A stretch of 64,000 nucleotides of DNA from Micavibrio sp. (GTDB lineage: Bacteria; Pseudomonadota; Alphaproteobacteria; UBA9219). The notes below the pieces were generated by a model. That model saw only the letters and a program-made list of their open reading frames with translations. It did no database searches and was not told the origin of the DNA. Numbering within the stretch: the first letter of the stretch is position 1; each line of letters opens with the position of its first letter. The stretch spans positions 5,442 through 69,441 of the forward strand of contig DYDA01000006.1 in NCBI GenBank assembly GCA_020718105.1, read 5' to 3'. Shown one piece after another: positions 1 through 64,000 of this stretch. A program made the translations under genes and the position numbers.

Positions 1-54
1 CACTGGTTTTTTGCTCTAGATTGATTGTTGTGTTATTTCCGCCTATCGTGCGGC

Positions 55-870
55 ATGACCAATAAACTGATCGAAATAGGCGAGGCAAGGCGGGCGCAAG
101 TTATCAAGGAAAAGGCGCTTATGCCTTTTGCCGAAATGGATCGCGCCGCCCAAGAGGCTCTCCCCCCTCGTGGCTTTGTCAACGCCCTTCAAACCAAGGT
201 CAAAAGCGGCGCGTTTGGCCTTATTGGCGAGATCAAGAAAGCCTCGCCTTCTGCAGGACTTATTCGCGCCGACTTCGATCCCGCCGCCATCGCCAAAGCT
301 TATGAGGCGGGCGGCGCGGCGTGCCTTTCTGTTCTGACCGAAGAAACCTATTTCCAAGGCCATAACGATTTTCTGGGGCAAGCGCGGGAGGCTTGCGCCC
401 TGCCCGCTTTGCGTAAGGATTTCATGGTTGATCTTTGGCAAGTCGCGCAAGCACGAGCGATAGGCGCGGATTGCATCTTGCTGATTATGGCGCTGCTTGA
501 TGACGCTCTGGCCGCTGACATGCATGCCGCCGCAAGAGCGTATGGGATGGACCTATTAATCGAAGTCCATGATGAAGCTGAGATGGAGCGTGCGCTGCGC
601 CTGCCTTCCTCCGGCCTTATTGGCATCAATAACCGCAACCTGAAAACACTGGCCATTGATCTGGCGACAACGGAAAGGCTTGCGCCTATGGCTCCGGCTG
701 ACCGCTTGCTCGTCAGCGAAAGCGGCCTGCAAACCACAGAGGATTTGCATCGCATGCGCCGCGCAGGCGTGGGGTGCTTCTTGATCGGAGAATCCTTAAT
801 GCGGCAAGCCGATATCACAAAAGCCACCACCCAAATGATGGGGCAAGCCCTTGATTCTCTTTTTGTGTGA
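55..870 (+). CDS. trpC: indole-3-glycerol phosphate synthase
   Basis: ORF 25..870; TrpC-like throughout (IGEIKKASPS, LSVLTEE, INNRNL); probable true start ATG at 55 (MTNKLIEIGEARRAQ). Confidence 0.9.
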   Translation: MTNKLIEIGEARRAQVIKEKALMPFAEMDRAAQEALPPRGFVNALQTKVKSGAFGLIGEIKKASPSAGLIRADFDPAAIAKAYEAGGAACLSVLTEETYFQGHNDFLGQAREACALPALRKDFMVDLWQVAQARAIGADCILLIMALLDDALAADMHAAARAYGMDLLIEVHDEAEMERALRLPSSGLIGINNRNLKTLAIDLATTERLAPMAPADRLLVSESGLQTTEDLHRMRRAGVGCFLIGESLMRQADITKATTQMMGQALDSLFV

Positions 871-929
871 TGCGCAAGACCGCGCTTGGCAAGAAGCTTT
901 CTTCTCGTTATAAGGAGGGCGCTTAAAGC

Positions 930-1016
930 GCGGGCGTGGCGGAATCGGTAGACGCAACGGACTTAAAATCCGTTGGGCGTAAGCCCGTGGGGGTTCAAGT
1001 CCCCCCGCCCGCACCA
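930..1016 (+). tRNA. tRNA-Leu (anticodon TAA), long variable arm, CCA encoded
   Basis: Acceptor stem gcgggcg/cgcccgc, anticodon loop cTTAAaa, T-arm ggggttcaagtcccc, 87 nt. Confidence 0.85.
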
Positions 1017-1079
1017 TCTAAGGATAGAGTAGAATAAAGACATTTACCAAACAAGCCCCTCTCGGCTATCCTGCCGCTC

Positions 1080-2480
1080 ATGGCCAAATCATCATCCCAT
1101 TATGTTTGTCAAAGCTGCGGCGCGTCGTTTCCCAAATGGGGCGGCAAGTGCGAGGCGTGCGGCGCGTGGAACAGCCTTGTCGAAGAAGCTGTGGCCGATG
1201 GCCCTCCCAAGGGTCTTCATGACGGGGCAAGGGGCAAACACAAGGGCCGCGCCATTGCCTTTGTGCCCCTGAAAGGCGAGAAGCGCCACCTGCCCCGCCA
1301 CCTTTCCGGCATGGGCGAGTTTGACCGCGTGGTCGGCGGCGGGCTTGTGCCCGGATCGGCCACGTTGGTCGGCGGCGATCCCGGCATCGGCAAATCCACG
1401 CTGTTGTTGCAGGTTGTGTGCAGGCTGGCGAAGGCCGCGCGCGTGGCCTATATCTCTGGCGAAGAGGCCATCGATCAGGTGCGCCTTCGCGCCGAGCGCC
1501 TTGGCGTTGCCGATGTGAATTGCGATCTGGCCAGCGCGACGGCGGTGAGGGATATTGCGGCCTCGCTGGATCACGCCGACGCTCCCGATATTCTTGTTAT
1601 CGATTCCATTCAAACCATGTATGTCGATACGATTGACAGCGCCCCCGGAACCGTGGCGCAGGTGAGAACCTCGGCGCAAGAGCTGATCCGCATCGCCAAA
1701 AAGCGCGATATTGCCGTTATTCTGGTGGGGCATGTCACCAAAGAGGGAACCATCGCGGGCCCCCGCGTGCTTGAGCATATGGTGGACACCGTCCTGTACC
1801 TTGAGGGTGAGCGCGGCCACCAGTTCCGCATCCTTCGCGCCGTCAAAAACCGCTTTGGCCCCACGGACGAGATTGGCGTGTTTGAGATGCAAGAGGAAGG
1901 GCTTCTTGAGGTTCATAACCCCTCGGCCCTGTTCCTTGCGGATCGCCACGGCGATACGTCGGGAGCCGCCGTCTTTGCGGGGCTAGAGGGCACGCGCCCT
2001 GTGTTGGTGGAGGTGCAGGCGCTGGTCGCCCCTTCCTCCTATGGCACGCCGCGCCGCGCCGTGATCGGCTGGGACGCCGGACGGCTTGCCATGGTGCTGG
2101 CGGTGCTAGAGGCCCGCTGTGGTGTCACCTTTGGCAATAACGACGTGTACCTGAACGTGGCGGGAGGCCTGAAAGTGACGGAGCCCGCCGCCGATTTGGC
2201 CGTCGCTGCCGCCCTGCTCTCCTCGCTCACGGGCGTGCCTGTCCCTGCCGAGGCCGTGGTCTTTGGCGAGATTGGCCTGTCGGGCGAGGTGCGCCGCGTG
2301 GCGCAGCCAGAGCTTAGATTAAAAGAAGCCGCTAAGCTTGGGTTTTCACAGGCTATTTTGCCCAAAGTTGACGATAAGGGCAAAATCAAACCCACCAGCG
2401 GCATCGGCAGAACCGAAATCAACCGCCTTTCGGGGTTATTGCCATTGTTCCAGACGGAAAAAATGGACAAAAGAAAGTAA
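1080..2480 (+). CDS. radA: DNA repair protein RadA/Sms
   Basis: N-terminal CxxC-x-CxxC zinc finger, Walker A GGDPGIGKST, Lon-protease-like C-terminus; 466 aa. Confidence 0.95.
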   Translation: MAKSSSHYVCQSCGASFPKWGGKCEACGAWNSLVEEAVADGPPKGLHDGARGKHKGRAIAFVPLKGEKRHLPRHLSGMGEFDRVVGGGLVPGSATLVGGDPGIGKSTLLLQVVCRLAKAARVAYISGEEAIDQVRLRAERLGVADVNCDLASATAVRDIAASLDHADAPDILVIDSIQTMYVDTIDSAPGTVAQVRTSAQELIRIAKKRDIAVILVGHVTKEGTIAGPRVLEHMVDTVLYLEGERGHQFRILRAVKNRFGPTDEIGVFEMQEEGLLEVHNPSALFLADRHGDTSGAAVFAGLEGTRPVLVEVQALVAPSSYGTPRRAVIGWDAGRLAMVLAVLEARCGVTFGNNDVYLNVAGGLKVTEPAADLAVAAALLSSLTGVPVPAEAVVFGEIGLSGEVRRVAQPELRLKEAAKLGFSQAILPKVDDKGKIKPTSGIGRTEINRLSGLLPLFQTEKMDKRK

Positions 2481-2544
2481 TTTCTTCATAAGCGCTCTTA
2501 GCAAAGCAGGAATCATGTGGTAGAGCATGAGCCATCTAAGCTTA

Positions 2545-2693
2545 ATCACCCTCCCCTTGCGGGAGGGTCGAAAACGCGTCAGCGTTTTCGGGGAGGGGTC
2601 GGGAGTGTTCCCTCTTAAAACCCAAACCCCTCCCCGAAGTTTTTGTTTCCTTCGGTTACAAAAACTTCGACCCTCCCGCAAGGGGAGGGTGAT
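2545..2693. repeat. ~150-bp MITE-like element with perfect 28-bp terminal inverted repeats and nested inner palindromes
   Basis: atcaccctccccttgcgggagggtcgaa at 2545-2572 exactly reverse-complemented at 2666-2693; inner ggggaggggt/acccctcccc pair; radA-cvpA intergenic. Confidence 0.8.
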
Positions 2694-2738
2694 TTTATTG
2701 TGAGGCCTAAAATAGCATTCGTCTAAATCACGAGCGAG

Positions 2739-3431
2739 ATGCCCATGGAACATACGCAATTCAACATCTTTGACATACTCACCGCCGCCGTGCTGGTGGC
2801 CAGCGGCATCTTTGCCTTTAGGCGCGGCCTGATCCGTGAGGTTCTCTCGCTGGGCACATGGGTCTTGGCCTCGGTCTTTGCTTTCTCCTTTTATCCGATG
2901 GCAAGGCCTTTTCTTGAAGAGCATATCAAGAACGCTATGCTCGCCGATGCGGCAACCGCTATCGGCCTTTTTTGTATCGCGATTGTCGTGCTGGTTCCGC
3001 TGGGCGATTACCTGACCGGCCTTGTCAAAACGCCGACGCTGAGTTCCATTGATCGCTCGTTGGGTTTCGTGTTCGGCCTTGTTCGCGGCTTTGTGATCAT
3101 GTGCCTTCTTTATTTGGGGGCGACCTATGTTTGGAGCAACGACGAGGCCAAGCAGCCCGTCTGGCTGGCGCAGGCCAAGGCCAAACCGGCGCTCTCCTAT
3201 GGCGTTGAGGTTATCAAGAGCATGACTCCAGAAAATCCAGAGGAAGCCGCCTCTGAGCAACTTCAAAAAGGGCGTGAAATGGCCGAACGCGCCGCCGAAA
3301 ATGCCAAGCGCCTTGAGGACATTTCGGTTCCTGTTCCCACTGTCACCAGAGAGCAAGGCAACGGCGCTTCCTATGGCGACGAGACACGCGATAAAATGAA
3401 TAATTTGTATGATCGGAACGCAAATCCATGA
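2739..3431 (+). CDS. cvpA: CvpA family (colicin V production) membrane protein
   Basis: N-terminal TM helices, CvpA-like sequence; conserved position immediately upstream of purF. Confidence 0.8.
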   Translation: MPMEHTQFNIFDILTAAVLVASGIFAFRRGLIREVLSLGTWVLASVFAFSFYPMARPFLEEHIKNAMLADAATAIGLFCIAIVVLVPLGDYLTGLVKTPTLSSIDRSLGFVFGLVRGFVIMCLLYLGATYVWSNDEAKQPVWLAQAKAKPALSYGVEVIKSMTPENPEEAASEQLQKGREMAERAAENAKRLEDISVPVPTVTREQGNGASYGDETRDKMNNLYDRNANP

Positions 3432-4891
3432 CCCTTTCTGTAACGACGGATCCTTTTGACGACGACAAGCTTCATGAGGAATGCGGCATCTTTGGCATCA
3501 TTGGCAATGAATCCGCCACCGCCATGACGGCTCTCGGCCTTCACGCCTTGCAGCATCGCGGGCAGGAAGCCGTGGGCATCGTCAGCTTTGACGGCGAGCA
3601 TTTCCACGCCAAACATGCGCTGGGTCAAGTCGGCGCGAATTTCAGTTCGGAAACCACGATCAATAAGCTGAAAGGCTCCGCCGCCATCGGCCATGTGCGC
3701 TATGCCACCACGGGAGAGACCTCGCTTCGAAATGTTCAGCCCCTTTTTGCCGATTTCGATTTCGGTGGCTTTGGCGTCGCGCATAACGGCAATCTCACCA
3801 ATGCGTATGCTCTTCGCAAAGACCTTGTGAAACGCGGCTGCATTTTCCACGCGACGACGGACACCGAAGTTATCATCCATCTTGTCGCTCTTTCTAAGCA
3901 AGCAACCATTATTGACCGCCTTATTGACGCGTTGAAACAAATCGAAGGAGCCTATTCCCTTGTTTGTTTAGCTCAAGGCATGATCATCGGTGTGCGCGAT
4001 CCTTATGGCGTGCGCCCGCTTGTGATCGGCAAACTGGAAAGCGGCTATGTTTTGGCCAGCGAAACGTGCGCTCTTGATATCATCGGCGCATCTTTTGTGC
4101 GCGATGTTGAAGCAGGTGAGATCGTTATTTTGAACGGCGATAACATCGAAAGCATCAAGCCTTTTGGCAACATCAAACGCCGCTTCTGCATTTTTGAATA
4201 CATCTATTTTGCGCGTCCCGATTCCTATTTGGACAGCGTGTCCGTCTATGAGGCGCGCAAAAACATCGGGCGCGAGTTGGCCAAAGAATCCCCTGTTGTG
4301 GCCGACATGGTCGTTCCTGTTCCCGATTCCGGCACGCCGACAGCCATTGGTTTTGCGCAGGAAAGCGGTTTGCCGTTTGAGATGGGGATCATCCGCAATC
4401 ACTACGTCGGCAGAACCTTTATTCAGCCGACGGATCGCATTCGCCATATCGGTGTTAAATTGAAACACAATGCTAATCGCAAGCTGATTGAGGGCAAGCG
4501 CATTGTCCTTTTGGATGACTCCATCGTGCGCGGCACAACATCGGTTAAAATCGTCAAGATGCTGCGTCAAGCGGGCGCCAAAGAAGTGCATATGCGCATC
4601 TCTAGCCCGCCTACCAAACATAGCTGTTTCTATGGCATTGATACGCCCGAGTCCGATAAGCTTCTTGCCCATGCGCATACGGTTGAGGAAATGGCAGCCT
4701 TTATCGGCGTGGAGTCATTGGCCTTTATTTCCACTGAGGGGCTTTATCGCGCCCTTGGCGAACAAGGTCGAAACCTCGCGCAACCGCAGTATTGCGATGC
4801 GTGCTTCACGGGTGATTATCCCATCGCCCTAACCGATCATGACAATAAAAACGGGCAATGCGAACTGTCGCTTTTGGCCAAAGAAGCGTGA
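3428..4891 (+). CDS. purF: amidophosphoribosyltransferase
   Basis: N-terminal CGIFGI Ntn-hydrolase motif, PRTase domain; 487 aa; start overlaps cvpA stop. Confidence 0.95.
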   Translation: MTLSVTTDPFDDDKLHEECGIFGIIGNESATAMTALGLHALQHRGQEAVGIVSFDGEHFHAKHALGQVGANFSSETTINKLKGSAAIGHVRYATTGETSLRNVQPLFADFDFGGFGVAHNGNLTNAYALRKDLVKRGCIFHATTDTEVIIHLVALSKQATIIDRLIDALKQIEGAYSLVCLAQGMIIGVRDPYGVRPLVIGKLESGYVLASETCALDIIGASFVRDVEAGEIVILNGDNIESIKPFGNIKRRFCIFEYIYFARPDSYLDSVSVYEARKNIGRELAKESPVVADMVVPVPDSGTPTAIGFAQESGLPFEMGIIRNHYVGRTFIQPTDRIRHIGVKLKHNANRKLIEGKRIVLLDDSIVRGTTSVKIVKMLRQAGAKEVHMRISSPPTKHSCFYGIDTPESDKLLAHAHTVEEMAAFIGVESLAFISTEGLYRALGEQGRNLAQPQYCDACFTGDYPIALTDHDNKNGQCELSLLAKEA

Positions 4892-4908
4892 GATATTTCT
4901 CCTCTCTT

Positions 4909-4946
4909 GTCATTGCGAGGAGGCCTTTAGGCCGACGCGGCAATCC
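4909..4946. repeat. REP-like palindromic intergenic repeat (family gtcattgcgag...gcggcaatcc)
   Basis: gtcattgcgaggaggcctttaggccgacgcggcaatcc downstream of purF; related copy at 6141-6175. Confidence 0.5.
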
Positions 4947-5061
4947 AGCTGCGCCGTGTCCACGGCGCATAAAACTTATATGCCTCGCAGACGCTCGGCA
5001 GACTGGATCGCCACGGCGCATTCGCGCCTCGCGATGACGAGTTTTTTTAACGGCATCACCT

Positions 5062-6102
5062 ATGACCACACCCTCTTGGCATCCTGATCTTTATGCGCGG
5101 CGCAGGCCGTTTTTGGACGTGCGGCAAAAGGTGATCCGTGCTCTTCGCCGATATTTTGAAAGCCAAGACTTCGCCGAGGTCGATACGCCCGCGCTTCAGG
5201 TTTCCCCCGGTAACGAAGTGCATTTGCAGGCCTTTAAGACCGAGTTGAAAAGCCCGCATGGCGATCCGCCGCAGACTTTTTATCTGCATACCAGCCCAGA
5301 GTTCGCGATGAAGAAACTTCTGGTGGCGGGCGAGGCTCGTCTTTATCAAATCGCGCATGTCTATCGCAACGGCGAGAGGTCTAGTCGTCATCATCCCGAA
5401 TTCACCATGATGGAATGGTATCGCGCCAACGCTGATACGAACGCGATTAAAGAAGACTGTATCGCGCTGACCCGCGCTTGCGCTACAGCGTCGGGAAAAA
5501 CCGTTTTTACAGCAAATGGCATGACCTGTGATCCCTTTGCGCCGTGGGAAAGCCTAAGCGTTCCTGATGCTTTCAAGCGTTATGCGGGCATCGATCTGAT
5601 GGCCACCGCGCCTAATCCCAAAACGCCCGATGCAGCTTTGCTTTGCTGCGCGATGGCGCCTTTATCTCTTCGCACCGCGCCAGATGACACATGGGAGGAC
5701 TTATTTTTTCGCGTGATGGGCGAAAAGATTGAGCCGTTCTTGGGCAAGGATAGGCCTACGTTTTTGTGCGATTACCCTATTAGTATGGCGGCTTTGGCAA
5801 GGCCCCTGCCCCATGATCCGCGCCTTGCCGAGCGGTTTGAGCTATACATCGCGGGCTATGAGATTGCGAATGCGTTTGGTGAGCTAACGGATGCGGATGA
5901 GCAGCTTCGCCGTTTTAAGGCTGACATGGACTTAAAGGAAAAACTGCATGGTGAGCGCTTCCCCATTGATTCCGATTTTATCGCGGCTTTACAATGGGGC
6001 ATGCCGCCTTCTGCCGGTATTGCCCTTGGCATTGACCGTCTTGTGATGCTTTGCGCAGGAACAGAAGTGATTGATGATGTGTTGTGGCTGCCCGTTTCTT
6101 GA
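5062..6102 (+). CDS. epmA: EF-P lysine ligase (class II LysRS paralog EpmA/GenX/PoxA)
   Basis: Class II aaRS catalytic core motifs (FRNE-like YRNGE, GIDRL), ~346 aa with no anticodon-binding domain. Confidence 0.8.
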   Translation: MTTPSWHPDLYARRRPFLDVRQKVIRALRRYFESQDFAEVDTPALQVSPGNEVHLQAFKTELKSPHGDPPQTFYLHTSPEFAMKKLLVAGEARLYQIAHVYRNGERSSRHHPEFTMMEWYRANADTNAIKEDCIALTRACATASGKTVFTANGMTCDPFAPWESLSVPDAFKRYAGIDLMATAPNPKTPDAALLCCAMAPLSLRTAPDDTWEDLFFRVMGEKIEPFLGKDRPTFLCDYPISMAALARPLPHDPRLAERFELYIAGYEIANAFGELTDADEQLRRFKADMDLKEKLHGERFPIDSDFIAALQWGMPPSAGIALGIDRLVMLCAGTEVIDDVLWLPVS

Positions 6103-6140
6103 CAAAGTCTTGTTTTATAACCAAATCGAATACCTCCCCC

Positions 6141-6175
6141 GTCATTGCGAGCGACTGCAAGGAGCGCGGTAATCC
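6141..6175. repeat. REP-like palindromic intergenic repeat (second copy of the 4909 family)
   Basis: gtcattgcgagcgactgcaaggagcgcggtaatcc downstream of epmA. Confidence 0.5.
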
Positions 6176-6328
6176 ATCACCTCTATTTTCCATTATTGAC
6201 TTTGTTCGCCAATTCAAGAGATGGACTGCCACGTCGCCTTTTCAAGGCTCCTCGCAGTGACGATAGGGTATTACAGAAATGAAGCGTCTCGACTATAAAC
6301 ACTTTAAAGGCAAAGTTCGGAGGTTTGA

Positions 6329-7729
6329 ATGAAACAAAAAAATAATCCTATCAGCCGCCTCCATAGGTTTGTTGCCTCTATTCTTTTGCTCTCCTTGACT
6401 CTTGTTCCGATGCAACGATCCGTGGCGCAAGATGGCGGCACGATGACCTTTATCCGTGATGCGGAGATTGAGCATTACCTTCGCGCCCTTAGCACGCCGA
6501 TTTTTCGGGCAGCTGATCTTGATCCCAAAGCGGTCAGCCTCCTCCTTATTCAAAACAGCGAGATTAATGCATTTGTCGCTGGTGGCATCAATATTTTCTT
6601 CTACACAGGGCTGCTGCAAGTTACCGATACGCCAGAGCAATTGCAAGGCGTGATAGCCCATGAAACAGGCCATATTGCAGGTGGCCATCTGGCACGTGGT
6701 TCGCAAGCCATGCGTCATGCCTCGGCGCAGGCCATCATCGGTATGCTGGCAGGCCTAGCGGCGGGCATCGCCAGCGGCAAGGGCGAGGTGGCCATCGGGG
6801 CTATCGGCGGCGCTCAGGAAATAGCGCAGCGCAACTTGATGCGTTATTCACGTGAGCAAGAATCTTTTGCCGATACGGCAGCGCTGCGTTTTTTGGACAG
6901 CATAGGGCAAAGCGCCAAAGGCATGCTTGAGTTTATGAAAAAGTTGGCGGGGCAAGATATTCTGCCAATTGATCGGCAAATTGAATATGTCCGCACGCAT
7001 CCGCTTTCCCAAGATCGCGTCAACAATATAGAACATCATCTTCAATCGCGCCCCGAGTTAGCCAACAAGACTCTTGGCGCTGCTGTCCTCCTCATGCATG
7101 AGCGTATGAAGGCGAAGCTGCTTGGCTATCTCCAGCCTGAAACAGCGTTGTTGCGCTATACCGATAAAGACCCGCGCCTGCCCGCCCGCTATGCTCGCGC
7201 CATTGCGTTGTACAGAACGAGCCAACTGCCTCGCGCCTTGGCCGTTGTTGAGACTTTGCTTAAGGAAGAGCCGGAAAATCCCTTTTTTATCGAGCTAAAA
7301 GCCCAAATGCTTTTTGAAAACGGACGCGTTTCAGAAGCGATCACTTTGTACCAAAAAACGGTCGATTTAGTGCCCGATTCAGCCCTTTTACGCGTCGCTT
7401 ATGCTCATGCTTTGTTAGAGAGTAAAAAGGACGGCGTTCTTGACCAAGTGATCGCACATTTGACCGAAGCCAACCGCCTAGAAGAGCGAAACGGCCAGAC
7501 TTGGCGCTTTTTAGCAGCGGCATGGACTCGCAAAGCTGAATTGACCAAGAGTCCCCACGACCAAGGGCTTGTTTCCTATGCTCTTGCTGAGGAGGCCATT
7601 TCAAACGGTCAAGATAAAGAAGCAGGCCAATATGCCGCTAGAGCTTTGAGAACGCTTTCTAAAGGTTCTCCCTATTGGCTCAAAGCTCAAGACATTAAGC
7701 TTAATGTTGAGCACAACCGCAATGATTGA
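6329..7729 (+). CDS. M48 family metalloprotease with TPR repeats (BepA/YfgC-like), secreted
   Basis: Signal peptide, HETGHIAGGH (HExxH) motif, C-terminal TPR-like region; 466 aa. Confidence 0.85.
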   Translation: MKQKNNPISRLHRFVASILLLSLTLVPMQRSVAQDGGTMTFIRDAEIEHYLRALSTPIFRAADLDPKAVSLLLIQNSEINAFVAGGINIFFYTGLLQVTDTPEQLQGVIAHETGHIAGGHLARGSQAMRHASAQAIIGMLAGLAAGIASGKGEVAIGAIGGAQEIAQRNLMRYSREQESFADTAALRFLDSIGQSAKGMLEFMKKLAGQDILPIDRQIEYVRTHPLSQDRVNNIEHHLQSRPELANKTLGAAVLLMHERMKAKLLGYLQPETALLRYTDKDPRLPARYARAIALYRTSQLPRALAVVETLLKEEPENPFFIELKAQMLFENGRVSEAITLYQKTVDLVPDSALLRVAYAHALLESKKDGVLDQVIAHLTEANRLEERNGQTWRFLAAAWTRKAELTKSPHDQGLVSYALAEEAISNGQDKEAGQYAARALRTLSKGSPYWLKAQDIKLNVEHNRND

Positions 7730-7798
7730 CTTATGCCTGAAAACTTGGTCTTGTGCCTCTTCCACGGTTTGATCGTTAACTCTTAGCGGAGCTTTTTC

Positions 7799-8554
7799 AT
7801 GTCCTCTCTTAAAACCCTTCTCCTTGCCTTGTCACTCAGTGCGCTTCCTACTTTAGGCATGGCAGCCGATGCGGCTCCCGCCTTTACCGATAGTCAAAAG
7901 GCTGCGATTGAAGGCATTGTGCGCGATTTGCTTACCGACAAAGAGCCGGAAATCGTTATGAAAGCGGCGGAAGAGATTCAAACGCGCATGGAAAAAGAAA
8001 ACTCAGTAAAAGGCCAAGCCGCCATCACGAAAAATCATGACAAAATTTATAACGATTCCACATCCCCCGTTGGTGGCAATCCCAAGGGCGATGCAAGCAT
8101 TGTCGCGTTCTTCGATTATACCTGCAGTTATTGCAAAATGGGGCGGGAAGCTTTGATCAAGTTTGTGGCTGAGGACAAAAATGTTCGCATCGTTTATAAA
8201 GAACTCCCCATTTTAGGTGCGGGTTCCGTTATCGCGTCTAAAGCCGCGTTGGCCAGCGCAGCGCAGGGGAAATATCCGGCCTTTCATGACGCTTTAATGG
8301 GTTCTAAAGAACGATTGTCCGAAGAGATCATCAAAAAAATTGCCAAAGATGTGGGGCTTGATGTCGAGAAAATGACCAAGGACATGGAAGGTGACAAAGT
8401 CAAAGAAATCTTAAAAGCCAATCAAGCTCTGGCGGCCTCCCTTCATATTCAGGGAACCCCTGCGTTTATCATCAATGACAAGCTTTATCCGGGCGTGTTG
8501 TCTTTTGATCAACTAAAGGCCGCCGTTGCCGATGCGCGCAAGGCCAAGAAGTAA
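7799..8554 (+). CDS. DsbA-family thiol:disulfide oxidoreductase
   Basis: Signal peptide, thioredoxin-fold CSYC active site; 251 aa. Confidence 0.85.
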
Positions 8555-8580
8555 TCGTCCTTATTGAGGGTTGTGATCCC

Positions 8581-9030
8581 GTGTCCAAGAAACCGCGCAT
8601 ACTGGTCCTCAACGGCCCTAACCTGAACATGTTGGGCGTGAGAGAGCCTGCGATCTATGGCTCTCTTACGCTTTCCGCTATCGAGGCTCTTTGCGCCCAG
8701 ACAGCGGATGAGGTTGGTCTGTCCATCGATTTTCGCCAAAGCAATCATGAGGGCGAGCTTGTGACTTGGATTCAGGAAGTGATCACAAAATCCTTTGATG
8801 GTATCGTGATCAATGCCGCCGCCTATACCCATACGTCGGTTGCGATTATGGACGCTTTAAAAATGACGGATGTGCCGATTGTTGAGGTTCATATCTCAAA
8901 TATCTTTACACGCGAAGCATTCCGCCATCATTCTTACGTTTCCCCCGTCGCCACAGGCGTTATTTGTGGTTTTGGCGCGGAAGGCTACAAGCTGGCGCTA
9001 CGCGCTTTAGCTAGTAAAATTATTCAATAA
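8581..9030 (+). CDS. aroQ: type II 3-dehydroquinate dehydratase
   Basis: [22 protein letters not shown]-terminus, 149 aa; GTG start; conserved aroQ-accB-accC context. Confidence 0.95.
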
Positions 9031-9045
9031 ACGAGGAAAGAAAAA

Positions 9046-9504
9046 ATGAGCACTTTTGATCTTGATATAAAATTTGTCCGTAAGCTGGCCGAGCTTTTGA
9101 AAGAAACCGGCCTGACGGAAATTGAATATGCCGAAGGCGATAAGCGTATCCGCTGCGTTGGTGCTCATGCCCCTGTGCAGCAGATTGTTGCCGCGCCTAC
9201 CGCTGCTGCTGCTGCACCTGTTTCCGTTGCATCAAACGCGCCTGTTGCTGCTGTGCCCGTGGTGACAGAAGGAACGCACGTGACATCGCCCATGGTGGGA
9301 ACGGTCTATCTTTCGCCAGAACCCGGAGCGCCCGCCTTTATCAAAGTTGGCGATAAGGTCAAACAGGGCGACACGCTTTTGATTATTGAGGCCATGAAGG
9401 TCATGAATCCCATCAAAGCCCCCGCCAGCGGCACGATTGTTGAGCTTCCCGTCACCGACGCCAAACCCGTCGAGTTCGGCGAGACGCTGGTTGTGATCGG
9501 ATAA
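9046..9504 (+). CDS. accB: biotin carboxyl carrier protein of acetyl-CoA carboxylase
   Basis: Ala/Pro linker and biotinyl-lysine motif EAMKVMN; 152 aa. Confidence 0.95.
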   Translation: MSTFDLDIKFVRKLAELLKETGLTEIEYAEGDKRIRCVGAHAPVQQIVAAPTAAAAAPVSVASNAPVAAVPVVTEGTHVTSPMVGTVYLSPEPGAPAFIKVGDKVKQGDTLLIIEAMKVMNPIKAPASGTIVELPVTDAKPVEFGETLVVIG

Positions 9505-9516
9505 AAGGAAATTAAA

Positions 9517-9942
9517 ATGCTGGATATAACCGCATTTCGTAACGCGCTCACCCAATTGGAAACCATGGAGCGCTTTCGTCAGAAGGCTTTGGCAGAGAAA
9601 AATGCCGAAGCAGTAGCGGTTGGGCGCACAGCTGCCGTCAAAGGATTTGAATACTCCTATGGGCTTTCGATCAAGTTTATGCAGCGCACTGTTAATATTC
9701 TTGGTGCCGAAGACGATTCTAGTCGGTCTATACCCTTTCGCGATCTTTTACGCAGTGCTCTTGATTATGGACTGATTTCCTCTATCGACCCGTGGCTCGC
9801 TTATAGGGAAAAACGCAACGAAACCAGCCACGCCTATGCAGAGAATAAAGCCGAGGCTATCGTCACGATCATTCCCGCTTTTCTTAAGGAAGCACAGTGC
9901 CTTCTTAAGGCCATAGAGGCTAAAGCCAAGGATAAATCATGA
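9517..9942 (+). CDS. HI0074-family nucleotidyltransferase substrate-binding (HEPN-like) protein, putative toxin
   Basis: 141-aa protein with HI0074/HEPN-like sequence; start 12 nt after accB stop; stop overlaps next ORF start. Confidence 0.75.
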   Translation: MLDITAFRNALTQLETMERFRQKALAEKNAEAVAVGRTAAVKGFEYSYGLSIKFMQRTVNILGAEDDSSRSIPFRDLLRSALDYGLISSIDPWLAYREKRNETSHAYAENKAEAIVTIIPAFLKEAQCLLKAIEAKAKDKS

Positions 9943-10244
9943 TCCACGCGCCGGAAGAATGGACAAAATTGGTGCGTAAAGTCCTGCGTTTTAATCTGGA
10001 AGCAGGGGAAAAAGCGATCCTGTTTGGCTCTCGCGCCACGGGCGTGCGGCTTAAACAGTATTCAGATTTCGATATTTGTATTCGCGGCAAAGAAAAGATT
10101 GATGACCTTCTTAAAGCGGACTTGCGCGATGGTTTTTCTAATTCGCGCCTGCCCGTGCGTGTTGATGTCGTTGATTGGTTCGAAGCGCCGCCTTTCCTTA
10201 AAGAAATCATCGAAAAAGACGGCGTAGAGATAGATTATTCATAA
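9939..10244 (+). CDS. minimal nucleotidyltransferase (MNT), putative antitoxin partner of the HEPN protein
   Basis: GSRATG...SDFDI nucleotidyltransferase motif; 101 aa; ATGA overlap with upstream HEPN ORF. Confidence 0.8.
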   Translation: MIHAPEEWTKLVRKVLRFNLEAGEKAILFGSRATGVRLKQYSDFDICIRGKEKIDDLLKADLRDGFSNSRLPVRVDVVDWFEAPPFLKEIIEKDGVEIDYS

Positions 10245-10253
10245 GAGGTTCTC

Positions 10254-11594
10254 GTGTTCGAAAAAATCCTAATCGCCAATCGTGGCGAAATCGCCCTTCG
10301 CATCCATCGCGCTTGCCGCGAGATGGGTATTCATACCGTCGCCGTTCACTCAACGGCAGACGCTGATGCCATGCACGTGCGCCTTGCGGATGAAAGTGTG
10401 TGCATCGGCCCCCCCGCTGCGCGTGACAGCTATCTCAACATTCCCGCCATCCTGACGGCGGCGGCGATTACGGGCGTGGACGCGATCCATCCGGGCATCG
10501 GCTTTATGTCAGAAAACGCCAATTTTGCCGAGATGGTGGAAGAACACGGCTTCGCCTTTATCGGCCCCACGCCGCAGCATATCCGCATGATGGGCGATAA
10601 AGTCACAGCCAAGAAAACCGTCAAAGCTTTGGGTTTGCCAACGGTTCCAGGATCGGTGGGCGGCGTGCCAACGGTTGAGGAAGCCCGCGACGTTGCCAAA
10701 GAAACAGGTTATCCCGTTTTGATCAAAGCCTCGGCAGGTGGCGGCGGCAAAGGCATGAAGGTCGCAAACAGCGAAGATGAGCTGGAAGAGGCCTATAGGC
10801 TGGCGCGTGGCGAAGCAAGAGCTGCGTTTGGCAACGACGAAGTTTATATGGAAAAATACCTAGGCAAGCCGCGCCATATCGAAGTGCAGCTGATAGGCGA
10901 CACGCACGGTAACGCGGTGCATTTTGGTGAGCGCGATTGCTCGCTGCAACGACGTCATCAAAAGGTGATTGAGGAAGCGCCCTCACCGGGACTGAACGCC
11001 GATGAACGCGCAGAAATTGGCGCGATTGCGGCCAAGGTCGTGCGCGACATGGGCTATCGCGGCGTCGGGACGATGGAGTTTCTCTACGAAAACGGGCACT
11101 TCTATTTCATCGAAATGAACACGCGCCTTCAAATTGAACACACGATTTCCGAGATGATCACGGGCATCGATTTGGTGCGCGAGCAAATCCGTGTCGCCGC
11201 TGGCCTGCCGCTAAGCTATACGCAAGAGGACATCGTTTTTACGGGGCACGCGATTGAATGCCGCATCAACGCCGAGAATCCGGAAACCTTTATGCCTTCT
11301 CCCGGCACGATCAAGGGCTTTCATGCCCCAGGCGGCCTTGGCGTGCGCGTCGATAGCGCTCTGTATGATGGTTATAAAATCCCGCCCTATTACGACAGCA
11401 TGATCGCCAAGTTGGTCGTTCATGGCGCGACGCGTAACGAATGCATGCTCCGCCTGCGCCGTTCGCTGGAAGAATTCGTGATCGGCGGCGTAGACACCAC
11501 CCTGCCCCTTCACCGCCGCATCATCAGCCAGTCCGACTTTATCAACGGTCACTATGACATCCACTGGCTAGAGGATTTCTTGGGGTTAAAGTAA
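10254..11594 (+). CDS. accC: biotin carboxylase subunit of acetyl-CoA carboxylase
   Basis: MFEKILIANRGEIA N-terminus, ATP-grasp, 446 aa; GTG start; RBS aagagg overlaps the MNT stop codon. Confidence 0.95.
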   Translation: MFEKILIANRGEIALRIHRACREMGIHTVAVHSTADADAMHVRLADESVCIGPPAARDSYLNIPAILTAAAITGVDAIHPGIGFMSENANFAEMVEEHGFAFIGPTPQHIRMMGDKVTAKKTVKALGLPTVPGSVGGVPTVEEARDVAKETGYPVLIKASAGGGGKGMKVANSEDELEEAYRLARGEARAAFGNDEVYMEKYLGKPRHIEVQLIGDTHGNAVHFGERDCSLQRRHQKVIEEAPSPGLNADERAEIGAIAAKVVRDMGYRGVGTMEFLYENGHFYFIEMNTRLQIEHTISEMITGIDLVREQIRVAAGLPLSYTQEDIVFTGHAIECRINAENPETFMPSPGTIKGFHAPGGLGVRVDSALYDGYKIPPYYDSMIAKLVVHGATRNECMLRLRRSLEEFVIGGVDTTLPLHRRIISQSDFINGHYDIHWLEDFLGLK

Positions 11595-11646
11595 CACAAA
11601 AATCATGAGCTGTTCGGTCTTGTCTCTTCAGACATAAGGATACAAA

Positions 11647-12522
11647 ATGCCCAAAAACTTCCTAAGATTTCTTGCTCATTATCTTGTGATACGCTTTGTT
11701 CACTTCTTTGGGGGGCTGTCTCTTCCGATATTAAACGCAGCCTTAAAGGCCTTCTCTATAGATTTGCATTTTGAGAAATGCCCCAATCTTGGCAAGGCTT
11801 TATGCCGTGTTACAGAGCGGCTGCCACACGCTGATAAGAATGCGCCGCCTAAGATTCAGTATTTTCATCTTCCCGAACGCGCTCACATTTATCTGAGAGG
11901 CATAACGCGCAGAGGGCAGCAAATCGCAGCCAATTATGGGATTGATCGTCTTTCATTGAAAGCTGATGATGTTGTCCTTGATGTCGGTGCGAACAGTGGC
12001 GATCTGTTGATTTATCTTTCTAACCTCAAAACCCCTCTGACCGTTCATTGTTTTGAGCCCGACCCCGTTGCCTTCGCTTCTTTGGCCTTGAATTGTAAGA
12101 ATCTAAAAGGCGCGCTTGCCGTTCATCAAGCGCTGGGGAATAAGTGTGAGTCTGCTGTGCTTTATCTTTCAACGCTTGGCGGCGATTCTTCTCTTTCTGA
12201 ACCAGCGACCTATGACACAACCATGCAGGTTAGCAGTCTTACGCTTGATAGCTGGCTCCAAAATCAGCCGTCTATTCCTTTGAACAAAGAAATTAAACTT
12301 CTTAAACTTGAAGCCGAGGGTTTTGAGCCTGAGATACTAGAAGGCGCGAGGGAAACACTTCACAGAATTCGCTATATTGCGGCGGATCTGGGATGGGAAC
12401 GCGGAACAACCCAAGATTGCACCATTCCCCAAGTTGTGAACCTTCTTTTAAAAAATAACTTTGTCATTGAGCATGTATCCAGAGATGGCGTGCATTTTGT
12501 CTTTAAAAATAGCTTGATGTGA
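11647..12522 (+). CDS. FkbM-family SAM-dependent methyltransferase
   Basis: LDVGANSGD SAM-binding motif, FkbM-like; 291 aa. Confidence 0.8.
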   Translation: MPKNFLRFLAHYLVIRFVHFFGGLSLPILNAALKAFSIDLHFEKCPNLGKALCRVTERLPHADKNAPPKIQYFHLPERAHIYLRGITRRGQQIAANYGIDRLSLKADDVVLDVGANSGDLLIYLSNLKTPLTVHCFEPDPVAFASLALNCKNLKGALAVHQALGNKCESAVLYLSTLGGDSSLSEPATYDTTMQVSSLTLDSWLQNQPSIPLNKEIKLLKLEAEGFEPEILEGARETLHRIRYIAADLGWERGTTQDCTIPQVVNLLLKNNFVIEHVSRDGVHFVFKNSLM

Positions 12523-12653
12523 CCTACGCCGTCCCTGCTTAGATAGTTCCTAAACTTAATGTTTTCAATCCATCGTTCGTTCATCCCTTGAAACTGGGAG
12601 GGGGAGCCGCTACAACCTCTTTCCTATAGCGTTAATCAACCAGCGAGTCTCTC

Positions 12654-13634
12654 ATGATCCCCTCTGAATTTTGGTCCCTTACCTTTCTCTCGCAACCTGT
12701 ATGGATGTGGTTGACGTTTTCGGCTGTTGTTGTGACGCTGCTCGTTTTTGATTTGGGCGTGATGCATCGCAAGGAACGCGAGATTGAGACGAAAGAAAGC
12801 CTCCTTTTCTCTGTCTTTTATCTGATCATTGCTCTCCTGTTCGGCGGCTGGATTTGGTATGAGATGGGGCAAGCCAAAGCCATCGAATACATAACGGGTT
12901 ATATCGTTGAGGAAACGCTGTCGATTGATAACGTCTTTGTCATGGCTTTACTGTTTTCTTTCTTCCATATTCCGCGCCTTCACCAGCATCGCGTTTTATT
13001 CTGGGGCATTTTGGGTGCGATCATCATGCGCGGAATCATGATCGGTGTTGGCGCTGCGCTGGTGCATGAGTTTGAATGGGTTCTCTATGTCTTTGCCGTG
13101 TTCCTTATGGGCACAGGCGTCAAGATGCTGCTCACAGGCGATAAGCCAGCCGACATTGGCAACAACGCCCTTCTTCGGTTTATGCACAAACATTTCCGCA
13201 TTACGGATAAGCTTCATGGCCATGATTTTTTTGTGAAGCAACCTTCGCGCAAGCATGGCAAGAATGTTTGGTGGATGACGCCTTTGTTCGTCTGCCTTGT
13301 GATGATTGAGTTTGCGGACGTGATTTTTGCGGTCGATAGCGTCCCCGCCATCTTTATCATCACGACCGATCCCTTCATCGTGTACACCAGCAATATCTTT
13401 GCGATCTTGGGATTGCGTTCGCTTTACTTTGTCCTTTCATCCCTTATCAAGCGCTTCCATTATTTGAAATATGCGCTATCGGTTGTCTTGATCTTTATCG
13501 GCGGCAAAACCTTTATCGCGGACATCATGGGGTGGGAAAAGTTCCCCGTAGGCTGGTCTTTAGGGATCACCTTTGCCATTTTGGGAAGCGGAATCGGGGT
13601 TTCTTTGTGGAAAACACGTTCCTTAAAAGGTTAA
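12654..13634 (+). CDS. TerC-family integral membrane protein
   Basis: Multiple TM helices, TerC-like sequence; 326 aa. Confidence 0.85.
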   Translation: MIPSEFWSLTFLSQPVWMWLTFSAVVVTLLVFDLGVMHRKEREIETKESLLFSVFYLIIALLFGGWIWYEMGQAKAIEYITGYIVEETLSIDNVFVMALLFSFFHIPRLHQHRVLFWGILGAIIMRGIMIGVGAALVHEFEWVLYVFAVFLMGTGVKMLLTGDKPADIGNNALLRFMHKHFRITDKLHGHDFFVKQPSRKHGKNVWWMTPLFVCLVMIEFADVIFAVDSVPAIFIITTDPFIVYTSNIFAILGLRSLYFVLSSLIKRFHYLKYALSVVLIFIGGKTFIADIMGWEKFPVGWSLGITFAILGSGIGVSLWKTRSLKG

Positions 13635-13825
13635 CGCCCTTCTCTTTTTTGCGGAATAATGAAATCCCCTTGCGCTTTATTCGCAAATCCTTTAAAAGGT
13701 TTGTGAGTTTAAAATTGACTTCTCTGCCTATGCGTTTCTTTCAAGAGCGTCGTTTGCCATAGCAGTCTCTTTCACTCGAGGCGTTATGGTGACGCTTGCA
13801 CACGCAACACTAAAGGATACACACT

Positions 13826-14035
13826 ATGGCTCAAGGTACAGTTAAATGGTTCAACGCCACTAAAGGCTACGGCTTCGTTCAACCAGAAGCAGGCGGTCAG
13901 GACGTTTTTGTTCACATCAGCGCCGTTGAACGCGCCGGTCTTCGCGAACTTCGCGAAGGTCAAAAAGTCAGCTTCGAGCTGGCAACAGAGCGCGGCAAGA
14001 CTTCGGCTGCGAACCTTCAGGTTATCGAAGGCTAA
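13826..14035 (+). CDS. cspA: cold-shock protein (CspA family)
   Basis: [30 protein letters not shown] with RNP1/RNP2 motifs; 69 aa. Confidence 0.95.
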
Positions 14036-14290
14036 GAGACCGTTTTCGGATTTTTCGAAACGATTATCGCTTAAGGTGGCTTATAGGCTTTCTGTTAGCA
14101 GAAAGTTTGTAGGCCGCCTTAAGTGTTTTAAAGGAAAATGAGTTCTGTTTTTTTGATTTTAAAAATGGGACTCCTGCATAAGAGGCTCTCACACTGGGGG
14201 CCAGCAGGTCTTCCCCTTATCGTTTTTATAAGACGCAAACATCCCAGAATATGAATGAGAACGTAAGTAAGACCGCGTTAAAATACGTGC

Positions 14291-14316
14291 GTCATTCCCG
14301 CTTTCGCGAGGATGAC
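14291..14316. repeat. degenerate single palindromic unit related to the MITE arm family
   Basis: gtcattcccgctttcgcgaggatgac in the 5' leader of the DEAD-box helicase gene. Confidence 0.5.
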
Positions 14317-14391
14317 AAAAGTGTTGATGAGGAATGTTACCGATTTGCTTACATACTTATTTATACAAACTTTTACATCTAAGGAAAAACA

Positions 14392-15732
14392 ATGACTCAA
14401 GACTTCAACGGCTTTGGCCTTCCGGCCAAGCTTCTTCTTGCGCTTGCTCGTATGAACTTCACGATCCCCACCCCCATTCAGGAGCAAACCATCCCCCTCG
14501 CGCTCGAAGGGCGCGATGTGCTTGGCTCTGCCCAAACGGGAACGGGCAAAACGGCGGCGTTCGGCCTGCCGCTCATCGTTCACTTGATGAACAACCCTGA
14601 AGCGACAGCGCTTATCATGCTGCCAACGCGTGAGCTTGCAACGCAGGTGCAGGCGGCTCTGTTGCCGATGATCCCTGTTCCCAACATCAAGACCGCCCTG
14701 TTGATCGGTGGCGATTCCATGTTCAAGCAGCTTAAGCAGCTTAGCCTCCAACCGCGCTTGATCGTCGGTACACCTGGACGCATCAACGACCATTTAGAGC
14801 GCAAGTCCTTAAACCTCAGCCGCACGAATTTCCTTGTGCTGGATGAAACGGATCGCATGCTGGATATGGGCTTTGGCATTCAGATCGATAAGATTCTGGC
14901 TCATGTTTCTAAGGATCGTCAGACGCTTTTGTTCTCGGCGACGTTGCCCGCCAACATCGTCAAGCTATCGGGCAAATACATGCGCCAACCTTTGCGCGTT
15001 GCCGTCGGCTCCACCACCACACCTGCCGCGAACATCAAGCAAGAGCTGGTTCACACGACGGACACCGAAAAGTATGGCCACCTTTTGACTCAGCTTGAGC
15101 AACGCGTGGGTTCGGTCATTATTTTCGTCAAGACAAAGTATGGAACGGAAAAGCTGGCCAAGAAGCTCAACGCGGCCGAGCATAAGGCCGATTGTCTTCA
15201 TGGCGATTTGCAGCAGCGACGCAGAGAGCGCGTGACGCAAAGCTTCCGCGATAAAAAATATCGCATCCTTGTCGCCACCGACGTGGCAGCGCGTGGTCTT
15301 GACATTCCGCATATCGAACACGTCATCAACTATGACTTGCCGCAATGCCCTGAGGATTACATTCACCGCATTGGTCGCACGGCTCGTGCAGGGGCGGAAG
15401 GCTGCGCCATCAATCTGCTGACACCTGCGGATGGAAGCAAGTGGCGGGCTATCCATCGCCTGATCCACGGCCATGACGATCCGTCGATTGCAACGGATGA
15501 TAAAAAGCCTGCGGGCAAGAAGTTTGGCGGCGGTTATAAGGGTCGCGGCGGAAGTTTCTACAAGGGCAAAAGCGCCGAAGGCGGCTATAAGGGCAAAGAC
15601 AGCGCCGAAGGCGGCTATAAGGGCAAGGGCAGCGACTTTAAGAAAAAGGACGGCGGCAACGGCGCCAAGCCTGCTTGGAAAGTCAACAAACCCCGCAATA
15701 AAGGAAACTTTAAAGCCCCCAAGGCGGCGTAA
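14392..15732 (+). CDS. DEAD-box ATP-dependent RNA helicase (RhlE/CsdA-like) with Gly/Lys-rich repetitive C-terminal tail
   Basis: Q-motif, Walker A AQTGTGKT, DEAD box (VLDETD), SAT, HRIGRTAR; tandem SAEGGYKGK repeats in the tail. Confidence 0.9.
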   Translation: MTQDFNGFGLPAKLLLALARMNFTIPTPIQEQTIPLALEGRDVLGSAQTGTGKTAAFGLPLIVHLMNNPEATALIMLPTRELATQVQAALLPMIPVPNIKTALLIGGDSMFKQLKQLSLQPRLIVGTPGRINDHLERKSLNLSRTNFLVLDETDRMLDMGFGIQIDKILAHVSKDRQTLLFSATLPANIVKLSGKYMRQPLRVAVGSTTTPAANIKQELVHTTDTEKYGHLLTQLEQRVGSVIIFVKTKYGTEKLAKKLNAAEHKADCLHGDLQQRRRERVTQSFRDKKYRILVATDVAARGLDIPHIEHVINYDLPQCPEDYIHRIGRTARAGAEGCAINLLTPADGSKWRAIHRLIHGHDDPSIATDDKKPAGKKFGGGYKGRGGSFYKGKSAEGGYKGKDSAEGGYKGKGSDFKKKDGGNGAKPAWKVNKPRNKGNFKAPKAA

Positions 15733-15764
15733 GCTTTCCTCCGTTACAGCATCGTCCACTTCAG

Positions 15765-15804
15765 GAGGTGACAAAATAATTCTCTATTTTGTCACCTCTT
15801 TTTG
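15765..15804 (+). terminator. rho-independent terminator downstream of the DEAD-box helicase gene
   Basis: Perfect 13-bp stem aggtgacaaaata/tattttgtcacct followed by cttttt. Confidence 0.6.
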
Positions 15805-15884
15805 CCTGCCCTTAACCCACGATTTTCCTCATCTTAAAATGTGATGCGTTTATTGATTTTATCACAGCGCAAGAGCGCGCAAAG

Positions 15885-16367
15885 TTAAGTTCTGAGCGTT
15901 TTACCCAAACGATCCAAAACGGCGTTCACCAAAGAAGGTTCCTTGGCATTAAAGAAAGCGCGGGCGACATCGACATAGTCGCTGATGATAATGCCTGTCG
16001 CAATCTTTGGATGGTGATGCAACTCAAAAGCGCCCGCAAGCAAGATCGCCTTTAACAGCGTTTCCATGCGACCAGAGGCTAGCTTTTCGCTGAGCGAACC
16101 AGCCACCATTTCTTCCAGCGTTTCGCGATGATCCATCACACCATGAACGACTTGCGAAAGCAGTGTCGCATCCGGCTTTTCCAAAATAACCTCGCCCTCG
16201 CCTTCATCATCATTCAACCCCGCCGAGACATCCTCAAGGCAGCGACGCAGAATTACACTAAGTTCTTCCTGCCCAAACGAGGCCTGATAAAGCGCCTGCA
16301 CCGCGACAAGCCGCGCAAGACGTTTAGGGGCGAAAGGATCGGCCTTAGGCGTTGTGCTCTCATTCAT
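15885..16367 (-). CDS. nusB: transcription antitermination factor NusB
   Basis: NusB-like 160-aa protein directly downstream of ribH (conserved ribH-nusB pair). Confidence 0.9.
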   Translation of the reverse strand: MNESTTPKADPFAPKRLARLVAVQALYQASFGQEELSVILRRCLEDVSAGLNDDEGEGEVILEKPDATLLSQVVHGVMDHRETLEEMVAGSLSEKLASGRMETLLKAILLAGAFELHHHPKIATGIIISDYVDVARAFFNAKEPSLVNAVLDRLGKTLRT

Positions 16368-16370
16368 CCT

Positions 16371-16886
16371 TTACCGCCCAACCCAACGACGCTTAGGCAT
16401 CAAGCGGAAATGGTGTTTCAATTCGATCATCTTAAGGCAAGCCTCCGCCGCCGCGCCGCCGCGATTAAGACGAGCAGGATCGGCGCGTTCTTGCGCTTGC
16501 TCTAACGTCTCCACGGTCAAAATGCCATTGCCGACAGCCAGCGTGTTTTGAAGCGCCAATGTCTGAAGGCCTTGCGTGCTGACATCGCCCACGACCTGAT
16601 CATGGCGCGTGGTGCCCTTGATCACTGCGCCAAGCGCGACATAGCCATCAAAGCGCCGACGCACGGCGTCAAAATCTAAAGACTTCACGGCGTATAAAAT
16701 AGCCGCCGGAATTTCTAGCGAACCGGGAACTGTAAAAACCTCATACGTCGCTCCCGCACGATCCAAAACGGCTTTGGCACCCGCCAGCAATTGATCGGCC
16801 ACGTCGTCGTAAAAACGCGCCTCGATCACCATCACATGGGGCTTGTCTTCAAACGTGAAAACCGCCGGTTCTTTTTTCTGTTCCAT
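16371..16886 (-). CDS. ribH: 6,7-dimethyl-8-ribityllumazine synthase
   Basis: RibH-like sequence from MEQKKEPAVF; the upstream part of ORF 16371..17153 is a translated repeat element, so start set at ATG 16886. Confidence 0.9.
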   Translation of the reverse strand: MEQKKEPAVFTFEDKPHVMVIEARFYDDVADQLLAGAKAVLDRAGATYEVFTVPGSLEIPAAILYAVKSLDFDAVRRRFDGYVALGAVIKGTTRHDQVVGDVSTQGLQTLALQNTLAVGNGILTVETLEQAQERADPARLNRGGAAAEACLKMIELKHHFRLMPKRRWVGR

Positions 16887-16974
16887 TGTTACACCTTGCA
16901 ACTTTGCTGCGATTATCTTTGGTCTTCTATACCCAAAACAGTTCAAGATTTGGCAAGCAGCCAAGAAACCAAAC

Positions 16975-17060
16975 GGGATGCCCGCTTTCGCGGGCATGAC
17001 GGAATTTTTTGTGGCTGTATTTCCCTTTAGCGTCATCCCCGCGAAAGCGGGGATCCCGTT
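16975..17060. repeat. MITE-like element, copy 1 (inverted ~28-bp arms GGGATSCCCGCTTTCGCGGGSATGACG)
   Basis: gggatgcccgctttcgcgggcatgacg ... cgtcatccccgcgaaagcggggatcccgtt; ribE-ribH intergenic. Confidence 0.75.
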
Positions 17061-17190
17061 TTCTTGTTTTTTTCTGCTTCCAGAAAACCAACTCTTGAAG
17101 TGGAAAGGGTATAGCATACTCTTTCGTCTAAAAGCCACCAAATCCGAGAGCAAGCATCATCAATAATCTCAAGCGTGGAGGCGAGTGCCA

Positions 17191-17790
17191 TCACAGGCCG
17201 CCCTTTTGATCCAGCATTCGCCCGACATAACGGGCAATTACGTCAATCTCAAAGTTTAGCACATCGCCAACCTGTTTTGCGCCCATCGTCGTCGCGGTTT
17301 GCGTATGAGGGATAATGTTCACGCCAAACACGTTCCCCTCCACCTCATTGACCGTCAACGAAATGCCATCCAGTGTCACCGAGCCTTTGGGCGCAAGGAA
17401 CGACGCGAACGCAGCCGGAACCTCAAAGCGAAACCGCACGCTATCCCCTTCAGCCTTACGATCAACAACCCGCGCCAGCCCGTCCACATGGCCCGACACA
17501 ATATGCCCGCCCAGCTCATCGCCCATGCGCAAAGCGCGTTCCAGATTCACGGGAGTCCCCACCTGCCACGCACCGAGCGTCGTTTTCGAAAGAGTCTCTG
17601 CCGAGGCCTGCACCGTAAACGTGTTGACATCGTGGGCAATGACCGTCAAGCACACGCCGCTGCACGCTACCGACGCGCCAAGAGAAAGCGAGTCCAGCAG
17701 CGCCTTGCTTGCGGCCAGCGTCATCACCCAGTCGCCGCGTTTCTCAAGCGCCGTGATCGCGCCAATCTCTGCAATAATGCCTGTGAACAT
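17191..17790 (-). CDS. ribE: riboflavin synthase alpha subunit
   Basis: MFTGIIAEIGAI N-terminus, two lumazine-binding repeats; 199 aa. Confidence 0.9.
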   Translation of the reverse strand: MFTGIIAEIGAITALEKRGDWVMTLAASKALLDSLSLGASVACSGVCLTVIAHDVNTFTVQASAETLSKTTLGAWQVGTPVNLERALRMGDELGGHIVSGHVDGLARVVDRKAEGDSVRFRFEVPAAFASFLAPKGSVTLDGISLTVNEVEGNVFGVNIIPHTQTATTMGAKQVGDVLNFEIDVIARYVGRMLDQKGGL

Positions 17791-17849
17791 AAAGAGTTTT
17801 CCTTGTCAGTTCTGTTTATTTTTCTGTCGCTCTCGCCCATCCCCTCCCT

Positions 17850-17967
17850 CGTCATCCCCGCGAAAGCGGGGATCCCGTTTTCTTTTTCACAAAAAACAGC
17901 AAGCAGCAATGACGCTAACGGATAAAAAACCAAACCAAACGGGATCCCCGCTTTCGCGGGGATGACG
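17850..17967. repeat. MITE-like element, copy 2 (same arm family)
   Basis: cgtcatccccgcgaaagcggggatcccg at 17850 and its reverse complement cgggatccccgctttcgcggggatgacg ending 17967, ~60-bp spacer. Confidence 0.8.
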
Positions 17968-18020
17968 AAGAAAGAAAAGGGCGAGGATGACGGACAGGAG
18001 AAATAACCATCAAGGTTCTT

Positions 18021-18074
18021 TACTCTGAACTCTGAACTCTAACCTCTAACCCCTAACCTCTCCTCTACCCCTCC
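18021..18074. repeat. short degenerate microsatellite (CTGAACT / CTAACC-like units)
   Basis: tctgaactctgaactctaacctctaacccctaacctctcctctacccctcc just downstream of nrdR. Confidence 0.5.
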
Positions 18075-18529
18075 GTCGCTTCTTTTTTCAGTAAATCAAC
18101 AAACTCGTTAAAATCGGCGGGCGTGCGAAAATCGCGATAAACCGAGGCATAGCGAACATAGGCCACATGATCAAGGCGGCGCAGCGTTTCCATCACCAAC
18201 GCGCCGATTTGCTTGGTGGTAATCTCGCCATCACCCATCGTTTCCATCTGGCGCACAAGACCGTTGATCACCTGTTCCAACTTTTCTTCATCCACGGGAC
18301 GTTTACGTAAAGCAATTCGCATCGAACGCGAAAGCTTGTCGCGATCAAAAGGCTTTTTCGTGCCATCGTTTTTGATCGCGAACAACTCGCGCAGCTGCAC
18401 GCGCTCAAACGTCGTGAACCGCGCATCGCAATTGGGGCAAGAGCGACGACGACGGATAGCGACGTTGTCTTCACTGGGACGACTATCTTTGACTTGCGTA
18501 TCATCAAAACCGCAAAACGGACAGCGCAT
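18065..18529 (-). CDS. nrdR: transcriptional repressor NrdR
   Basis: [17 protein letters not shown] zinc ribbon plus ATP-cone; 154 aa. Confidence 0.95.
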
Positions 18530-18537
18530 GGACTACC

Positions 18538-19887
18538 TCATGAGTAAATGGGAAAACGCTGACAAAGCTCAATCACGCGTTTTTTAACACTCTGTTCAAT
18601 TTCCGTATTCTCACCGTCGATCCCGCAACGCATCAGTCCATCCAGAACCTCGGCAATCAGCTCACCAACTTGCACGAACTCAGCGCGACCAAAACCACGC
18701 GTTGTGGCCGCAGGCGTGCCAAGGCGAATGCCCGATGTTACGGCGGGTGGTAATGGATCGAAGGGAATACCGTTCTTATTGCAGGTGATGCCTGCGCGCT
18801 CAAGGCTTTGGTCGCTGACCTTGCCGGTCAAATTCTTGGGACGCAAATCAACCAGCAGCAAGTGGCTGTCCGTCCCTCCCGACACAATATCAAGCCCGTG
18901 TTTGATCAACGTCTCGGCCAGAGCTTTAGCATTATCCACCACGTTTTGCGCGTATTGCTTGAAGGAAGGCTGCAACGCCTCCCCCAGCATGACGGCTTTG
19001 GCGGCGATAACATGCATCAAAGGGCCACCTTGAAGGCCGGGAAAAACAGCCGAGTTGATCTTTTTCGCAAGGTCAGGATCATTCGTCAAAATCATGCCGC
19101 CGCGAGGCCCACGCAAAGTCTTATGCGTTGTCGTTGTAACGATATGCGCGTGAGGAATGGGTGATGGAAACACACCGCCTGCAACCAGTCCCGCGAAATG
19201 CGCCATATCAACCATAAGTATCGCGCCGACCTCGTCCGCAATTTTGCGGAAACGCGCAAAGTCGATAATGCGCGGATAGGCCGAGCCGCCCGTGATGATC
19301 AGCTTGGGCTTATTCTCCCGCGCCAGACGCTCAACTTCATCCATATCGATAAGGCCATCCTCGGCGCGAACGCCATAGGGAACGGCCTTGAACCACTTGC
19401 CCGACATGCTGACACTCGCGCCATGCGTAAGATGCCCACCCGAAGCCATCGATAGACCCATAAACGTATCACCGGGTTGAAGCAGCGCGAGAAACACGGC
19501 CTCATTCGCTTGAGCGCCCGAATGCGGCTGCACATTCGCGAACGCGCACCCAAACAATTTGCAAGCGCGTGAGATAGCAAGGCTCTCTGCTATATCCACC
19601 ATTTCGCAACCACCATAGTAGCGCTTGCCGGGATAGCCTTCGGCATACTTATTGGTGAGGATAGAGCCTTGAGCCTCCAACACAGCGCGAGAAACGATAT
19701 TTTCCGATGCAATCAGCTCAATATTATTTTGCTGCCGCGTCAATTCCGATTTGATCGAGGCGAACAGCTCAGGATCATGGGCTTCCAAAGACTCGGCAAA
19801 AAAAGAAGAATCTAAACCACTCATACGCGTTGTCCTTTCAAAAGAAACTAACAGCCAATTTCTATTCCCATCCCACCCTTCCGTCAT
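18538..19887 (-). CDS. glyA: serine hydroxymethyltransferase
   Basis: SHMT motifs (PLP-lysine region [13 protein letters not shown]); 449-aa ORF; alternative start at Met22 (19824). Confidence 0.95.
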
Positions 19888-19990
19888 CCCCGCGAAAGCG
19901 GGGATCCCGTTTGGTCTTTCAAACCATCCATCATGTTCGCTCTATCCATTTTAACAAATTAAACTGGATCCCCGCTTTCGCGGGGATGAC
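19882..19990. repeat. MITE-like element, copy 3 (same arm family)
   Basis: cgtcatccccgcgaaagcggggatcccg at 19882; ggatccccgctttcgcggggatgacg ending 19990; glyA-rpiB intergenic. Confidence 0.8.
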
Positions 19991-20030
19991 GATAAAGGAA
20001 AGAACATGAGAGAAGTTTTCCTTTATCTCC

Positions 20031-20480
20031 CTACAGCCCACCCAAATCCGTCAGCATTTGGCAGCGATCCACATAGATACCGCTTAGCGCCTCCGTCGTC
20101 AAAAACACTTGCAAACAGTCAATGGCCAGACCCTCGCCTACCAGCTCTGCACCCAACGCAAGAATGTTCGCATTGTTATGCTGACGCGCCAAACGCGCCA
20201 TAAAGCCGTTCATGCATAAAGCGGCGCGAACGTGCGTAAAACGGTTGGACGTCATCGCCATCGCCTGCCCCGTTCCACAAATTAAAACGCCGACAGCGTC
20301 CGCCTCATCACGCATCGCTCCTGCAAGACGCACCGCGTACTCACCCGCGTTCACGCGCGTCTCGTCCATCGGCCCCAAATCCTTGACGGTATAAGGTTGG
20401 CCTTCAAGCCATGCGACCAAGGTTGCTTTGAGCCCCACGCCCCTATGATCCGAGGCCAGATATATTGTTTTTTGTGTCAT
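20031..20480 (-). CDS. rpiB: ribose-5-phosphate isomerase B
   Basis: MTQKTIYLASDHRG RpiB/LacAB N-terminus; start set at ATG 20480 within ORF 20031..20516. Confidence 0.9.
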   Translation of the reverse strand: MTQKTIYLASDHRGVGLKATLVAWLEGQPYTVKDLGPMDETRVNAGEYAVRLAGAMRDEADAVGVLICGTGQAMAMTSNRFTHVRAALCMNGFMARLARQHNNANILALGAELVGEGLAIDCLQVFLTTEALSGIYVDRCQMLTDLGGL

Positions 20481-20712
20481 GCGGCTGACCTTAATGATGC
20501 CGCCCCTAAAAGCCAACCCCCTCTTTCCTAAACGCTGAATCCTGAAGGCTAACTTCAGACATAGCTCCGCATGGCAATGTCAATAGCAGAAACATCCTCA
20601 TGAGTCAAGGGATTTTTTCAAGATTTTTATGTTTTTTCCAAAAATTCGTTAACTTATTGCCTTTTCTAGGATATTTTCTAACATAAAAGCCATCCCCATC
20701 TGTCACACCGTA

Positions 20713-21609
20713 GTGTATAGGTTGCTCATGTTCCCCAATCCCGACCTTTACACCCTGACCCTCACCTGCCGCCCCAACCAGATTGAGGCGATAGAGGCGT
20801 TGTTTGAAGAAGACTCACTGGCCATCAGCATTCTGTCCCCGCCGCGCAGCGACACCGCGCAGGTTGAGGTCTTGCTGGACGGTGAGCCTACGACCGCATG
20901 GGTGGATGAGCGTTTAAGAGGGATGGCGCACGCGCCGTCCTATACCATCGCGCCCGTTGGCAATTTAGACTGGATCAAAAAGGTGGCGCAAGATTTCCCA
21001 CCACTGCCCATCGCGAGGTGGACGGTTTACGGTGCCGCGCATCGCGATAAAATAACGGATTTTGACGCAGCCTTACAGATTGATGCGACCTCGGCCTTTG
21101 GTACGGGCGAGCATCCCACCACGCGCGGCTGCCTTGAAGCGCTTGATCGTCTTTTGAAAAATGAGGCGTTGCCACAACCCCAATCCATGCTGGACATGGG
21201 GTGTGGCTCTGGCATTTTAGCGATGGCGTTTGCCAAGGCTCTGACAAACGGCCATGCGTTAGGCGTCGATATGGATGAGCTTTCTGTCACCATCGCGAAT
21301 GAAAACGCCGCGATCAATGGCGTGGCAGATCGCACGACCTTTATCGCTGGCATGGGCTATGCGCCGCCGCCTGTGGCACAAGGCGCGCCGTATGATTTGA
21401 TTATGGCCAATATCTTTGCCGATCCTTTGTGCGCGATGGCAGGCGATTTAAAAAATCATTTAAAGGTCGGCGGTCACGCTATCCTCTCTGGCCTTTTGAA
21501 TACGCAAGCCGATGCCGTCATCGCCGCGCACCTCGCTCAAGGACTCACGCTTTTAGATCATCAAACGCTGGGTGAATGGTCTGTGCTTGCTCTTGGTCGT
21601 CCGATGTGA
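20713..21609 (+). CDS. prmA: ribosomal protein L11 methyltransferase
   Basis: MLDMGCGSGILAM SAM-binding motif, PrmA-like; 298 aa. Confidence 0.85.
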   Translation: MYRLLMFPNPDLYTLTLTCRPNQIEAIEALFEEDSLAISILSPPRSDTAQVEVLLDGEPTTAWVDERLRGMAHAPSYTIAPVGNLDWIKKVAQDFPPLPIARWTVYGAAHRDKITDFDAALQIDATSAFGTGEHPTTRGCLEALDRLLKNEALPQPQSMLDMGCGSGILAMAFAKALTNGHALGVDMDELSVTIANENAAINGVADRTTFIAGMGYAPPPVAQGAPYDLIMANIFADPLCAMAGDLKNHLKVGGHAILSGLLNTQADAVIAAHLAQGLTLLDHQTLGEWSVLALGRPM

Positions 21610-21621
21610 TCAAAATAAAAT

Positions 21622-23436
21622 ATGATTCATCTTTCCCCTCTGCCGCCCCTCGCTTCTCCTTTTCATGATCGCTTGCAGGCTCTTCGCGCTTCCCTTAAAG
21701 CGCAAGGGCTGGATGGCTTTCTTGTGCCGATGGCTGACGAATATCAAAACGAATACGTCGCGTCGTATGCCAAGCGCATCAAGTTTCTGACGGCCTTTAC
21801 CGGCTCTGCTGCCTTTGTCGTTGTGCTGATGGATCGTGCCGCGTTTTTCACGGACAGCCGCTATACGCTGCAAGCGCAAGAGCAACTTCCGGCGGGGCTT
21901 TACACGCTCTTTGATACGGCTAAAAAAACACCAACCGAGTGGTTAGAGGAAAATCTTCTCTCGCAAATGACGATGGGTTTTGATCCTACGCTTCATACCG
22001 CCAAGCAAATTGAGCGGCTAGAAAAAGTCGCACTTAAACGCAATGCCCGCCTTACGCCAGCGCAAGAAAATCCCATCGATGTGTTGTGGCAAGACAAACC
22101 GCCTGCGCCGTGCGCCCCTATCACAGCGCATGACACGACCTATGCGGGCAAAGCCTCCATCACTAAAAGGCACGAAATTGGCGATGCTTTACAAAAGAAA
22201 AATCTGAACGCCGCCATCATCACCAATCCCGCTTCCGTGGCGTGGCTTTTGAACGTGCGTGGCGGCGATGTTCCCTATACGCCACTGCCGCTCAGCACCG
22301 CCATCCTTCGCGCCGATGGAAGCGCCGAATGGTTCGTGGAGCCGCGCAAAATCGCGCATGGTCTTGATAGAACCTTAGGCACAGAAATCACGCGCCATGC
22401 GCAAGATGATTTCCCCGCTGCGCTGCGCCGTCTTGGCGAAGCCAAAGCGCGGGTTCTTGTTGATCCCGATGAAACCTCGTTTGCGACGATCACGTCTCTG
22501 CGAAAAGCGGGGGTGACGCTGGTTTATGAAAAGGATCCTTGCGCCCTGCCCCGCGCTTGCAAAAACAACACCGAGATTGACGGCATGCGCGCAGCGCACA
22601 GGCGCGATGGCGCGGCCCTCGTCAAGCTGTTGGCATGGCTGGATCAAACCGCACCACAAGGCGGCATCAGCGAAATTGATGTTGAAGAAAAACTGACCGA
22701 GCTACGCGCCATCGGCACGCTGTATCGCGGCCCCAGCTTTGCCACCATTGCGGGATCAGGACCCAACGGCGCGATTGTGCATTATCGCGCTCAAAAAGAT
22801 ACTTGCCGCACGCTGGATCAGGGCAGCTTCCTTCTGCTGGACAGCGGCGCGCAATATCTGGACGGCACAACGGACGTAACACGCACGATCCCTGTTGGCG
22901 AGATCACGCCAGAAATGCGCGAGCGTTACACGCGCGTGCTAAAGGGTCATATTGCCATGGCCTCTATCCGTTTTCCCGAAGGCACAAGCGGCGCAGAGCT
23001 GGACGTTTTGGCGCGGCAATACCTGTGGGAGGTTGGCCTTGATTATGGCCACGGCACAGGGCACGGCGTCGGCAGCTATCTTGGCGTGCATGAGGGGCCG
23101 CAAAGCCTCTCACGGCGAGGAACAACGGCGCTTGTCCCCAATATGGTGCTGTCGAACGAACCAGGTTTTTACAAAGCCAAGCACTACGGCATACGGCTTG
23201 AGAACCTGCAATACGTGATTGAGCTGTTTGAAATCAGCAGTCCAGAGATGAAGATGCTTGGCTTTGAGCCTTTGACGCTTGCGCCTTTTGATCGCCGCGC
23301 CATCGCGGTTGAGCTTCTTTCACAAAAAGAAAAAGCATGGCTAGACGCCTATCACGCCCGCGTGGCCAAGGCTCTGCGCCCTCAACTGGACGAAGCTTCG
23401 GCGCAATGGCTGACAGCGGCAACAGCTTCTTTATAA
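21622..23436 (+). CDS. Xaa-Pro aminopeptidase (M24 family, aminopeptidase P-like)
   Basis: Creatinase/prolidase N-domain plus pita-bread C-domain (HGTGHGVG); 604 aa. Confidence 0.85.
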   Translation: MIHLSPLPPLASPFHDRLQALRASLKAQGLDGFLVPMADEYQNEYVASYAKRIKFLTAFTGSAAFVVVLMDRAAFFTDSRYTLQAQEQLPAGLYTLFDTAKKTPTEWLEENLLSQMTMGFDPTLHTAKQIERLEKVALKRNARLTPAQENPIDVLWQDKPPAPCAPITAHDTTYAGKASITKRHEIGDALQKKNLNAAIITNPASVAWLLNVRGGDVPYTPLPLSTAILRADGSAEWFVEPRKIAHGLDRTLGTEITRHAQDDFPAALRRLGEAKARVLVDPDETSFATITSLRKAGVTLVYEKDPCALPRACKNNTEIDGMRAAHRRDGAALVKLLAWLDQTAPQGGISEIDVEEKLTELRAIGTLYRGPSFATIAGSGPNGAIVHYRAQKDTCRTLDQGSFLLLDSGAQYLDGTTDVTRTIPVGEITPEMRERYTRVLKGHIAMASIRFPEGTSGAELDVLARQYLWEVGLDYGHGTGHGVGSYLGVHEGPQSLSRRGTTALVPNMVLSNEPGFYKAKHYGIRLENLQYVIELFEISSPEMKMLGFEPLTLAPFDRRAIAVELLSQKEKAWLDAYHARVAKALRPQLDEASAQWLTAATASL

Positions 23437-23481
23437 AATCAACAAAAAAACGCCAGCCCTTGAACCATCAAAGGCTCGTGA

Positions 23482-24261
23482 TTAAACCGCTGTCCAACCA
23501 CCATCGATGGTATAGCTTGCGCCCGTGATTTGTCGCGCAGCGTCAGAGCATAAGAACACGGCAAGCGCGCCGATGTCTTCCGGACTCGCAAATTGTTTTG
23601 AAGGTTGCTTTTCGGACAACAGTTTGGCCGAGGCTTGCTCATTCGTCAGGCCATCGCGCTGCGCAATGGCATCGATTTGCGCTTGCACCAGCGGCGTCAA
23701 AACCCATCCGGGACAAATAGCATTGCACGTCACGCCACTGCCCGCCGCCTCTAGCGCCACAACCTTGGTCATGCCCAAAACAGCATGCTTTGCGCCGACA
23801 TAGGCTACTTTATTCGGACTGGCGACAAGGCCATGCGCCGATGAAATGTTGATAATGCGCCCCCAACCCTTTTCACGCATCAAAGGCAACGCCTTGCGCG
23901 TTGTATAAAACACAGAAGACATATTGGTCGCGATCACAGCATCCCATTTATCTAAGGGAAATTGATCAACGGGCGCGACAAACTGAATGCCTGCGTTATT
24001 CACAACGATATCAATAGAGCCAAAGGCCGTAAGCGTCGCGTCCATCATCGCGTTGATCTGATCAACCTTGCCAACATCCGCGCCGTTGTATTCCACGCGC
24101 ACGCCTAAAGCAGCAATCTCAGCCTTAGCGGCGGTTACCGTCGCCTCATCCGCAAAGCCATTGAGCATGATGTTCACGCCCTCCTTGGCAAGAGAGCAAG
24201 CAATACCAAAACCGATACCGCTGGTGGAGCCCGTAACGATGGCTGTTTTACCTTTAAGCAT
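23482..24261 (-). CDS. bdhA: D-beta-hydroxybutyrate dehydrogenase (SDR family)
   Basis: TGSTSGIG Rossmann motif, YxxxK, strong resemblance to 3-hydroxybutyrate dehydrogenases; 259 aa. Confidence 0.85.
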   Translation of the reverse strand: MLKGKTAIVTGSTSGIGFGIACSLAKEGVNIMLNGFADEATVTAAKAEIAALGVRVEYNGADVGKVDQINAMMDATLTAFGSIDIVVNNAGIQFVAPVDQFPLDKWDAVIATNMSSVFYTTRKALPLMREKGWGRIINISSAHGLVASPNKVAYVGAKHAVLGMTKVVALEAAGSGVTCNAICPGWVLTPLVQAQIDAIAQRDGLTNEQASAKLLSEKQPSKQFASPEDIGALAVFLCSDAARQITGASYTIDGGWTAV

Positions 24262-24337
24262 AACGATACCTCCCTTGCTGTAATGTTGGGGAAGTTTAGG
24301 TCAAGGAAGTTAAAAATTGATTAGGGGTCTTTTGTGA

Positions 24338-24425
24338 TGGCGGATGGGGTGGGATTCGAACCCACGGTGAGGTTACCCCCACGCCGGTTTTCAAGACCGG
24401 ATCCTTAAACCACTCGGACACCCAT
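24338..24425 (-). tRNA. tRNA-Ser (anticodon TGA), long variable arm, CCA encoded
   Basis: Reverse complement reads ggatgggtgtccgagtggtttaaggatccggtcTTGAAaaccgg...ggttcgaatcccaccccatccgcca; 88 nt. Confidence 0.85.
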
Positions 24426-24540
24426 CCACACGAAATCTTAAGTCGTCTGCCTTCTCATTTTGCGGCGCTTTGCGCCGCCGCCGGTATTCGCTTCGGCGGC
24501 AAAGCCGCCTTCGCGGCATCTCCGCTTCGCGTCGCTGTCA

Positions 24541-24574
24541 AGACCGGATCCTTAAACCACTCGGACACCCATCC
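24541..24574. repeat. duplicated 5' fragment (~34 nt) of the adjacent tRNA-Ser gene
   Basis: agaccggatccttaaaccactcggacacccatcc exactly repeats 24392-24425, ~115 bp beyond the tRNA 5' end. Confidence 0.8.
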
Positions 24575-24676
24575 ATCTCTTCTTTTTTGCTCGCCTTCCG
24601 TCTTCGCTGCTACGCAGCTTCGCCGGACAAGACGCTCGCGGGCGAGCGCTGTTTATAGCGAGGCCTTACGAAAAAA

Positions 24677-25306
24677 TCAAATGATCATCGTGCTGGTATC
24701 GCTCACCAGCCAGCGAGAGCGAAGATCAGTATGATGAAGGGCAAACCACTGCATCGCGATCACGCTGGACGCATCGCGCAACTTGCCGGAATACAGAAGG
24801 TTAATGGCCTGAACAGCCTCTAAAACGACAACTTTGATGTCCTCCCCCTCATGAGCGAGGCCGTAAATTGAGCCATCTTCGGGAGCTTTAGCGCGCCCCA
24901 CAAACAAGGTTGTGTATTCTGATACGCTCCCTGGACTGGGGTAATAGGAGGCGATTTTTTGCAAGTCCGTCACCTCGCAGCCCGCCTCTTCCAAAGCTTC
25001 GCGGCGAGCCGTCACTTCCGGCGTTTCATCAGCGCCAATCACGCCCGCGACGACCTCGATCAAAAAGGGATTGTCGCCTTTGGCCATAGGGCCTGCGCGA
25101 AACTCCTCGATCAAAATCACTTTGTCTTGATGGGGATCAAAAAGGAGGACGGCGGCAGCGTTGCGTGCGCCTTCAAACACCTCGCGTGAGAAAACATCGC
25201 TCCAGCCACCCGCATAAAGCTCTTGACGTAAATGAAACCGATCCACGCGAAAGTAGCCCTGAAACAAAGCCTCGCGGTGAATGATTTCATACTTTTTATC
25301 GGACAT
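24677..25306 (-). CDS. NUDIX hydrolase, ADP-ribose pyrophosphatase-like
   Basis: Nudix box (REALEEAGCEV-like), NudF-like N-terminus; 209 aa. Confidence 0.8.
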   Translation of the reverse strand: MSDKKYEIIHREALFQGYFRVDRFHLRQELYAGGWSDVFSREVFEGARNAAAVLLFDPHQDKVILIEEFRAGPMAKGDNPFLIEVVAGVIGADETPEVTARREALEEAGCEVTDLQKIASYYPSPGSVSEYTTLFVGRAKAPEDGSIYGLAHEGEDIKVVVLEAVQAINLLYSGKLRDASSVIAMQWFALHHTDLRSRWLVSDTSTMII

Positions 25307-25356
25307 AACGTCTCTCTTTTGAAGTCAACAAGCAGCCCCCCCTTTGGGTGACGAAC

Positions 25357-26283
25357 CTATTTCACCAACAAACAGCTGGCTTTTTGTTGAGCTAGATCGG
25401 CGCAGATAGCCTTGGCTTTTGCCTCGCCGACGGGGCTGCTGATAAGGCGATAATAGATGCCTTTTGCGCCTAAATCAGCCTGCACAACGCGCAAAGATGC
25501 GCCGCCCAAAACCCCCGCGTATTTGGCTTGATATTTTTTCAACTCGCGCTGCGCTGTTGCCTCATCAGGGAAAGAGGCCAGCTGAACCGACGCTTTCTTT
25601 CCCGTTGTGGCGACAGGCGTTGGAGCCGTCGTTGTTTCCGGCTCTACCTTGGCCGCTGCGGGAACCTCCCCCGTCGTAAACAAGGCAGCAGGAAGCCGCG
25701 AGGGTTCTTGCTGAATCTTTTCTGCCGCTTTTTTGACGGGTTCTTTAGGCGCTACGGCAGCAGGCTTAGGTTCTTCTTTTTTAGCCTCTTCTTTTTTGGG
25801 GGCGGGCTCTTCAGGGGCAGCCATAACAGCAGGCGCAGGAGGAACGGGCGCTTCGGTGACCGCAGGCGGCAGTTCTTCTTGAACAGGCGGAGGAGGCGTG
25901 GCCGGAGCCGGTGGAGCCTGTGGTGTTTCGGGTGGCGGTAAAAGTTGTTCAGCCCCGCCTGTGACAGGCGAAGGCGAACCGCTTTTTTGATCAAGCTGCT
26001 GAAACACAGCCACATCTTGATGCGGAATATCAATCCCACCGGGTTGATCGGGACGCTCTTTGATGGGCCGTTCAGCTTGAATGGTGGGGATTTCCTGTGG
26101 CGCATCACCAGAGCCCTCCCCCATCCCGTTAATCACAATGCCTGCGATCACGGCCACGATCAGCAATCCTACGACCATTAAAAGACGGCGCGGCGTGATA
26201 AGCGGCGCGGCAGCGCTACGACGAGCATAGTCTGAGCGCACAGGACGCTGGGCGAACAATTCAGGCGGTGATTGTCTCGTCAT
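25357..26283 (-). CDS. SPOR domain-containing, proline-rich membrane-anchored protein
   Basis: TM anchor, long Pro/Ala/Glu-rich linker, C-terminal SPOR-like domain; start overlaps argS 3' end. Confidence 0.75.
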   Translation of the reverse strand: MTRQSPPELFAQRPVRSDYARRSAAAPLITPRRLLMVVGLLIVAVIAGIVINGMGEGSGDAPQEIPTIQAERPIKERPDQPGGIDIPHQDVAVFQQLDQKSGSPSPVTGGAEQLLPPPETPQAPPAPATPPPPVQEELPPAVTEAPVPPAPAVMAAPEEPAPKKEEAKKEEPKPAAVAPKEPVKKAAEKIQQEPSRLPAALFTTGEVPAAAKVEPETTTAPTPVATTGKKASVQLASFPDEATAQRELKKYQAKYAGVLGGASLRVVQADLGAKGIYYRLISSPVGEAKAKAICADLAQQKASCLLVK

Positions 26284-28036
26284 TCTTCATCTCCTCTAAA
26301 GCCTCGCAGCCCATCACGGCAAGGCCGCTGGCTAAAACCGTTTGCACCGCTTTAACAAGCGCCATCTTGGTGCGCGTTAGGTCGGGTTGATCCGTCATGA
26401 TAAAACGTAGCGCGGCATTGTCATTGCCCTTATTCCAAAAGCCATGAAAGGCCGCCGCCATCTCTAACAAGAAAAATGCGATGCGGTGAGGTTCTTGCGC
26501 TATCGCCGCCGCTTCAACCGCACGCGGCCATCCCGCCAAGGCGCGGATCAATGCGATTTCCTCTGGCTCCTTAAGCGCCGACAAATCAAGCCGCGCCAGC
26601 GCCTGCGCCGAGGCGTCAAGGTCGGGGATCATCGCCGCCGCATTACGCAAGACGGAACAGCACCGCGCATGCGCGTATTGCACATAAAACACGGGATTGT
26701 CGCGCGTCGTCTCTACCACCTTGGCAAAATCGAACTCTAACTCAGAGTCCGGCGCGCGCGTCAGCATGAAAAAGCGCACTGCGCCGACGCCGACTTGCTC
26801 CACCATCTCGCGCAGCGTAATCAAATTGCCGGAGCGCTTGGAGAGTTTAACGGGCACGCCGTTCTTATAGATTTTGACGATGTTGTTAAAGATAACCTCA
26901 AGCCGCGCCGTGCCACCAGAAAAAGCCGCAACGCAAGGCCTCAACCGCTCTAAATAGCCGCCATGATCCGTTCCCAGAATGTTGATCATGTATTGAAAGC
27001 CTCGCTGCACTTTGTCATAGTGATAGGCCATGTCGGGCATCACATACGCCCATGTCCCATCGCGTTTTTTCAGCGGGCGATCCACATCATCGCCAAACTG
27101 GCTAGAGCGGAACAGCGTGAGAGGTACAGGTTCCCAATCCGCCATTTCCTTGCCACGCGGCGGCGGCAGCGTGCCAACATAGATTAGTCCTTTTTCATCC
27201 AGAATTTTATAGACCTTGTCCAGCGTGCCATCTTCAACAATCACGCGCTCGTTCGTAAACACGTCGTGCTTGATGCCGATCAGCGCCAAGTCTTCCTTGA
27301 TCACCTCAATCATATAATCGCAAGCAAAGCGACGAACGGGCGCAAGCCATGCCTCTTCGGGCTTGCCCCGCCATTTATCGCCATCACGCTTGACCAGTGC
27401 CGCCGCAACTTCTTTCAAATACTCACCCGGATAAAAGCCTTCGGGGATCGCACCGATGTCCTCGCCCAAAGCTTCGCGATAGCGCAAGTGCGTTGTCTTG
27501 GCCAGCACATCAATCTGCGTGCCCGCGTCATTCATGTAATACTCACGCGTCACGTCATAGCCAGCCTTGGTCAAAAGGCGGCACAGCGTATCGCCCAGCA
27601 CCGCGCCGCGCACATGCCCCGCGTGCATGGGGCCTGTGGGGTTGGCCGAGACAAACTCCACATTCACTTTTTGGTGATGGCCAAGAGCGCTGTCGCCATA
27701 GGCAAGGCCAGCGGTCAGAATCTCTTTAAGCTCGACCTGCCAAGCTTCGGGTTTTAAGCGCAGGTTGATAAAACCGGGGCCTGCAATCTCGGCACTCGCC
27801 ACCATCGGCAATTTCAAAAGCTTGGGCTTGATGATTTCGGCAATCACACGCGGCGGCTTACCTGCCAGCTTGGTGAGGGTCATCGCGACATTCGTCGCCA
27901 TATCGCCATGCGCGGGATCGCGCGGCGGCTCCACCACAAAAGATGGAATCGGCGCAGAAAAAGTCAAAGCGCCCTCTTTCACCAATTGATCAACGATGGA
28001 TGCAACAGACGCTTGAACGGTTTTAAAAATAGACAC
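26261..28036 (-). CDS. argS: arginyl-tRNA synthetase
   Basis: Class I aaRS HIGH (HAGH) and KMSKS-like (KLSKRSG) motifs; 591 aa. Confidence 0.95.
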   Translation of the reverse strand: MSIFKTVQASVASIVDQLVKEGALTFSAPIPSFVVEPPRDPAHGDMATNVAMTLTKLAGKPPRVIAEIIKPKLLKLPMVASAEIAGPGFINLRLKPEAWQVELKEILTAGLAYGDSALGHHQKVNVEFVSANPTGPMHAGHVRGAVLGDTLCRLLTKAGYDVTREYYMNDAGTQIDVLAKTTHLRYREALGEDIGAIPEGFYPGEYLKEVAAALVKRDGDKWRGKPEEAWLAPVRRFACDYMIEVIKEDLALIGIKHDVFTNERVIVEDGTLDKVYKILDEKGLIYVGTLPPPRGKEMADWEPVPLTLFRSSQFGDDVDRPLKKRDGTWAYVMPDMAYHYDKVQRGFQYMINILGTDHGGYLERLRPCVAAFSGGTARLEVIFNNIVKIYKNGVPVKLSKRSGNLITLREMVEQVGVGAVRFFMLTRAPDSELEFDFAKVVETTRDNPVFYVQYAHARCCSVLRNAAAMIPDLDASAQALARLDLSALKEPEEIALIRALAGWPRAVEAAAIAQEPHRIAFFLLEMAAAFHGFWNKGNDNAALRFIMTDQPDLTRTKMALVKAVQTVLASGLAVMGCEALEEMKNDETITA

Positions 28037-28154
28037 GGAAAAGAGACTCCCTTAATGGATACCCCCTGCTTTTGCCAACGCTTGAAGGGCGATGAGGAGA
28101 GAGGATAATTTTAAATACAAACCCATCCCGTCGCTCTTACGGCGGCAGCGGTGC

Positions 28155-29669
28155 TTATCCTTGCAGCAAGCGGCGGAGGAGGTCAACGTCCTCGCGGAAG
28201 GTGTTGTCGTAAGCCGACAGCTCCTCAATCTTTTTCACGGCATGAATAACCGTGGTGTGATCACGGCCACCGAACTTGCGGCCAATTTCAGGAAGGCTGC
28301 GCGGCGTCAGTTGCTTGGCCAGATACATCGCCACTTGGCGAGGACGCGCCACAGCGCGAGCACGGCGGGCTGAGTGCATATCCGACACGCGAATGTTGTA
28401 ATGTTCGGCCACTTTCTTTTGAATCTCGTCAATCGTGATGCGGCGCTCGGTCGAGCGAAGAACGTCGGCCAGCACTTCTTGCGTCATCTCTAGCGAGATG
28501 GTGCGTCCCACCAACTGTGAATGCGCGACGATACGGTTCAGCGCACCTTCCAGCTCACGCACGTTCGATGTGATTTTATGTCCCAGAAACTCGATTACCT
28601 TATCGGGCATGGCACAGCCCAACTTCTCGGCTTTGGCGTGCAAAATGCCAAGGCGCAATTCGTAATTTGCGGGATGAAGATCCGCCACAAGACCCCAGCC
28701 AAGGCGTGAGCGCAAACGCTCCTCAACGCGATCCAAATCCTGTGGCGATTTATCAGCAGAGACGATGACCTGACGATTGCGATCAACCAGCGCGTTAAAG
28801 GTGTGGAAGAATTCTTCCTGTGTCGTGTCCTTGCCGCCAATAAATTGAACGTCATCGATCATCAAAACATCAACCGAACGGAACTGGTCTTTAAACGAGA
28901 CGGTGTCCTTATAACGAAGCGCCCGCACGAATTGATACATGAACTTTTCGGCAGACATATAAATGACGCGGCGATTGGGGAAATTACGACGGATTTGCCA
29001 CGCGATGGCATGCATCAAATGCGTCTTGCCAAGGCCAGAGCCACCATAAAGGAAGAGCGGGTTAAACGTCGGCGCTTCCGTATCGGCCACGCGACGCGCA
29101 GCGGCATAGGCCAGCTCATTGGGCTTGCCTACGACAAAATTCTCAAACGTAAAGCGCGGATCCAACGCGGCCTCTTCGCTGGGCGAGCCCTGCGGCATAG
29201 ACGTCACCAGCGAAGGAAAAGACGCCGCTTTTTGTTGGGGCAGCGCGGCAGCCACAGGCGACTTATCGCTCATCGCGATGCTTTCTTGCACCGTGGCAAT
29301 GGGTTTTAACAAGGGGGAGGCAACAATAAAATCAACGTCGCCCGTCTTGACAAGTTTCCGCCACAACATGCGAACGACATCGCCGTAATGCGCTTCGATC
29401 CAATCGCGCATAAAGCGCGTAGGCGCAGAAACAGAAAGGACGGAATCGCCTTTGGCATTAAGATCAACGCTTCCTTTGACGGGTTCGATCCAGCGGCGAT
29501 AGGCCGTCTCACCCAAATGGTCGCGCAAAAGGTCGCGCAGTTGCGCCCAGACAGGCGACGCCAAATCAAGAGAGGCAGCGATATCCAAAGAGTCGGCAAC
29601 TTGATCAGGCAATTGTGTGCTTTCACTCATTTGCTTTTTAGCTGCCATCGATACCATGGAAGTCCTCAC
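28155..29669 (-). CDS. dnaA: chromosomal replication initiator protein DnaA
   Basis: AAA+ Walker A GGSGLGKTHL, sensor motifs, C-terminal DnaA-box-binding HTH; 504 aa. Confidence 0.95.
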   Translation of the reverse strand: MRTSMVSMAAKKQMSESTQLPDQVADSLDIAASLDLASPVWAQLRDLLRDHLGETAYRRWIEPVKGSVDLNAKGDSVLSVSAPTRFMRDWIEAHYGDVVRMLWRKLVKTGDVDFIVASPLLKPIATVQESIAMSDKSPVAAALPQQKAASFPSLVTSMPQGSPSEEAALDPRFTFENFVVGKPNELAYAAARRVADTEAPTFNPLFLYGGSGLGKTHLMHAIAWQIRRNFPNRRVIYMSAEKFMYQFVRALRYKDTVSFKDQFRSVDVLMIDDVQFIGGKDTTQEEFFHTFNALVDRNRQVIVSADKSPQDLDRVEERLRSRLGWGLVADLHPANYELRLGILHAKAEKLGCAMPDKVIEFLGHKITSNVRELEGALNRIVAHSQLVGRTISLEMTQEVLADVLRSTERRITIDEIQKKVAEHYNIRVSDMHSARRARAVARPRQVAMYLAKQLTPRSLPEIGRKFGGRDHTTVIHAVKKIEELSAYDNTFREDVDLLRRLLQG

Positions 29670-29956
29670 TTAAAACGCAACATGTTACAGGAGCGGGCTT
29701 TAAAAAGCTTTTCGGAAAGCTAGGCAGAAAGTCCGTATTGATACGCATTCAAACTTCGGCGAACAGGTGAGCACCATAGAACAAAAGTGATTCGTTTTAC
29801 AATGGGTCTTGTCATCCAAAATTGAAAAAATATTTTTTCTTCGCAAGAAAACATCACGCGCATGAAACGATGATTTTCGTTTTTGGCTTACTCTAAAATC
29901 AAGGTTATTATGGCTGAAGCCAAGATGTTTTTTATAGCGGATTTTTCTGATGAAAA

Positions 29957-29995
29957 AAAACGCGCGAGACTGAGAGCCTCGCGCGTTTAAAATTC
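29957..29995 (-). terminator. rho-independent terminator of rpsT
   Basis: Minus-strand stem acgcgcgaggctctcagtctcgcgcgt followed by a T8 run, immediately 3' of rpsT. Confidence 0.65.
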
Positions 29996-30017
29996 ATAGT
30001 GTCTTGATCGGAAAGGA

Positions 30018-30293
30018 TCAGGCCTTTGCCAAAGAAATTTTCTTAACGGCCTTTGCCAAACGCGATGTTTTGCGAGCCGCCGTCTTACGATGCAACGTGC
30101 CCTTACCTGCCGCTTTAGCCAAAGCTGATTCAGCAACGCGAAGAGTCGCAACAGCCTTCTCAGGCTCCTTACCGGTAATCGCTTTTTCAACAGCTTTCGT
30201 CAGTGTGCGCACTTTGGCACGACGCGAGCGGTTCAGCTCATTGTTCTTAACAGTTTGACGCGCACGCTTGGCGGCGGATTTATGATTAGCCAT
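30018..30293 (-). CDS. rpsT: 30S ribosomal protein S20
   Basis: MANHKSAAKRARQTVK N-terminus; 91 aa. Confidence 0.95.
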   Translation of the reverse strand: MANHKSAAKRARQTVKNNELNRSRRAKVRTLTKAVEKAITGKEPEKAVATLRVAESALAKAAGKGTLHRKTAARKTSRLAKAVKKISLAKA

Positions 30294-30460
30294 CGTTGTT
30301 CCTTATGGGTTCTTTATCTTCTCTTTTGGAAGGCGCATTCATACGCGGGCATCCCTATGAGGTCAAGAGACAATATCCACAATCCCGCTGACCCGTCAAT
30401 AATTCTTATTTTGTTAAGCATAGAAGGATAGCGTTAACGCCCAAGGTTTATTTCACAGGG

Positions 30461-31159
30461 TTAAAGCCACCGTCCAAGGCAACGCCCCACAACGCCGCCA
30501 AGGGTTTCAATTTGTTCCGTTGCCAAATCCGTGGCGTAATGCATGGGATCGGTATGCCCAAGAGCCAAAAGCCCGTGCGGCAACCCTTCGCGTATGACAA
30601 GACGCACAAGCGCTTGCGAGCGAATGTTCGGTGCTGTATCGCCGTATAAGTCCTCAAGCCCGTAAGGCACTTCTTCTAGCATCACGTCGCGGCCATTGAT
30701 CCAGCGGTTAACCACGCCCGGCGGAACGACTTTTAGGCCATCATAATCACCGACATCCAGCCAGCCCCCTGCCTCTAGAAAAAAGCCAACGGCTTCTTGA
30801 TCCAGCAGCGCGGCAAAGTCATGGCCGATCAGGCTCAACGTCGCGGTGAAATCGGGCGCATCCATTAAAGCAAGGATCGCCGCGTTCATACGGTCTTGGC
30901 GTTGCAGATTTTCTTGTAAAAGATCGATTAAATCCTCGTGCTCAGCTTTCAAGTCGTCATAGTCTTCTTGAAGCCTTGCCGTGCGGTAATGCTGAAAATC
31001 CTGCACGCCGTTTCCGGTGCGTAGCTCTGGCGAGACAAGCTCTTCCATCAGGTCAGCGTTATCGACCAGAAAATCGGGATTCTCCATCAAAAAACCGCGC
31101 ACGTTTTCTGGCGTAAGACCAGCGACAGCAAGATAAGGGCGCTTTGATGAAGAATCCAT
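30461..31159 (-). CDS. DUF484-family (GAF-like) protein
   Basis: DUF484-like N-terminal region (ENPDFL...); 232 aa. Confidence 0.7.
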   Translation of the reverse strand: MDSSSKRPYLAVAGLTPENVRGFLMENPDFLVDNADLMEELVSPELRTGNGVQDFQHYRTARLQEDYDDLKAEHEDLIDLLQENLQRQDRMNAAILALMDAPDFTATLSLIGHDFAALLDQEAVGFFLEAGGWLDVGDYDGLKVVPPGVVNRWINGRDVMLEEVPYGLEDLYGDTAPNIRSQALVRLVIREGLPHGLLALGHTDPMHYATDLATEQIETLGGVVGRCLGRWL

Positions 31160-31171
31160 AGGTGTTACCCG

Positions 31172-31834
31172 TTACACAGGAATGGTTTGACCGGTTTTCT
31201 TCCAGTCCTCAACAAATTGGGCCAAGCCTTTGTCGGTCAAAGGATGCTTAAAAAGCTGGCGGATCACAGACGGCGGGATGGTGGCCACGTCCGCGCCCAT
31301 TCTGGCCGCGTCAACCACATGCATGGGCGAACGCACCGAGGCGACCAGCACTTGCGTATCGAAAGAGGAATAAGCGCCATAAATCGCGCAAATATCAGCG
31401 ATCAAATCCATACCGCTTTGGCCAATATCGTCAAGCCGCCCAACGAAAGGCGAGACGAACGTCGCCCCCGCCTTGGCCGCCAAAATAGCTTGCGCCGCAG
31501 AAAAGCAAAGCGTCACATTCACCATCGTGCCATTGCTGGACAGGTTCTTACAGACCTTAAGGCCAGCGGGCGTCAAAGGAACCTTGACCGCGATGTTGTC
31601 CGCAATCTTGGCCAATGTTTGGGCTTCACCCATCATGGTGGCATAATCGGTTGAGGCCACCTCGGCGCTCACGGGGCCTTCAACGATAGCCGTGATCTCG
31701 CGGATCAATTCGATAAAGTTGCTGTGCCCTGACTTTGCGACCAGCGAGGGATTGGTTGTCACCCCATCCAGAAGGCCTGTTGCAGCCAGCTCTTTTATTT
31801 CTGACAAATCGGCGGTATCAACAAAAAACTTCAT
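31172..31834 (-). CDS. fructose-6-phosphate aldolase / transaldolase (Fsa/TalC subfamily)
   Basis: [15 protein letters not shown]...GVTTNPSL transaldolase motif; short 220-aa form. Confidence 0.85.
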
Positions 31835-31889
31835 AAGCTTTAAACTCCTTGGGGTACGATTCGAGACGATGGATGGGACAGTCTAACCA

Positions 31890-33902
31890 ATGAACAGCCC
31901 AGATGCCAAGCCTTCAAAAAACTTAAAACCAGAAACTGTTCGGGTCTTACTGCCCTTGCCGTTGGGCGATGGGTATGATTACCTTATTCCGTTCGATCTT
32001 TCCATCCCCCAAGGTTCCTTTGTGATGGTTCCTTTGGGACGTAAGGAAGGTGTTATCGGCATCGTGTGGGGCGAAGGGAGCGGAAATGTTGACCCCCGCA
32101 AGCTTAAGTCTATCACCTCCGTCCTTGATCTAGCGCCCCTAGACGAGACAACACGGCGTTTTGTCGATTGGGTCTCAAGCTATACGCTCACCCCCGCGGG
32201 ATTGATCCTCAAGATGGTTTTGGGCGGGCAGCTGCGCCCGCTTAAGGAAAAGGACAAAGTGCCGGACACGTTGCCTGATCCGACCTTTGCAACGCCTACT
32301 CTTAGCCCCGAACAAGCAAGCGCCGCCGCCGCGCTTAACACCGCCGTCAAAGACAGCGCCTTTTCCGTGACTCTTCTTGACGGCGTGACAGGTTCTGGCA
32401 AAACAGAAGTTTATAGCGAGGCGTTAGCACAATGCTTTAAAGACGATCGGCAAGCCCTTCTCCTGTTGCCTGAAATTGCCATGACGGCGGCGCTGTTTTC
32501 ACGGCTGGAGGCTCGGTTCGGTCTGCCGCCAACGCTGTGGCATTCTGGCCTGACCGAAAAGCAGCGCCGCCTGAACTGGCACGCGATTAAGCAAGGCAAG
32601 GCGCGGTTTATCTTGGGGGCGCGCTCTGCCCTCTTCTTGCCCTATGCTAACCTTGGTCTGATCGTTGTCGATGAAGAGCATGAGGGCGCGTACAAACAAG
32701 AGGAAGGCGTTATCTATCACGGGCGCGATATGGCCGTGGTGCGGGCGAGGCTTGGCTCTATTCCGGTTGTGCTGGCTTCGGCCACGCCATCACTGGAGAC
32801 GCTGCACAACGTCCAAAAAGGCAAATACCGCCATTTGATTTTGAGCCGCCGTTTTGGTGAGGCGACAATGCCCGCCATTCGGATTGTTGATCTGCGGCAT
32901 GAGAAAATGCCGACGCAAAGTTTTATCAGTGATCCTCTTTTGCAAGCATTGCAAGGCGCTTTGGAAAACGGCCAGCAATCTATGCTTTTCCTGAACCGGC
33001 GAGGCTATGCGCCGCTGACACTGTGCCGCGCCTGTGGGCTTCGTTTGCAATGCCCGTCTTGCACCAGCTGGATGATTGAGCATAAACGAACAAACCGCCT
33101 GCACTGCCACCAATGCGGCTATAGCATGACGATTCCCAAGGCTTGCCCAACGTGCGGCGCAGAGGATAAATTCGCCGCCTGCGGCCCAGGCATAGAGCGC
33201 ATTGCCGAGGAAATCGCAGCGCGGCTGCCAGACGCCCGCACCGCCATTATGGCCAGCGATACTATTGCCGATGCAAAGGCCGCACAAGCCATGGTCACTC
33301 AAATGGACGATCATGCCATAGACCTTTTGATCGGCACGCAAATCATGGCCAAGGGCTATCACTTTCCACGCCTAACGGTTGTGGGCGTGATCGATGCCGA
33401 CCTTGGGCTTGCGGGCGGTGATCCCCGCGCAGCGGAAAGGACGTTTCAGCTTTTGCAACAAGTGGCAGGACGCAGCGGCCGCGCAGAGGACGCGGGAACG
33501 GTCTATTTGCAAACAACCAACCCTGACCATCCCGTAATGCAAGCGCTGATCAAGGGTGAGCGCGATGCCTTTATGCAAGCCGAAATGCGAGAGCGGAAAA
33601 ACTATCATCTACCGCCCTTTGGCCGCCTTGCAAGCTTGACGATTACGGGCGCGGATAAAGGGCAAGTGATCGATACGGCTCGCCAAATTGCTGCCGCCGC
33701 GCCTCAGGACAAAGGCATGAGAATCCTTGGCCCCGCGCCCGCGCCGTTTGCTCTTTTACGGGGGAAGCATCGTTATCGCTTGATGGTGCAAGCAGGCAAA
33801 GGCGTTTCTCTTTCCAGCGCGATTGGCGCATGGCTTGCGCCGCTTTCCCTGCCCCGCACCATCAAGGTGCAAGTGGACATCGATCCCTATAGCTTTTTGT
33901 AA
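31890..33902 (+). CDS. priA: primosomal protein N' (PriA helicase)
   Basis: Walker A GVTGSGKTEVY, DEEH box, two CxxC zinc-finger pairs (CRACG...CPSC...CHQCG...CPTCG); 670 aa. Confidence 0.9.
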   Translation: MNSPDAKPSKNLKPETVRVLLPLPLGDGYDYLIPFDLSIPQGSFVMVPLGRKEGVIGIVWGEGSGNVDPRKLKSITSVLDLAPLDETTRRFVDWVSSYTLTPAGLILKMVLGGQLRPLKEKDKVPDTLPDPTFATPTLSPEQASAAAALNTAVKDSAFSVTLLDGVTGSGKTEVYSEALAQCFKDDRQALLLLPEIAMTAALFSRLEARFGLPPTLWHSGLTEKQRRLNWHAIKQGKARFILGARSALFLPYANLGLIVVDEEHEGAYKQEEGVIYHGRDMAVVRARLGSIPVVLASATPSLETLHNVQKGKYRHLILSRRFGEATMPAIRIVDLRHEKMPTQSFISDPLLQALQGALENGQQSMLFLNRRGYAPLTLCRACGLRLQCPSCTSWMIEHKRTNRLHCHQCGYSMTIPKACPTCGAEDKFAACGPGIERIAEEIAARLPDARTAIMASDTIADAKAAQAMVTQMDDHAIDLLIGTQIMAKGYHFPRLTVVGVIDADLGLAGGDPRAAERTFQLLQQVAGRSGRAEDAGTVYLQTTNPDHPVMQALIKGERDAFMQAEMRERKNYHLPPFGRLASLTITGADKGQVIDTARQIAAAAPQDKGMRILGPAPAPFALLRGKHRYRLMVQAGKGVSLSSAIGAWLAPLSLPRTIKVQVDIDPYSFL

Positions 33903-33923
33903 GGCGATAACCTCACACCCCTT

Positions 33924-35393
33924 TTACGGATAAACGCGCAGAGCCTTGATCGTGCCATCGGGCAGCTTGACGCGAAGCTTTGAGGCCTTCGCATCCGCCG
34001 TCGCGACAGTCGCAAGATGAACAGTCTTATTCACACCACCAATTTTATTATAGAGTCTGACTTGAGATGTTCCCGTTGTCTTAGCGGCAATGCTTATTGT
34101 GCCGCTAGTTCCCCGATACCGAAGGCCACTGTCACTAAAACAGGAAGAATCCGATTGATAATAACGACCATAATTGCCCGTTGGAACAACCCCCGTCAGT
34201 GAACAATAAAAGGCCTTCAGCGTCCCCGCATTAACCCCGTCGTTGTTGCTTCCGCGACCATTGAGGGTTGCGCCGCCTGTCACAGATAACGTATCCGCTT
34301 TCAACAACAAACCGCCCCCAGCGCCATTACCGCCCGCACCACCATTGCCACCTTGATGGCTTTCAGAGGTTCTAGGATCAATAGCAACGCCCCAACAATC
34401 TCTAGTAGGCCCCCCCATCGCACAAATTCCAGTAATCTGGGCGGTCCTTACATAATACCCCCAAACACCAACAGCGCCTGATCCCGATGCGTTTATAGAT
34501 GCATTGCCGCCAGCTCCGCCAGAACCATTCAAATCGCACTGCAAACTCGTTCCGGCATGACCATCACTTCCCGCGCCGCCATTACCGCCACCTAATCCGT
34601 TCGTTTGGATAGTGCCCGATACTGTCAATGCGTTTGATGCAATCAGCGCAATAAACCCGCCACCTGAACCACCTGCGCCGCCGCCGCCCGATCCGCCAAT
34701 ACTGCTATACATCCATTCACGGGCGCTTGCGCCGCCACCGCCGCCGCCGCCGCCTGATCCCATACGCAAGGAAGTATTCGTTGAGCCATCGCCCTGTCCT
34801 CCGGCAATGGCATAGCCGCCCCTGCCGCCCATATTTCCATTAAGCCGCTCACCTTCCCCTATATCGCGCGTTTGAATCGCTACCGCTCCAACCCCGCCAA
34901 AGCTTCCACCACCACCTCCACCAGCCCCACCGATGGAGTAACCATTGACACCAAATCCTTTTGTTCCAAGCGTTCCATTCGCTCCGCCGCGTGTGCCTGC
35001 CCCTGCGGCTCCGTTTGTATAAGGACGACAAGGAATGGGAGGAGCCCCGTTTGCTTGAGCCCCAACACCACCGCCGCCGCCGCCGCCACCACCATAACCT
35101 GCGCCAGCCGCTGTCAGTGTGCCTGCAACCGTGATGTTCGTGGCATTAATGGTCACATTGCCATAGTTGGCTCCATTCCATGGCTCAACGAAAATGGTTT
35201 TGCCTCCATCCACGGTAAATGTCCCAATATTGGTGTGATTGCCCGCAATCCTGACGTTATTTGAAGGCGTCCAATTTGCCCCGCTATGATCGCCACCACC
35301 AAGATTAGTCCACGCCGCCCAAGCCTCCCCCGCCGGCATCATCGCTGCGGCAAGAGAAGCTGTCAAAAGCCATGTATAGAATGCTTTTTTCAT
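33924..35393 (-). CDS. secreted glycine-rich repetitive protein (function unknown)
   Basis: Signal peptide MKKAFYTWLLTASLAAAMMPAGEAWA; many GGxGG / poly-Gly runs encoded by (GGC)n-like tracts; 489 aa. Confidence 0.7.
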   Translation of the reverse strand: MKKAFYTWLLTASLAAAMMPAGEAWAAWTNLGGGDHSGANWTPSNNVRIAGNHTNIGTFTVDGGKTIFVEPWNGANYGNVTINATNITVAGTLTAAGAGYGGGGGGGGGVGAQANGAPPIPCRPYTNGAAGAGTRGGANGTLGTKGFGVNGYSIGGAGGGGGGSFGGVGAVAIQTRDIGEGERLNGNMGGRGGYAIAGGQGDGSTNTSLRMGSGGGGGGGGASAREWMYSSIGGSGGGGAGGSGGGFIALIASNALTVSGTIQTNGLGGGNGGAGSDGHAGTSLQCDLNGSGGAGGNASINASGSGAVGVWGYYVRTAQITGICAMGGPTRDCWGVAIDPRTSESHQGGNGGAGGNGAGGGLLLKADTLSVTGGATLNGRGSNNDGVNAGTLKAFYCSLTGVVPTGNYGRYYQSDSSCFSDSGLRYRGTSGTISIAAKTTGTSQVRLYNKIGGVNKTVHLATVATADAKASKLRVKLPDGTIKALRVYP

Positions 35394-35394
35394 G

Positions 35395-35808
35395 TTAAGG
35401 GCTCACAACCCAGATTTGACCAAGGGCAGGTGAAGACGGATTGACGGCCACGGGCGGTATTACAAGCCCGCCTGTTGTCTTTGTCAGCCCCGTAATGGTT
35501 GCCGCATTGTTAATTGTCGTTGCGCCACTAATCGTTGTAGCGCCGCCGATGGATAGGGTAGCATTGATTGCGTCAGAAGCTCCCAATCCCACAATGATTC
35601 CAGGCGCGCATTTAATGGGGCCATTCCCATTCCATACTAAAACGCGTTGTCCGCCAGCATCACATTTTGTAGTATTACTTTCAACTTTTGTTGGTGGCAG
35701 CATCTGCATAGTAGTAGGCCCCGCGACCGCTGCCTGCGCAACGCACGGCGCAAGCGCCATCATGACAAAGGCGATGACCCACAAAAAACGAACAGATACG
35801 AAACGCAT
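35395..35808 (-). CDS. small secreted Gly/Thr/Ala-rich protein (function unknown)
   Basis: Start ATG 35808 with RBS GAGGGGGA; signal peptide; 2-nt gap to the downstream glycine-rich gene (likely one operon). Confidence 0.55.
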   Translation of the reverse strand: MRFVSVRFLWVIAFVMMALAPCVAQAAVAGPTTMQMLPPTKVESNTTKCDAGGQRVLVWNGNGPIKCAPGIIVGLGASDAINATLSIGGATTISGATTINNAATITGLTKTTGGLVIPPVAVNPSSPALGQIWVVSP

Positions 35809-36132
35809 GATATCCCCCTCGGTTAAGGCAAATAAATTCCCATACTTAATTATAAAAAGCATTTATTAATAAAGGATTAATTATTAATATACTCTATCGT
35901 AATTCCAGACTATTGGAGGGGGCATGATGGCAATGAGGACACAATAAAAAGGCCGGAGCCGACAGCTTATGATGACGCCGTTCTGGAAAGCCTTTTTATT
36001 ATGTCCCCTCCCCTAAAAGAAAAGCAAAATTGGCGAACGAGCGCGTTGACAGACATAATTTTCTATGCCACAGGACTACGCCTTCGAAATGAACTATTTT
36101 TGACTCATCAATTCAGAGCAGGGAGACTTAAC

Positions 36133-36459
36133 GTGGCGAAAGCAGAGTGGGGTTTAAAAAGGATTTGTCCGCATTGCGGCACACGCTATTACGATATGAA
36201 AAAGAATCCGCCCGTGTGCCCAAGCTGTGGAACGGTTTTTGATCCTGAAACGCTGACAAAGTCACGGCGCACACGTGCGGCCGCCGAGGAAAAAACGCGC
36301 AAGACCACCGCCGCACCAGAAGAAATTGATGACATCCCCGTTGCTTCGGATGAAGCGGATGATGTGGTGATTGAAGATATTGACGAACTGGGCGAAGACG
36401 AAGTCGATGTTGATGATGTTGTTGATGTCGCCACAGACGATGAAACCGACGCGCGATAA
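36133..36459 (+). CDS. TIGR02300 (FYDLN_acid) family zinc-ribbon protein with acidic tail
   Basis: GTG start giving (M)AKAEWGLKRICPHCGTRYYDMKKNPPVCPSCG; poly-Asp/Glu C-terminus. Confidence 0.7.
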   Translation: MAKAEWGLKRICPHCGTRYYDMKKNPPVCPSCGTVFDPETLTKSRRTRAAAEEKTRKTTAAPEEIDDIPVASDEADDVVIEDIDELGEDEVDVDDVVDVATDDETDAR

Positions 36460-36466
36460 ATCGTTT

Positions 36467-37804
36467 TTAAACAGGCAACCAAACACGGGCGCGAAGCCCC
36501 CCCATGGGGGATTCTTCTAAAGCAACGTCTCCACCATGCGCACGCGCAATATCTCGCGCAATGGTAAGACCAAGGCCAACGCCGCCCGTGTCTTTATTGC
36601 GCGATTCATCAAGCCTCATAAAGGGACGAAAAACGTCCTCACGTTTTTGAAGCGGAATCCCTGTCCCATCGTCATCCACAAAGATATCGATGGCATGATC
36701 GCGAAGGGCTATTGATACAACCACATTTTTTCCATACCGCGCCGCGTTGCCAACCAGATTGCCGATGCAGCGCTTGATGGCATGGGGGCGCAGCATCATA
36801 ACGCAAGGAGCCTCAATCTTAAGCAGTACATGATCGTTTTGCCGCTTCATGCCATCAACAATCTCTTGAAGCAACCCGACCATGTCCACTTGCGTGACGG
36901 CTTCGGCCTCTTCCCCCCGCGCAAAGGCTAAATAAGCCTCCAGCATGTTTTCCATGTCCGCAATATCGGCCTGAAAGCCACGCGTTTGCGCCGTTTCCGC
37001 CATCATGGCCAATTGCAGTTTCATGCGCGTGAGCGGCGTGCGCAAATCGTGAGAGACTCCGGCAAGCATAGCCGTGCGCTGGTTCATGGCGCGGTGAATG
37101 CGATCACGCATGACCATCAGCGCCGCGCTGGCCTGCCGCACCTCGGTTGCGCCTTCCAGCTTGAACCATGGCACGTCTTGGCCTTTGCCAATCGCCTCGG
37201 CGGCCTCAGCCAGACGGCGAACAGGCCGGATTTGACCTTGCATAAACAAAAGAGCGATGCCGGAAAGCAAAATAGAGCTTCCGATCATCCAGCCGATGAA
37301 CACCTCGGTCGTTGGCGTGTAAATGCGGCGTTGCGGCACATAGAACGTGTAAAGGCCTTTGGGAATCTCAACTTGAATCGCAACCATGTCGGGCGCACGG
37401 CGCATATCGATCAGGTGAGGATAACCGACACGCTCATCCAAAGCGCGCCGCAGCATATCGGACAAAGGATTCGCATAACGCTTCACTTGCTTGGGCAAAT
37501 GTTCCTTAGGTTGATAAGAAACCGACAGATCCATTTTTTTATTAGCGACGCGGATCAACGCGTCCTTTTCCTCACTATCCTTCATAAGATCCAGCATCTC
37601 GACAACCATCGAAATATCCGCTGCGACCGCAAGGGTCAGCCGGTTCGTCGTGGTGTACCAATGCCGATCAAAGAAGACAAAGGTGGCGACAATAAGCGCC
37701 AATAAGGTTGGCATAACGATGATTAAAAGAGTCCGGCCAAACAGACTGCTGGGAAGTAATCGTTTAATCCAGCGCATAGGGAAAGGAAGTTTTAGGTTGG
37801 CCAT
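36467..37804 (-). CDS. sensor histidine kinase (EnvZ-like: TM-HAMP-HisKA-HATPase_c)
   Basis: H-box SHDLRTPL, N/G1/G2 boxes (GLGLTIARD); 445 aa. Confidence 0.9.
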   Translation of the reverse strand: MANLKLPFPMRWIKRLLPSSLFGRTLLIIVMPTLLALIVATFVFFDRHWYTTTNRLTLAVAADISMVVEMLDLMKDSEEKDALIRVANKKMDLSVSYQPKEHLPKQVKRYANPLSDMLRRALDERVGYPHLIDMRRAPDMVAIQVEIPKGLYTFYVPQRRIYTPTTEVFIGWMIGSSILLSGIALLFMQGQIRPVRRLAEAAEAIGKGQDVPWFKLEGATEVRQASAALMVMRDRIHRAMNQRTAMLAGVSHDLRTPLTRMKLQLAMMAETAQTRGFQADIADMENMLEAYLAFARGEEAEAVTQVDMVGLLQEIVDGMKRQNDHVLLKIEAPCVMMLRPHAIKRCIGNLVGNAARYGKNVVVSIALRDHAIDIFVDDDGTGIPLQKREDVFRPFMRLDESRNKDTGGVGLGLTIARDIARAHGGDVALEESPMGGLRARVWLPV

Positions 37805-37812
37805 TTTTTCTT

Positions 37813-38538
37813 CTATCCGTTTTCATCTGGCATGAGGCAATACCCCTCGCCGCGCACCGTGATTAAATAGCGCGGGTTGCGCGTATCGCCCTCAATCTTG
37901 CGGCGAAGACGCGTTACCTGCACATCAATCGTGCGATCATTCACGCCGTCTTTGCTCAACTCCCCAAGAAGCTCACGGCTCACAACCGCGCCCGCCTGCG
38001 CCGCCAACACGCGCATAAGGCCCGCCTCTGTGTCTGTCAGGCGAACCGTTTCATCGGGGGAGCAGAGCGCGCCGCGCTTGGCATCATAAATCCATCGCCC
38101 TAAACGAAGGGGCGAAGCGGCAACCGCTTCCTTTTGAGCGCGACGTAAAATGGCGTTAATACGCAAAAGCAACTCACGCGGCTCAAACGGCTTGGTCAAA
38201 TAATCGTCGCCGCCCGTTTCAAACCCCTCGATGCGTTCACTGGCCTCAGCCCTCGCCGTCAAGAAAAGGATCGGAATATCTTTAACGTGCGGCAGCCCCT
38301 TTTTACGCAATGAGCGTGCCAGCTCAAGCCCCGTTTCATCCGGCATCATGATGTCTAAAACCATCAGATCATAGGCCAAAGATTCAAACACGCCACGAGC
38401 CTGCGCCGCGCCCGATGCCGTCGTCACGATAAAACCGTTTTTGCTAAGAAATAAGCGCAACAACTCACGCAGCCGGTCATCATCATCAACGACCAGAATA
38501 TGAGGCTTCGCAGAAGGAGAAAGGAGCTTTTGTATCAT
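37813..38538 (-). CDS. OmpR-family response regulator
   Basis: Receiver (ILVVDDD...D...K) plus winged-helix domain; start set at ATG 38538 in ORF 37813..38574; upstream of kinase. Confidence 0.9.
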   Translation of the reverse strand: MIQKLLSPSAKPHILVVDDDDRLRELLRLFLSKNGFIVTTASGAAQARGVFESLAYDLMVLDIMMPDETGLELARSLRKKGLPHVKDIPILFLTARAEASERIEGFETGGDDYLTKPFEPRELLLRINAILRRAQKEAVAASPLRLGRWIYDAKRGALCSPDETVRLTDTEAGLMRVLAAQAGAVVSRELLGELSKDGVNDRTIDVQVTRLRRKIEGDTRNPRYLITVRGEGYCLMPDENG

Positions 38539-38618
38539 TTTTCCAAGGTTAACACCCCCCACGCTTGACAGCAAAGGGAAAATCCTTCTATCTACCGCCT
38601 CGACTTTTAGTGAGGTTT

Positions 38619-38874
38619 CTGGTTCGATTGTTTTAGTAAGGCGTGGGTGCGTAGCTCAGCGGTAGAGCATTACCTTCACACGGGCTAGAGATTGTGTGTC
38701 ACAGGTAAGGTTCTAAGGGCTATGGTTCAGGCTGTGGTTTGATTGTTTTAGTAAGGCGTGGGTGCGTAGCTCAGCGGTAGAGCATTACCTTCACACGGGC
38801 TAGAGATTGTGTGTCACAGGTAAGGTTCTAAGGGCTATGGTTCAGGCTGTGGTTTGATTGTTTTAGTAAGGCGT
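38619..38874. repeat. tandem array (2.2 copies, 115-bp period); each unit is the first ~39 nt of tRNA-Val plus ~76 nt of non-tRNA sequence
   Basis: gggtgcgtagctcagcggtagagcattaccttcacacgg at 38645 and 38760, each followed by gctagagattgtgtgtcacagg...gtaaggcgtg; intact tRNA starts at 38875. Confidence 0.85.
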
Positions 38875-38949
38875 GGGTGCGTAGCTCAGCGGTAGAGCAT
38901 TACCTTCACACGGTAGGGGTCACAGGTTCAATCCCTGTCGCACCCACCA
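38875..38949 (+). tRNA. tRNA-Val (anticodon CAC), CCA encoded
   Basis: Acceptor gggtgcg/cgcaccc, anticodon loop ttCACac, T-arm acaggttcaatccctgt; 75 nt. Confidence 0.85.
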
Positions 38950-39043
38950 CGCTTTTCAAGGGGTTAGCGATTTTGTAACCAGCTCAAAACATTACAGCTG
39001 TAATGTTTGATTATGGATGCGCGGCCACACGTGAGCACTCCAT

Positions 39044-41617
39044 TTAATCGAGATAATCAGTCTTAAGTTTTTTCAGATCACCATAGGCCGTGGCCAGTTG
39101 GCTTGCCGACGGCGGAGCATCATCATGCGGTCCGGGGGTCACATAAGAGTGAGCTGCCTTAAGTTTGCCTGTATGAGCAGGGTCTTTTGTGAGTAGTAAA
39201 TATACCGAATTGCTAAATTCGCCGAAGTTTTTCCCGTCATAGTCGGTGATTGAAGCCATTGCTTCGCCATCTTTAAGGCGCTTTCTAACGAGAATTTCTT
39301 TGCAAAAGCGCTCAATCGCCGCACGTGTTTTTATGGCACCCTCTCTGCGCTGGTCAGGGTCGTGCGATCTAATATATGGTTGAACTTTCGCAAGCATGGT
39401 AGCGAGCCCATCATATTGATTTCTAATTTCAGTCCCTAAAAGTGGGTCATTACGGATAATCTGAAACTGTGCCACCTGTTTATGTTCCCATCGATGCCCG
39501 ATGTCTTTCCAGCTTGAATGATCTTGCGTTGTAACAATGACTTGAACGCCCTCATTCAATAATTCTTCAATGACAGTTTGGGCAAAATTGGGTCTAAAAT
39601 CGTCATCACTGGTAAGAACAGGATCGTCAAGAACGATAAAACCAGTTTTTTCCTGAACGGCCCGTGCAAGAAACATGGCCAAACCAAGACAATGCAGCTG
39701 CGATGTACTGAAAACGGCCACGGCATCCCGAAACTTTGGATCACTACAGTCGTCATTCGCAGATAAACCGACCTTAATATCAATGGTGCGGCGGGCTTTG
39801 CTGCTGCGTCGTTGAATGGCACCGAAAAACGAAGGCTCATTAGGACGTAAGAAATCCCACCACACTTTAACACCTCCACTCATCTCATCAAACTTTTCGT
39901 CGGCAACTTTACCATTACCCTTTTCAATTTCTTTTATCGCCTTATCAAGTTCTTTGAACTTCTGTTCATAAGCAGATGTTAACTCAATGGCTTTCCATAA
40001 TCTTTTTGTATCAACTGCAAGGCTGACCAATTCCTCCCACCCAGCGGTGTTGGTGCTTTGGTCAACCGCAATTTTGAGGGGTGTCCCAAGCAATTGTGCA
40101 GCAAGGCCATAGCTCTGCTGGGTTTGCTGATAGGTTATTTGTGTCTCGTATATGGTTGCTAAGACTTGAGTTAAGCCGACGGGATCATCCCAGTCATCAA
40201 GTGTGTCTTTAAGGCCAGCAATATAATGCTGTGCTCTAGCAATAGCCCGTCTGAATACTTTAGCGGACTGAATTAGGTGTCGTGTTGATACAGTCCAGTC
40301 TGCAACAATGGCGTCATCCTGAACAAGGGAGCGCAAACGCGCTATAGTAAAGCCTTTATAGCGTCGCGCGCCGGGCGTTTCTTGTGTGAATTTGGGCAAC
40401 GAAGCATCGAGGGACGATGATGTAGCTGACAAGCTTGCTTCTAAAATCTGGCATGCATGTTTTATGGCACGTTCAGCAGTTTGATATGTTTCAGTCGCCT
40501 TCACTTGATCACAGATCAGTTGAATACGTTCTGGTGTTAAGACAGCCTTAGTCCCACATAAAGGGCAATCGGCGGCATCATGACTTTTGCATTCGGGCAG
40601 CGAAAGGGCTGCTTTGAATAAATCAACTAATCGACGAGTTTCAGCATCGATTTTTTTGCGCTCTTCTATGAAAGATTTAACGGCATGATCAAGGAGAGAT
40701 GAATTGTTCTCCCATGGAGTAAATGGGCTGCGCACAAATAAGTCGAGAGGAAACGATTTTGCGCGGCGATTCTGTAGTTCAAGGCTGATCTGTGTGGATT
40801 GCTCCGGTAGTGTAACTGCCGGAGTGATTCCAAGACTGATTAAAAATGCTGCCGTTGTTGCAAGAATACTTTTTTCGACACCTTCCTGCGTTTTCGATTT
40901 GCGTATTGTGTTGGCAGTTTTCAATCCCGGTATAGCTTCGACAGTTTGAAGATAAACGATTTCACTTAATATGGGCGCAGGCATGCTCGCTATAAAAGTA
41001 GCTACACTGGCTCGGAAATCTTCTAAATCCTGAGTATCGAGGACAGCCCTAAAATAGGAGGCACGCTCGTTAGGCCCAGCAGAAAAAATATAACCTAGAG
41101 TGTGTTGTGCTAACACAGGCGCAATCAAAGGTGCTTGAGAAAGCTTAATGCCTAGTCGCAATAGGATATCGTCTTCTACACAAGACTTGCCGTCAATTTC
41201 TACTCTGCTTGTGCAACCCAGATTTCCTTTTTTATAATCTTCGAGTAGTATGCGCTTTAGATGCCTTATGGTTCCGTCACTGCAAAGCACTTCCGCAGCG
41301 ACAGAAACGGGAGCCGTGTCTGGGATATGAACATTGCGAAGGCAGTCTGAAAATTCTTCTTTCGAACTTGATTGCAGTTCCCGCCTGACAAGCTGGCCGG
41401 TTAATAGAAATTCGATGGCTTCAGTTAAACTTGTTTTACCCTGACTGTTCCCACCCCACAACACAGCAACGGTGCTGGGCAATTCAAAAGTTTGTTTTCC
41501 TGTGCCGAAGCTTCGGAAACCATGAACCTCAATCTTTTTTAACTGTGGACGTGTCACTGGACGCCTGTTTTTCTGTATAAAAGTCATTAATAGTTTGCGC
41601 CATGCGTTTATGTGCAT
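39044..41617 (-). CDS. Rad50/SbcC/SMC-like ABC ATPase with coiled-coil CxxC hook and extra C-terminal domain
   Basis: N-terminal Walker A GGNSQGKTSLTEA; central predicted coiled coil containing CPLCGT; C-terminal signature/Walker B (GFIVLDDP) and H-loop-like TTQDH; 857 aa (true start possibly Met11). Confidence 0.75.
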   Translation of the reverse strand: MHINAWRKLLMTFIQKNRRPVTRPQLKKIEVHGFRSFGTGKQTFELPSTVAVLWGGNSQGKTSLTEAIEFLLTGQLVRRELQSSSKEEFSDCLRNVHIPDTAPVSVAAEVLCSDGTIRHLKRILLEDYKKGNLGCTSRVEIDGKSCVEDDILLRLGIKLSQAPLIAPVLAQHTLGYIFSAGPNERASYFRAVLDTQDLEDFRASVATFIASMPAPILSEIVYLQTVEAIPGLKTANTIRKSKTQEGVEKSILATTAAFLISLGITPAVTLPEQSTQISLELQNRRAKSFPLDLFVRSPFTPWENNSSLLDHAVKSFIEERKKIDAETRRLVDLFKAALSLPECKSHDAADCPLCGTKAVLTPERIQLICDQVKATETYQTAERAIKHACQILEASLSATSSSLDASLPKFTQETPGARRYKGFTIARLRSLVQDDAIVADWTVSTRHLIQSAKVFRRAIARAQHYIAGLKDTLDDWDDPVGLTQVLATIYETQITYQQTQQSYGLAAQLLGTPLKIAVDQSTNTAGWEELVSLAVDTKRLWKAIELTSAYEQKFKELDKAIKEIEKGNGKVADEKFDEMSGGVKVWWDFLRPNEPSFFGAIQRRSSKARRTIDIKVGLSANDDCSDPKFRDAVAVFSTSQLHCLGLAMFLARAVQEKTGFIVLDDPVLTSDDDFRPNFAQTVIEELLNEGVQVIVTTQDHSSWKDIGHRWEHKQVAQFQIIRNDPLLGTEIRNQYDGLATMLAKVQPYIRSHDPDQRREGAIKTRAAIERFCKEILVRKRLKDGEAMASITDYDGKNFGEFSNSVYLLLTKDPAHTGKLKAAHSYVTPGPHDDAPPSASQLATAYGDLKKLKTDYLD

Positions 41618-41864
41618 CTACCTTTGAGCCACCAAGCCAAGCATCCAGCAGCACGCTTGCCAAGCCATTAGCAGTTAAGTGCGGACGAAGACGCGCGGCG
41701 TTTGATAACGGTCCAACTTCCGTTGGAGTATCAACAATAGCTAGAATTTCTGAAGTCTCTGATTTTTCCATTGTTCCTGCCTTGTCACAAACCATGCACA
41801 AGCCTATAAGGTTGCAGCCCTGCTTCGCAAGCCATTATATACATCAAGAGAAGTCTTGAAATTG

Positions 41865-42899
41865 CTATATACTTAATGCTTCCGGCTTTTGCCTAAAGTT
41901 CAAAGCACTTACCGCCCTTCTCAAATAATCCGGTGCATGCTTGCCATAGACCTTTTCCACCGTCTTTTCGCTGTCCCCCAACAACCGAGCTACCTCAGAC
42001 AAAGGAACCCCGTCCATAATCAGCCAAGTGGCCGCTGTGTGCCGCAGGACGTGTGGGCTGGCCGTGATGCCGCACTCTTTGCAAAGCCGCCTGAAGCCCG
42101 CTTTAACAGATGCAACGCGCTTACCATGATACTCGATTACATAGTCAGCCTCGGCCAGCTCTCTGGCCGTCTTCAAACTCTCATAAACGTCATCGTTCAT
42201 CGGGACAACGGCGCGACGCTTGTTGCCCCACCCTCGCCCGAAGTCCATAAGCCTGCTTTCAAAGTCAATTTGTTTCCAAGTCAGGTCCAAAATTGCGCCG
42301 GATCGGGCGGCTGTTGATATTGCAATCTGAATGAACAGCCTCATATGGTGCGACTTGGCCTTGCTCAACAGCAACTCTACTTGTTCTCGCTTCAACCACA
42401 GGTCACGGGGCGGCGGCTGATGCACAGGCATCTTAAAACGAGGCTGATGCGCGATCCAACGATTGCCTTCCGCAAAGTGAAGTGCTGCCTTGAGCGTCCC
42501 CAACTCGCGCAGGATCGTCCCATCCGATACACCACGTTCTTTGGCATATTTCAGCAAAAGGGCATTGCTGATATGATCGGGCTGAAGGTCTCCAAAGAAC
42601 TTATTCAAGGTTCTGGTGTGATGTTCAATGGTCTTCAGTGATCTTGTATTAACCCCATGTTCCTTTTTGTAGCGATCAAGAAGATACGCCAATGTCGGCT
42701 CTGGCGGCGGCGGTGGATTGTCTAATCCCGCGATGAATTGGGAGCGGTATTGCTCGGCTGCTCTCCAATCCGTTGTCCCCGTTGAAACGCGCCTTGTCTG
42801 CATCCCTGTTTGGGTTGAGACATCGCGCTCAGTCCAGACGATATAGATTGTGCCATTGTCATGCTGCCAGAATCTGTATTGTTCTTTGTTCCTCGACAT
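41865..42899 (-). CDS. int: tyrosine-type site-specific integrase
   Basis: C-terminal catalytic region with R..HxxR..Y signature (LRHTAATWL...VEKVYGKH); 344 aa. Confidence 0.9.
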   Translation of the reverse strand: MSRNKEQYRFWQHDNGTIYIVWTERDVSTQTGMQTRRVSTGTTDWRAAEQYRSQFIAGLDNPPPPPEPTLAYLLDRYKKEHGVNTRSLKTIEHHTRTLNKFFGDLQPDHISNALLLKYAKERGVSDGTILRELGTLKAALHFAEGNRWIAHQPRFKMPVHQPPPRDLWLKREQVELLLSKAKSHHMRLFIQIAISTAARSGAILDLTWKQIDFESRLMDFGRGWGNKRRAVVPMNDDVYESLKTARELAEADYVIEYHGKRVASVKAGFRRLCKECGITASPHVLRHTAATWLIMDGVPLSEVARLLGDSEKTVEKVYGKHAPDYLRRAVSALNFRQKPEALSI

Positions 42900-43081
42900 G
42901 CGGCCTCCTCATATTCGTTGACACAAAGGGCGGGGATGCGGATGGCCTTACCGATCCGCAAATAGCGGATCGCGCCGGAATGGATGAGGTTGTAGATATG
43001 GCTTGGCGAGACTTCCCAATGCGTGGCCAGCGATTGGACCGTGAAGTGACGCGCAGGAAACGAGCCGGATGGTTCGGTCAT
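42722..43081 (-). CDS. excisionase/AlpA-like helix-turn-helix DNA-binding protein
   Basis: FTVQSLATHWEVSPSHIYNLIHSGAIRYLRIGKAIRI HTH; 3' part overlaps the integrase start in another frame, so true extent uncertain. Confidence 0.5.
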   Translation of the reverse strand: MTEPSGSFPARHFTVQSLATHWEVSPSHIYNLIHSGAIRYLRIGKAIRIPALCVNEYEEAACRGTKNNTDSGSMTMAQSISSGLSAMSQPKQGCRQGAFQRGQRIGEQPSNTAPNSSRD

Positions 43082-43140
43082 GACTCCTCCGTTGGGTTGT
43101 GTGGATTTTATTGTTTTGCGCTTGGTTGCGGCGTTTGCCG

Positions 43141-44109
43141 CTACGGCTCTAGCTTCGTCTGTTTGCCGACGGCAGATATAGGAAGTGGACTCTCTTTGGG
43201 TCGCAGGTTTGGCTCAATGGACTGTTTGCTCTTCAGGAACTCCACAGCCCGCGTTGCGTGTGCGGCTGCGGAGAAGATTAGCTTACGATCATCCTTGAGG
43301 GCCTTGAGCCAATGGTCGATATAGGCGGCATGGTCTTCACAGATTTCGGGCGTTATGCCTAAGTCTGCGCACAAGAACGCCGAGCCGATTTCGGCAACCA
43401 GCTCCTCCTTGGCATAGCCCTTATCACCCCAATCCTTCCGGCCAAAGTCGCGGTCAAGGCGGGTTTTATGTTTCGTCCAGTGCGTGACCTCATGGGACAA
43501 AGTGGCGTAATAGCTCTCGCTATCCTTAAAGGCATCGATCAACGGCATTTGGACGTAATCGGTGCTTTCCGCATAGAAAGCCCTATTACCGCCATGGCGG
43601 ATTAACGCGCCCGTGTTGCGGATAAAATGATCGACCTCATCCACACGTTGGCCGAGGGTTGGTTCGGGCTGATGGGTGGCGTGTTTATAGAATCGCTCAG
43701 GTAGGCCTTCGATTTGATCGATGTTGAAGACGTTATAGCCACGCAGAAACGAGCATTCTTTTTCTTCGCTCTCCCCCGTATGTTCATCTGTTTCTGTTTT
43801 CTTGGTCTTGTTGGCATAAACAATAAAGCTCGACTTTTCGCCTTTACGCACATGTGCGCCGTACTCTTCGGCTTGGGCAAAGGTCATCCATGTGGGGTTG
43901 AGATAGCCTTTCTCTAGTGTCGCTCCCCACAGGAGTAAGACATTCACGCCATTGTAAGGCTCACCGTTATGACGCAGGGGTCGGACAATGCGGCATCCGG
44001 CATTCTCGCCGCTCCAAGGTTTTTGCCAAGGCCGGACACCTTGTTCCAAATCGGCGATAATCTTGCTGGTCACGCGATCATACACATTCACAAAAGTTTC
44101 TTTGGTCAT
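43141..44109 (-). CDS. ardC: ArdC-like antirestriction protein (ssDNA-binding N-domain plus zincin metalloprotease domain)
   Basis: ArdC-N-like N-terminus and C-terminal HEVTHW (HExxH) motif; 322 aa. Confidence 0.85.
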   Translation of the reverse strand: MTKETFVNVYDRVTSKIIADLEQGVRPWQKPWSGENAGCRIVRPLRHNGEPYNGVNVLLLWGATLEKGYLNPTWMTFAQAEEYGAHVRKGEKSSFIVYANKTKKTETDEHTGESEEKECSFLRGYNVFNIDQIEGLPERFYKHATHQPEPTLGQRVDEVDHFIRNTGALIRHGGNRAFYAESTDYVQMPLIDAFKDSESYYATLSHEVTHWTKHKTRLDRDFGRKDWGDKGYAKEELVAEIGSAFLCADLGITPEICEDHAAYIDHWLKALKDDRKLIFSAAAHATRAVEFLKSKQSIEPNLRPKESPLPISAVGKQTKLEP

Positions 44110-44380
44110 GTTTCCTCCTATAGAAAACCCCGCGAGACAGGTGTCAGCGGGGCGGTTGATCGGATAGGTTCAGTACTATTGGTTTTTTATTTGTCCTTCT
44201 TCCTCCCCATCAGTTTGCGGATATGAAGCCTTTGGACGTAGCGGATTGCGAGCTTTTCCGATGTCCAAAGAATGATGGCCGTGCCGGGGACGATGACGCG
44301 AAAGATGCGCAAGCGGCGCGGCCTGACCAAGAACGTGTCGGTTTGGATGAAGGTTTTCTTTCTCATGAGCCTCCTTTCAC

Positions 44381-45136
44381 TTAGTGGTTGGACAACTCTG
44401 GCCACCTCACAAAGAACCAGCGCGGGAACAGATGGCCCCAGACCTCCCAATCGACAATAGCTGCCTCTGGCCAGCCTTTCTTTTGCGCGGCGGGGCGGAT
44501 CGGTACAGGGATACTACTGGATTTTTTCTCTATTGCCGTTTTGGTGGGCGTTAACTTTGTGCCTTTGGGTTTAGATGACGCAGACGGTTTGGCCGTTGAC
44601 GATCTCATTTTTGCTCGCGTTGATCGCTTCGTCCGTGCGCTACTTAATTCGCGCTTGCTAGGTTTCTTGCCCTGTCTTGGTTCAGTGCGTTTCAAACCAA
44701 GCTTGGCTTCCATCTCCTGTGCGACTTCTTTTGACTTCTTCCAGTGGTAGCCGGGCCAGACAGGCGTTCCCGTCATCAGACTGACGCGGTTCCAGATAAC
44801 GTGAAAGTGCTGCCGTCCGTCCTTGACGTGTTCGACAATCACGCGCTGGTGATGGAACATCTTGTAGCCATAGGCTTCTTCGCATCGATCCACGATGGCC
44901 ATCAGTTGCTTGTCGGTCAGATGCTCGCCCTTCATCGGGTTGATGCTGATATGGTGAAGCGGCTTTGTGCATTTTGTTTTGCCAGCAACCACCCACATAT
45001 TGTGAAACGCATCATCCAGATTATGGGCACTGGGGTCACTTAGTTCGACAAGGCGCGTCTTCTCGTTCTTGCCTTTCTCCTTCATATAGTCCGCAGCGGC
45101 CCTATAGCCGCCCCGTGTGTGGCTTTTGATAATCAT
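44381..45136 (-). CDS. MobA/VirD2-like relaxase (short form) with basic Lys/Ser-rich tail
   Basis: Relaxase His motif QHFHVIWNRV; RGGYRAAADYM N-terminal region; 251 aa. Confidence 0.7.
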   Translation of the reverse strand: MIIKSHTRGGYRAAADYMKEKGKNEKTRLVELSDPSAHNLDDAFHNMWVVAGKTKCTKPLHHISINPMKGEHLTDKQLMAIVDRCEEAYGYKMFHHQRVIVEHVKDGRQHFHVIWNRVSLMTGTPVWPGYHWKKSKEVAQEMEAKLGLKRTEPRQGKKPSKRELSSARTKRSTRAKMRSSTAKPSASSKPKGTKLTPTKTAIEKKSSSIPVPIRPAAQKKGWPEAAIVDWEVWGHLFPRWFFVRWPELSNH

Positions 45137-45188
45137 TCCGGCGCGTTGCCTTCGGACAAGGCTTGCAACACGGCCTGATGTGCCGTCA

Positions 45189-45701
45189 TCAACGAACGGG
45201 ATATCTCATCGCAACCATGGAGGTCCCCTGTCCGTTGGTTACTGTTCCGGCGTTCAGTTGCTTGGCAATCTGGTTGAGGTTTGTGCCCTGCTTAGTCAGT
45301 TCAAAATGAACCTTGTGGAGCAGACTGTTCCGTTCAGGGTCAAGGAGCGGAGATTTCAAAAGCATGAGCCGAGCATATTGGCTGGTCGAGAGATTGTTTC
45401 TTTCAGCTTGCTCGGCCAGCCGTTCCCGTTCCTGCAAATCCAGCCTTATGCCTAGGTGTACGGATCGAGCTTTCTCGGGCTTTAGCCCGCTGGAGTTATG
45501 TAAAACGGCGGAGCGTTTCACATAACTCTCAACTTGCGCAGAGCTTTTAGCTTTCTGGGTAGACTGTTTCACAGCCGGATTGTCTGACAATGAAGGGGAA
45601 GACTTGAGGGCTTCATAAGCCCGCGCCGGACGGCAAATGCCTAACGCGGCTCGTCGGAACTGTTCACGCACGGGTAGTGTCTTGGCACCGTCTTGTGACA
45701 T
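45189..45701 (-). CDS. mobC: MobC-family plasmid mobilization relaxosome protein
   Basis: MobC-like motif LTKQGTNLNQIAKQLNAG; 170 aa; directly upstream of the relaxase. Confidence 0.8.
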   Translation of the reverse strand: MSQDGAKTLPVREQFRRAALGICRPARAYEALKSSPSLSDNPAVKQSTQKAKSSAQVESYVKRSAVLHNSSGLKPEKARSVHLGIRLDLQERERLAEQAERNNLSTSQYARLMLLKSPLLDPERNSLLHKVHFELTKQGTNLNQIAKQLNAGTVTNGQGTSMVAMRYPVR

Positions 45702-45805
45702 GCTGTATCTCCGGTTCGGGTTTTGGGGAAAGTATCCTGGGCATAAAAAAGGCCCTCTACCCTATGTGTGCAGAAGGCCTCAATTATGTTCGTAAGATCA
45801 GTTAA

Positions 45806-46315
45806 TCAGGGATCACACACTTCAATCGCCGCCGAGTGCCAAGCCACCGCCAAATGGCCAAGGCCGCGCCGCAACTTTTCATAGGCACGGGCATTCCAGA
45901 TATGGTGGTTATTGCCACAGACGGTCACGATCACGTCAAGTTCATCGAAAGGTAATGTGTCGTAGGCTTCTTTCAGTTTGGTCTCGCTCGTGGTTGGCTT
46001 CCTTACGGCTTGGGCCTCAGTCGTAGGTCTTGTTTCAGGCTGGCGGCTGAACACAACGCCATAGTAAACGCGCCGAAACTCTATCCCCGTCTTATGCTCC
46101 GCTTTGTTAATAACCCCATGATCCCGATAGGCATCGAGGGGGCATTCCCAAACGGCCCTGAACCGCGTGGCCACGGGATTGCCATCGGCATCCCATGCAA
46201 CCACTTCTTCTTTCACGCCGCCATTGTGCTGGGCGCGTTCCTTTGTTGGGGCCACATCAGCGGGCGGCTTAGAGATTGTCGGATTGTTCTGAAACTTGCT
46301 CATCGGCTCCTCCAT
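45806..46315 (-). CDS. hypothetical protein
   Basis: 169-aa ORF upstream of mobC with a protein-like composition; no motif I can name. Confidence 0.5.
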   Translation of the reverse strand: MEEPMSKFQNNPTISKPPADVAPTKERAQHNGGVKEEVVAWDADGNPVATRFRAVWECPLDAYRDHGVINKAEHKTGIEFRRVYYGVVFSRQPETRPTTEAQAVRKPTTSETKLKEAYDTLPFDELDVIVTVCGNNHHIWNARAYEKLRRGLGHLAVAWHSAAIEVCDP

Positions 46316-46530
46316 AATGAATGGGTCAGAAGGCTCTGCAACATCAACTATACACGACTCATAGCACGGATTTCCTAAATGTCAAGAGCAGATATTCATG
46401 GGGAATACATATTCTTTCCATAGAGTACACGCAATACGTCATTTCACATAGATTACACTTGATATGACGTGATATGCAGGCTACCCATTAACACTTACAA
46501 TTTCCATTGCATCATTCATGAACATAGTCT

Positions 46531-47199
46531 ATGGTATCCTTCATGGACATTACAGGCAGACAAATACGCGCCGCACGCGGCCTCCTCGGGTGGAAGATGG
46601 AAGACCTAGCCGATAAGGCAGGCCTGACCCGTATCACCATTCGCCAAATTGAAAACGAAATAGTACAGCCTCAAGAAAAGACGCTGGCCAAGATTTACGC
46701 AGTTTTCGATAAATTCGGCGTTGAGTTCCTGCCCGACGAAGGCATGCGTATCCGCAAACAGGACACCCGCATTTATTCCGGCAAGGCTGGCTATCGGCAG
46801 TTTCTTGACCATGTCTATGAAACGCTTAAGGGTGGCGGTCATATACGCCAGTTCAACTTTAGTGACATGCGCTATCTCCCCAACGAAGAGACCTTCGTCG
46901 CGAATCACTTCCTGCGTATGGGGTCGATCAAGGGACTGGATTCAAAAGTGCTTGAAATCGGGGATGAAACTAAACACCCCCTCGCCTATTGCTCTTATCG
47001 CAAGAATGATAAAAAGTTCAAGGATATGGCCCCTTGGTACCTTTATGGCGACTATCTTGTTTTGTCGCTGAATGAAAGCGGCGGAAAACGGGAGTTTATC
47101 ACCATTCGCTCCAAACTGCTGGCTGAGCGTTATCTGAAAGAGTTCGATATCTTCTGGAACATGGCAACTTCTGAGAAAAAGAAGAAGGGCACCAAATGA
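46531..47199 (+). CDS. XRE-family HTH regulator with C-terminal domain of unknown function (paralog A)
   Basis: N-terminal Cro/C1-type HTH (IRAARGLLGWKMEDLADKAGLTRITIRQIE); paralogous to 62591..63292; 222 aa. Confidence 0.8.
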   Translation: MVSFMDITGRQIRAARGLLGWKMEDLADKAGLTRITIRQIENEIVQPQEKTLAKIYAVFDKFGVEFLPDEGMRIRKQDTRIYSGKAGYRQFLDHVYETLKGGGHIRQFNFSDMRYLPNEETFVANHFLRMGSIKGLDSKVLEIGDETKHPLAYCSYRKNDKKFKDMAPWYLYGDYLVLSLNESGGKREFITIRSKLLAERYLKEFDIFWNMATSEKKKKGTK

Positions 47200-48350
47200 C
47201 AGACTTTGAACATTGGCACGAGCAACCCGGCGGTCTTCATCTTGCGGTTGTCCCTTTCAATAAGGACAATCCTGACCATCGGGAGGCAGTTGCCAATGTC
47301 ATGCACGCCTCGATCCAAACCATTGCACAAGTCCATGGAGCCTCTTTCAGTGAAAGAGGCTTTCGCAATAATATGCGGGCCCTTTATCGTGGCGATCTTG
47401 AAGTTGATCTTTATCTGGCCAAGTGGGAGGTTTGCCAACCAAAGTCCAAGCCCATCTATCTTGGCGCAGCTATCAAGTGGAAAACGGCTGGCTTTGACGA
47501 GATGGGCAATATCCATGGCGGCATCTATGACGAGGATATTTGTATCCACAAACCACAATTGCGCCAGCTCATCAAATTAAAGCCGAGGGATAAGGCGTTT
47601 CCGAAACGAAGCCTTGCCGAGTGTTTCGATCAAATCAAGCTTCAGGATTTATTGCAGCAAGACGATCTCTGGTATCGTTTTGGCGAGATCGATCCCGACA
47701 ACACAACGATGATGCGCTCGTTGCTTCAGAATGATGCCTTGATTGGAACGCCACAGGATAGTGCTGTTCTTGAGTTCAAGCGTTTTCCCAATAATCTCTT
47801 GGATACAATCCCGATGGATGTCGAGATTATGGATATGGGCCGCGCTTCAACGCCCAATATCTTCGCCACACGATTAAGTGACGGCATTATTGACATTCGT
47901 TTTGCTGTAACCAAGGGGCAAGCCACAGCCGCCGGAAAGCCCCGCCCCGATATGCGCCCATGGCATAACGGAAATCTGCCAGAAGACCCCGCAATTTTGC
48001 ACGCCGCCCTCGCCTCCTCCATGAACGCGATTCAGAATAAGATTTTGGATAGCGAGTGGGGATCGCAGAGCGAGGCGATTGCATCCAATCCCATCATCCC
48101 GCTTCGCGCTCTTCGCCCTGAAGTTTTGAGAGACTTGTGCACGTCCTGCGCAAGTGATCTAGTCGCCAGCCCGGAAACACGGGGCAGCACCTTTATCCCG
48201 CCCATACCGGAAGCCCACGTTTTTGTCATCAAAGACAAGCCGATGCTCGATGGCCTTAAAGCCATCGGAGCCCAAAACCGCACCTTCGGCGGCAAACTCA
48301 TGATGCCAGGGGTGAATGAGATTAGATCGCGACAAGGACTAATTCTGTAG
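47196..48350 (+). CDS. hypothetical protein co-transcribed with XRE regulator A
   Basis: 384-aa ORF with ATGA start/stop overlap with the XRE gene; no recognizable motifs. Confidence 0.6.
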   Translation: MTDFEHWHEQPGGLHLAVVPFNKDNPDHREAVANVMHASIQTIAQVHGASFSERGFRNNMRALYRGDLEVDLYLAKWEVCQPKSKPIYLGAAIKWKTAGFDEMGNIHGGIYDEDICIHKPQLRQLIKLKPRDKAFPKRSLAECFDQIKLQDLLQQDDLWYRFGEIDPDNTTMMRSLLQNDALIGTPQDSAVLEFKRFPNNLLDTIPMDVEIMDMGRASTPNIFATRLSDGIIDIRFAVTKGQATAAGKPRPDMRPWHNGNLPEDPAILHAALASSMNAIQNKILDSEWGSQSEAIASNPIIPLRALRPEVLRDLCTSCASDLVASPETRGSTFIPPIPEAHVFVIKDKPMLDGLKAIGAQNRTFGGKLMMPGVNEIRSRQGLIL

Positions 48351-48870
48351 CCTTCCTGACTTACGGCATTGAAACCGCACCGACCAAGCAAGGCGGCAGA
48401 ATGATCTTGGGCCGCGAGCTTGCTGGCATAAGGCTAAGTTCCGTTTCGACCAGTTTCCAGACCATCAGGCCAAACTGTTTCAGCTTATCATCCTTATGCT
48501 GTGCACGTTCTGCTGGTGATCTCGCATAAAATGGTGAAGCCGTTGGGGCCACTCTCTTCATCATATTTTTGCTATCGTGAAGGAAACGTTCCCGACTGTC
48601 CAAAAAATATTCGAACGCTTCAACTGAACGAGTGCAGACGTCTTTCGCGGCAAGCTTCATCGCAGCACGAATTGTTTTTACATCGGCACCTTCAATGGCC
48701 TCATAAAGGCCCATGCGTTGCTCGGTTAGGCAGACTCGGTACAGCCGCGAATTTCAGAACAAGCTGGCCGATGAGATTAAAGCCGCACCAGATGGCGCGG
48801 CTTTTCCGGAAGCTTTGGTCGATTACATCCCCCTCAGACAACAGCTTGCACAGTGCAAATAGGAAGCTTC

Positions 48871-51528
48871 TTATTTGCGAAACTGCGCTGATAGTCCAGA
48901 GAGAGTTGTGTTGGGCCTAACAGCATCGTGAGGCACGAGAACGTATGTCCACGGCTTACCACCGTTCTCCATCTCGTGCTTCGTGGCCGCTTCGCACCAC
49001 TTGATGGCGGCACGGGCTTTTTGTTGAACGGCGTCCGCTTCAACTTCATCGGCACGTTTGGTTTCGATGAGGAACTTCTCTCCGTCTGTTTCTACGACAA
49101 AATCCGGTTCATATCCTTCGTTATCATTTGTGTAGATTTTGACGTCATTTCGGAGGGGTTTGAACCATTTGAGGACTTCCTTGCTATCTTCGAGTAAAAT
49201 GGCCATCTGGCGCTCGGTGTCTGAATCAAACTTCTGCTGCGGGTAAAGGCACTTTGAAAAGCCCTCAAATACCATCCCGCGTATATCCGAAACATTGGCG
49301 AGGGTCTGCCGAAAGTTTCTGACTTTTTCTCCCGCATCAATTGTCACCGCGCCCATTTTAGGCTGTTCAAAACCACGTGTGACTGAGGCCTGAAAATCCG
49401 TATAGCCAAGTTTTACATGCTCATTCATCTGCGCGTGGATTAAATCGGCGAGTTTCGTGCGGTAAAATTGGACAACATTTTTGGTTTTATCGGCATCCTT
49501 ACCCAAATATGAAGCGACATACGCCACCATCTGCCCCGCCAGCTTGTAAAGCAGGTCTGCGTGATCGTCATAAGAGACGTCATCCTTATCAATCAAAACG
49601 GATACGACGTAATCTTCTAAACGCGCTTCTTGCCCTATAGCTTCTCCCTTGGCCATTTCTTCGCGTTCAGAGGTGCGTAAATGCTGGATGAGGATTTTAT
49701 CGTCCACTGGCTGAAGGTGCGGAAGGTCTTTTGTGTTTAGATCAAAATCCGTGAACTCATAGCTATTTGATCCAATAGGTGTCACGGTCACGCGCGGAAT
49801 ATCGATGGTGTTATCGATATAGGCCTTAATTTGCCTCCGCACTATGTCTTCAACATTTGGCTTGTCCGCGATAACGTCAAGTGAGCCTTGTGCGGGCGTC
49901 ATTTTTTCCATCACGCGAGCAACCATTTTTTCCTGAACCTCTGGGTTCAAAAGGTTCCGTGAGCTTGGTAAATGTTCTTGTTCTTTAATCGCCTCAAAAA
50001 CGGCTCTTGCAATAGGCCGCTCAGCTTCAGTAAATAAAGGCTGTTGCTCTGGTTTTGTGCCTTCGCCAGAAATTATCCGTTCGATATTCGACTTAATCTC
50101 AACCGCCTGTTTGGGCTTTGCAGCAATGTCCTTACCAATTATTACACCAGTGCGGATGATAGAATGCTGATCGTTGGCCTCCTTGATAATTTCGTCAAAG
50201 CGGTCATGGGCAACGATGGTTAAACGATCCACGGCAGCAACGCCTGTGCGCTTGCCATAGGGCAAACGAAGGCCGCGCCCAATGGACTGCTCGACTAAAG
50301 TGCGTGAGTTGGCTGCACGCAAAGGCACAATGGTATAAAGGTTGGTAACGTCCCATCCTTCCTTCAGCATATTGACGTGAATGACGATTTCGGTCGGCTC
50401 ATTGGGATCTTCGACGGCAAGCAAACGTTGAACGGTCTCATCCTTTTCCTCGCCACGCTGGGCTGAGTGAACGGTGATAACGCGATCCTTGTAACGACCA
50501 TCAAAAAAGGCATCTGACTTGATCATCGCCATCAAGTTTTCGGCATGCGTCGTGTCCTGCGCCACCACAAGGATGAACGGTTTCACATAAGGTCGTGAAT
50601 TATTGTCGGCATAGACCTTCAACTCAGCCTTTGCGTTTTCATGAATGCAAATGGCGTCTTCCAGCTTGATCTTTTCGAGCTCGTCTTCCGTAAAATTCTT
50701 CGGGTTGAAGTTCTCACGCGTCGCAACCGCCGGTTCCTTCACATAGCCATCTTCCATCGCCTTATAAAGGGGGTAGCCGTAAATGACGTTTTTGAAAGGG
50801 ATGGCGTTCTTCCCGTTTTCAATTTGAGGCGTCGCGGACAGTTCAAGGCCGATAATAGGGTTCAGTTCGTTTAGTGCCCTGATGCCCGCCGAGGCGCGAT
50901 AACGGTGTGATTCATCCATCAGCAACACGAGATCGTCTAGTTTAGAAAGATATTCAAAATAGCTTTCGCCCAGATATTCCGAAAGCCGCTTGATGCGGGG
51001 TGCTGCACCTCCGCGCGTTTCGGAATTGATCTTGGAGATGTTGAAGATGTTGATATGGATGTTGTCAGCCTGTCCGTACAAATCCGTGCCGCGAATACCG
51101 CGCCCGCTTTCATAATTATCGCCCGTGATGACTTCCGGCGGCGTGATGGCAAGCTCGGCAATGCCTTGAAAGACGTATTTTGGCGTGTTGGGCGTAAAGT
51201 CGGCGATGAGCTTGTTATAGATCGTCAGGTTTGGTGCCAATACAAAGAAGTGTTTCATCCCATGCGCAAGATGCAAATAAGCAATGAATGCGCCCATAAG
51301 CCGAGTTTTGCCGACGCCCGTTGCAAGGGCAAAGCAGAGAGATGGAAAGTCTCGCTCAAAATCCTCAACACTCGGAAACTCGGACTTGATGGTCTCAAGA
51401 GCGGCGACCACGTCGCGATCTTTGTCGAGAGAGATGATCTCTGTCACACGCGCAAGAATCTCAAGCGACTCCTTCTGCGGTGTGCGGAGGGACAGACGGT
51501 TCGAAATGGCGTTGAGATGACGATTCAT
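48871..51528 (-). CDS. res: type III restriction enzyme Res subunit (SF2 helicase plus C-terminal PD-(D/E)xK nuclease)
   Basis: Walker A ATGVGKT, DEAH-like LMDESH, C-terminal PDFVVETDGEKFLIETK nuclease motif; 885 aa. Confidence 0.9.
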   Translation of the reverse strand: MNRHLNAISNRLSLRTPQKESLEILARVTEIISLDKDRDVVAALETIKSEFPSVEDFERDFPSLCFALATGVGKTRLMGAFIAYLHLAHGMKHFFVLAPNLTIYNKLIADFTPNTPKYVFQGIAELAITPPEVITGDNYESGRGIRGTDLYGQADNIHINIFNISKINSETRGGAAPRIKRLSEYLGESYFEYLSKLDDLVLLMDESHRYRASAGIRALNELNPIIGLELSATPQIENGKNAIPFKNVIYGYPLYKAMEDGYVKEPAVATRENFNPKNFTEDELEKIKLEDAICIHENAKAELKVYADNNSRPYVKPFILVVAQDTTHAENLMAMIKSDAFFDGRYKDRVITVHSAQRGEEKDETVQRLLAVEDPNEPTEIVIHVNMLKEGWDVTNLYTIVPLRAANSRTLVEQSIGRGLRLPYGKRTGVAAVDRLTIVAHDRFDEIIKEANDQHSIIRTGVIIGKDIAAKPKQAVEIKSNIERIISGEGTKPEQQPLFTEAERPIARAVFEAIKEQEHLPSSRNLLNPEVQEKMVARVMEKMTPAQGSLDVIADKPNVEDIVRRQIKAYIDNTIDIPRVTVTPIGSNSYEFTDFDLNTKDLPHLQPVDDKILIQHLRTSEREEMAKGEAIGQEARLEDYVVSVLIDKDDVSYDDHADLLYKLAGQMVAYVASYLGKDADKTKNVVQFYRTKLADLIHAQMNEHVKLGYTDFQASVTRGFEQPKMGAVTIDAGEKVRNFRQTLANVSDIRGMVFEGFSKCLYPQQKFDSDTERQMAILLEDSKEVLKWFKPLRNDVKIYTNDNEGYEPDFVVETDGEKFLIETKRADEVEADAVQQKARAAIKWCEAATKHEMENGGKPWTYVLVPHDAVRPNTTLSGLSAQFRK

Positions 51529-51533
51529 AGGGA

Positions 51534-52025
51534 TTATCCGATGTTAAGAAGTTCGCGCCGCTTGGAGTCAAAAGTATTAAACACATTCCGATTTACTGAT
51601 TTCAGTTGTTTGACAGAACGCTCAACAGATTCCATATACGAACTTTGGTCTGTGGGATGTCCTTCTTCAAGTGAAGTAAGCATATGAGACAAACAATTTT
51701 GCAAATCTGTATCATCTGGAAGCAATCCTTGGAGGGCTTTGATCGCTGCATTTGTACGAAAGGCTAGGTCGTAAGTTGGTTGATATATTTGAACCGAGCT
51801 TATCTGCTGCATAAAGTCAGATATAATATTAAAATGTGAGGCCAGCAGTTCAGCCTGTTGAATTCTTCGAGATTTGTTTGCTTCTTGAGCGGAACGTTCT
51901 GCCGCATCGCTTGAACGTTTAGAATCTCGTTTTGCCCACACGGAAATGCCTGTTCCGGTCGCGGACATACACAGGGCGAGAAAAGAGAGCCAATTTGCTA
52001 TATCGTCACTCATCGTCGCCTCCAA
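51534..52025 (-). CDS. hypothetical protein with N-terminal TM helix, between the mod remnant and res
   Basis: 163-aa ORF, 5-nt gap to res start, 20-nt overlap with the mod-fragment stop. Confidence 0.5.
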   Translation of the reverse strand: MEATMSDDIANWLSFLALCMSATGTGISVWAKRDSKRSSDAAERSAQEANKSRRIQQAELLASHFNIISDFMQQISSVQIYQPTYDLAFRTNAAIKALQGLLPDDTDLQNCLSHMLTSLEEGHPTDQSSYMESVERSVKQLKSVNRNVFNTFDSKRRELLNIG

Positions 52026-52914
52026 ACAAAGAGGGTTCGGAGGATTTGGCTTTTGCCTTGGCCTTAGCTTTCAGTTTTCGCGGGGTTGGGATATCGACTT
52101 GCTCCTCTTCGGCCAAGGGAAGGTTTTGGACGTTGAGGCTGTAATCGTCGTGGCCCCATTCGCATTTGGTCAGCACGGCGCGGGGGATTTTGCGCAGGGT
52201 TAGGTTGGGGAAGGCCTCGGCTTTGCCGCGAAACGCCGAGCAGCAGATGAGGAGGCTTCGATTGTCGCCCACTTCCTCGGACAGGGCGGCGAGTTGCGCC
52301 TGATCTAACGTTTGGGTGGTGACATAGATGAAATCCGTCTCGGTCGAATGCCCTTGCTGCCAATAAACGCTGTCACTCGGCGCATAGGTGAAGCCCATCA
52401 GCTTGCACATGGCCTGCGTCAGCATGACCGCGTTGTATTCCTTGTTGATGACAGCCTGGCTGTACTTGTCCATCGTGATGAGGGATGGTGCGAGCGCGAA
52501 ATACCGAAAACCGCCGCCGCCTTTCCACGCTGCCGCTTCGGTAATGCCACCTTTGTCCTCGCCATCAATGACTTTCTTGAGGCGCGGGATGATATGAGTA
52601 TGGCAATGCTCGCCAAGCTCAATCATAATCCAACGTCGCCTCATTTTATGGGCGACAGCACCCGTTGTGCCGGAACCAGCAAAGGAGTCGAGGACAAGGT
52701 CGTTAGGGTTGGTAGCAATATGAAGAAGTGTATGAATTAGACGTTCAGGTTTGGGTGTTGAAAAGACATCATTGCCAAAAAGAGCTAACATTTCCTTCAT
52801 GGCATCTTGATTGTGTCCAGCTAGTGTATGTTTCCATACCCGTCCCCCAAACAAGCCCTGTTCGTACGAGAGCACCGCAAGTTGCCACATATTCGTCTTC
52901 CGTGGAAAAGACAC
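52006..52914 (-). pseudogene. mod: truncated type III DNA methyltransferase (Mod), C-terminal fragment only
   Basis: Contains motif I region (VFSTPKPERLIHTLLHIATNPNDLVLDSFAGSGTTG) and a Mod-like C-terminus. The N-terminal DPPY motif and target-recognition domain are absent. Its 5' 146 nt overlap the upstream ORF in another frame. Confidence 0.65.
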
Positions 52915-53428
52915 CAGATTCTATCGTTTCCTTCTGTGTGCGCCTATAAGCCTCGGTCGCAGCCCTACTGATTTCTTTTGTGTCTAATTGATTGGCTTTT
53001 TCTTTCTCGATTTGCTCATTGAAAGATTTGTGCAGCTTTCCTAAGACAATGATCTCTTCATATCGCAGAGAATCGATAATGTCCGCATAATATAAAAACT
53101 CATCGGCTCTCAATACTTTTGCTGCCTTTTGCCCTGCGATAATGCGCGCAAGAAGTCGAAGATTTGTTCGCGCGGTTCCTTCCTGTGCAGCTCGCATGTA
53201 GCGATAAACGATTGCTGCCACTTCATCAACCTCACAGGCTTCCCATATATCTTTTTCTCCCGCGCTGATTTCTAAGAGTAAAATTTCTCTGGCTGCACTC
53301 AGTCGTATTTTGAAAAGGTTTTGAACCGCAATTCCTGCTACAGAGCCGCCAAAAACATCGAAAGCCCCTGCGATGTCTCCAATAAGGGCGCTATAATACT
53401 GCGGAAGATGTATCGTTTTATCTTCCAT
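52769..53428 (-). CDS. hypothetical protein, last gene of the SNF2 operon
   Basis: 219-aa ORF; start overlaps the MBL gene stop by 11 nt; no recognizable motifs. Confidence 0.55.
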   Translation of the reverse strand: MEDKTIHLPQYYSALIGDIAGAFDVFGGSVAGIAVQNLFKIRLSAAREILLLEISAGEKDIWEACEVDEVAAIVYRYMRAAQEGTARTNLRLLARIIAGQKAAKVLRADEFLYYADIIDSLRYEEIIVLGKLHKSFNEQIEKEKANQLDTKEISRAATEAYRRTQKETIESGVFSTEDEYVATCGALVRTGLVWGTGMETYTSWTQSRCHEGNVSSFWQ

Positions 53429-54371
53429 AGGAAGGCCTGCTTTTATAAATGTTTCTTAGGCTATCTAGGTTCATCGAAAGAAAATGATGCTTTTTGATGG
53501 CAAAGTCCTTGTACGAAGACACTTTTGTTGAGTTTGATATCAAATTGTAGACCCTAAAGACACTATTGTGCGGGGGTAAAGATTGGGCAATTATGTCGCC
53601 TGTTTTTGTTGTAAAGATCGGGATATCTAGGTCGAACAAACGATCTCGAACATCTTGTCTAGGATGTTCAAACTGATTGTCATAATTGCTGCTGCATACA
53701 GCCAGTTGAGGTCGGACACGTTCCAAAAAGTTTTTTGAGTTAGTAGGACAGTCTGCTCCATGATGAGCTAAAATAAGGATGTCAATTTCTCTCTTGAAAA
53801 TGCCACATCCCCTGAGGCGAGAGCCAATGTTCACATCTTCAACGTCGCCAAGACTTGCAACATTAAAACAGCCCTCACGAAACACCTTGACTGTCGAATT
53901 GTCATTGGCTTTTTCGAAAAAGATCTTAGGGCCATAAAAAACGTTTCTGTATCCAAGTTCTTCTGCTGATTTCAATCCATTAATGTAGTTTGGGTTTACA
54001 CACACACAACTCACAGGGGTGCCATCTATGGTTCCTTTGGCTTCATAATTCTCGATGGCTTTTTGGCATGCCTTGCCATTATCACTTTCGGGCAAATATC
54101 CGGGGTATTCAACCTGTTTGGGTTTTAGCGTTTCAAGAATACTTTTGAGATCAGAAAAAGTGCAGTGATCTTGATCCCAGCTGGTAATATGTAAGCAATC
54201 AATAAACTGCTTACCGCAAAGTTCCATTTCTTGGTGTATATTTGCGCGGTTAACGTCATTCAGTCGCGCTTCAATCAAGGTAAACTTTCCTGCACCAAAG
54301 TATGAAAAGGAAGAACCCGCTTGCCCCAGCTGGTATGCGCGAAAGCGAGTGACAATTTCTTGTGCGGCCAT
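53418..54371 (-). CDS. MBL-fold metallo-hydrolase related to the ComEC/Rec2 beta-lactamase domain
   Basis: ITSWDQDHC (S/H-x-D-x-DH) and LAHHGADCPTNSKNFLERVRPQLAVCSS resemble ComEC motifs (HADQDHIGG / KVAHHGSKTSS...FL..V.P..A..S); 317 aa. Confidence 0.7.
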   Translation of the reverse strand: MAAQEIVTRFRAYQLGQAGSSFSYFGAGKFTLIEARLNDVNRANIHQEMELCGKQFIDCLHITSWDQDHCTFSDLKSILETLKPKQVEYPGYLPESDNGKACQKAIENYEAKGTIDGTPVSCVCVNPNYINGLKSAEELGYRNVFYGPKIFFEKANDNSTVKVFREGCFNVASLGDVEDVNIGSRLRGCGIFKREIDILILAHHGADCPTNSKNFLERVRPQLAVCSSNYDNQFEHPRQDVRDRLFDLDIPIFTTKTGDIIAQSLPPHNSVFRVYNLISNSTKVSSYKDFAIKKHHFLSMNLDSLRNIYKSRPSYGR

Positions 54372-54862
54372 TATAACTCTTCCTTTCTGCCTCCAGAAGT
54401 TTTAGCGGCTCGAGACCTTTCTATTCCCCAAACGGCCTCAGAAACTTCTTCAAGTTTTTTAATAAATTTATCGACGTTGAGGCCAGCAACGAAAGCAAAG
54501 GCATAAAACCCAATTTCGCTTGCATCAGGCTGGATGCTGGATTCCAGCACGATCAACCCTGCCTTAAGAAACAGATAACTCGCACCGCCACAAGTAAGAC
54601 TCGCGATTGGGCGTAAGAAATACCATACCTGCCACCTGGAGTCCCATTGATCGTAAACACAGACGTTCAAATAGACTCCTCTCAAACAATAGAGGAAGCC
54701 ACCAAGTCCACCAGAAAATGCACAGATAAGCCCAACTTTGTATGGAACTAAAAGGGGTTCATGACCTGCTAACACAAAAGCAATCCCTGCAAGGTTAGCG
54801 ACGGCACATAAGACAAGGTAAAAGATAATAACTACAATCATTCGAGCCCCCACCTCGCGCAA
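54371..54862 (-). CDS. small integral membrane protein (3-4 predicted TM helices)
   Basis: Hydrophobic 163-aa ORF; overlaps SNF2 3' end by 25 nt and abuts the MBL gene start. Confidence 0.65.
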   Translation of the reverse strand: MREVGARMIVVIIFYLVLCAVANLAGIAFVLAGHEPLLVPYKVGLICAFSGGLGGFLYCLRGVYLNVCVYDQWDSRWQVWYFLRPIASLTCGGASYLFLKAGLIVLESSIQPDASEIGFYAFAFVAGLNVDKFIKKLEEVSEAVWGIERSRAAKTSGGRKEEL

Positions 54863-57846
54863 AACAGCGGTTCAATCTCATGCCTGCTGTCCTGCAATTG
54901 TTTTTCTAGTTGATTAATAAGCTCTTCGCGTCTTGCGTCAACTTTGTCTTGGCTGGTGAAAAGTTCGTGCCGCTTTTGTGAGCGGCGTTTTTCAAAGGCA
55001 GCTTTTTGTTTTTGAAACGCCAGCTTTTCCGCTAGACTTATCAATTGCTTAGACTGGCGGTCTGCCTCGCGGATGTCGCGGTCAAGTTGCTTGAGTTCAA
55101 GCTCTAGCCCCGTCTTCAGGTCTTCGGCCCAGCGGTCGAGCTTATCCAGCTCTTCCTCAAAATAGTGGTGATTGCTGGCTTCCGATTCGTTCAAAAGCAA
55201 GGTCATCCGGTTCTGGCGGGCGGTTTCGATGATGGCTGCATAAGGACATGAGCGGAAATCTTCCGAGCACGATGCTGAAAGGAGAAGCAGCTTCTCGCCA
55301 AACTCTGGTAGGAGGATCACGCCGCTTTCATTGCAGGCGGTGAAGATGAGAGATTCCGTTTCCTCAAACGTATTGATCGTCAGCTTGTCCAGCCAGAGCC
55401 AGCCTCGTTTGCCGCACTGTTCGTCCAGCAACGCAACTTTGTGCGGATGAGAAGAAAGATCAAACGTCAACGTCACGAGAGGAGTCTCGATATCACGCCC
55501 CTTTTGGATTACACGCTCGCCCATAAGATCGGACAGGCGATAAGGATAGCCTGTGACAGGAACCTTGGCCGTCCCCTTATGGAGCCGCTCCAATGGATCG
55601 ATGGCAGCTACAGCTTTTGTTTCCAGATAATGATAAATGGGAGTGCGGTCGCCTTCGCTGGGGCGTTCGCCTTTGGCAATAAAATCGGGATCGTCTCCGA
55701 AAATTAGTTTCTCGTCGTTGAAGACGAAGGTTCCATCGTAGATGAATTTCGTCAGCTCCCAAAAATGATGGGTCACGATATCAAGGCGCTGTTTGGTTGC
55801 TTCCATACTGAATTTCAAATGTCGTGTGACATCCTCGTCGAAATGCTCGAACAACATATTGCGCGTTTCGGCTATGCGGGCTTGGATTGGCTCTTCCATT
55901 TCGGATTGAAGGCGCGCAAAGGCTTCTTCAATTTCCTTGGGGTGGCGGCAGGTTTCAAAGATATCCAAAATACGCTTTTCAAAATCAATGCCGGACTCAA
56001 CGCGGCCTAGCACCTCATCTGATGATCCAAAGACACCGTCAAAAAGCTGAAACTTCTCTTTCAGTAGTTCATAGATACGCTGGTCAGCGAGATTGTCTTG
56101 GTTCAGGAAGTTAATGACGACCACGTCGTGCTTTTGGCCATAACGATGGCATCGGCCAATGCGCTGCTCAATGCGCTGAGGGTTCCAAGGCAGGTCGTAA
56201 TTGACAATCAAAGAACAGAACTGAAGGTTGATGCCTTCGGCGGCAGCTTCAGTGGCGATCATCACCTCGGCATGATCCCGGAAGAAATCAACAAGCGCCA
56301 TACGCATATCGACATTCTTGGAGCCGGAGATACGGCCTGTGGTGGCGTTCTTCTCCTGCCACATGCCGTAGATGTCTTTGGAAAGCTCATCCGTATTCTG
56401 TCCATTAAAAGTCACGACCTTGCCGCGAAAGCCGTTGTCTTCAAGATATTCTTTCAGATAACGCTGGGTGCGGCTGGATTCCGTGAAAACGAGAGCTTTG
56501 CGCGCGCCGCCCAACACACCCATACGGGAAAAACCGGATTGAAGTGCGGATAAAAGCGCTTTGGCTTTGGTCTCTATTTTGATGGAACGGGCAAGGGCGG
56601 CAAAGCCTTCGATCTGTTTGATCTCGTAGTTCAGTTTTTCAATGTCGATGTCGCTGTGGTTGGGTTGGGTGGCAGCGTGTTCTTCTTCCTCTGCTGCCTC
56701 GGCATATTCGATATCGATATCCTGTCCGAATATAAACGCGCCGCGCAAGTTCAGTTTCTCTTCTTTGCGGGTCTCTCGCATTTTCTCAAGGCGCTCTTTG
56801 ATGGTTTGCAACGTGCCAACCAATGCATAAGCTGACGATGCTAGAAGCTTGCGGATAACGAGAACGACCAGCTTTCTCTGTGCCCACGGAATAGCATAGG
56901 TATCTTGCTGGAGGAGGAAGTCAGAGACCTCGTCATAAAGTCTTTGTTCTTCTGCTGACAAACTAAACGGCTGCAGCATGGCTTCGCGTTTCGTATAACG
57001 GATATACTCCAGAACTTGCCGCCGAAGCGTGCGCTTAACAAAAGGCGCGAGGCGTGATTTGAGGTCGTCGATATTTGGGTTATTATTTCCATAAGCGGAT
57101 TTGAACGTATCAATGCCACCAAAGATCCTGTCATCAATCAATGAGGCAAGGCCGTAAAGCTCCAGAAGGGAGTTTTGCAGCGGTGTTGCTGTCAAAAGCA
57201 CTTTTTTGTGATCAGCCAGAGCCGCCTGAATCGTGCGGCCCATTTTGTTGTCTTTTTTGAAGAGATTTCGCAGCTTGTGCGCTTCATCGATCACAACCAT
57301 ATGCCATGGCATTGCTTTAAGTGCGTCGGCGTAACGATTGGCAAACTGATAAGAGATAATCACAACGCCTTTGAAGTCAAAAGGATCGCTGCCACTCTGC
57401 TGTCGTTCTGTGTAATTGCTGCTTTCAAGCACAAGGGTTGGAAGGTTGAATTTTTCTTCAAGCTCTATTGACCATTGGCGGCGCAGAACAGCGGGGCATA
57501 TGACAACAAGCCGTCGCTTATGCTCTGCCCAAAGTTGGCAAAGCAAGATACCAGCCTCAATAGTTTTTCCAAGGCCGACCTCATCGGCCAGCATAACGCC
57601 TTTGGAAAGCGGCGAGCGTAGTGCAAAGAGAGCCGCTTCAATTTGGTGTGGATTTAAATCTACGGCAGCATCAAAAAGCGAGGTGGTAAGGCGATCAACA
57701 ACGGTGGCGGACTTCTTTATCGAAAGCTCATGTGCAAAGTATTTCGCGTGATAGGGAGTGATGGACGTCTTTGTTCCTTTGTTCTCCTGCCAAAAAGGTT
57801 CTGTTTCTGCTTTCATTCGTCCAGTATCCAGTCCCAATTTCCACAC
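54838..57846 (-). CDS. SNF2-family helicase/ATPase with ~400-aa C-terminal extension including a coiled-coil
   Basis: SNF2 N-domain (DLNPHQIEAAL, LADEVGLGKT, DEAH-like VIDEAHKLRN) and helicase C-domain (GGEGINLQ..., QRIGRCHRYGQ); 1002 aa. Confidence 0.9.
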   Translation of the reverse strand: MWKLGLDTGRMKAETEPFWQENKGTKTSITPYHAKYFAHELSIKKSATVVDRLTTSLFDAAVDLNPHQIEAALFALRSPLSKGVMLADEVGLGKTIEAGILLCQLWAEHKRRLVVICPAVLRRQWSIELEEKFNLPTLVLESSNYTERQQSGSDPFDFKGVVIISYQFANRYADALKAMPWHMVVIDEAHKLRNLFKKDNKMGRTIQAALADHKKVLLTATPLQNSLLELYGLASLIDDRIFGGIDTFKSAYGNNNPNIDDLKSRLAPFVKRTLRRQVLEYIRYTKREAMLQPFSLSAEEQRLYDEVSDFLLQQDTYAIPWAQRKLVVLVIRKLLASSAYALVGTLQTIKERLEKMRETRKEEKLNLRGAFIFGQDIDIEYAEAAEEEEHAATQPNHSDIDIEKLNYEIKQIEGFAALARSIKIETKAKALLSALQSGFSRMGVLGGARKALVFTESSRTQRYLKEYLEDNGFRGKVVTFNGQNTDELSKDIYGMWQEKNATTGRISGSKNVDMRMALVDFFRDHAEVMIATEAAAEGINLQFCSLIVNYDLPWNPQRIEQRIGRCHRYGQKHDVVVINFLNQDNLADQRIYELLKEKFQLFDGVFGSSDEVLGRVESGIDFEKRILDIFETCRHPKEIEEAFARLQSEMEEPIQARIAETRNMLFEHFDEDVTRHLKFSMEATKQRLDIVTHHFWELTKFIYDGTFVFNDEKLIFGDDPDFIAKGERPSEGDRTPIYHYLETKAVAAIDPLERLHKGTAKVPVTGYPYRLSDLMGERVIQKGRDIETPLVTLTFDLSSHPHKVALLDEQCGKRGWLWLDKLTINTFEETESLIFTACNESGVILLPEFGEKLLLLSASCSEDFRSCPYAAIIETARQNRMTLLLNESEASNHHYFEEELDKLDRWAEDLKTGLELELKQLDRDIREADRQSKQLISLAEKLAFQKQKAAFEKRRSQKRHELFTSQDKVDARREELINQLEKQLQDSRHEIEPLFCARWGLE

Positions 57847-58116
57847 ATTCCCCCAGTCAAAAGACCTTATGTCATAAAGGCGACAAAGGATAGCTCTTAA
57901 TTCAAAAGATGATGACTTTCTAATCGGTTAGAGGTCATTAATCCACCTGTTGCGCCGTCAGGAACATGGCCTTTTCAAGGGCAACGAAGAACTGTTGGTA
58001 CGGGAGCGGGTCTTCGATGGCGGTGATATTGTATTGGGCGTTGGCGCGGACGATGGTTTGCGTTGTCCATCTGTCGCGAACGCTGACGGTCATGCGCATG
58101 GAATAGACCATATCAG

Positions 58117-58125
58117 CCCCCCCCC
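58117..58125. repeat. poly-C homopolymer tract (C9)
   Basis: ccccccccc in the 875-bp gap between the LanM 3' end and the SNF2 start, ~275 bp upstream of the SNF2 start. Confidence 0.9.
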
Positions 58126-58295
58126 GAACCCACAGGGAGAACCCGTGAATGGAATGAAAACACGAAAAGAGCGAAAAAATAGATGGAAGTTATCGTTTTC
58201 ATAGCTTTGCCGCCATGCTCAAAACCCCCTATTTTTCTTGAGTTTTCAAGTAATTTATGATAGCTTTGTGCGTATGGTGTGAAGGGATGGGGGTC

Positions 58296-58682
58296 ATGAA
58301 AAATTTAGCTATGCGCCTTAAAAGACCGACCGGATATTATCTTCCTCTTATCGAGGGGTATGTTGCTGCGCTCGCCCAGACAGACGCGATGGGTGTCTCC
58401 GTGCAACATGCGCGAAGCCTCGACAAGACGCTCAAAAAGAACGGACTTCGCCCCTCCGCGCGTTGGTATGGCCCGAAGAAAGCTTTCGTCCCGCCCCCCA
58501 GAAAACCGACTGCAACGCCATCCCTTTCGGCAAAGGGCAAAGCGGCAGTTTCTTCTCCCAAAGGGGGCGGTATCAGCAGGGCTTTGCGCGGCGTTGTTTC
58601 GATTTTTGCTCAACCAACGCCATACCGCCCTTCTAAGCCTGCGCCGATGCTGTTTGCGTATAAAAAGCCAGAATACACGTAA
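58296..58682 (+). CDS. possible small basic Pro/Lys-rich protein (low confidence)
   Basis: ORF MKNLAMRLKRPTGYY... preceded by a G-rich RBS; an overlapping minus-strand ORF is equally plausible. Confidence 0.3.
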   Translation: MKNLAMRLKRPTGYYLPLIEGYVAALAQTDAMGVSVQHARSLDKTLKKNGLRPSARWYGPKKAFVPPPRKPTATPSLSAKGKAAVSSPKGGGISRALRGVVSIFAQPTPYRPSKPAPMLFAYKKPEYT

Positions 58683-58721
58683 ACGAGTCAAAGAGGCTTT
58701 TTCGCCCGCGCACAAAGTTTC

Positions 58722-61700
58722 CTACGAAAGTTCAAGAGCAAGGATATTGGGCGTCCGCTCTGGATCAGCGTGCCTTAACAGGCCATAGCCTATTCCCGCC
58801 ATGCCGCACATCAGTCCCGGCGTCGTTGCTCCGCCCGGCATGTCACAGTCCCATCTTTCTTTTTTCCGATAGTCAGCCATGATAGCGGATAGCATGGCGC
58901 AGGCCCTGTCATGATCTCCTGTAGCAAGAAAGATTTCCGAGTTGCCAAGATTTCCGTGACACAGGCATTGATTGCTGATGAGGCCCTGCTTCCATGTCGC
59001 CTCGCAAGCCAAACGCACACGCTCGTCGCAAAAATCCTTTCCAAGAACGTCCGGCATTTTCAGAAGAGCAAGACCGATGCCCGGAGCGCCATAGCACCAA
59101 TGACAGGTTGGAGCACCGCCGCGCGCGTCTACCCATGTTTGTTGTTTCTCATCGAAAAAACTTTGTTCATAGGCAAACGCTTGTTGCGCAAGCCCTGTCC
59201 ATTTTTCTTCTTTCGTATACTGCGCCCATTCGGCCAAGGCCCACGCAATTCCCGTGACACCGTGAGAAAGTCCGCCCAGTCTCTTTTCTTCCGTTTGAAC
59301 AGTCTTCCACGTGACGCCAAATTCTTGCTTCTCAGATGAAGCTGCCAATCGGTCAGCAGCGGCAGCGGCAACCTGAAGCGCTTCCGTCGATCCGTTCTGG
59401 CGATAGACACCCATTGCGACAAGAAGAACACCAGCAGCGCCGTAAATAAGATCGTTGGATTCATCTTTTTTGACCAATCTTTCTAACACAGCAAAGGCGT
59501 TTTTTCTCCCACTTCCCTCATCGCAATTCAAAGCGTCCGACAAAAGGCTGTCCGCGTAAATCAAGCCAGCGATTCCGTTAAACGCTCCGCAGCCATGCCC
59601 GCGAGAGCGGTCGGCAAAAACTTTCCGAATGGTGGCAAGAGCGTCCGTGGCTATAGCCTTGAATCTCTCGTCACGCGTCTGTTTATACAATTGCCCCATG
59701 AAAAGGCCAATGCCCGGCGTTCCATCATAAAGAGATAGCCTTGGAACGTCAGCCGTGTAGCTTTCTTTATCGACCGGTAACAAACCGGACCATATCGGCG
59801 TATCATTGACGTAATAGGCGCTGTCAAGCAACGATTGGCCTATCTTTGATGCCTCATAAATAAGCTCATCTGAGGAAGTTTTCTTTCTCTTACAAAAAGA
59901 AATAGGCCTGTTTGGGTTTTCTTCTTTCTCCGCTGGCATTGTACTTTTGAGTGCCATACGGATGGTTTCCGTTTGCGGAACCAACAATTTTTCGAGAGAT
60001 CGCAAACGCCTTTTAACAGACTGCATTCCCGTGCAAGCAAAAAAGTTCTTGTGAGGTCTTCCTGTTGACGAAAAAATATCTTTTGAATCCGGTGTTGTCC
60101 AGAAATAGGGCACGTCCCCATTCCACAAATCCTCGACCTCGCTAGGGATGATGGATTCAAGATGGTGCGCCAACAGGACGCCCGCCCAAAGTTCGCCGCC
60201 GATCATCATATCGCTTTCGACGGCATCGCCCAAAACAGAGGGGTGTGCCATAGACTGGAGAATATGAACATAGTCCCGCGTGTTTCTCGTTACGTATCGA
60301 ACGGGGACGGATCGAAAGACATTCAAGATGCTCCGTGGGCCAAGCAGAAAGACCCGATGTTTCTTGAATGTGGAAATGGCGGACTCAAAGCCAGCAATAA
60401 TCTCCCCAAGATGCTCATACGCCCGGCACGGGATGCCATCGACATATGGAATATTCTTTTCCTGTGGCATAGAAACTTTTTGCATCACAAACCGCGCGTC
60501 GTCCCTGCCGATATTTTCCATCATCAGCGCTTCCGTCGGCGCTGGCTGTTCGCCACAGGCACCAATGGCGCTTAGATCGTACACACCTCCAGGCCCCATC
60601 AGGCGATATGGCAGTAAGCCGGTTCTGAATAAAAGGTCTTCAAAGGCCTGAAGGTAGCATTGCTGAAAAAACGCGCTCTTTCCTGAGGGCCTTATTGAGC
60701 GGTCAAACATTACCTCAACATCAACGAGATAAGGATCGCCCCCAGAAGCGATCAAGTTTTCATGGTGCAAATCCGTAATTCCCAGCAACCACGAAATCGC
60801 AAGGAGAGACCCAAGCTTCTTGTAATATATGGGAATGTCGGAAGGTAACGCATCCGTGTTCGCCTCGACAAACGAGCAATAGCCATAGGTCCCACAATCA
60901 AGAACCGAAACGGTTTTGGGCGCAGGCGCGTCCGAGCAAGAAGCAAACCAATTGATGAGCGCATTATAAGCGACATCTGCGGCAAGCGAGCGCGGCTTAT
61001 AAACAAGGATGCCTTCCGCGAAGTGAAGTATAGCCACGACATGTCCGCCGCAATGTGCATCGCCCGTGCCCCAGTGTATCGACTGAAGGGTTCTTAAAGA
61101 TAACCCCAAAGAAGACTCAACTGTCGCTTTATCTTTTGCCAAACGTTCCAGTGCCTTTACGGAAGCATTAATTGTGTTCGCAGCAGTCGTGGAGACCAAG
61201 CGCCACAAAACGGGGTATTTACCCCAAAACCTACGTTGGTTTTCTTTCTCGCCAAGGGAACCCACAAAAGCGCCGAACCTCTCTTCCGGAGTTTGCGAGG
61301 ATTTGTTCTTCCGCTTGATTCGAAAAAGATTCGCCTCCATCGCCATACTTGGAAGCATGAGGTTCGCTAATCTTTGGGAAAAATAAATATCATATTCTGC
61401 CAGCAACCTTTCACTGTCCGAGCCAAGCCCAACGGCCTGCAAGGCATTGATGGCTTGAACCATACGTTTCATAGCATGGGAGAATAACGGCGCGCATAAG
61501 GCCTCAAAGCCATATCCGGATTCTCTCTCATGCTCGCTGGAAAAAGCGCCAGCTTCTTCTGAAATCATTTCAGGGTCACACCAATACGGAGCAATCTCAC
61601 CGTATAGTGCGTCGGAAGCAAAACGGCTTTCATTCAGAACGCCGCCTATCCTTTCAAGCGCTCCGCCCATCATGCCTACGTGTTTGCGCAGAAGATTTTT

Positions 61701-61847
61701 CTTCCGTTGGAAATAACGGTTGCTCCACCATTTTATCTTGGGTTCCGTTGCTGCGGCGACATAGTCTGATAAATCGTTTTGATGCCCAGTTTGCGCAAAT
61801 CGCTCGGATAGTGATAGTGCACGGCTTAAAATGGTTTCTTCGATCAT
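58722..61847 (-). CDS. lanM: class II lanthipeptide synthetase (LanM-like: N-terminal dehydratase domain plus C-terminal LanC-like cyclase)
   Basis: Kinase-like catalytic loop ITDLHHENLI (DxHxxN) and DVEVMFD in the N-terminal half. LanC-like GxxG repeats and CHG motif in the C-terminal half (GTPGIGLFMGQLY, GAAGVLLV, GVTGIAWAL, WCYGAPGIGLALL, CHGNLGNSEIF, GMAGIGYGLL). 1041 aa. Confidence 0.85.
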   Translation of the reverse strand: MIEETILSRALSLSERFAQTGHQNDLSDYVAAATEPKIKWWSNRYFQRKKNLLRKHVGMMGGALERIGGVLNESRFASDALYGEIAPYWCDPEMISEEAGAFSSEHERESGYGFEALCAPLFSHAMKRMVQAINALQAVGLGSDSERLLAEYDIYFSQRLANLMLPSMAMEANLFRIKRKNKSSQTPEERFGAFVGSLGEKENQRRFWGKYPVLWRLVSTTAANTINASVKALERLAKDKATVESSLGLSLRTLQSIHWGTGDAHCGGHVVAILHFAEGILVYKPRSLAADVAYNALINWFASCSDAPAPKTVSVLDCGTYGYCSFVEANTDALPSDIPIYYKKLGSLLAISWLLGITDLHHENLIASGGDPYLVDVEVMFDRSIRPSGKSAFFQQCYLQAFEDLLFRTGLLPYRLMGPGGVYDLSAIGACGEQPAPTEALMMENIGRDDARFVMQKVSMPQEKNIPYVDGIPCRAYEHLGEIIAGFESAISTFKKHRVFLLGPRSILNVFRSVPVRYVTRNTRDYVHILQSMAHPSVLGDAVESDMMIGGELWAGVLLAHHLESIIPSEVEDLWNGDVPYFWTTPDSKDIFSSTGRPHKNFFACTGMQSVKRRLRSLEKLLVPQTETIRMALKSTMPAEKEENPNRPISFCKRKKTSSDELIYEASKIGQSLLDSAYYVNDTPIWSGLLPVDKESYTADVPRLSLYDGTPGIGLFMGQLYKQTRDERFKAIATDALATIRKVFADRSRGHGCGAFNGIAGLIYADSLLSDALNCDEGSGRKNAFAVLERLVKKDESNDLIYGAAGVLLVAMGVYRQNGSTEALQVAAAAADRLAASSEKQEFGVTWKTVQTEEKRLGGLSHGVTGIAWALAEWAQYTKEEKWTGLAQQAFAYEQSFFDEKQQTWVDARGGAPTCHWCYGAPGIGLALLKMPDVLGKDFCDERVRLACEATWKQGLISNQCLCHGNLGNSEIFLATGDHDRACAMLSAIMADYRKKERWDCDMPGGATTPGLMCGMAGIGYGLLRHADPERTPNILALELS

Positions 61848-61984
61848 CGCAGCCCTTTATGTCATTAGGAAGTTTGTTAAAAGATGGATCTCTAAAAATC
61901 GTTCTTATATTTACAATTTCTGCTTTGACCGCGCCTGATGTCACAATTGGGCGAGAAGCGCGGCCAGAGCAAGAACTAACGGGT

Positions 61985-62452
61985 TTATATTGGGCCTTCG
62001 GGCACTTTGAATTTGCAGCGACCGCTTTGACAATATGCTGTTTGGCAGGCCGTTGTTTGGCAAGCCGTCGTTTGGCAAACCGTTGTTTGGCAAATAGTCG
62101 TGCCACAATTCCCAGTCAGATAAGCCCGTCCAGACATATTCTGCGCGGAACGAACCATGGGCGCTTCGCCAGCAGGATTGATCGTGACAATCTTGACAAG
62201 CTCTTTGCGATCCATGCCCTTCAGCACTTCTTCAAGATGAACCAGATCAACCTTAAGCTCCTTGCCGACCTGCTGCTGCCATCCCTTCCGATTCTTGATG
62301 AAAGGATCGGCCATCTGGGGATTCATCCACATCAATTCGACAAATTGCGACAGAACATCCTCCCCTGAGGCCTTCTCTTTCGCTTTTGCTTTGATCCCAT
62401 CATACTTTCCACGAGTCATAGCGGAAACGGTTTTTCTGTGTCTTTCTAACAT
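61985..62452 (-). CDS. lanA: lanthipeptide-like precursor: NHLP-type long leader plus Cys/Thr-rich repetitive core
   Basis: Start ATG 62452 with RBS AAGGAGGA. Leader resembles nitrile-hydratase leader peptides (ELMWMNPQMADPFIKNRKGW...GKELKVDL). C-terminus NCGTTICQTTVCQTTACQTTACQTAYCQSGRCKF has four CQTT pentapeptide repeats. 137 bp upstream of lanM. Confidence 0.7.
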   Translation of the reverse strand: MLERHRKTVSAMTRGKYDGIKAKAKEKASGEDVLSQFVELMWMNPQMADPFIKNRKGWQQQVGKELKVDLVHLEEVLKGMDRKELVKIVTINPAGEAPMVRSAQNMSGRAYLTGNCGTTICQTTVCQTTACQTTACQTAYCQSGRCKFKVPEGPI

Positions 62453-62590
62453 GAACCAAGTCCTCCTTATATGGTTGTGCGAGCTTTTCATTCTGTGGAG
62501 GGCCGATGCCCGCTTCAATCGGCCTTTTCATATAAAATCTGTAACCGCGTTATATTTTTTCGTTCTTTGTGCTCGAAAAGCAGATAAAAG

Positions 62591-63292
62591 CTACTTTCCA
62601 GATTTTTTCTTGCTTTGTCTCCCTTTTGCATGAACGGGGGTCTGCGTGGGCATTGTCTTGTCCCACAGAGACGCAAACTGCGCACGAAACGCATCGGCCA
62701 TAGCAGATGACTTGACAGATACTATCTTCGTCCATGCTCCGGAAGTCGTCGGAAAAGGCGCGTACTTGTCGCCGTACACGCAAAACGAAATTGTATCGAC
62801 GTATTTTCTTGATATTGAGCGAATGTTCGCACCTTGAATAATTTCGAGCTCTGGTTCCGCTTTCGTTATCAGGCATTGAATGCTAACAGAACTCGCTTGA
62901 TTAAATAGTTCGTCCATCTTTTCAAAGTTACGCCCAAATACCTCCCTAAGGTCGTCCATAGACGATGCCATGATCGCAATATGTCCCCCGTTCTTTTGAA
63001 CGGTTTGTTTGATGTCATCGAAAAGCTGGCTCATTCCGTTCGGCACCGTAAAAACAGATATGTCCTCAAAACATCGGCGCACGCCATCAGCATCCATAAA
63101 CTCAATCCCTGCGCTTTCTATTGCCTGACGGATGAGTCTCATCGTTGAATCGCGAGGCGAGATATGTCCCAATTCAAGCTTGCGAATTGTCGCAACCGAT
63201 AATTGTGCCGCATTTGCCAGATCTTCTTGTGACCAATCAAGCAACGCCCGAGCCGCTTTCATCTGTTTTGCGCTGAGGGGGCGGATAATCAT
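62591..63292 (-). CDS. XRE-family HTH regulator with C-terminal domain of unknown function (paralog B), upstream of lanA-lanM
   Basis: N-terminal HTH (MKAARALLDWSQEDLANAAQLSVATIRKLE), same architecture and lysine-rich tail as 46531..47199; 233 aa. Confidence 0.8.
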   Translation of the reverse strand: MIIRPLSAKQMKAARALLDWSQEDLANAAQLSVATIRKLELGHISPRDSTMRLIRQAIESAGIEFMDADGVRRCFEDISVFTVPNGMSQLFDDIKQTVQKNGGHIAIMASSMDDLREVFGRNFEKMDELFNQASSVSIQCLITKAEPELEIIQGANIRSISRKYVDTISFCVYGDKYAPFPTTSGAWTKIVSVKSSAMADAFRAQFASLWDKTMPTQTPVHAKGRQSKKKSGK

Positions 63293-63487
63293 GTAAGCCT
63301 CTCTTCTTTCGCTTTGGCCGTTCTTTTTTGTTTTCCAGCTTGCTTGATTTCTTGCTGCACGATAAACGACAAAACAGACTTAATGGAAACACCTTCATCA
63401 ATTGTCAGAACATTGAGGCCGTTTAACAGAATTGATAATTGGCATCCGGTGAAGCAGGTAGACGGACGCGTTGGCGAGTGGGTCATG

Positions 63488-63967
63488 TCACGCACCCATC
63501 CAATTGAGTTCGACCTTAGCGAGGGCATAGGACATGGCCCAATGCCGTTTGATTTCTTGCGAAGGGAAACCCTTGGCTTCAAGGTCGGACGGTTTGCATT
63601 CACCCTTGTCTTTCAATATTTTTGCGATTTTGGTCGCTAGATCCTGACACGGGGCAAAAACATCTTCGTCTCCAGCAACCCTTACGATTTCCATGTGAGC
63701 CTCGTTTTTGTTTCTGTTTTCCTCCTCCAAAAAGAAAAGAACCGCGTCCGCGACCAAATCATCGGACGCGTACCAGCGATGACGAACGATCAAGCGTTCA
63801 TAGAGACCGTGAAGAATGCCAAGATCGCTCGGCAATTCGGCTTGATGTGTGGATTCAAAATTGTATTTGAGGCGCTCGATCAAACTGTCCAGCAAAGCCG
63901 GATTGTGATCGTCTTGCGCAGGCGCACAGGGGTCTTTATTTTCTTCCATGCAAAAGGCCTCAATCAA
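63488..63967 (-). CDS. hypothetical protein
   Basis: 159-aa ORF with protein-like composition; overlaps alternative ORFs on both strands, so low confidence. Confidence 0.4.
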   Translation of the reverse strand: MIEAFCMEENKDPCAPAQDDHNPALLDSLIERLKYNFESTHQAELPSDLGILHGLYERLIVRHRWYASDDLVADAVLFFLEEENRNKNEAHMEIVRVAGDEDVFAPCQDLATKIAKILKDKGECKPSDLEAKGFPSQEIKRHWAMSYALAKVELNWMGA

Positions 63968-64000
63968 CTGGCCGATTCCTCCAGCGCGCCTTGCGCTGTC

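Follow-up and report, generated by a model that had tools for sequence, protein, structure and literature searches.

Between positions 8581 and 11594 of the window, by which we mean the whole 64,000-nucleotide stretch that was analysed, the ORF map and the sequence place five genes on the plus strand in the order aroQ, accB, HEPN, MNT and accC (Table 1). The two genes between accB and accC, referred to here as the cassette, encode a HEPN protein and a minimal nucleotidyltransferase (MNT). Their presence at this position had been predicted from the sequence and was borne out, as were the close spacings described: HEPN follows accB after 12 nt, the ATG of MNT overlaps the TGA of HEPN as ATGA, and the 9-nt gap between MNT and accC holds the accC ribosome-binding site (RBS), with GAGG directly 3' of the MNT stop codon TAA (10242-10244). 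The 4-nt overlap between HEPN and MNT is found in all copies of the pair. Many related loci likewise have aroQ upstream of accB. The adjacency of accB and accC, taken as the norm in the original prediction, is indeed the rule: of the 80 alphaproteobacterial loci that AccC retrieved, 79 have the end of accB 5-209 nt ahead of accC, and the 80th has no room upstream. None of the 79 loci with readable upstream sequence carries HEPN or MNT between the two genes. Rfam returned only three tRNAs, far from the cassette locus, and hence no RNA element is involved.

Table 1 Features of the accB-accC locus and of the embedded cassette (positions are those of the window)
Feature	Position	Strand	Basis or remark
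aroQ, type II 3-dehydroquinase, first gene of the conserved aroQ-accB-accC cluster	8581..9030	+	Pfam DHquinase_II, E=2.4e-61
accB, biotin carboxyl carrier protein, left flank of the cassette	9046..9504	+	Pfam Biotin_lipoyl, E=6.4e-21
Left junction, cassette-borne spacer AAGGAAATTAAA with HEPN RBS (AAGGA)	9505..9516	+	
HI0074-type HEPN protein, 141 aa, predicted RNase toxin	9517..9942	+	PF08780, TIGR01987, fold
RX4HXY motif, codons R100-Y107 (RNETSHAY)	9814..9837	+	Tyr107 is the predicted AMPylation acceptor
Minimal nucleotidyltransferase (MNT), 101 aa, predicted AMPylating antitoxin	9939..10244	+	PF01909, PF18765, fold
G-S...D-x-D catalytic motif, codons G30-D45 (GSRATGVRLKQYSDFD)	10026..10073	+	
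D76, third carboxylate of MNT	10164-10166	+	
Right junction, remnant of the ancestral accB-accC spacer (TCA TAA GAGGTTCTC)	10239..10253	+	
accC, biotin carboxylase, GTG start, right flank of the cassette	10254..11594	+	Pfam CPSase_L_D2 (E=1.9e-79), Biotin_carb_N, Biotin_carb_C

The HEPN protein matched the Pfam family NTase_sub_bind (PF08780; E=4e-25, 88.7 bits, cutoff 31.8) and the HI0074 model TIGR01987 (71.4 bits, cutoff 55.8), and phmmer aligned it with 1JOG (E=7e-17). PF08780 was the sole Pfam match at E<=0.01, a threshold at which DUF86 (PF01934) gave none. The AlphaFold model (pLDDT 92.7) predicts five helices; its best Foldseek matches were 1JOG (TM 0.87-0.91) and the Legionella HEPN toxin (8XEH, 8YUF and 8XDJ; TM 0.72-0.81), and the match to HepT (7BXO/6M6U) was weak (Foldseek E 0.03-0.3, TM about 0.6). 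Within the RX4HXY motif, R100, N101, T103, H105 and Y107 do not vary across 17 aligned sequences, comprising all acc-embedded copies and outgroups, and R100, T103 and Y107 are also constant among 50 family representatives. R100, H105 and Y107 align with R98, H103 and Y105 of the Legionella HEPN, whose E47 is kept as E45. Lys42, however, stands at the position of Q44, the proposed catalytic residue in Legionella, and the RNase chemistry may therefore differ.

The MNT matched PF01909 (E=1.2e-10) and PF18765 (E=3.6e-9) in Pfam and 1NO5, the structure of HI0073, in phmmer (E=7.5e-11). Its AlphaFold model (pLDDT 86.4) resembles 1NO5 (TM 0.79), the Legionella MNT (TM 0.75) and MNTs of the HepT/MntA type (TM 0.66-0.69). 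G30, S31, D43, D45 and the third carboxylate D76 are invariant in nine acc-embedded MNTs. The original prediction depended on both ORFs passing HEPN and MNT models, and they do so (PF08780 and TIGR01987, PF01909 and PF18765). It had further anticipated an Rx4-6H motif in HEPN, which is present in the form RX4HXY, and a GSx10DxD motif in MNT, which is also present but with a spacing of X11 instead of the canonical X10 (G30-S31-(11 residues)-D43-F-D45), one residue more than in HI0073. Pfam detected a DNA-binding domain in neither protein. Against the NCBIfam MntA_antitoxin equivalog (NF047752) the MNT scored 33.3 bits, below the cutoff of 60; together with the absence of a DUF86 match, this indicates that the pair is not a Shewanella-type HepT/MntA system. 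Judged by sequence matches well beyond chance and by modelled fold, the pair is a member of the HI0073/HI0074 branch of HEPN-MNT (type VII-like) toxin-antitoxin (TA) modules. The notion of a TA-type pair inserted into accBC thus finds support in the models, the motifs and the patchy presence described below, and is refined in one respect: the predicted module is type VII-like and not a sequestering type II system.

The insertion point could be read from a comparison of occupied and empty loci, for which WIN denotes the copy in the window and L-numbers denote homologous loci from relatives. The AccB C-terminus (...VEFGETLVVIG) is kept in occupied and empty loci alike, and the accB stop codon is TAA. 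The insertion begins directly after this stop in each of the five loci whose left junction can be read, and likewise in L088. On the right, the occupied junctions are homologous to the spacer in the empty site of L185 (TAA-tcataaaaggattagccct-GTG), and the remnant provides the final codon and the stop codon of MNT as well as the accC RBS. As the MNT frame ends in the old spacer, accC retains its original RBS. Its GTG start is also found in the empty-site relatives L185 and L181. A search of the junctions that bound the cassette for target-site duplications, inverted repeats and signatures of mobile elements found none. Mobility genes or target-site repeats that would explain the original insertion were likewise not found at the locus.

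A scan of the locus for promoters and terminators, a consensus scan that may miss a non-canonical promoter, gave three sites where 4.1 were expected from shuffled sequence. The single promoter-like site (9491-9518) extends over the HEPN start codon, and we did not count it as evidence. Given that no promoter or terminator signal was detected, the sequence suggests that the pair is probably transcribed together with accBC. The GC3 of the cassette (0.47, vs 0.56 for accB and 0.65 for accC) is close to that of dsbA and only mildly atypical.

To describe the distribution of the pair we relied on an MNT search and an exhaustive phmmer search; a word-indexed homolog search with HEPN returned a single match (96% identity) and was uninformative in this respect. 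The accB-accC slot is occupied in WIN, L001 and L083-L090, and all 10 readable-flank copies of the sub-clade reside there, each with intact ORFs. The pair is thus not a one-off: a whole sub-clade, with deep allelic divergence, lives only in the accB-accC slot. The hosts are a group of uncultured, probably Micavibrio-like alphaproteobacteria, most occupied loci being short metagenomic contigs for which the host phylogeny is accordingly weak. Scans of metagenomes and viral sequences with a HEPN alignment yielded only distant relatives (<=41% identity) and no acc-embedded copy; gene order and context could be checked against these relatives. Two other HEPN representatives, P0011 and P0012, show 43-47% identity. 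In all 73 free-standing loci of the family where an MNT was detected, HEPN precedes MNT, and outside the slot the family occurs on plasmids, on viral contigs and inside restriction-modification (R-M) operons. A tblastn match of a family member at window positions 51618-51800 (E=0.003, 30% over 63 aa) was regarded as noise.

The slot is empty in L185 (AccC 98% identical), L181 (93%), L182-184 (91%) and L003 (85%), as well as in the 79 other alphaproteobacterial loci. In the AccC tree, the empty L185 is sister to the occupied WIN, and the occupied L001 lies just outside. A universal insertion would have spoken for an old function, and the empty sites in relatives with 98%, 93% and 91% identical AccC show that it is not universal. 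With the slot empty in such close relatives, the cassette is a presence/absence polymorphism and not a fixed gene nor, it seems, a domesticated one. That the pair is absent from most close AccC relatives is concluded in part indirectly, from the lack of an MNT cluster on their long contigs. We dropped an earlier reading of the insertion as clade-wide, old and domesticated: the loci behind it had all been found through the pair itself, and the AccC-based, pair-independent sample also counters it with empty sites in closer relatives.

These data bear on the idea of a domesticated two-subunit nucleotidyltransferase that modifies or regulates acetyl-CoA carboxylase or couples lipid synthesis to ATP status. 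Such an enzyme was originally proposed for HI0073/HI0074 and would explain the fixed accB-accC position, in line with the location of all 10 sub-clade copies and their tight translational coupling; moreover, MNT-HEPN pairs that turned into regulatory nucleotidyltransferases are known elsewhere (PMC3710099). However, a single insertion spread through its flanks explains the fixed position equally well, and accBC without the pair in the relatives listed above weighs against domestication. The original prediction also allowed that the position could couple TA expression to lipid synthesis or stabilise the locus; so patchy an occurrence speaks against a role on which acetyl-CoA carboxylase depends. 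Domesticated HEPNs also typically lose their RNase residues (PMC3710099), whereas RX4HXY is invariant here. We therefore regard domestication as very improbable, even though the sequence comparisons that follow include two observations in its favour.

Both HEPN and MNT are under purifying selection. Between WIN and L001, dN/dS was 0.15 for HEPN and 0.085 for MNT; between L084 and L089, it was 0.085 and 0.14, respectively. No sign of positive selection was seen within allele lineages (omega 0.09-0.15). Besides this constraint, the conservation of MNT between sub-lineages (58-83% identity), which is about that of AccB (71-78%), would fit a domesticated enzyme; the hypervariable HEPN core would not. 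Allele turnover is much faster in HEPN than in MNT, and the loci bear signs of recombination. In two locus pairs the MNTs are 82-83% identical but the HEPN proteins only 44-55%, a mosaic pattern, and between WIN and L001 divergence drops to 4.5% over HEPN, compared with 11.4% in the flanks (Fisher p=1e-5). Between HEPN allele classes dS was saturated and dS-based dating failed, so that recombination and accelerated HEPN evolution are not cleanly separable there.

The same observations make it hardly credible that the cassette is a decaying, functionless remnant, kept since it is hard to delete without harming accC expression. We found no dedicated regulatory signals, and a Lys replaces the metal-binding Gln of the Legionella HEPN, as might be expected of a remnant. 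Nevertheless, all 10 copies have intact ORFs, dN/dS is low (0.085-0.15), the catalytic residues are invariant in both proteins and the structural models are confident and native-like. The existence of precise empty sites further shows that loss or replacement is clearly possible.

A hypervariable HEPN alongside a conserved MNT and catalytic loop is also the pattern expected under conflict with inhibitors. This raises the question of an anti-phage abortive-infection or defence module, a reading that overlaps with our main explanation. HEPN would be freed on infection, for example when a collapse of host transcription or ATP ends its AMPylation by MNT, and an essential, constitutively expressed operon would guarantee expression. 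The patchiness among close relatives points in this direction, as do the family members nested in type I R-M operons or found on plasmids and viral contigs, and HEPN domains are widespread in abortive-infection and defence systems (PMC3710099). On the other hand, PADLOC-DB v2 contained no match to HEPN at E<=0.1. For MNT it gave weak, candidate-level PDC-S09 matches (E=1.8e-4 to 0.01) and, over the MNT part, a match to a type I S-subunit model (E=1.2e-10) that we judged to be a fusion artefact. A phage genome collection held no match to the pair, no defence genes lie beside the cassette, and the omega values within allele lineages likewise do not favour a defence role. Overall, we consider a defence function unlikely.

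We think it probable that the pair is a type VII-like TA cassette that was precisely inserted and acts as a selfish or conflict-related accessory module, not in lipid metabolism. The cassette would have entered directly behind the accB stop codon, ahead of the original accB-accC spacer, bringing along the HEPN RBS, and MNT translation would be coupled to that of HEPN via ATGA. By homology to lpg2920/lpg2921 of Legionella, HEPN is predicted to be an RNase-type growth inhibitor; by the same analogy, MNT would use ATP to AMPylate Tyr107 in the RX4HXY loop and so render HEPN inactive. Exchange or loss of the cassette appears to proceed by homologous recombination via the highly conserved accB and accC flanks. 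Its retention could be due to purifying selection, plausibly addiction, and in addition to the lethality of imprecise deletion.

More speculatively, and with a rather low probability, the HEPN-MNT lineage could have specialised to the accB-accC slot, a form of 'essential-operon hitchhiking'. The cassette may then use the operon promoter and the accC RBS, the essential flanks may provide homology arms for recombination between species, and lethal imprecise deletion may offer extra protection. Opposite a conserved MNT, the HEPN core may have undergone repeated exchange or diversification, much as in an arms race of conflict or defence. One further possibility is that the ATP-dependent MNT turns the cassette into a brake that responds to energy status and is expressed together with the ATP-consuming carboxylase.

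Taken together, a TA-type cassette can sit between two subunit genes of an essential enzyme and leave the operon unbroken, and both the occupied and the empty state are maintained among sister species. If the recombination reading is true, conserved essential genes could both carry and protect selfish or defence cassettes, which would bear on how accessory genes spread without mobile-element machinery, and also on annotation, since an accBC operon with two extra genes is not a metabolic novelty. The divergent HEPN alleles with their conserved MNT also form a natural panel that could help to tell apart the HEPN surfaces behind target choice and those by which the antitoxin recognises HEPN, in an HI0074 branch that has received little study.

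In sequence as well as fold, the two proteins match HI0073/HI0074 of Haemophilus influenzae (1NO5/1JOG) best, at about 30-34% identity and in a context unrelated to accBC. HI0073/HI0074 has been described structurally as a two-protein nucleotidyltransferase; we found no TA test of it in the literature, nor anything relevant on accB or accC in combination with TA systems. The closest characterised system is lpg2920/lpg2921 of Legionella pneumophila (8XDJ, 8XEH, 8XEO, 8YUF; PMC11586414), in which Y105 of HEPN is AMPylated by the antitoxin (PMC11586414). Both systems combine an HI0074-like HEPN of about 139-141 aa, bearing RX4HXY with the acceptor Tyr, with a short MNT that lacks the C-terminal alpha4 helix (101 aa here, 108 aa in Legionella), and in both the HEPN gene comes first and overlaps the MNT gene. 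They differ in sequence, with no more than about 22-27% identity, in the residue at the proposed Mg-binding position Q44, which is Lys42 in the window pair, and in the GS...DxD spacing, which is one residue longer here. Furthermore, the Legionella pair forms a free-standing operon, whereas the window pair lies between accB and accC, with no promoter of its own detected.

The type VII prototypes, HepT/MntA of Shewanella oneidensis (SO_3166/SO_3165; 5YEP, 7BXO; PMC7641770) and HEPN/MNT of Aphanizomenon flos-aquae, comprise a HEPN RNase toxin that is neutralised by MNT-catalysed (poly)AMPylation of the RX4HXY Tyr (PMC7641770). Their HEPN belongs to DUF86, in contrast to the PF08780 protein of the window, and their MNTs of about 139 aa have an extra alpha4 helix. 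HI0074-type pairs within type I R-M operons on alphaproteobacterial plasmids, such as Acetobacter pomorum pApBDGP5A, are from the same family (about 40% identity to MNT) and share the HEPN-then-MNT order. Such a pair follows another gene so closely that stop and start codons overlap, and so borrows the host operon for expression. That operon is a defence system on a mobilizable plasmid, while the operon in the window is essential, chromosomal and metabolic.

HEPN-MNT pairs in biosynthetic operons have been known since 2009, when an MNT-HEPN pair was described inside the lysine-biosynthesis operon of Thermus thermophilus HB8 that is absent in HB27 (Makarova et al. 2009, PMC2701414). Deinococcus DR0679-DR0680 is a comparable case, and presence or absence between close relatives was taken there as a sign of recent mobility (PMC2701414). 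The window pair is similar in residing in a housekeeping or biosynthetic operon and in being present or absent among close relatives; host, operon and HEPN subfamily may differ. What is unusual here is the essential-operon context: the host operon encodes two subunits of one essential enzyme, a single site carries deeply divergent alleles across several species, and both the junction anatomy, with its reuse of the accC RBS, and the recombination signatures are documented.

The accB-accC interval holds two ORFs, a predicted HEPN toxin followed by a minimal nucleotidyltransferase (MNT), its predicted antitoxin, and the observation of a pair inside this operon is thereby confirmed. The tight coupling claimed in the original prediction is exact in both the ORF map and the sequence. 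The accB stop lies 12 nt from the HEPN ATG (AAGGAAATTAAA, with an AAGGA ribosome-binding site inside it), the HEPN and MNT ORFs overlap as an ATGA stop/start, and the accC ribosome-binding site sits at the MNT stop, with GAGG directly 3' of the TAA and 6 nt ahead of the accC GTG. Antisense ORFs within the interval were rejected as unsupported, since they fall inside well-supported coding sequence. Rfam RNA elements are absent from the interval, and consensus scans revealed no excess of promoter-like (3 versus 4.1 expected) or terminator-like sites (5 versus 5.7 expected). There is no integrase or transposase near the cassette.

Genes of the occupied accB-accC locus in the window
Feature	Positions	Strand	Remark
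aroQ	8581-9030	+	
accB	9046-9504	+	
HEPN ORF	9517-9942	+	141 aa
MNT ORF	9939-10244	+	101 aa
accC	10254-11594	+	GTG start

Family models and diagnostic motifs bear out both protein assignments. HEPN matched Pfam NTase_sub_bind (PF08780; E=4e-25) and passed the NCBIfam model of the HI0074 subfamily (71.4 bits, cutoff 55.8), while MNT matched NTP_transf_2 (E=1.2e-10) and Polbeta (E=3.6e-9). The closest solved structures by sequence are the Haemophilus influenzae proteins HI0074 (1JOG, E=7e-17) for HEPN and HI0073 (1NO5, E=7.5e-11) for MNT, followed by the Legionella pneumophila 'HEPN toxin/MNT' complex (8XDJ/8XEH), with Shewanella MntA (5YEP) farther off. Confident AlphaFold models (pLDDT 92.7 for HEPN and 86.4 for MNT) had the same entries as top Foldseek matches: HEPN reached a TM of 0.87-0.91 to 1JOG and 0.72-0.81 to the Legionella HEPN, and MNT 0.79 to 1NO5 and 0.75 to the Legionella MNT. 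The expected HEPN motif (Rx4-6H) is present as RX4HXY (R100-N-E-T-S-H105-A-Y107). The expected MNT motif (GSx10DxD) is present with a spacing of 11 instead of 10 (G30-S31, 11 residues, D43-F-D45; plus D76); this G-S-X11-D-X-D form (10026-10073) characterizes the sub-clade and has one residue more than the canonical GSX10DXD of HI0073. The N-terminal MIHAP of MNT is invariant in 9/9 copies. A Shewanella-type HepT/MntA identity was rejected: DUF86 gave no hit, and the MntA equivalog model gave only 33 bits (cutoff 60).

Adjacency of accB and accC, which the original prediction took as the norm, held in an AccC scan with one genome per species (AccC identity 65-85%). In 79 of 80 alphaproteobacterial loci, accB ends 5-209 nt ahead of accC with no detectable HEPN or MNT between them, and the 80th lacks upstream sequence; in the nearest of these loci (L003, AccC 85%) the gap is 14 nt. 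A search with MNT returned eight protein clusters (58-100% identity), and on their contigs every copy of the pair with a readable flank occupies the accB-accC slot. Four loci (L001, L083, L084, L085) read accB-HEPN-MNT-accC and four (L086, L087, L089, L090) HEPN-MNT-accC, whereas L088 shows the C-terminal end of AccB ahead of the pair and the start of accC behind it, followed by sequencing adapter. In this public metagenome contig, Illumina TruSeq adapter takes over directly after three accC codons and runs to the end (L088:880-957); the first ~70 nt (L088:1-70) are not readable as AccB, and the contig is probably adapter-contaminated or chimeric. All acc-embedded copies keep the 4-nt HEPN/MNT overlap and the catalytic residues of both proteins, with AccC 89-97% identical across occupied loci and identity falling to 58-83% for MNT and 42-55% for HEPN. 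As a control set we used 89 distant family loci from metagenomes and viral contigs (L092-L180, HEPN identity ≤41%), none of which lies near accB or accC; 73 of them have a detectable MNT, and in each of these HEPN comes first. Thus, the HI0074 branch is characterized by HEPN-first order, and only one of its sub-clades is acc-embedded. The order in this HI0074/PF08780 branch is opposite to the published generalization that MNT is almost always 5' in MNT-HEPN dyads (PMC3710099).

As the occupied loci were found via the pair itself and cannot show universality, close AccC relatives served as the independent sample. The locus L185 (GCA_041662785.1), whose AccC is 98% identical to that of the window, has an empty 19-nt gap between accB and accC, and the slot is likewise empty in L181 (AccC 93%) and L182-L184 (AccC 91%, GCA_009929575.1). 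These loci otherwise share synteny (M48 peptidase, dsbA, (aroQ), accB, accC, terC). Species-level relatives are therefore polymorphic for the presence of the insertion, which is not universal; universality would have implied domestication. Because sister species have empty sites, the pair is unlikely to serve a dedicated function in lipid synthesis. In a neighbour-joining tree of AccC, the empty L185 is sister to the window, with the occupied L001 outside both, the empty L181 outside that, and the remaining carriers in a neighbouring sub-clade. AccC relatives at 86-93% on long contigs (12-238 kb) had no matching MNT cluster on contigs of that size, which indirectly suggests that carriers are a minority among close AccC relatives.

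Among named relatives, the closest are uncultured MAGs recorded as 'Alphaproteobacteria bacterium'. The NCBI label 'Bdellovibrionales bacterium' is carried by several very close AccC relatives (L185/P0161, P0188, P0230, P0268), the 98% one among them, although the gene is clearly alphaproteobacterial. Because Micavibrio, an alphaproteobacterial predator, is placed within Bdellovibrionales in NCBI taxonomy, a Micavibrio-like host group is probable.

Comparison of occupied and empty sites delimits the insertion. The empty site consists of the accB TAA, a 19-nt spacer (tcataaaaggattagccct in L185, tcaacaaaggatcagaccc in L181) and the accC start. Where the site is occupied, the accB TAA is followed directly by the cassette, which brings a spacer and ribosome-binding site of its own, and the old spacer is still recognizable on the cassette's right (...TAT TCA TAA GAGGTTCTC GTG in the window, ...AAG GAA TAA AGCCT GTG in L083, other occupied loci similar). 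Given this homology, the MNT frame stops inside the ancestral spacer, and accC retains the ribosome-binding site it had before the insertion. Because all copies share exactly the same insertion point, a single founding insertion is favoured. Direct or inverted repeats were not found at the cassette ends, and the composition of the cassette is only mildly atypical (GC 47-48%, GC3 0.47, versus 55-57% and 0.56-0.65 for accB/accC; window mean 51.5%).

The same cluster has a second variable spot, the accC-terC interval (11647-12522), which in the window holds an FkbM-type methyltransferase gene with the lowest local GC (45%, GC3 0.43). In L185, accC runs straight to terC (6342-6685); L181 (6351-9534) and L084 (6545-7252) carry different genes there, without Pfam match. 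L084 also has a 372-aa ORF without Pfam match between aroQ and accB (2837-3955), so the conserved cluster has also acquired an unrelated second insertion, one gene farther upstream.

Both genes are kept by purifying selection, as seen from low dN/dS between the window and L001 (HEPN 0.15, MNT 0.085, accC 0.036) and between L084 and L089 (HEPN 0.085, MNT 0.14). There are two signs of exchange within the slot. Firstly, divergence between the window (9465-9950) and L001 (780-1265; AccC 97%) falls to 2.5-5% across HEPN, compared to about 6-16% in accC and 12-21% in aroQ. Differences number 19/423 sites in HEPN versus 186/1638 outside (Fisher p=1e-5), and dS is 0.14 for HEPN, 0.41 for MNT, 0.32 for accB and 0.63 for accC. 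Such a trough resembles a recombination tract of recent origin with the toxin gene at its centre. Secondly, the window (9517-10241) and L083 (375-1108) share 83% identity in MNT but 44% in HEPN, and L086 and L087 share 82% and 55% (49 aligned HEPN residues available). Where MNT is 82-83% identical, the HEPN core is at 30-55%, with similarity retained in the RX4HXY loop and over roughly the first 18 codons of HEPN; it breaks after about codon 18 and again at the HEPN/MNT boundary. The evolution of toxin and antitoxin is uncoupled, and the pattern suggests that toxin alleles are swapped against a conserved antitoxin. With omega low within allele lineages and dS saturated between them, replacement by pre-existing divergent alleles and bursts of fast evolution are inseparable.

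Overall, the interpretation as a toxin-antitoxin-type insertion is supported with these refinements, and the cassette is most likely a functional type VII-like HEPN/MNT module. The pair probably borrows accBC transcription, probably persists as a selfish or conflict-related accessory element, and appears to be exchanged via the conserved, essential accB and accC flanks. A defence role, which overlaps with this reading, is plausible.

The closest characterized relative is the Legionella pair lpg2920 (HEPN)/lpg2921 (MNT), whose genes overlap by 8 bp (PMC11586414). The Legionella HEPN is a toxic Mg-dependent RNase that its MNT poly-AMPylates at Tyr105 in the RX4HXY loop, and AMPylation and tetramerisation each block its activity (PMC11586414). 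R100, H105 and Y107 of the window HEPN align with Legionella R98, H103 and Y105, and the proposed catalytic E47 is kept as E45, making neutralization through AMPylation a well-founded expectation. The exact RNase chemistry is less certain because Legionella Q44 is replaced by Lys42, a lysine in all acc-embedded copies. Like the Legionella MNT (108 aa), the window MNT (101 aa) belongs to the short type, which lacks the C-terminal alpha4 helix of Shewanella-type MntA.

Plasmid copies show a family habit of embedding in other operons. On Acetobacter pomorum plasmid pApBDGP5A (L187:400-2731), a member comes directly after the DNA methyltransferase gene of a type I R-M system, its start overlapping the stop of that gene, and on a Zymomonas plasmid a copy bears the annotation R-M S subunit; such nesting in R-M operons explains the PADLOC 'Type I specificity subunit' match of the window MNT. 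HEPN-MNT modules inserted in housekeeping operons and present or absent between strains were described in 2009, in the lysine operon of Thermus thermophilus HB8 versus HB27 and in one Deinococcus case (PMC2701414). While the module type is thus already known, we found no report in the literature of a pair inside accBC. New are a host operon whose genes specify two subunits of a single essential enzyme, the confinement of a whole sub-lineage of the pair to the accB-accC slot, a documented junction in which the accC ribosome-binding site is reused, and an allelic turnover biased to the toxin.

Follow-up and report, generated by a model that had tools for sequence, protein, structure and literature searches.

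Tandem 5' fragments in front of an intact tRNA-Val gene, a candidate amplified recombination scar at an integrase core site

The window (the whole stretch of DNA that was analysed, 64,000 nucleotides) contains an intact tRNA-Val(CAC) gene, which is preceded by a tandem array of 5' fragments of the same gene and followed by an island with a tyrosine integrase gene (Table 1). Upstream of the array, on the opposite strand, lie the genes of an OmpR-type response regulator and a histidine kinase. Tandem Repeats Finder detected the array at 38620-38913 as a repeat with a period of 115, 2.6 copies, 99% matches, 0 indels and a score of 581. A repeat search resolved it into two full units, at 38620-38734 and 38735-38849, which are 99% identical, and an incomplete third one that begins at 38850, altogether 2.56 units of 115 bp running into the intact gene. 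Exact copies of the 39-nt 5' part of tRNA-Val start at positions 38645, 38760 and 38875. One intact tRNA-Val(CAC) was called by ARAGORN and Rfam (RF00005, 67.9 bits, E 4.6e-14), and neither program called a tRNA in the fragments. These results confirmed the tandem array of tRNA-Val 5' fragments with a 115-bp period that had been described in the initial annotation, and at the same time modified its details. The array starts at 38620 rather than at 38619. The sequence between the fragments, and between the last fragment and the gene, is indeed 76 nt long and contains no ORF, but it is not simply a non-tRNA sequence: each unit is composed of a 25-nt copy of the native leader (U), tRNA nucleotides 1-39 and a 51-nt junction. 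The two junction copies are identical, and C38625 in unit 1 corresponds to T38740 in unit 2, the sole difference between these units. The fragments, thought to reach up to the anticodon loop, comprise nucleotides 1-39 and end 2 nt beyond the loop, at ...TTCACACGG.

Table 1. Coordinates of the features discussed in the text
Feature	Position	Strand	Remarks
Promoter-like block	38565..38594	+	TTGACA at 38565-38570, 17-18 nt spacer, CTATCT/TATCTA
Leader hairpin directly 3' of the putative promoter	38597..38616	+	stem-loop from terminator scan
Leader copy U1	38620..38644	+	25 nt, native, C at 38625 as in the orthologous leader of relative L083
5' fragment 1, tRNA-Val nt 1-39	38645..38683	+	exact 39-nt match to the intact gene
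Junction copy 1, 51 nt	38684..38734	+	unique in the window apart from copy 2
Leader copy U2	38735..38759	+	T at 38740
5' fragment 2, tRNA-Val nt 1-39	38760..38798	+	contig L081 differs at 38781, 38782 and 38784
Junction copy 2, 51 nt	38799..38849	+	identical to copy 1
Leader copy U3, directly 5' of the functional gene	38850..38874	+	
Intact tRNA-Val(CAC), island attL	38875..38949	+	sequence identical in relatives L083-L091
att identity block, 55 bp	38903..38957	+	tRNA nt 29-75 plus CGCTTTTC (8 nt)
Island left end	38950..39014	+	95% identical to the L087 island; chromosomal flank only 66%
SMC-type ATPase, LmuB-like, cargo	39044..41617	-	Pfam SMC_N, AAA_23; PADLOC LmuB E 1e-17
Tyrosine integrase	41865..42899	-	Pfam Phage_integrase PF00589, E 1e-22
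Island backbone	43141..48350		ArdC, 59-aa gene, MobA/VirD2-type relaxase, NikA-like, 165/169-aa gene, HTH regulator, 384-aa gene
Island remainder in the window	48361..64000		type III restriction-modification, DrmD-like SNF2 helicase, LanM-like, HTH genes
5' fragment of tRNA-Ser(TGA), nt 1-37	24538..24574	-	110 nt upstream of the intact gene 24338-24427

The array does not belong to the common kinds of repeat. In a CRISPR array the spacers differ from one another, whereas here they are identical and the repeat is a tRNA fragment. A group I intron would interrupt the gene, whereas here the 5' half is repeated, and no Rfam intron match was found; at E<=1 Rfam reported the tRNA and one spurious match and nothing else. 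Both classes had already been dismissed in the initial annotation, rightly on this evidence. One of the explanations offered there, slipped duplication, is plausible for the second unit, which is compatible with duplication of the whole 115-bp unit. Simple slippage should, however, copy a unit from one contiguous native stretch, and this does not hold for the first unit: neither the sequence 5' of unit 1 nor L083, a relative with a single copy, contains a counterpart to most of the junction (about 30 of the 51 nt). The proposed search for this sequence elsewhere was negative: the 51-nt junction had no other occurrence within the window (0 expected by chance), and exact-pattern scans of metagenome and viral contigs found none. 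The viral contigs were likewise scanned for the boundary between the 5' half and the junction and for the corresponding junctions of L091, L094 and tRNA-Ser (see below), with no match.

The array was present in two independent assemblies. The public contig JAEMOK010000010.1 (L081) likewise has 2.56 copies, with three clustered substitutions inside fragment 2. A third assembly breaks inside the array: its 2.7-kb contig (L082) is identical to the window up to 38795 and ends there. All sources of the array are short-read metagenome assemblies; since identical units in the middle of an array cannot be counted reliably from short reads, two full units are a minimum and the real copy number may exceed two. 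An assembler that looped a repeat could have produced the array from a locus with one fragment or none, and the metagenomic origin of every source and the contig that stops inside the array would fit such an error. It is nevertheless extremely unlikely, because two long contigs from different assemblies have equal 2.56 copies and yet differ in three bases of unit 2. Moreover, three short-range combinations are present (C-leader to junction, T-leader to junction, and T-leader to 3' half), each of which, we reason, can be spanned by about 60 nt of a read, and single fragments occur also in the unrelated assemblies L091 and L094. Within the limits of short-read assemblies, the array is real.

A promoter-like block located between the response-regulator gene and the array, cTTGACAGCAAAGGG... 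with a -10-like hexamer after it (GTTAAT/TATTAA/TATCTA), is kept 5' of tRNA-Val in every syntenic relative, the response-regulator proteins of which are 65-100% identical to that of the window. A simple consensus promoter scan made no call on the block at 38565-38594; we take it as the putative tRNA-Val promoter. The leaders of the relatives, when read from their sequences, likewise open with a short hairpin. Since the array is located between the conserved block and the gene, it should belong to the leader of the pre-tRNA, and the whole array would thus be within the transcribed leader. The last approximately 20 nt of the junction together with U resemble the orthologous leader of L083. Paralogous leaders, one before the fragment and one before the gene, were also considered for L091 and L094, and this idea was dropped because the similarity was not significant (z<=1.3). 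The terminator scan found no terminator-like site inside the units.

The region downstream of the tRNA gene (38.9-67.8 kb, a length of 28.8 kb) is, judged by its ends and gene content, an integrative mobilizable island of the common type in which a 3' fragment is displaced. Contig L111 extends the sequence past the window, to window-equivalent position 73292, and carries on the same contig a perfect 55-bp direct repeat of 38903-38957 (attR) at window-equivalent 67703-67757, where the island ends. The flank beyond attR is homologous to the empty site of L084 (83% over 108 nt), in which the tRNA directly adjoins it; core genes follow beyond this flank. All features of an island integrated in a tRNA gene were thus found: a tRNA with a fragment in the same orientation, a tyrosine integrase, a size within 2-200 kb and an empty site. 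The integrase had only sub-threshold similarities in NCBIfam, to Xer tyrosine-recombinase and integron integrase families, and the search of viral contigs yielded one relative with 28% identity. At the LmuB-like gene, downstream of the tRNA, the GC content drops to 0.45, and the L087 island has other cargo at this place. Positions 41896-47880 are 82.9% identical to the island DNA of L087, whereas the chromosomal flanks share only 65.7%, which indicates that the element moves horizontally. The left end of the island contains a perfect 22-nt palindrome, AAAACATTACAGCTGTAATGTTT, at 38987-39008. A 3' tRNA fragment of 15-19 nt just beyond attR is an older one.

The att repeat starts at tRNA nucleotide 29, 2 nt before the anticodon loop, and this start points to a crossover in the loop. 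A crossover in the T loop, an idea derived from the 17-nt 3' fragments of some relatives, is ruled out for the island of the window by the extent of attR (nt 29-75); those 17-nt fragments stem from another series or from an older one. The upstream fragments (nt 1-39) and the att repeat (nt 29-75) overlap in an 11-nt core, CC-TTCACAC-GG, made up of the loop and the 2 bp to either side of it. This overlap is the main argument that the fragments stem from events at the integrase core. A crossover in the anticodon loop had been suggested in the initial annotation, and it is borne out from both directions, by the island repeat from nucleotide 29 and by the 5' fragments up to nucleotide 39. So is its view of this tRNA as a repeatedly used integration target, considering the resident island, the older 3' fragment beyond attR, and the islands and tandem 3' fragments of the relatives. 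The resident island itself displaces the 3' fragment and cannot yield a 5' fragment by normal integration.

Loci of the relatives were gathered via homologues of the response regulator and by one pattern scan. (A response-regulator search of genome contigs gave only relatives with <=63% identity and without the tRNA-Val synteny.) The 5' fragment was missing in 7 of the 10 syntenic lineages, including the closest. These are, with the identity of the response regulator in parentheses, L083 (89%), which has a single tRNA; L084/85 (79%), the empty site; L086 (73%), whose contig ends at the island junction; L087/88 (71%), with an island of the same family; L092/93 (69%); L102/103 (67%); and L095-97 (65%). 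One 5' fragment each was found in L091 (69%) and L094 (70%). The 5' fragment is thus patchily distributed among the relatives. Both single fragments end with ...CACACGG and are separated from the intact gene by a spacer of 85 or 77 nt; the endpoint in L091 was forced by the search pattern, whereas the L094 locus was found via the protein, with no bias as to the endpoint. The L094 fragment bears the tRNA variants of its own lineage, with one mismatch, a feature that agrees with a local origin or gene conversion no less than with any element, and it is directly followed by a terminator-like hairpin. Members of the same island family, or 3' fragments in tandem, also occur at tRNA-Val in relatives; in several, 3' fragments of 15-19 nt were found, some of them in tandem with periods of 76-101 nt. 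Taken together with the 5' fragments, they indicate that the locus has collected end-fragments on both sides.

A second case was found at tRNA-Ser(TGA). The fragment of this gene ends immediately after the anticodon. Its surroundings, near dnaA, consist of housekeeping genes only, and an integrase is absent. The recovered loci, 1.69 Mb in total, contain 31 tRNA genes, and these tRNA-Val and tRNA-Ser genes were the only ones with upstream 5' fragments. By our own arithmetic the chance that two random breakpoints both fall within the loop +/-2 nt is about 11/75 x 11/90 = 0.02.

In our reading of the junction (38684-38734), an 8-nt loop is followed by the 5' half in degenerate, inverted form and by approximately 10-20 leader-like nucleotides. 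When the spacer was compared with the reverse complement of the 5' half, the similarity exceeded that of shuffled sequences in the window (p=0.008) and in L091 (p=0.001), but not in L094 (p=0.25) or at tRNA-Ser (p=0.91). The spacers of the window and L091 are alike (p=0.006), and in both the minimum-free-energy fold is a single long hairpin of the junction with the 5' half, with the pairings CACACGG/UUGUGUG, UUACCU/AGGUAA and UAGAGC/GGUUCUA. The folding energies did not differ significantly from those of shuffled sequences (z = -1.56, -0.74, -0.98 and +0.47). A structured non-coding RNA is not indicated, as the fold is no more stable than shuffles. Two of the three substitutions in fragment 2 of L081 (G23A and A25C) are exactly those that perfect the hairpin, as template switching at a near-palindrome would give; this one variant is thin evidence for such a template-switch signal.

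Two other origins of the junction were considered. A decayed 3' half of the tRNA was matched only by an 8-12-nt motif, G(T/C)CACAGG(T) (p=0.02, 0.08 and 0.007), and this possibility yields to the inverted copy since, in the window as well as in L091, a larger part of the junction is explained by the reverse complement of the 5' half. A near-repeat inside the tRNA, TCACACGGT and TCACAGGT, blurs the comparison between 3' half and inverted 5' half. Descent from the arms of the island was not supported either (left arm p=0.18, right arm p=0.06, neither significant). T38740 matches GTTTGATT in the left arm; because the arm comparisons were not significant, this match was treated as a coincidence.

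With moderate confidence we interpret the array as a tandemly amplified recombination scar from the 5' side of an integrase core site. The extra fragments would then most likely be amplified scars and not a new kind of gene. A single core-linked event may have created the order native leader, nucleotides 1-39, short junction, second leader copy and intact gene. This event could have been the integration of an element with an attP corresponding to the 5' side of the gene, nearly all of which was later lost. The Ralstonia phage RS-PI-1 (described below) offers a sequence precedent for this route; an element of its layout, if lost by recombination between the two tRNA copies, would leave just such a short scar. 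Alternatively, a nick or break made by the integrase at the core could have been mended by fold-back and template switching; the 5' half would then be present in inverted form at the junction, with a restart in the leader. The 115-bp unit would then have been doubled by unequal recombination or slippage between 64-bp repeats (25 nt of leader plus nt 1-39). In the last step the array would be transcribed as a 270-nt leader with two hairpins, which RNase P would remove by its cut at the true 5' end. No function is required to explain the array; it could be carried passively in the pre-tRNA leader, and probably it has none.

Several observations were counted in favour of the amplified scar. Units 1 and 2 are one base apart, as expected after a recent duplication of the unit, with unit 1 retaining the L083-type C. 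Fragment 2 varies between assemblies. The endpoint is the same in L094 and L091, and the break in tRNA-Ser is also in the loop. The ends and backbone of the island, the inverted copy in the junction of the window and L091, the Islander statistics and the layout of RS-PI-1 (both given below) were counted on this side as well. Other observations count against it. No element with a 5'-side attP for tRNA-Val was found in this group of relatives. L087/L088 and L086 have the island family but no 5' fragment, whereas L091 and L094 have the fragment, yet no integrase island in the recovered stretch. The inverted copy is absent from L094 and tRNA-Ser, and the likeness between the junction and the island arms is not significant. 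The spacers are all short (76-110 nt), unlike what random decay of a large island would leave.

One version of events given in the initial annotation, in which elements with the 5' tRNA half in their attP integrated serially and decayed, is not supported by these results: units that are one base apart do not look like products of independent decay, fragment and gene are just 76 nt apart, and the resident island displaces the 3' fragment. A further scheme is serial 'disrupt-and-replace' integration, in which the attP of the element is the 5' half and the element brings its own tRNA-Val approximately 80 nt away, so that each cycle of integration and loss adds one unit. The element's own tRNA would be located 80-110 nt from attP, and loss by recombination between the tRNA copies would leave a fragment plus spacer. 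This scheme accounts for the short spacers, for the identical units and for the host-type C in unit 1 with T in the later units, and the Ralstonia phage RS-PI-1 (described below) has the required layout. We consider it clearly unlikely, because searches for an element of this kind in this group of relatives were negative, unequal crossing-over is a simpler source of two identical units, and the layout of RS-PI-1, with a putative att site, is read from the sequence only. Its extension, that the units are footprints of this kind and form a countable record of invasions, and that scars are common at several tRNA genes of the lineage including tRNA-Ser(TGA), is unlikely.

The array might also have arisen independently of an integrase. 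In a highly transcribed tRNA gene, template switching or fold-back during replication could have duplicated the leader and the 5' half and left an inverted filler at the junction; the block of 39-64 nt would since have been kept identical to the gene by gene conversion and unequal crossing-over, and the endpoint would reflect a DNA hairpin at the anticodon stem-loop rather than a recombinase. Such an origin, somewhat unlikely in our judgement, agrees with the inverted copy in the junction, with the two of three L081 substitutions in fragment 2 that improve the hairpin, with the lineage-specific tRNA variants of the L094 fragment, with the location of the tRNA-Ser fragment amid core genes and no island near, and with the resemblance of the leader copy before the gene to the orthologous L083 leader. 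It does not predict that the endpoint coincides with the att core of the island. Against it are also the endpoint shared by three lineages, the break of both tRNAs in the anticodon loop, and the absence of the inverted copy at tRNA-Ser and in L094. Finally, the 5'-half hairpins could be selected as a functional leader element acting in processing, stability or transcription of tRNA-Val, or could give tRNA-half-like RNAs, as had been raised in the initial annotation. The persistence of the fragment in three lineages (response regulators about 70% identical), although direct repeats should be deleted easily, the 97-100% identity of the 5' half amid diverged flanks, and the terminator-like hairpin of L094 right after the fragment could be explained in this way. 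Function is nevertheless very unlikely: the fragment is missing in most lineages, including the one with the closest response regulator, the folding energies are no better than those of shuffles, no Rfam family matches, fragment 2 tolerates three clustered substitutions, and gene conversion alone can account for the identity.

The mapping of genomic islands routinely relies on fragments of tRNA genes, nearly all of which derive from the 3' part of the gene and mark the far end of the island. Here 5' fragments stand alone and in tandem, in the leader of a working tRNA, and end at the core of a still-resident island. If such scars are general, tools that pair tRNAs with fragments would need a separate class for them, the scars would mark the target cores of integrases even after loss of the element, and they would provide a natural case for local duplications caused by a tyrosine recombinase or by hairpin-prone tRNA DNA. 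The two competing 5' halves in the tRNA-Val precursor would make a testable case of how decoy halves are tolerated during folding. Even if the array is only a neutral scar and otherwise ordinary, it is a useful marker of a hot integration site.

In the Islander collection the anticodon-loop crossover is a main class of site ('A'), and 159 of 3919 islands displace a 5' fragment (PMC4383910). The array shares with these 5'-displacing islands a fragment that is upstream and in the same orientation, the break at the anticodon-loop crossover, and an identity block that extends beyond the tRNA end, in the array by 25 nt. It differs from them in that they have the island and the integrase between fragment and gene, where the array has 76 nt only, in that the fragment is present twice in tandem, and in that the resident island is of the 3'-fragment type. 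On our reading the array is an amplified 5' scar located at the anticodon-loop core of an integrase and lacking an intervening island. Ordinary 3'-fragment islands match the 38.9-67.8 kb neighbour in their attL tRNA, attR repeat, integrase, ArdC, relaxase and empty site; their integration yields no 5' fragments, unlike the array.

The genome of the Ralstonia phage RS-PI-1 (NC_047816.1) contains a block that equals nucleotides 10-41 of the host tRNA-Val(CAC) and ends at CACACGGC. About 100 nt past the block there are a promoter-like site and a complete tRNA-Val(CAC) that differs from the host's; the integrase gene comes next. A lysogen of RS-PI-1 would be expected to show the order found in the window: 5' fragment, spacer, tRNA-Val, integrase. 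The differences are that the tRNA of the phage is unlike that of its host, that its integrase is only 26% identical to that of the window, with an att site that is putative, and that in the window the conserved sequence of the island begins only inside or after the tRNA. The literature on tandem tRNA pseudogenes and on RS-PI-1 was searched, and nothing relevant was found.

The tyrT locus of E.coli has adjoining 178-bp tandem units, each of which contains the last 19 nt of tRNA-Tyr. Like the array, these units are arranged head-to-tail next to an intact gene and consist of a tRNA end-fragment and a fixed spacer. In tyrT, however, the fragments are 3' ends and are located downstream, whereas in the array they are the 5' 39 nt, are located upstream in the leader and end at the integrase core. 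The relatives provide a parallel to the tyrT units on the 3' side, in their tandem 17-nt fragments with periods of 76-101 nt.

An integrative mobilizable island of 28.8 kb is integrated at the tRNA-Val gene, bounded by 55-bp att repeats (see the table; window-equivalent coordinates continue those of the window onto L111, the same contig beyond its end). It encodes an integrase, ArdC, a relaxase and a NikA-like protein, and the cargo assigned to defence is made up of an LmuB-like ATPase, genes for type III restriction-modification, a DrmD-like SNF2 helicase and a LanM-like protein, for which PADLOC gave no match.

Coordinates of the island and of the tRNA-associated features
Feature	Location	Strand	Remarks
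Integrative mobilizable island	window 38903-64000, on to window-equivalent 67757 (L111)		28.8 kb; 55-bp att repeats
Cargo slot between attL and integrase gene	window 39044-41617; L087 6121-9598
Palindromes, ATTACAG(C)TGTAAT	window 38987-39008; window-equivalent about 67605-67625		one per island end
Tandem 17-nt tRNA-Val 3' end fragments (CCCTGTCGCACCCACCA)	L094 about 8980-9460; L102/L103; L091 200-400	minus (L094)	downstream of the gene
tRNA-Ser(TGA) with its own 5' fragment	window 24338-24574	minus	fragment (nt 1-37) at 24538-24574
dnaA	window 28155-29669		between the two tRNA genes bearing 5' fragments
Putative attP region	L107 (RS-PI-1, NC_047816.1) 1019-2291

The segment between attL and the integrase gene varies within the island family: it codes for the LmuB-like ATPase in the window and for both an AAA ATPase and an S8 peptidase at the syntenic locus of a relative (L087). 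Because the cargo differs while about 83% identity is maintained between the two backbones, the slot appears to be a hotspot of cargo exchange. The palindromes at the two island ends, of which the left one is a perfect 22-nt version, are putative sites that recombination proteins may bind.

Upstream of the intact gene, fragment 2 of the tandem tRNA-Val 5' copies and its counterpart in the public contig JAEMOK010000010.1 differ by a cluster of three bases (38781, 38782 and 38784), where the window reads GAGCA and the public contig GCACC. Two of the three changes give perfect pairing between the fragment and the inverted arm of the junction that follows it. About 70-95 nt 5' of tRNA-Val, the leader of another relative's locus (L086) contains GGGTGC followed by CCGTGTGAAAG, which is antisense to the tRNA-Val anticodon arm in 10 of 11 bases. 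This antisense motif may be a leftover of a unit consisting of a fragment and an inverted arm.

Fragments of the other end of the gene were also found. In the relatives' loci the tandem 17-nt copies of the 3' end are separated by spacers of 59-84 nt, each ending with a GC-rich hairpin, and in some spacers the T-arm recurs in inverted form (GCGACAGGnATTGnACC). The array in L094 has at least five copies and is interrupted by a run of N. An older second 3' fragment (CTCGCACCCACCACG) is located at window-equivalent 67822-67840, about 65 nt past attR, within the native terminator-like flank.

The 5' fragment of tRNA-Ser(TGA) stops directly past the anticodon and is separated from the intact gene downstream by a GC-rich spacer of 110 nt. 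The surroundings consist of housekeeping genes, with neither an integrase gene nor an island in the vicinity. Since dnaA lies between the tRNA-Ser and tRNA-Val genes, both fragment loci are near the likely replication origin.

The Ralstonia phage RS-PI-1 carries a block identical to nt 10-41 of the host tRNA-Val(CAC), ending just beyond the anticodon loop. About 100 nt past this block come a TTGACA-17-TACAGT site and a tRNA-Val(CAC) that is complete but differs from the host's, and after them the integrase gene. The region is flanked by repeats of the motif GGGACAG. It looks like an attP that would disrupt the host tRNA gene while providing a replacement. In a second phage record (ON170174.1, 'Ralstonia phage YO102_1', UNVERIFIED_ORG), the examined part has exactly the sequence of Ralstonia megaplasmid DNA (L108). 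As this part holds the host tRNA-Ser and tRNA-Val with the adjoining integrase gene, the record seems to contain host or prophage-junction sequence.

What the first reader, a model, noticed from the sequence alone, without database searches (positions are those of the whole stretch)
39044..41617. Standalone 857-aa Rad50/SbcC-like ABC ATPase with a CxxC zinc-hook motif next to the island integrase
There is a Walker A motif at the N-terminus and signature/Walker B/H-loop-like motifs near the C-terminus. They are separated by roughly 500 aa of predicted coiled coil that contains CPLCGT, which resembles the Rad50 zinc hook. An extra ~150-aa C-terminal domain follows. No SbcD/Mre11-type nuclease partner is adjacent; only a possible 90-aa upstream ORF. 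Single-gene SMC-like ATPases on mobile elements are typical of abortive-infection and plasmid-restriction systems (Lamassu, Wadjet, OLD and Septu logic), but this one lacks the usual partner genes.
Basis: partly seen in the sequence, partly recalled or inferred. Interest (0 to 1): 0.6.

Follow-up and report, generated by a model that had tools for sequence, protein, structure and literature searches.

The report
Zinc-hook ATPase defence gene pair
The flagged gene is real, but it is one half of a conserved two-gene module: a tiny acidic protein plus a Rad50-like zinc-hook ATPase that carries a probable RNA-cutting tail. The module usually sits beside or inside restriction-modification operons, so it is most likely an uncharacterised relative of the RloC/PrrC and Lamassu anti-phage systems.

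Summary
The ORF and its motifs are real. The likely CDS is 39044-41557 (-), 837 aa from a GTG start. It has an intact Walker A, Q-loop, signature and Walker B (LDDP), an invariant CPLC hook between two helices, and a ~125-aa C-terminal helical domain.

It is not standalone. An 80-aa acidic protein (41529-41771, -) overlaps the ATPase start by 29 nt. A homologue sits in the same position in 46 of 46 related loci across many phyla.

The C-terminal domain occurs only in this family (232 cluster representatives among 1.84 billion). It carries invariant R-x3-E-x3-K and H-D. About 40% of divergent members have a canonical HEPN R-x6-H, and its best fold matches by TM-score are HEPN proteins, though none is significant.

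Homologues lie inside Type I hsd operons (3 loci), directly after a SNF2/methylase/Res module (3 loci; the window holds that module 7 kb away), or in defence islands. None is near SbcD.

Best reading: an RloC/PrrC-like, long-LmuB-like DNA-sensing ATPase that switches on a fused RNase, with the small protein as regulator. I rate it a new variant of a known kind, of moderate interest. RNase activity, the trigger and the defence phenotype are all untested.

The parts
39044..41557 (-). CDS of the 837-aa zinc-hook ABC ATPase with fused C-terminal domain (GTG start; the longest ORF runs up to 41617)
   Evidence: identical to P0001 as called in GCA_017973835.1
41529..41771 (-). Small acidic partner gene (80 aa from ATG 41771, preceded by AAGGCAGGA; ORF open from TTG 41801). 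Its stop overlaps the ATPase start by 29 nt.
   Evidence: an HMM of the small protein hits once, directly upstream of the ATPase, in 46 of 46 loci
41429..41461 (-). Walker A / P-loop (LWGGNSQGKTS)
   Evidence: N37, G40 and K41 invariant
39848..41101 (-). Helical insert between the two head lobes (residues 153-570 of the 837-aa protein)
   Evidence: AlphaFold2 secondary structure
40556..40567 (-). CPLC zinc-hook motif at the apex loop
   Evidence: both Cys invariant in 30 of 30 divergent sequences, Pro in 29 of 30
39680..39715 (-). ABC signature motif (VFSTSQLHCLGL)
   Evidence: S617, S619 and Q620 invariant
39599..39643 (-). Walker B and D-loop (GFIVLDDPVLTSDDD); hhhhDD type
   Evidence: sub-threshold AAA_13 and PDC-S06 matches centre here
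39515..39544 (-). H-loop position, TQD in this subfamily (THD in 16 of 30 of the wider family)
39047..39418 (-). C-terminal helical bundle, candidate HEPN-like effector domain
39299..39325 (-). RAAIERFCK: invariant R-x3-E-x3-K on the long helix of the C-terminal domain
39122..39127 (-). Invariant His-Asp (H811-D812) just before the last helix
41834..41839 (-). Perfect TATAAT in the 64-nt gap between the integrase stop and the small ORF; possible own promoter (weak -35 TTTCAA 16 nt upstream)
   Evidence: read directly; not reported by the consensus scan
41865..42899 (-). Context: tyrosine integrase, same strand, directly upstream
38875..38949 (+). Context: tRNA-Val(CAC), 95 nt from the ATPase stop; probable integration site of the element
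48871..57846 (-). Context: SNF2 helicase, unknown ORF, N6_N4 methylase (split into two ORFs) and ResIII/RE_endonuc. The same module lies directly upstream of the pair in L008, L043 and L017.

Best explanation
This is a two-gene anti-phage or anti-foreign-DNA module built like RloC/PrrC on a long-LmuB/Rad50 chassis.

**Shown by computation**
- The 837-aa protein is an ABC ATPase head split by a helical arm that ends in a CxxC hook.
- A four-to-five-helix C-terminal domain follows. It carries the HEPN-type residues R-x3-E-x3-K and N/T-x3-H-D.
- A small acidic protein is always encoded just upstream and translationally coupled.
- The pair lives in restriction-modification operons, defence islands and mobile elements.

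**Inferred mechanism**
- Two ATPase chains dimerise through zinc at the hook.
- At rest the heads are apart and the small protein keeps the complex silent, in the manner of an antitoxin or of LmuC.
- A DNA signal then promotes ATP-driven head engagement. The signal could be free ends, damaged or unmodified DNA, or failure or inhibition of the neighbouring restriction enzyme.
- Each C-terminal domain hangs directly off a head. Head engagement would therefore pair the two domains into a composite HEPN-style RNase site.
- The active RNase would cut tRNA or other RNA, stop translation and abort the infection or halt the invaded cell.
For: **Fold and ATPase motifs**
- Rad50/SMC fold: Foldseek E 4e-13 to 1e-7 against Rad50, Smc, JetC and MukB heads. 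Pfam SMC_N scores 50 bits, above its cut-off of 40.
- Walker A, signature, Walker B and both hook cysteines are invariant at 26-51% identity.
- The protein has the features reported for long LmuB: about 800 aa, Walker B hhhhDD and a single CxxC (PMC12663957). PADLOC LmuB models are the top hits, E 1e-17 to 4e-15.

**C-terminal domain**
- Confident model, pLDDT 85. The hits with the highest TM-scores are HEPN proteins: 1ufb 0.53, 2q00 0.50, 1wol 0.47, 8xeh 0.46.
- R745, E749, K753, H811 and D812 are invariant. E-x3-K is the second HEPN hallmark (PMC3710099).
- R at -7 from the invariant His gives R-x6-H in 12 of 30 divergent members. N at -4 occurs in 26 of 30.
- An 870-aa sister family is homologous across the head C-lobe and the R-x3-E-x3-K helix (hhalign 99.6%, E 4e-24). 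It has invariant RYLNKGTH, an R-x6-H motif.
- R-x3-E...H is the PrrC/RloC catalytic triad (PMC2610378).

**Link to the PrrC/RloC Pfam family**
- 11 of 30 members hit Pfam AAA_13 at E<=0.01.
- One plasmid-borne member passes the AAA_13 cut-off, 42.2 bits against 36.

**Partner gene**
- Present in 46 of 46 loci, and also in three further divergent loci.

**Genomic context**
- Order hsdM, small gene, ATPase, hsdS, hsdR in L027, L028 and L053.
- Directly after a SNF2/DUF4391/methylase/Res module in L008, L043 and L017.
- Next to Hachiman plus an integrase in L046.
- At least 13 of about 35 distinct loci hold restriction-modification genes within 8 kb.

**Precedent**
- RloC's DNA-dependent ATPase and its zinc hook gate its RNase (PMC3458546).
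Against: - No experiment exists for any member of the family.
- The HEPN assignment rests on motifs and non-significant fold matches (best Foldseek E 0.3). No Pfam, PADLOC or PDB sequence match was found for the domain.
- The window protein and its subfamily lack the Arg and Asn of the R-x6-H motif (S804, T807). They also have Gln in place of the H-loop His. Both ATP hydrolysis and RNase chemistry may therefore differ or be weak.
- The window protein scores only 12 bits on AAA_13 against a cut-off of 36.
- A direct comparison with bona fide RloC could not be made.
- The role of the small protein is pure inference. It matches nothing in Pfam or PADLOC.
- In the window the pair is 7 kb from the restriction genes, and the methylase there looks split.
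Confidence: 0.55

Rival explanations
1. A reduced Lamassu (ABC-3C) system. The ATPase is a long-type LmuB and the small upstream protein is a miniature LmuC 'middle component'. The C-terminal domain replaces LmuA, either as a fused effector of unknown chemistry (not necessarily an RNase) or as a docking domain for an effector encoded elsewhere. DNA ends would be sensed as in Lamassu.
For: - LmuB models are the best PADLOC hits, at 62, 57 and 53 bits.
- Length of about 800 aa, a DD Walker B and a single CxxC match long LmuB.
- In Lamassu operons LmuC lies directly upstream of LmuB and binds near the hook. The small gene here occupies that position.
- Loss of components is documented within Lamassu.
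Against: - No LmuA-like gene is adjacent in any annotated context.
- None of 21 small proteins matches any PADLOC LmuC model.
- The conserved core of the small protein is only about 45 aa.
- The LmuB hits are partial.
- The invariant R/E/K/H/D residues in the C-terminal domain point to an enzyme rather than a docking module.
Confidence: 0.25
2. A toxin-antitoxin-like addiction module that stabilises the integrative mobilisable element or the neighbouring restriction-modification genes. The small acidic protein would be a labile antitoxin and the ATPase-HEPN-like protein the toxin. Phage defence would be only a side effect.
For: - The gene order is typical of type II TA pairs: small gene first, stop overlapping the start of the large gene.
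- All the small proteins are acidic, pI 4.0-6.5.
- HEPN toxins are commonly held by antitoxins (PMC3710099).
- The pair occurs on islands and plasmids next to integrase, relaxase and ArdC.
Against: - An 837-aa ATPase with a zinc hook is far more elaborate than a TA toxin requires.
- Many copies are chromosomal and sit inside hsd operons with no mobile-element genes.
- This reading overlaps the main explanation rather than excluding it.
Confidence: 0.12
3. A DNA repair or recombination factor (SbcC/Rad50-like) that serves the element's integration, excision or transfer, with the C-terminal domain acting as a protein or DNA interaction module.
For: - Rad50/SbcC fold and zinc hook.
- RefSeq attaches the GO term 'double-strand break repair' to related plasmid proteins.
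- The gene is adjacent to the integrase.
Against: - No SbcD/Mre11 partner was found in any locus.
- NCBIfam sbcc and rad50 scores are 11 and 17 bits, against cut-offs of 478 and 454.
- The family is rare and patchy across phyla.
- It is embedded in restriction operons and defence islands.
- The C-terminal domain has conserved catalytic-type residues.
Confidence: 0.05

Closest known systems
RloC (Geobacillus kaustophilus prototype; Davidov & Kaufmann 2008, Klaiman et al. 2012)
   Same: - Single polypeptide of about 800 aa.
- ABC ATPase interrupted by a helical insert with a CxxC zinc hook.
- C-terminal helical domain with an R-x3-E...H triad of HEPN type.
- Occasional linkage to restriction-modification genes, integrases and ArdC.
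- GTG start and apparently weak expression signals.
   Different: - The window protein scores far below the Pfam AAA_13 cut-off (12 bits against 36).
- The invariant His lies 61 residues after the Glu, against 36-52 in RloC. A non-conserved His lies at 45.
- There is an obligatory small upstream partner, which the RloC papers read here do not mention.
- Linkage to restriction-modification genes is much more frequent.
- This subfamily has an H-loop Gln.
- The C-terminal domain profile finds only this family among 1.84 billion representatives.
PrrC anticodon nuclease (E. coli prr locus)
   Same: - ABC ATPase plus a C-terminal R-x3-E...H RNase domain.
- DDP-type Walker B.
- Some homologues are embedded inside a Type I hsd operon, as prrC is.
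   Different: - PrrC has no coiled-coil or zinc-hook insert and is about 400 aa.
- PrrC is silenced by the restriction enzyme itself, not by a dedicated small protein.
- The window copy is not inside an hsd operon.
Long-type Lamassu LmuB (with LmuC and LmuA)
   Same: - Rad50/SbcC-derived head of about 800 aa.
- Single CxxC hook and hhhhDD Walker B.
- Best PADLOC hits.
- A small gene directly upstream, where lmuC lies.
   Different: - No separate LmuA effector.
- The extra domain is fused to the ATPase C-terminus.
- The small protein is much smaller and shows no detectable similarity to LmuC.
Rad50/SbcC-Mre11/SbcD
   Same: Head fold, helical arm and zinc hook of the CP[LV]CG type.
   Different: - No nuclease partner.
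- Shorter arm.
- Fused C-terminal domain.
- Defence-island context.
- Fails the curated sbcc and rad50 models.
870-aa 'AAA family ATPase' of enterobacterial plasmids and ICEs (e.g. WP_102803754.1, Klebsiella pNDM-IMP-2)
   Same: - Homologous head C-lobe and R-x3-E-x3-K helix (hhalign 99.6%).
- CxxC hook.
- His-Asp/Glu before the last helix.
- Lies next to restriction genes on mobile elements.
   Different: - Has a fused ~80-aa N-terminal extension and no separate small gene. The two are not detectably related.
- Keeps a canonical R-x6-H motif.
- Itself uncharacterised.

Membership tests
Rad50/SbcC | ABC ATPase head split by a helical arm with an apical CxxC zinc hook | tested here: met
   Foldseek against Rad50/SMC heads, E 4e-13. 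CPLC invariant, lying between helices 286-319 and 342-386.
Rad50/SbcC | Co-encoded Mre11/SbcD phosphoesterase partner | tested here: not met
   None in the window or in any of the roughly 15 distinct Pfam-annotated contexts.
Rad50/SbcC | Passes the curated sbcc or rad50 models | tested here: not met
   TIGR00618 scores 11.4 bits against 478.5. TIGR00606 scores 16.8 bits against 453.8.
RloC | ABC ATPase motifs plus a coiled-coil/zinc-hook insert (PMC2610378) | tested here: met
RloC | C-terminal triad Arg-X3-Glu-X36-52-His | tested here: inconclusive
   R745-x3-E749 is invariant. The invariant His (H811) is at X61. His795 at X45 fits the published range but is conserved in only 14 of 30 sequences.
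RloC / PrrC (Pfam AAA_13, PF13166) | Score at or above the gathering cut-off of 36 bits | tested here: not met
   The window protein scores 12 bits. 11 of 30 family members hit at E<=0.01, best 2.5e-6. One divergent plasmid member scores 42.2 bits. All matches cover the head or arm, not the nuclease domain.
RloC / PrrC | Anticodon nuclease activity regulated by ATPase, DNA and zinc hook | not testable with these tools
   Needs biochemistry.
PrrC | Gene embedded in a Type I hsd operon | tested here: not met
   Not so in the window. It does hold for homologues L027, L028 and L053.
HEPN superfamily | Alpha-helical bundle fold | tested here: inconclusive
HEPN superfamily | R-x4-6-H motif | tested here: not met
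   The window protein reads S-Y-V-T-P-G-P-H. The motif is present as R-x6-H in 12 of 30 divergent homologues, and in the 870-aa sister family.
HEPN superfamily | Second motif E-x3-[KR] | tested here: met
   E749-x3-K753 invariant in 30 of 30.
Lamassu (LmuB) | SMC-like head, zinc hook, variant Walker B (hhhhDD in the long type) | tested here: met
   VLDD, single CxxC, 837 aa. PADLOC LmuB hits are partial, E 1e-17.
Lamassu | Separate LmuA effector with an oligomerising C-terminal domain in the operon | tested here: not met
   No such gene next to the pair in any context.
Lamassu | LmuC middle component | tested here: inconclusive
   A small gene occupies the LmuC position, but none of 21 small proteins matches a PADLOC model.
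Wadjet / OLD / Gabija / Septu / PARIS | JetABD partners, or a fused or adjacent TOPRIM or HNH nuclease | tested here: not met
   Only the N-terminal P-loop region matches these models. No such partner or domain was found.

The most novel reading that the evidence does not exclude
The pair is a distinct, unnamed defence family and not merely a divergent RloC. It would act as a restriction-modification 'guard'. A dedicated small acidic protein couples a zinc-hook DNA sensor to a private effector domain found nowhere else. In the window's subfamily this domain has lost the canonical HEPN Arg and Asn, and the ATPase has lost its H-loop His. Its chemistry or its switch may therefore be new.
Probability: 0.35. 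Interest if true: 0.6.

Novelty: new variant of a known kind. Interest (0 to 1): 0.45.

Why it matters
ABC-ATPase sensors coupled to toxic effectors are a major theme of bacterial immunity (PrrC, RloC, Lamassu, PARIS, Gabija, OLD). How the sensor is kept silent and what fires it are still open questions for most of them.

This family offers a compact two-gene case with several useful properties:
- The sensor, hook and candidate effector sit on one chain.
- The regulator is a separate peptide of 60-90 aa.
- The genomic link to Type I and Type III-like restriction systems is unusually tight.

That makes the idea of a second line of defence, fired when restriction fails, directly testable. For genome annotation it also gives a rule. 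These 'AAA family ATPase' genes should be read together with the small overlapping upstream ORF, which is easily left uncalled or unnamed by annotators.

Tried and rejected
1. **Retrieving true RloC for comparison.** I rebuilt a 199-aa stretch of G. kaustophilus RloC from the OCR text of the paper's supplementary figure and searched with it. There were no hits, probably because the OCR text was scrambled. As a result no profile comparison with true RloC was possible.
3. **Sequence searches with the C-terminal domain.** Pfam, PADLOC and PDB sequences gave nothing.
4. **Gene fission or fusion idea.** I asked whether the small protein equals the N-terminal ~80-aa extension of the 870-aa sister family. 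hhalign probability was 0.1%, so this was rejected.
5. **Small protein as LmuC or another known family.** None of 21 sequences matched PADLOC, and the Pfam hits were noise only.
6. **Second attachment site.** A search for a repeat of the tRNA-Val 3' end inside the window found nothing. The far end of the island is not defined, or it lies beyond 64000.
7. **Phage genomes.** No homologue was found in 50,697 phage records.
8. **Krishnan et al. 2020 ABC ATPase classification.** The paper could not be read.
9. **Source names.** Cluster member names never say RloC. Alternative annotations of the same gene run from 837 to 952 aa. Some 870-895-aa alphaproteobacterial 'RloC orthologues' listed in 2008, with integrase, ArdC or Type III neighbours, might therefore be this family. 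This could not be checked.
Full report
**1.

The window has an 857-codon ORF at 39044-41617 on the minus strand. A search of 5.8 billion proteins found an identical 837-aa protein (GCA_017973835.1) and about 240 relatives. Nearly all are 835-841 aa. They align from codon 21 of the ORF, so the likely start is the GTG at 41557.

- Walker A GGNSQGKTS, Q-loop QH, signature FSTSQLHCLGL, and Walker B/D-loop FIVLDDPVLTSDDD.
- TQD stands where the H-loop His normally is.
- CPLCGT lies in the middle of the protein.

In an alignment of 30 relatives sharing only 26-51% identity, the following are invariant: the P-loop Lys, the signature Ser/Gln, the Walker B Asp, both hook cysteines, and five residues of the C-terminal domain. 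The wider family mostly has THD; the Gln is a feature of the window's subfamily.

**2. Structure**

AlphaFold2 on a 26-sequence alignment gave mean pLDDT 82.
- The head is a beta-rich lobe, residues 1-152.
- An almost entirely helical insert spans 153-570. A low-confidence loop (322-334) holds the CxxC between helices 286-319 and 342-386.
- A second head lobe spans 571-713, followed by a helical C-terminal domain.

Foldseek against PDB returned Rad50, Smc, cohesin/condensin, MukB and JetC heads, E 4e-13 to 1e-7. Profile search of PDB sequences found only N-terminal P-loop similarity to Smc, Rad50 and RecF. I could not inspect coordinates, so the antiparallel packing of the arm is inferred rather than measured. 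The insert is about 418 aa, not ~500.

**3. It is not a standalone gene**

- Gene callers place a 59-88-aa gene in the same position in every homologous locus I fetched.
- Translations share a core N-[FL]-x-R-L-x-x-H-L-x4-L-A-x-x-L.
- An HMM built from 27 of these proteins hits exactly once per locus, directly upstream of the ATPase, in 46 of 46 loci that include the ATPase start. Many of those loci were not used to build the model.
- The stop codon overlaps the ATPase start by 8-32 nt, 29 nt in the window, which suggests translational coupling.
- In the window the best start is ATG 41771, behind AAGGCAGGA, giving 80 aa.
- All the small proteins are acidic, pI 4.0-6.5.
- They match nothing in Pfam or PADLOC.

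**4. The C-terminal domain**

Modelled alone it is a confident helical bundle, pLDDT 85. An exhaustive HMMER search of 1.84 billion cluster representatives with its profile found only 232 proteins at E<=1e-3. Nearly all of the 150 best hits listed are either fragments or ~830-860-aa proteins with the match at the C-terminal end. The domain therefore appears private to this family.

It has no significant match by sequence or by fold (best Foldseek E 0.3). The matches with the highest TM-scores are nonetheless HEPN proteins: 1ufb 0.53, 2q00 0.50, 1wol 0.47, 8xeh 0.46.

Invariant residues are R745, E749 and K753 on the long helix, and H811-D812 just before the last helix.
- E-x3-[KR] is one of the two HEPN hallmarks (PMC3710099).
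- The other hallmark, R-x4-6-H, is absent from the window protein (S-Y-V-T-P-G-P-H). In the wider family, R sits at -7 from the His in 12 of 30 sequences and N at -4 in 26 of 30, giving R-x-L-N-P-G-x-H-D.
- R-x3-E...H is the catalytic triad of PrrC and RloC. Their published spacing is X36-52 (PMC2610378). Here the invariant His is at X61. A His at X45 fits the range but is conserved in only 14 of 30.

**5. Bridges to known families**

- PADLOC's best hits are LmuB models (E 1e-17, 2e-16, 4e-15). All other defence ATPases match only the P-loop region.
- Recent work describes 'long' LmuB as about 800 aa, with Walker B hhhhDD and a single CxxC, derived from SbcC (PMC12663957). Those are exactly the features seen here. 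In Lamassu operons a small LmuC is encoded directly upstream of LmuB and binds near the hook.
- Pfam AAA_13, the PrrC/RloC family, is sub-threshold for the window protein, 12 bits against 36. It hits 11 of 30 family members at E<=0.01.
- A divergent member on a Nitrosospira plasmid (817 aa, with its own small overlapping upstream ORF) passes the AAA_13 cut-off at 42.2 bits.
- tblastn against plasmids also revealed an 870-aa family on enterobacterial plasmids and ICEs, next to restriction genes. It is homologous across the signature, Walker B and the R-x3-E-x3-K helix (hhalign 99.6%, E 4e-24). It has a CxxC hook and an invariant RYLNKGTH-[DE]-E, a canonical R-x6-H.

I could not obtain a bona fide RloC sequence for direct comparison.

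**6. Genomic context**

In the window the gene order on the minus strand is:
1. SNF2 helicase
2. an unknown ORF
3. an N6_N4 methylase, split into two ORFs
4. a ResIII/RE_endonuc restriction subunit
5. a divergently oriented (+ strand) HTH gene with a 384-aa gene
6. MobC/NikA
7. a relaxase
8. ArdC
9. a tyrosine integrase
10. the small gene
11. the ATPase

tRNA-Val follows 95 nt beyond the ATPase stop. This is an integrative mobilisable element carrying defence cargo.

Elsewhere:
- The pair lies between hsdM and hsdS-hsdR of Type I systems in three unrelated MAGs: L027, L028 and L053.
- It lies directly after the same SNF2/DUF4391/methylase/Res module in a Nitrospinota MAG, Rhodopseudomonas and Tardiphaga.
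- It lies after or before other methylases and Res genes in L018, L020, L036 and L045.
- It lies next to a STAND NTPase in L055.

At least 13 of about 35 distinct loci carry recognisable restriction-modification genes within 8 kb. This is a lower bound, because the query set was limited. No locus has SbcD/Mre11. No phage genome has a homologue.

The family is rare and patchy. It was found in 32 of 185,579 species genomes with subfamily-specific patterns, across Alpha-, Gamma- and Deltaproteobacteria, Nitrospinota, Planctomycetota, Actinomycetota, Aminicenantes, Gemmatimonadota and others.

**7. Mechanism**

Shown:
- The domain anatomy and conserved residues.
- The obligatory partner gene.
- The defence and restriction-linked context.

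Inferred by analogy with Rad50, Lamassu and RloC:
- The ATPase dimerises through zinc at the hook.
- A DNA-dependent signal drives ATP-dependent head engagement.
- HEPN RNases need two domains to form an active site (established for Csm6, RNase L/Ire1 and Cas13). The domain here is attached directly to the head, so head engagement is a natural on-switch.
- RloC provides precedent: its DNA-dependent ATPase activates its nuclease, and hook mutations de-repress it (PMC3458546).
- The small acidic protein is proposed to hold the off state, either as an antitoxin-like inhibitor or as an LmuC-like clamp.
- The Gln at the H-loop and the DD Walker B suggest slow hydrolysis, that is, a switch rather than a motor.
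- Substrate, trigger and phenotype are unknown.

**8. Rival explanations**

- A reduced Lamassu system with a fused effector of other chemistry (0.25).
- A toxin-antitoxin-like addiction module for the element (0.12; this overlaps the main explanation).
- A repair or recombination factor (0.05).

**9. Verdict**

Three things were missed: the conserved partner, the built-in candidate effector, and the restriction-modification linkage.

The protein meets the descriptive architecture of RloC and of long LmuB. It fails the curated models for RloC/PrrC, SbcC and Rad50, and it lacks LmuA. I file it as a new variant of a known kind, of moderate interest.

Noticed in passing
window 38620-38964: A 115-nt unit is repeated three times in tandem (100, 99 and 67% identity). 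Each unit carries the upstream region and the 5' half of tRNA-Val(CAC) up to the anticodon loop. Only the third copy continues into the complete tRNA (38875-38949). These may be scars of repeated integration or excision at this tRNA, or a duplicated promoter and 5' half.
   Followed up: partly
window 61985-62518 (-) and 58722-61847 (-): An ORF ends in GNCGTTICQTTVCQTTACQTTACQTAYCQSGRCKFKVPEGPI. This tail consists of Cys/Thr-rich pentapeptide repeats encoded by 15-nt tandem repeats at 62026-62100. The ORF lies directly upstream of a class II lanthipeptide synthetase (DUF4135 plus LANC_like, E 1e-95 and 3e-65). It is probably a lanthipeptide precursor with an unusual repeated core.
   Followed up: partly
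window 48871-57846 (-): A Type III-like restriction module: SNF2 helicase, an unknown 317-aa ORF, an N6_N4 methylase and a ResIII/RE_endonuc subunit. The methylase is split into two ORFs (52006-52914 and 51534-52025), so it may be frameshifted or inactive. Intact versions of this module directly precede the small gene and ATPase in L008, L043 and L017.
   Followed up: partly
window 43141-45701 (-): ArdC (ArdcN plus zincin peptidase), a relaxase and MobC/NikA lie between the restriction module and the integrase, so the island is an integrative mobilisable element. ArdC homologues also lie near the pair in L021 and L032. The 2008 RloC paper noted ArdC next to two RloC genes.
   Followed up: partly
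L048:3258-5867, L050:1626-4247, L051:1656-4283: A widespread 870-aa 'AAA family ATPase' on enterobacterial plasmids and ICEs, next to restriction genes. It has a CxxC hook, R-x3-E-x3-K, a canonical R-x6-H (RYLNKGTH) and a fused ~80-aa N-terminal extension. It is uncharacterised and homologous to the window protein in the head C-lobe.
   Followed up: partly
L035 4005-4331 and 8001-9359: In one alphaproteobacterial MAG the small gene lies about 3.7 kb upstream of the region that matches ATPase residues 385-836. This suggests that an insertion has disrupted the ATPase gene.
   Followed up: no
window 46531-48350 (+): An HTH_3 regulator (222 aa) overlaps a 384-aa protein that has no Pfam match. The two are oriented divergently from the mobilisation genes. 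Function unknown.
   Followed up: no
L041 (Heimdallarchaeota MAG, 4.8-kb contig): The small gene and the start of the ATPase occur on a short contig binned as Asgard archaeon. This may be a binning artefact or a horizontal transfer.
   Followed up: no

Follow-up and report, generated by a model that had tools for sequence, protein, structure and literature searches.

The question raised by this locus is whether seven genes packed closely on one strand constitute a single defence system, or whether they are separate units that lie within one another. The genes occupy positions 48871-57846 of the window, by which we mean the whole analysed stretch of 64,000 nucleotides from Micavibrio sp. (contig DYDA01000006.1). 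A first-pass annotation had described them as co-oriented, tightly packed and a candidate composite or novel anti-phage system. ORF listing recovered all seven minus-strand ORFs exactly, and our analysis indicated that the locus is probably a nested composite of separate units, partly decayed, and not one seven-part machine. The features are listed below in transcription order, followed by a segment defined by comparison with locus L003, the closest relative, whose proteins are 62-88% identical to those of the window. L001 denotes the window, and a window coordinate equals 64372 minus the L001 position.

54838..57846, minus strand: SNF2-family ATPase, DrmD-like, 1002 aa (likely start ATG at 57816, giving 992 aa)
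54371..54862, minus strand: small multi-pass membrane protein (TM163), 156-163 aa, with hydrophobic segments
53418..54371, minus strand: standalone ComEC-type MBL-fold protein, predicted hydrolase (MBL317), 317 aa, from profile and predicted fold
52769..53428, minus strand: 219-aa protein of its own family, 633 homologues
52006..52914, minus strand: type III Mod remnant, 302 aa, truly homologous part ~52006-52764 (PADLOC MTase_III and L003 alignment)
51534..52025, minus strand: small protein in the interval between Mod and Res, 159-163 aa
48871..51528, minus strand: type III Res, intact, 885 aa (PADLOC REase_III)
52759..53418, no strand: replacement segment, 660 nt (blastn, L001 vs L003)

In transcription order, the ORFs overlapped by 25, 1, 11, 146 and 20 nt and were then separated by a 5-nt gap, exactly as previously described. 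These overlaps assume the longest possible ORFs; in the public annotation of the identical contig, several genes begin later (992, 156, 264 and 159 aa), and overlaps of 4, 1, 11, 32 and 8 nt remain. The 146-nt overlap between the 219-aa gene and the 302-aa ORF is an artefact, because homology to Mod sets in only after the first ~50 codons of the 302-aa ORF, immediately past the stop of the 219-aa gene. A scan for promoters and terminators returned counts at chance level and was therefore uninformative on the transcription unit. The same arrangement is also present in a second assembly (L002). Among E. coli genomes and plasmids, the 9.7-kb region had no megablast match.

In the SNF2 protein, the SNF2-rel_dom (Pfam, 2e-35) and Helicase_C domains were confined to residues ~55-690 of 1002, and a motif scan found GLGKT and DEAH. 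The protein matched DrmD of PADLOC (PDLC02619) at 3e-204, far more strongly than HmaA (2e-57), and the resemblance to DISARM and BREX logic that had been pointed out was thus borne out by a DrmD-like ATPase. However, its score against NCBIfam DISARM_DrmD_b (2e-204, 681 bits) was under the 950-bit equivalog cut-off, and the alignment spanned model positions 21-651 of 868 only, so that the helicase core alone aligned. The homologues are conserved along their full length. Structure prediction had been suggested for the long C-terminal extension, and it showed that the ~310 aa are folded (AF2, pLDDT 84) into an alpha/beta domain and a long coiled-coil hairpin of ~115 residues; a search of this model against the PDB gave no significant match (best E 0.18; RapA E 0.54). 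The region could not be assigned a nuclease or any other activity, and its 'PD...ETK' string at residue 720 was unsupported.

At the other end of the locus, the full-length Res matched PADLOC REase_III at 4.7e-229 and Pfam ResIII and RE_endonuc. It carries the GVGKT, DESH and PDF...ETK motifs of an SF2 ATPase with a C-terminal PD-(D/E)xK nuclease and is 88% identical to the L003 Res along its full length. The small protein upstream of it had been called a second small membrane protein; TM163 is indeed multi-pass, while this one possesses at most one weak N-terminal hydrophobic helix. It has no Pfam, PADLOC or PHROG family match. It shows 29-30% identity to its positional counterparts in L091 and L099 and shares an N-terminal motif with that of L003; its family evolves rapidly and has a hydrophobic N-terminus. 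The earlier calls of an SNF2 helicase, a ComEC-like MBL protein, a Mod remnant and an intact Res were all supported by Pfam, PADLOC, NCBIfam and AF2, and in PADLOC, as in the earlier reading, the seven genes together matched no named multi-gene system.

We then examined related loci, in which genes were called with a crude longest-ORF heuristic. A full-length close Mod lay downstream of the SNF2 gene (~960-1000 aa) in 31 related loci, and Res came next after Mod in all 28 of those with room for it. The identities of SNF2, Mod and Res fall in parallel (80/89/87% in L091, 71/72/75% in L092, 62/62/66% in L093 and 55/60/57% in L094). SNF2, Mod and Res are thus a co-inherited triad. By the same heuristic, the slot between SNF2 and Mod was filled in 25 of the 31 loci and that between Mod and Res in 11 of 28, with 65 of the 73 cargo ORFs co-oriented; L093 and five others were free of cargo, with gaps of 23-95 nt. 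The cargo was rich in known defence families, including AAA_15/AAA_21 ATPases (PtuA, GajA and AriA, i.e., of Septu, Gabija and PARIS type) and HEC-01A (1e-133), together with AIPR, Schlafen, SIR2+HerA, OLD-TOPRIM, GmrSD, DUF4276 and SocA_Panacea. Co-regulation of the cargo with the host system is plausible, and translational coupling would permit functional cooperation between the two; the window-type order recurs in L003.

The cargo of the window in the first slot is a pair formed by TM163 and MBL317. The MBL317 family has more than 1500 members (1547 homologues). Its profile matched the ComEC MBL domain at 2.4e-9, and the match to NCBIfam ComEC_Rec2 (1e-8) covered model positions 560-656 of 663, with 34 bits against a cut-off of 190. 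The AF2 model (pLDDT 91) had the beta-lactamase-like domain of ComEC (9ic4, E 2e-16) as its top PDB match in Foldseek. Across the family, H61, D66, D68, H69, D176, H203, H204 and H236 are invariant. MBL317 therefore has a ComEC-type MBL fold with conserved metal-ligand His/Asp residues and is predicted from its model to be a hydrolase. It consists of the MBL domain alone, lacking the multi-pass competence domain and the OB fold of the ComEC channel, and PHROGs gave partial matches to the MBL domain and nothing else. In 61 of 81 MBL loci, the gene had a patatin phospholipase or a member of one of three TM families next to it, and about a quarter of the loci had no recognised partner; housekeeping genes were present in many of the neighbourhoods. 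TM163 itself had no Pfam or PADLOC match. Its family (cluster C5) adjoins the MBL gene in L003, L068, L077 and L085, and TM163 is the partner of MBL317 and the first gene of the embedded cassette.

A cassette of this TM and MBL type has already been listed as the PADLOC candidate system PDC-M48 (Payne et al. 2024, bioRxiv 10.1101/2024.01.29.577857). In our literature search, the name did not occur in the main text of any paper and appeared solely in the supplementary table of that study. PDC-M48 comprises a membrane protein of ~165 aa (A) and an MBL-fold protein of ~270-360 aa (B), and it shares with the window pair the two-gene logic in which an MBL-fold hydrolase is encoded after a small membrane protein. 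The two are also linked through their partners: TM172, a partner family from other MBL317 loci, is PDC-M48A (1e-54), and in 12 loci the gene immediately before MBL317 encodes a true PDC-M48A. In addition, the third cassette gene of L003 is a true PDC-M48B (4e-63), and so is the third cassette gene of L068, a neighbour of MBL317 (2.5e-165). However, neither TM163 nor its L085 relative had a PADLOC match to the PDC-M48A models PDLC04670-04672, and MBL317 also pairs with patatin. Against the PDC-M48B models PDLC04673-04677, the MBL317 of the window scored weakly (4e-5, 21 bits) and other members scored 1e-5 to 1e-8. Because a score of 4e-5 for the one protein and no match for the other are unconvincing, the label 'PDC-M48-like' rests on remote similarity and shared partners, and comparison of the sequences suggests that MBL317 is a distinct ComEC-like family and a distant sister of PDC-M48.

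The middle of the locus differs from L003. The L003 Mod is intact (559 aa) and possesses DPPY. The fragment in the window matches positions 300-560 of the 575-position PADLOC MTase_III model, and alignment to the L003 Mod identified it as residues ~310-559, i.e., the last ~250 residues. According to the motif scan, it retains AdoMet motif I (FAGSG) and has neither DPPY nor the target-recognition region. DNA homology to L003 was lost exactly across the 219-aa gene, where blastn found no homology between the 660-nt segment and the 1825 nt at the same L003 position, which hold the PDC-M48B gene and the first ~930 nt of mod. The 219-aa protein had no match in Pfam, PADLOC or PHROG; its homologues measure ~215-230 aa, and its relatives are located in islands with integrase, Abi or toxin genes. 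A simple deletion fusing the 279-aa gene of L003 to mod was rejected, as the 219-aa protein bears no relation to the 279-aa one and is complete by comparison with its own family. The 219-aa gene is thus independent cargo that replaced a second MBL gene of PDC-M48B type and the first ~310 codons of mod. No second piece of Mod was found within the window, and a functional copy may lie in another part of the genome. As the remaining Mod is predicted to be unable to methylate or recognise DNA, the type III system of the window has most probably lost its activity, despite the intact SNF2 and Res.

How should these observations be combined? The tight overlaps of seven co-oriented ORFs might suggest that all of them form one integrated novel defence system, and L003 does repeat the gene order at six of the seven positions in a locus that no named system spans. 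However, L003 is a close relative (74-88% identity), and the shared order is therefore weak evidence for one system; moreover, it is the 219-aa gene that is absent from L003, where other genes stand in its place. The wider conservation of gene order, which had been proposed as a check, fails beyond L003: the triad of 30 further loci lacked the MBL cassette, its slots being empty or filled by different cargo, and in none of the 80 other genome loci retrieved through the MBL gene was the triad found. Separate conservation of this kind had been named in the first-pass annotation as an outcome that would refute a single system. Together with the loss of DPPY and the recognition region from Mod, these independent distributions make a single seven-gene system highly improbable. 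Thus, the composite half of the earlier proposal stands, the idea of one novel system falls, and the locus does not reveal a new seven-component mechanism.

Granting a composite, the TM and MBL pair might still have nothing to do with phages and be an addiction or toxin-antitoxin-like module, or serve DNA processing in mobile elements, while riding in variable regions. Members of the MBL family do occur in ICE/T4SS cargo regions, prophages and integrase islands, and some triad cargo is TA-related (SocA_Panacea, AbiEii); moreover, the MBL domains of ComEC serve DNA uptake and not defence, and PDC-M48 is a prediction only. We consider this unlikely, since the swappable partners (patatin and three TM families) are membrane effectors of a kind typical of abortive infection, and the cassette is repeatedly placed inside or beside modification-based defence systems (L001, L003, L007, L012, L015 and L020), with one example at the variable locus of a P2-like prophage. 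The truncation of Mod, with its catalytic and recognition parts gone, raises the further possibility that the whole locus is a decaying, non-functional relic, and we know of no Res that acts without Mod (EcoP1I/EcoP15I). However, six ORFs are intact and full length, the arrangement is shared with L002, and the window branch shows no excess of change, with a dN/dS of ~0.05 for SNF2, Res and the Mod remnant, which implies either that Mod was truncated recently or that its remnant remains under constraint. A relic of this kind therefore seems rather improbable. The TM and MBL pair stands alone in many genomes and should therefore not depend on Mod, and it may be functional on its own in the window.

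From the observed anatomy, independent distributions, breakpoints and fold of the nested composite, we infer the biochemical activities and the defence role as follows. The host unit would be a type III-like R-M system to which an SNF2 ATPase has been added, and its genes run SNF2, Mod, (small N-anchored protein) and Res. In characterised type III enzymes, Mod recognises and hemimethylates an asymmetric site, and Res together with Mod cleaves after ATP-driven communication between sites. By analogy, an intact Mod of the triad would recognise and hemimethylate such a site, and Res would bind Mod, communicate between unmethylated sites via ATP, and cut, with the SNF2 protein as an extra DNA motor that may be likened to DrmD in DISARM. 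The cargo unit between SNF2 and Mod would be a two-gene module of a small membrane protein and a predicted ComEC-type MBL phosphodiesterase, in which the MBL protein may sense or cut nucleic acid and its partner may damage the membrane in the manner of abortive infection. The third unit would be the 219-aa island gene, whose arrival presumably removed the second MBL gene and the start of mod. More broadly, we suggest tentatively, as a joint proposal that falls a little short of an even chance, that MBL317 with an interchangeable membrane-damaging partner is a widespread two-gene abortive-infection family missed by the PADLOC models, and that SNF2-Mod-Res triads are a further class of modification-based host, offering two dedicated slots for cargo whose exchange can inactivate the triad itself.

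Compared with type III R-M (EcoP1I/EcoP15I; PADLOC MTase_III/REase_III), the Res of the window has the same build of SF2 ATPase and PD-(D/E)xK nuclease, and the Mod of its relatives is likewise a beta-class N6-adenine methylase of ~550 aa with DPPY and FxGxG, encoded directly before Res. Unlike type III R-M, the triad always has a co-inherited SNF2 ATPase gene upstream, two gaps of its operon serve as cargo slots, and the Mod of the window is cut short. DISARM class 1 (DrmD, DrmMI and DrmA/B/C) also pairs an SNF2 helicase, with a similar core, with an adenine methylase, whereas here the DrmD score is below the cut-off and the nuclease is a type III Res. Among the seven proteins and those of the flanking genes, no drmA, drmB (DUF1998) or drmC (PLD) was found, apart from one weak DrmA match from the SNF2 core. 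There was no HmaC-type protein as expected for Hma, and Mod and Res had type III models as their best PADLOC matches. Genes embedded in modification-based defence systems have already been described as 'guilt-by-embedding' (Payne et al. 2024). Those cassettes are likewise co-oriented foreign genes nested in a host operon (Hma, BREX, DISARM and type I R-M), belong partly to the same families (e.g., HEC-01A, Septu, Gabija and GmrSD), and also occur alone elsewhere. Here, in contrast, the cassettes lie within an SNF2-type III triad, a host outside the four of that study, and cargo exchange in the window destroyed the host methylase. If our reading is correct, the locus provides a clear case of defence genes nested in an R-M operon whose host type (SNF2 and type III) lies outside the published embedding survey, as well as an example of cargo turnover destroying a host methylase, and the standalone ComEC-like hydrolases of the MBL317 family, whose phospholipase and membrane-protein partners are swapped, are a tractable candidate for defence testing.

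Other systems were rejected as counterparts. The BREX-related systems of Rakesh and Krishnan 2026 are built around DUF499, a domain missing from this locus, and their paper mentions neither MBL nor patatin; MANTIS/Gao_RL differs in its components, and the relation to the MORC-associated R-M operons (Iyer 2008) is no more than tangential. A last likeness concerns operon type 6a (Iyer, Burroughs and Aravind 2006), in which an E2-E1-JAB triple-module protein is accompanied by a specialised MBL protein. The window holds no E2/E1/JAB gene, and the MBL protein of type 6a corresponds to the PDC-M48B-like family, not MBL317; it is at least 10 other MBL317 loci that recall this operon type, having as neighbours both a second MBL gene and an E2/E1/JAB fusion (Prok-E2_A, ThiF, Prok-JAB).

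A six-frame ORF list reproduced exactly the seven minus-strand ORFs at 48871-57846 and their overlaps, and the domain labels that the first-pass annotation had given from sequence alone were backed by profile searches. In the annotation of NCBI contig JAEMOK010000010.1 (GCA_017973835.1), which is identical to the window, starts lie slightly later and the overlaps remain. The first-pass annotation had also proposed a candidate composite or novel anti-phage system; the observation was confirmed and this interpretation is supported in part. The seven genes make up a composite of nested units, all of known kinds, that has partly decayed. The SNF2 core occupies residues ~55-690 of a 1002-aa protein whose best matches were DrmD models (PADLOC 3e-204), with a score of 681 bits against NCBIfam DISARM_DrmD_b, under the 950-bit cut-off. 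The predicted structure of its C-terminal ~310 residues combines an alpha/beta domain and a long coiled-coil hairpin, and searching with it returned no significant PDB match. A full-length type III Res is encoded by the 885-aa ORF (REase_III 4.7e-229; GVGKT, DESH, PDF...ETK), and the match of the 302-aa ORF was limited to positions 300-560 of the 575-position type III methylase (Mod) model. The 163-aa ORF following SNF2 is hydrophobic, the 317-aa protein (MBL317) showed weak ComEC/MBL matches, and profile searches found no family for the 219-aa ORF or the second 163-aa ORF. Promoter and terminator scans were uninformative, with counts at chance level.

The closest MBL homologue (74% identity) was found on GCA_053526855.1, in a locus (L003) with the order SNF2 (990 aa) - small membrane protein, TM (155) - MBL (317) - 279 aa - Mod (559) - 206 aa - Res (885). 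Blastn revealed that SNF2, TM and MBL are homologous between the two loci, that homology breaks off precisely where the MBL gene stops and restarts just past the stop of the 219-aa gene, and that a second gap covers the small gene before Res, with homology restored afterwards. The 219-aa protein is unrelated to the 279-aa protein of L003, which is a second MBL-fold protein (PADLOC PDC-M48B 4e-63). In the alignment, real similarity of the Mod remnant starts only at residue ~310 of the 559-aa Mod; FAGSG is retained, DPPY is absent, and no further Mod piece is present within the window. It follows from the breakpoints, the Mod alignment and the lack of any other Mod piece that, in the window lineage, the 219-aa gene took the place of a gene of PDC-M48B type and of the first ~930 nt of mod. 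The 146-nt overlap noted earlier was reproduced, but is an artefact caused by an in-frame GTG further upstream. The 219-aa protein itself is complete and belongs to a family whose members measure ~215-230 aa (633 matches), with relatives in integrase, Abi and toxin islands. A second assembly (L002) has the same rearranged arrangement. SNF2, Res and the Mod remnant each gave a dN/dS of ~0.05 (window vs L003 or L091, dS saturated); therefore, either the Mod truncation happened recently or constraint on the remnant persists. The small protein encoded between Mod and Res shares 29-30% identity with the same-position proteins of the related loci L091 and L099 and has an N-terminal motif in common with that of L003; this sub-clade may use it as an accessory that evolves fast.

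The SNF2 protein belongs to a large family in which the entire length is conserved, C-terminal extension included. Five contexts of its relatives were fetched, with genes of related loci called by a longest-ORF heuristic:

L091: SNF2 - 276 aa - SocA_Panacea - Mod - 176 aa - Res
L092: SNF2 - 148 aa - DUF1828 - Mod - Res
L093: SNF2-Mod-Res, directly adjacent
L094: SNF2 - 211 aa - 223 aa - Mod - AAA_15/21 ATPase - DUF4276 - Res
L095: SNF2, then large Mod-like and Res-like genes

Identities of SNF2, Mod and Res drop in parallel across relatives. A metagenome scan contributed 80 further SNF2 loci (the best 80). A close full-length Mod lay downstream of SNF2 in 31 loci, and Res was next in all 28 with enough sequence. 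SNF2 and Mod were 23-95 nt apart in six loci and 0.8-7.7 kb apart in 25, and the Mod-Res gap exceeded 300 nt in 11 of 28. Most cargo ORFs nested in these gaps were co-oriented (65/73), and the cargo was rich in defence families: AAA_15/AAA_21 ATPases (PtuA, GajA, AriA; HEC-01A 1e-133), AIPR, Schlafen, SIR2+HerA, OLD-TOPRIM, GmrSD, DUF4276 and M78+HTH. No MBL cassette was found in the triad loci examined besides the window and L003. This is the 'embedding' phenomenon that Payne et al. 2024 (bioRxiv 10.1101/2024.01.29.577857) reported in Hma, BREX, DISARM and type I R-M systems, in a host type that the paper left unanalysed. In L091, a short fragment (1401-1677) 8 kb upstream of the intact triad joins the last 68 SNF2 residues immediately to the first 26 Mod residues and resembles the remains of a second SNF2-Mod junction that had no cargo. 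Directly behind Res lie the conflict-system genes CTD6, MC2 and AAA_23 in L093 (17344-20781) and a 1002-aa AAA_21/SMC_N protein in L092 (18641-21649).

The module of MBL317 and its membrane partner is the most interesting and least characterised element of the locus. We detected 1547 members of the family, which are ~318 aa long and share invariant His/Asp residues; the AF2 model is confident (pLDDT 91), and its nearest structure is 9ic4, the beta-lactamase-like domain of ComEC (E 2e-16; profile match 2.4e-9). Among the best 80 species-level genome loci found through MBL317, none carried the triad beside it. According to neighbour clustering, 61 of 81 MBL loci have a partner right next to the MBL gene: a patatin phospholipase (33 loci), a ~221-aa TM family (12), a ~172-aa TM family corresponding to PDC-M48A (1e-54; 12) or the window-type ~162-aa TM family (4). 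The neighbourhoods also contained a second MBL family, PDC-M48B (31), whose models MBL317 itself matches weakly (1e-5 to 1e-8), and an E2/E1/JAB fusion protein (18). Other contexts included an ICE adjoining a different SNF2-type III system, and DUF1156-DUF499 systems. In L012, L015 and L020 (about 3600-11800), a TM221 - MBL317 - PDC-M48B cassette stands directly behind the DUF1156 and DUF499 genes of a BREX-related methylation system, another instance of the cassette in or beside a modification-based system. In L009 (8847-10960), a patatin-MBL317 pair is situated in a P2-like prophage between the Phage_GPA replication gene and ogr/portal, a position that serves these phages as a variable defence hotspot. 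L035 (5304-10942) holds a four-gene operon, MBL2 (PDC-M48B-like) - E2/E1/JAB fusion (~770 aa) - patatin - MBL317, with junctions of 0 to -4 nt, which recurs in L026, L031, L053, L058, L074, L089 and others. The E2/E1/JAB neighbours agree with operon type 6a of Iyer et al. 2006, a two-gene operon to which the four-gene form adds patatin and the second MBL. Table S8 of Payne et al. (bioRxiv 10.1101/2024.01.29.577857) lists PDC-M48 as a two-gene candidate, outside the systems tested there.

By analogy, the host triad would act like a type III enzyme with an additional SNF2 motor, and in the window triad methylation and target recognition appear to be lost. No activity of Res without Mod is known, so restriction in the window is most likely off. 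In many genomes TM+MBL stands alone, and its membrane-acting partners are interchangeable; this suggests a putative hydrolase directed at nucleic acid that works together with a membrane effector, in the manner of abortive infection.

The surroundings of the locus in the window comprise the following features.

38875-38949: tRNA-Val
39044-41617: low-GC 857-aa SMC_N/AAA_23 ATPase
41865-42899: tyrosine integrase
43141-44109: ArdC-like antirestriction protein
44381-45136: relaxase
45189-45701: NikA/MobC
58722-61847, minus strand: class II lanthipeptide synthetase LanM (TIGR03897 8e-221)
61985-62518, minus strand: ORF before LanM with a Cys/Thr-rich repeat at its end, …CGTTICQTTVCQTTACQTTACQTAYCQSGRC

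The stretch 38875-45701 has the look of an integrative mobilisable element's backbone, and the seven genes are situated within its island. LanM is the gene immediately upstream of SNF2 and has the same orientation; because of its terminal repeat, the ORF at 61985-62518 is likely a precursor peptide with an unusually long leader, and no transporter was seen within the window. In L003 (3880-4869) and L091 (8597-9586), the two closest intact relatives, a divergent 329-aa WYL/WCX-domain regulator lies upstream of SNF2, a place taken by the LanM genes in the window. Two paralogous HTH_3 proteins of ~222-233 aa are encoded within 46531-48350 (plus strand) and 62591-63292 (minus strand), and a third just past the window end. 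The first HTH_3 gene overlaps by 4 nt that of a 384-aa protein, which has no family match, in a two-gene unit convergent on Res. The HTH_3 protein showed weak PADLOC RmrA matches (~1e-6).
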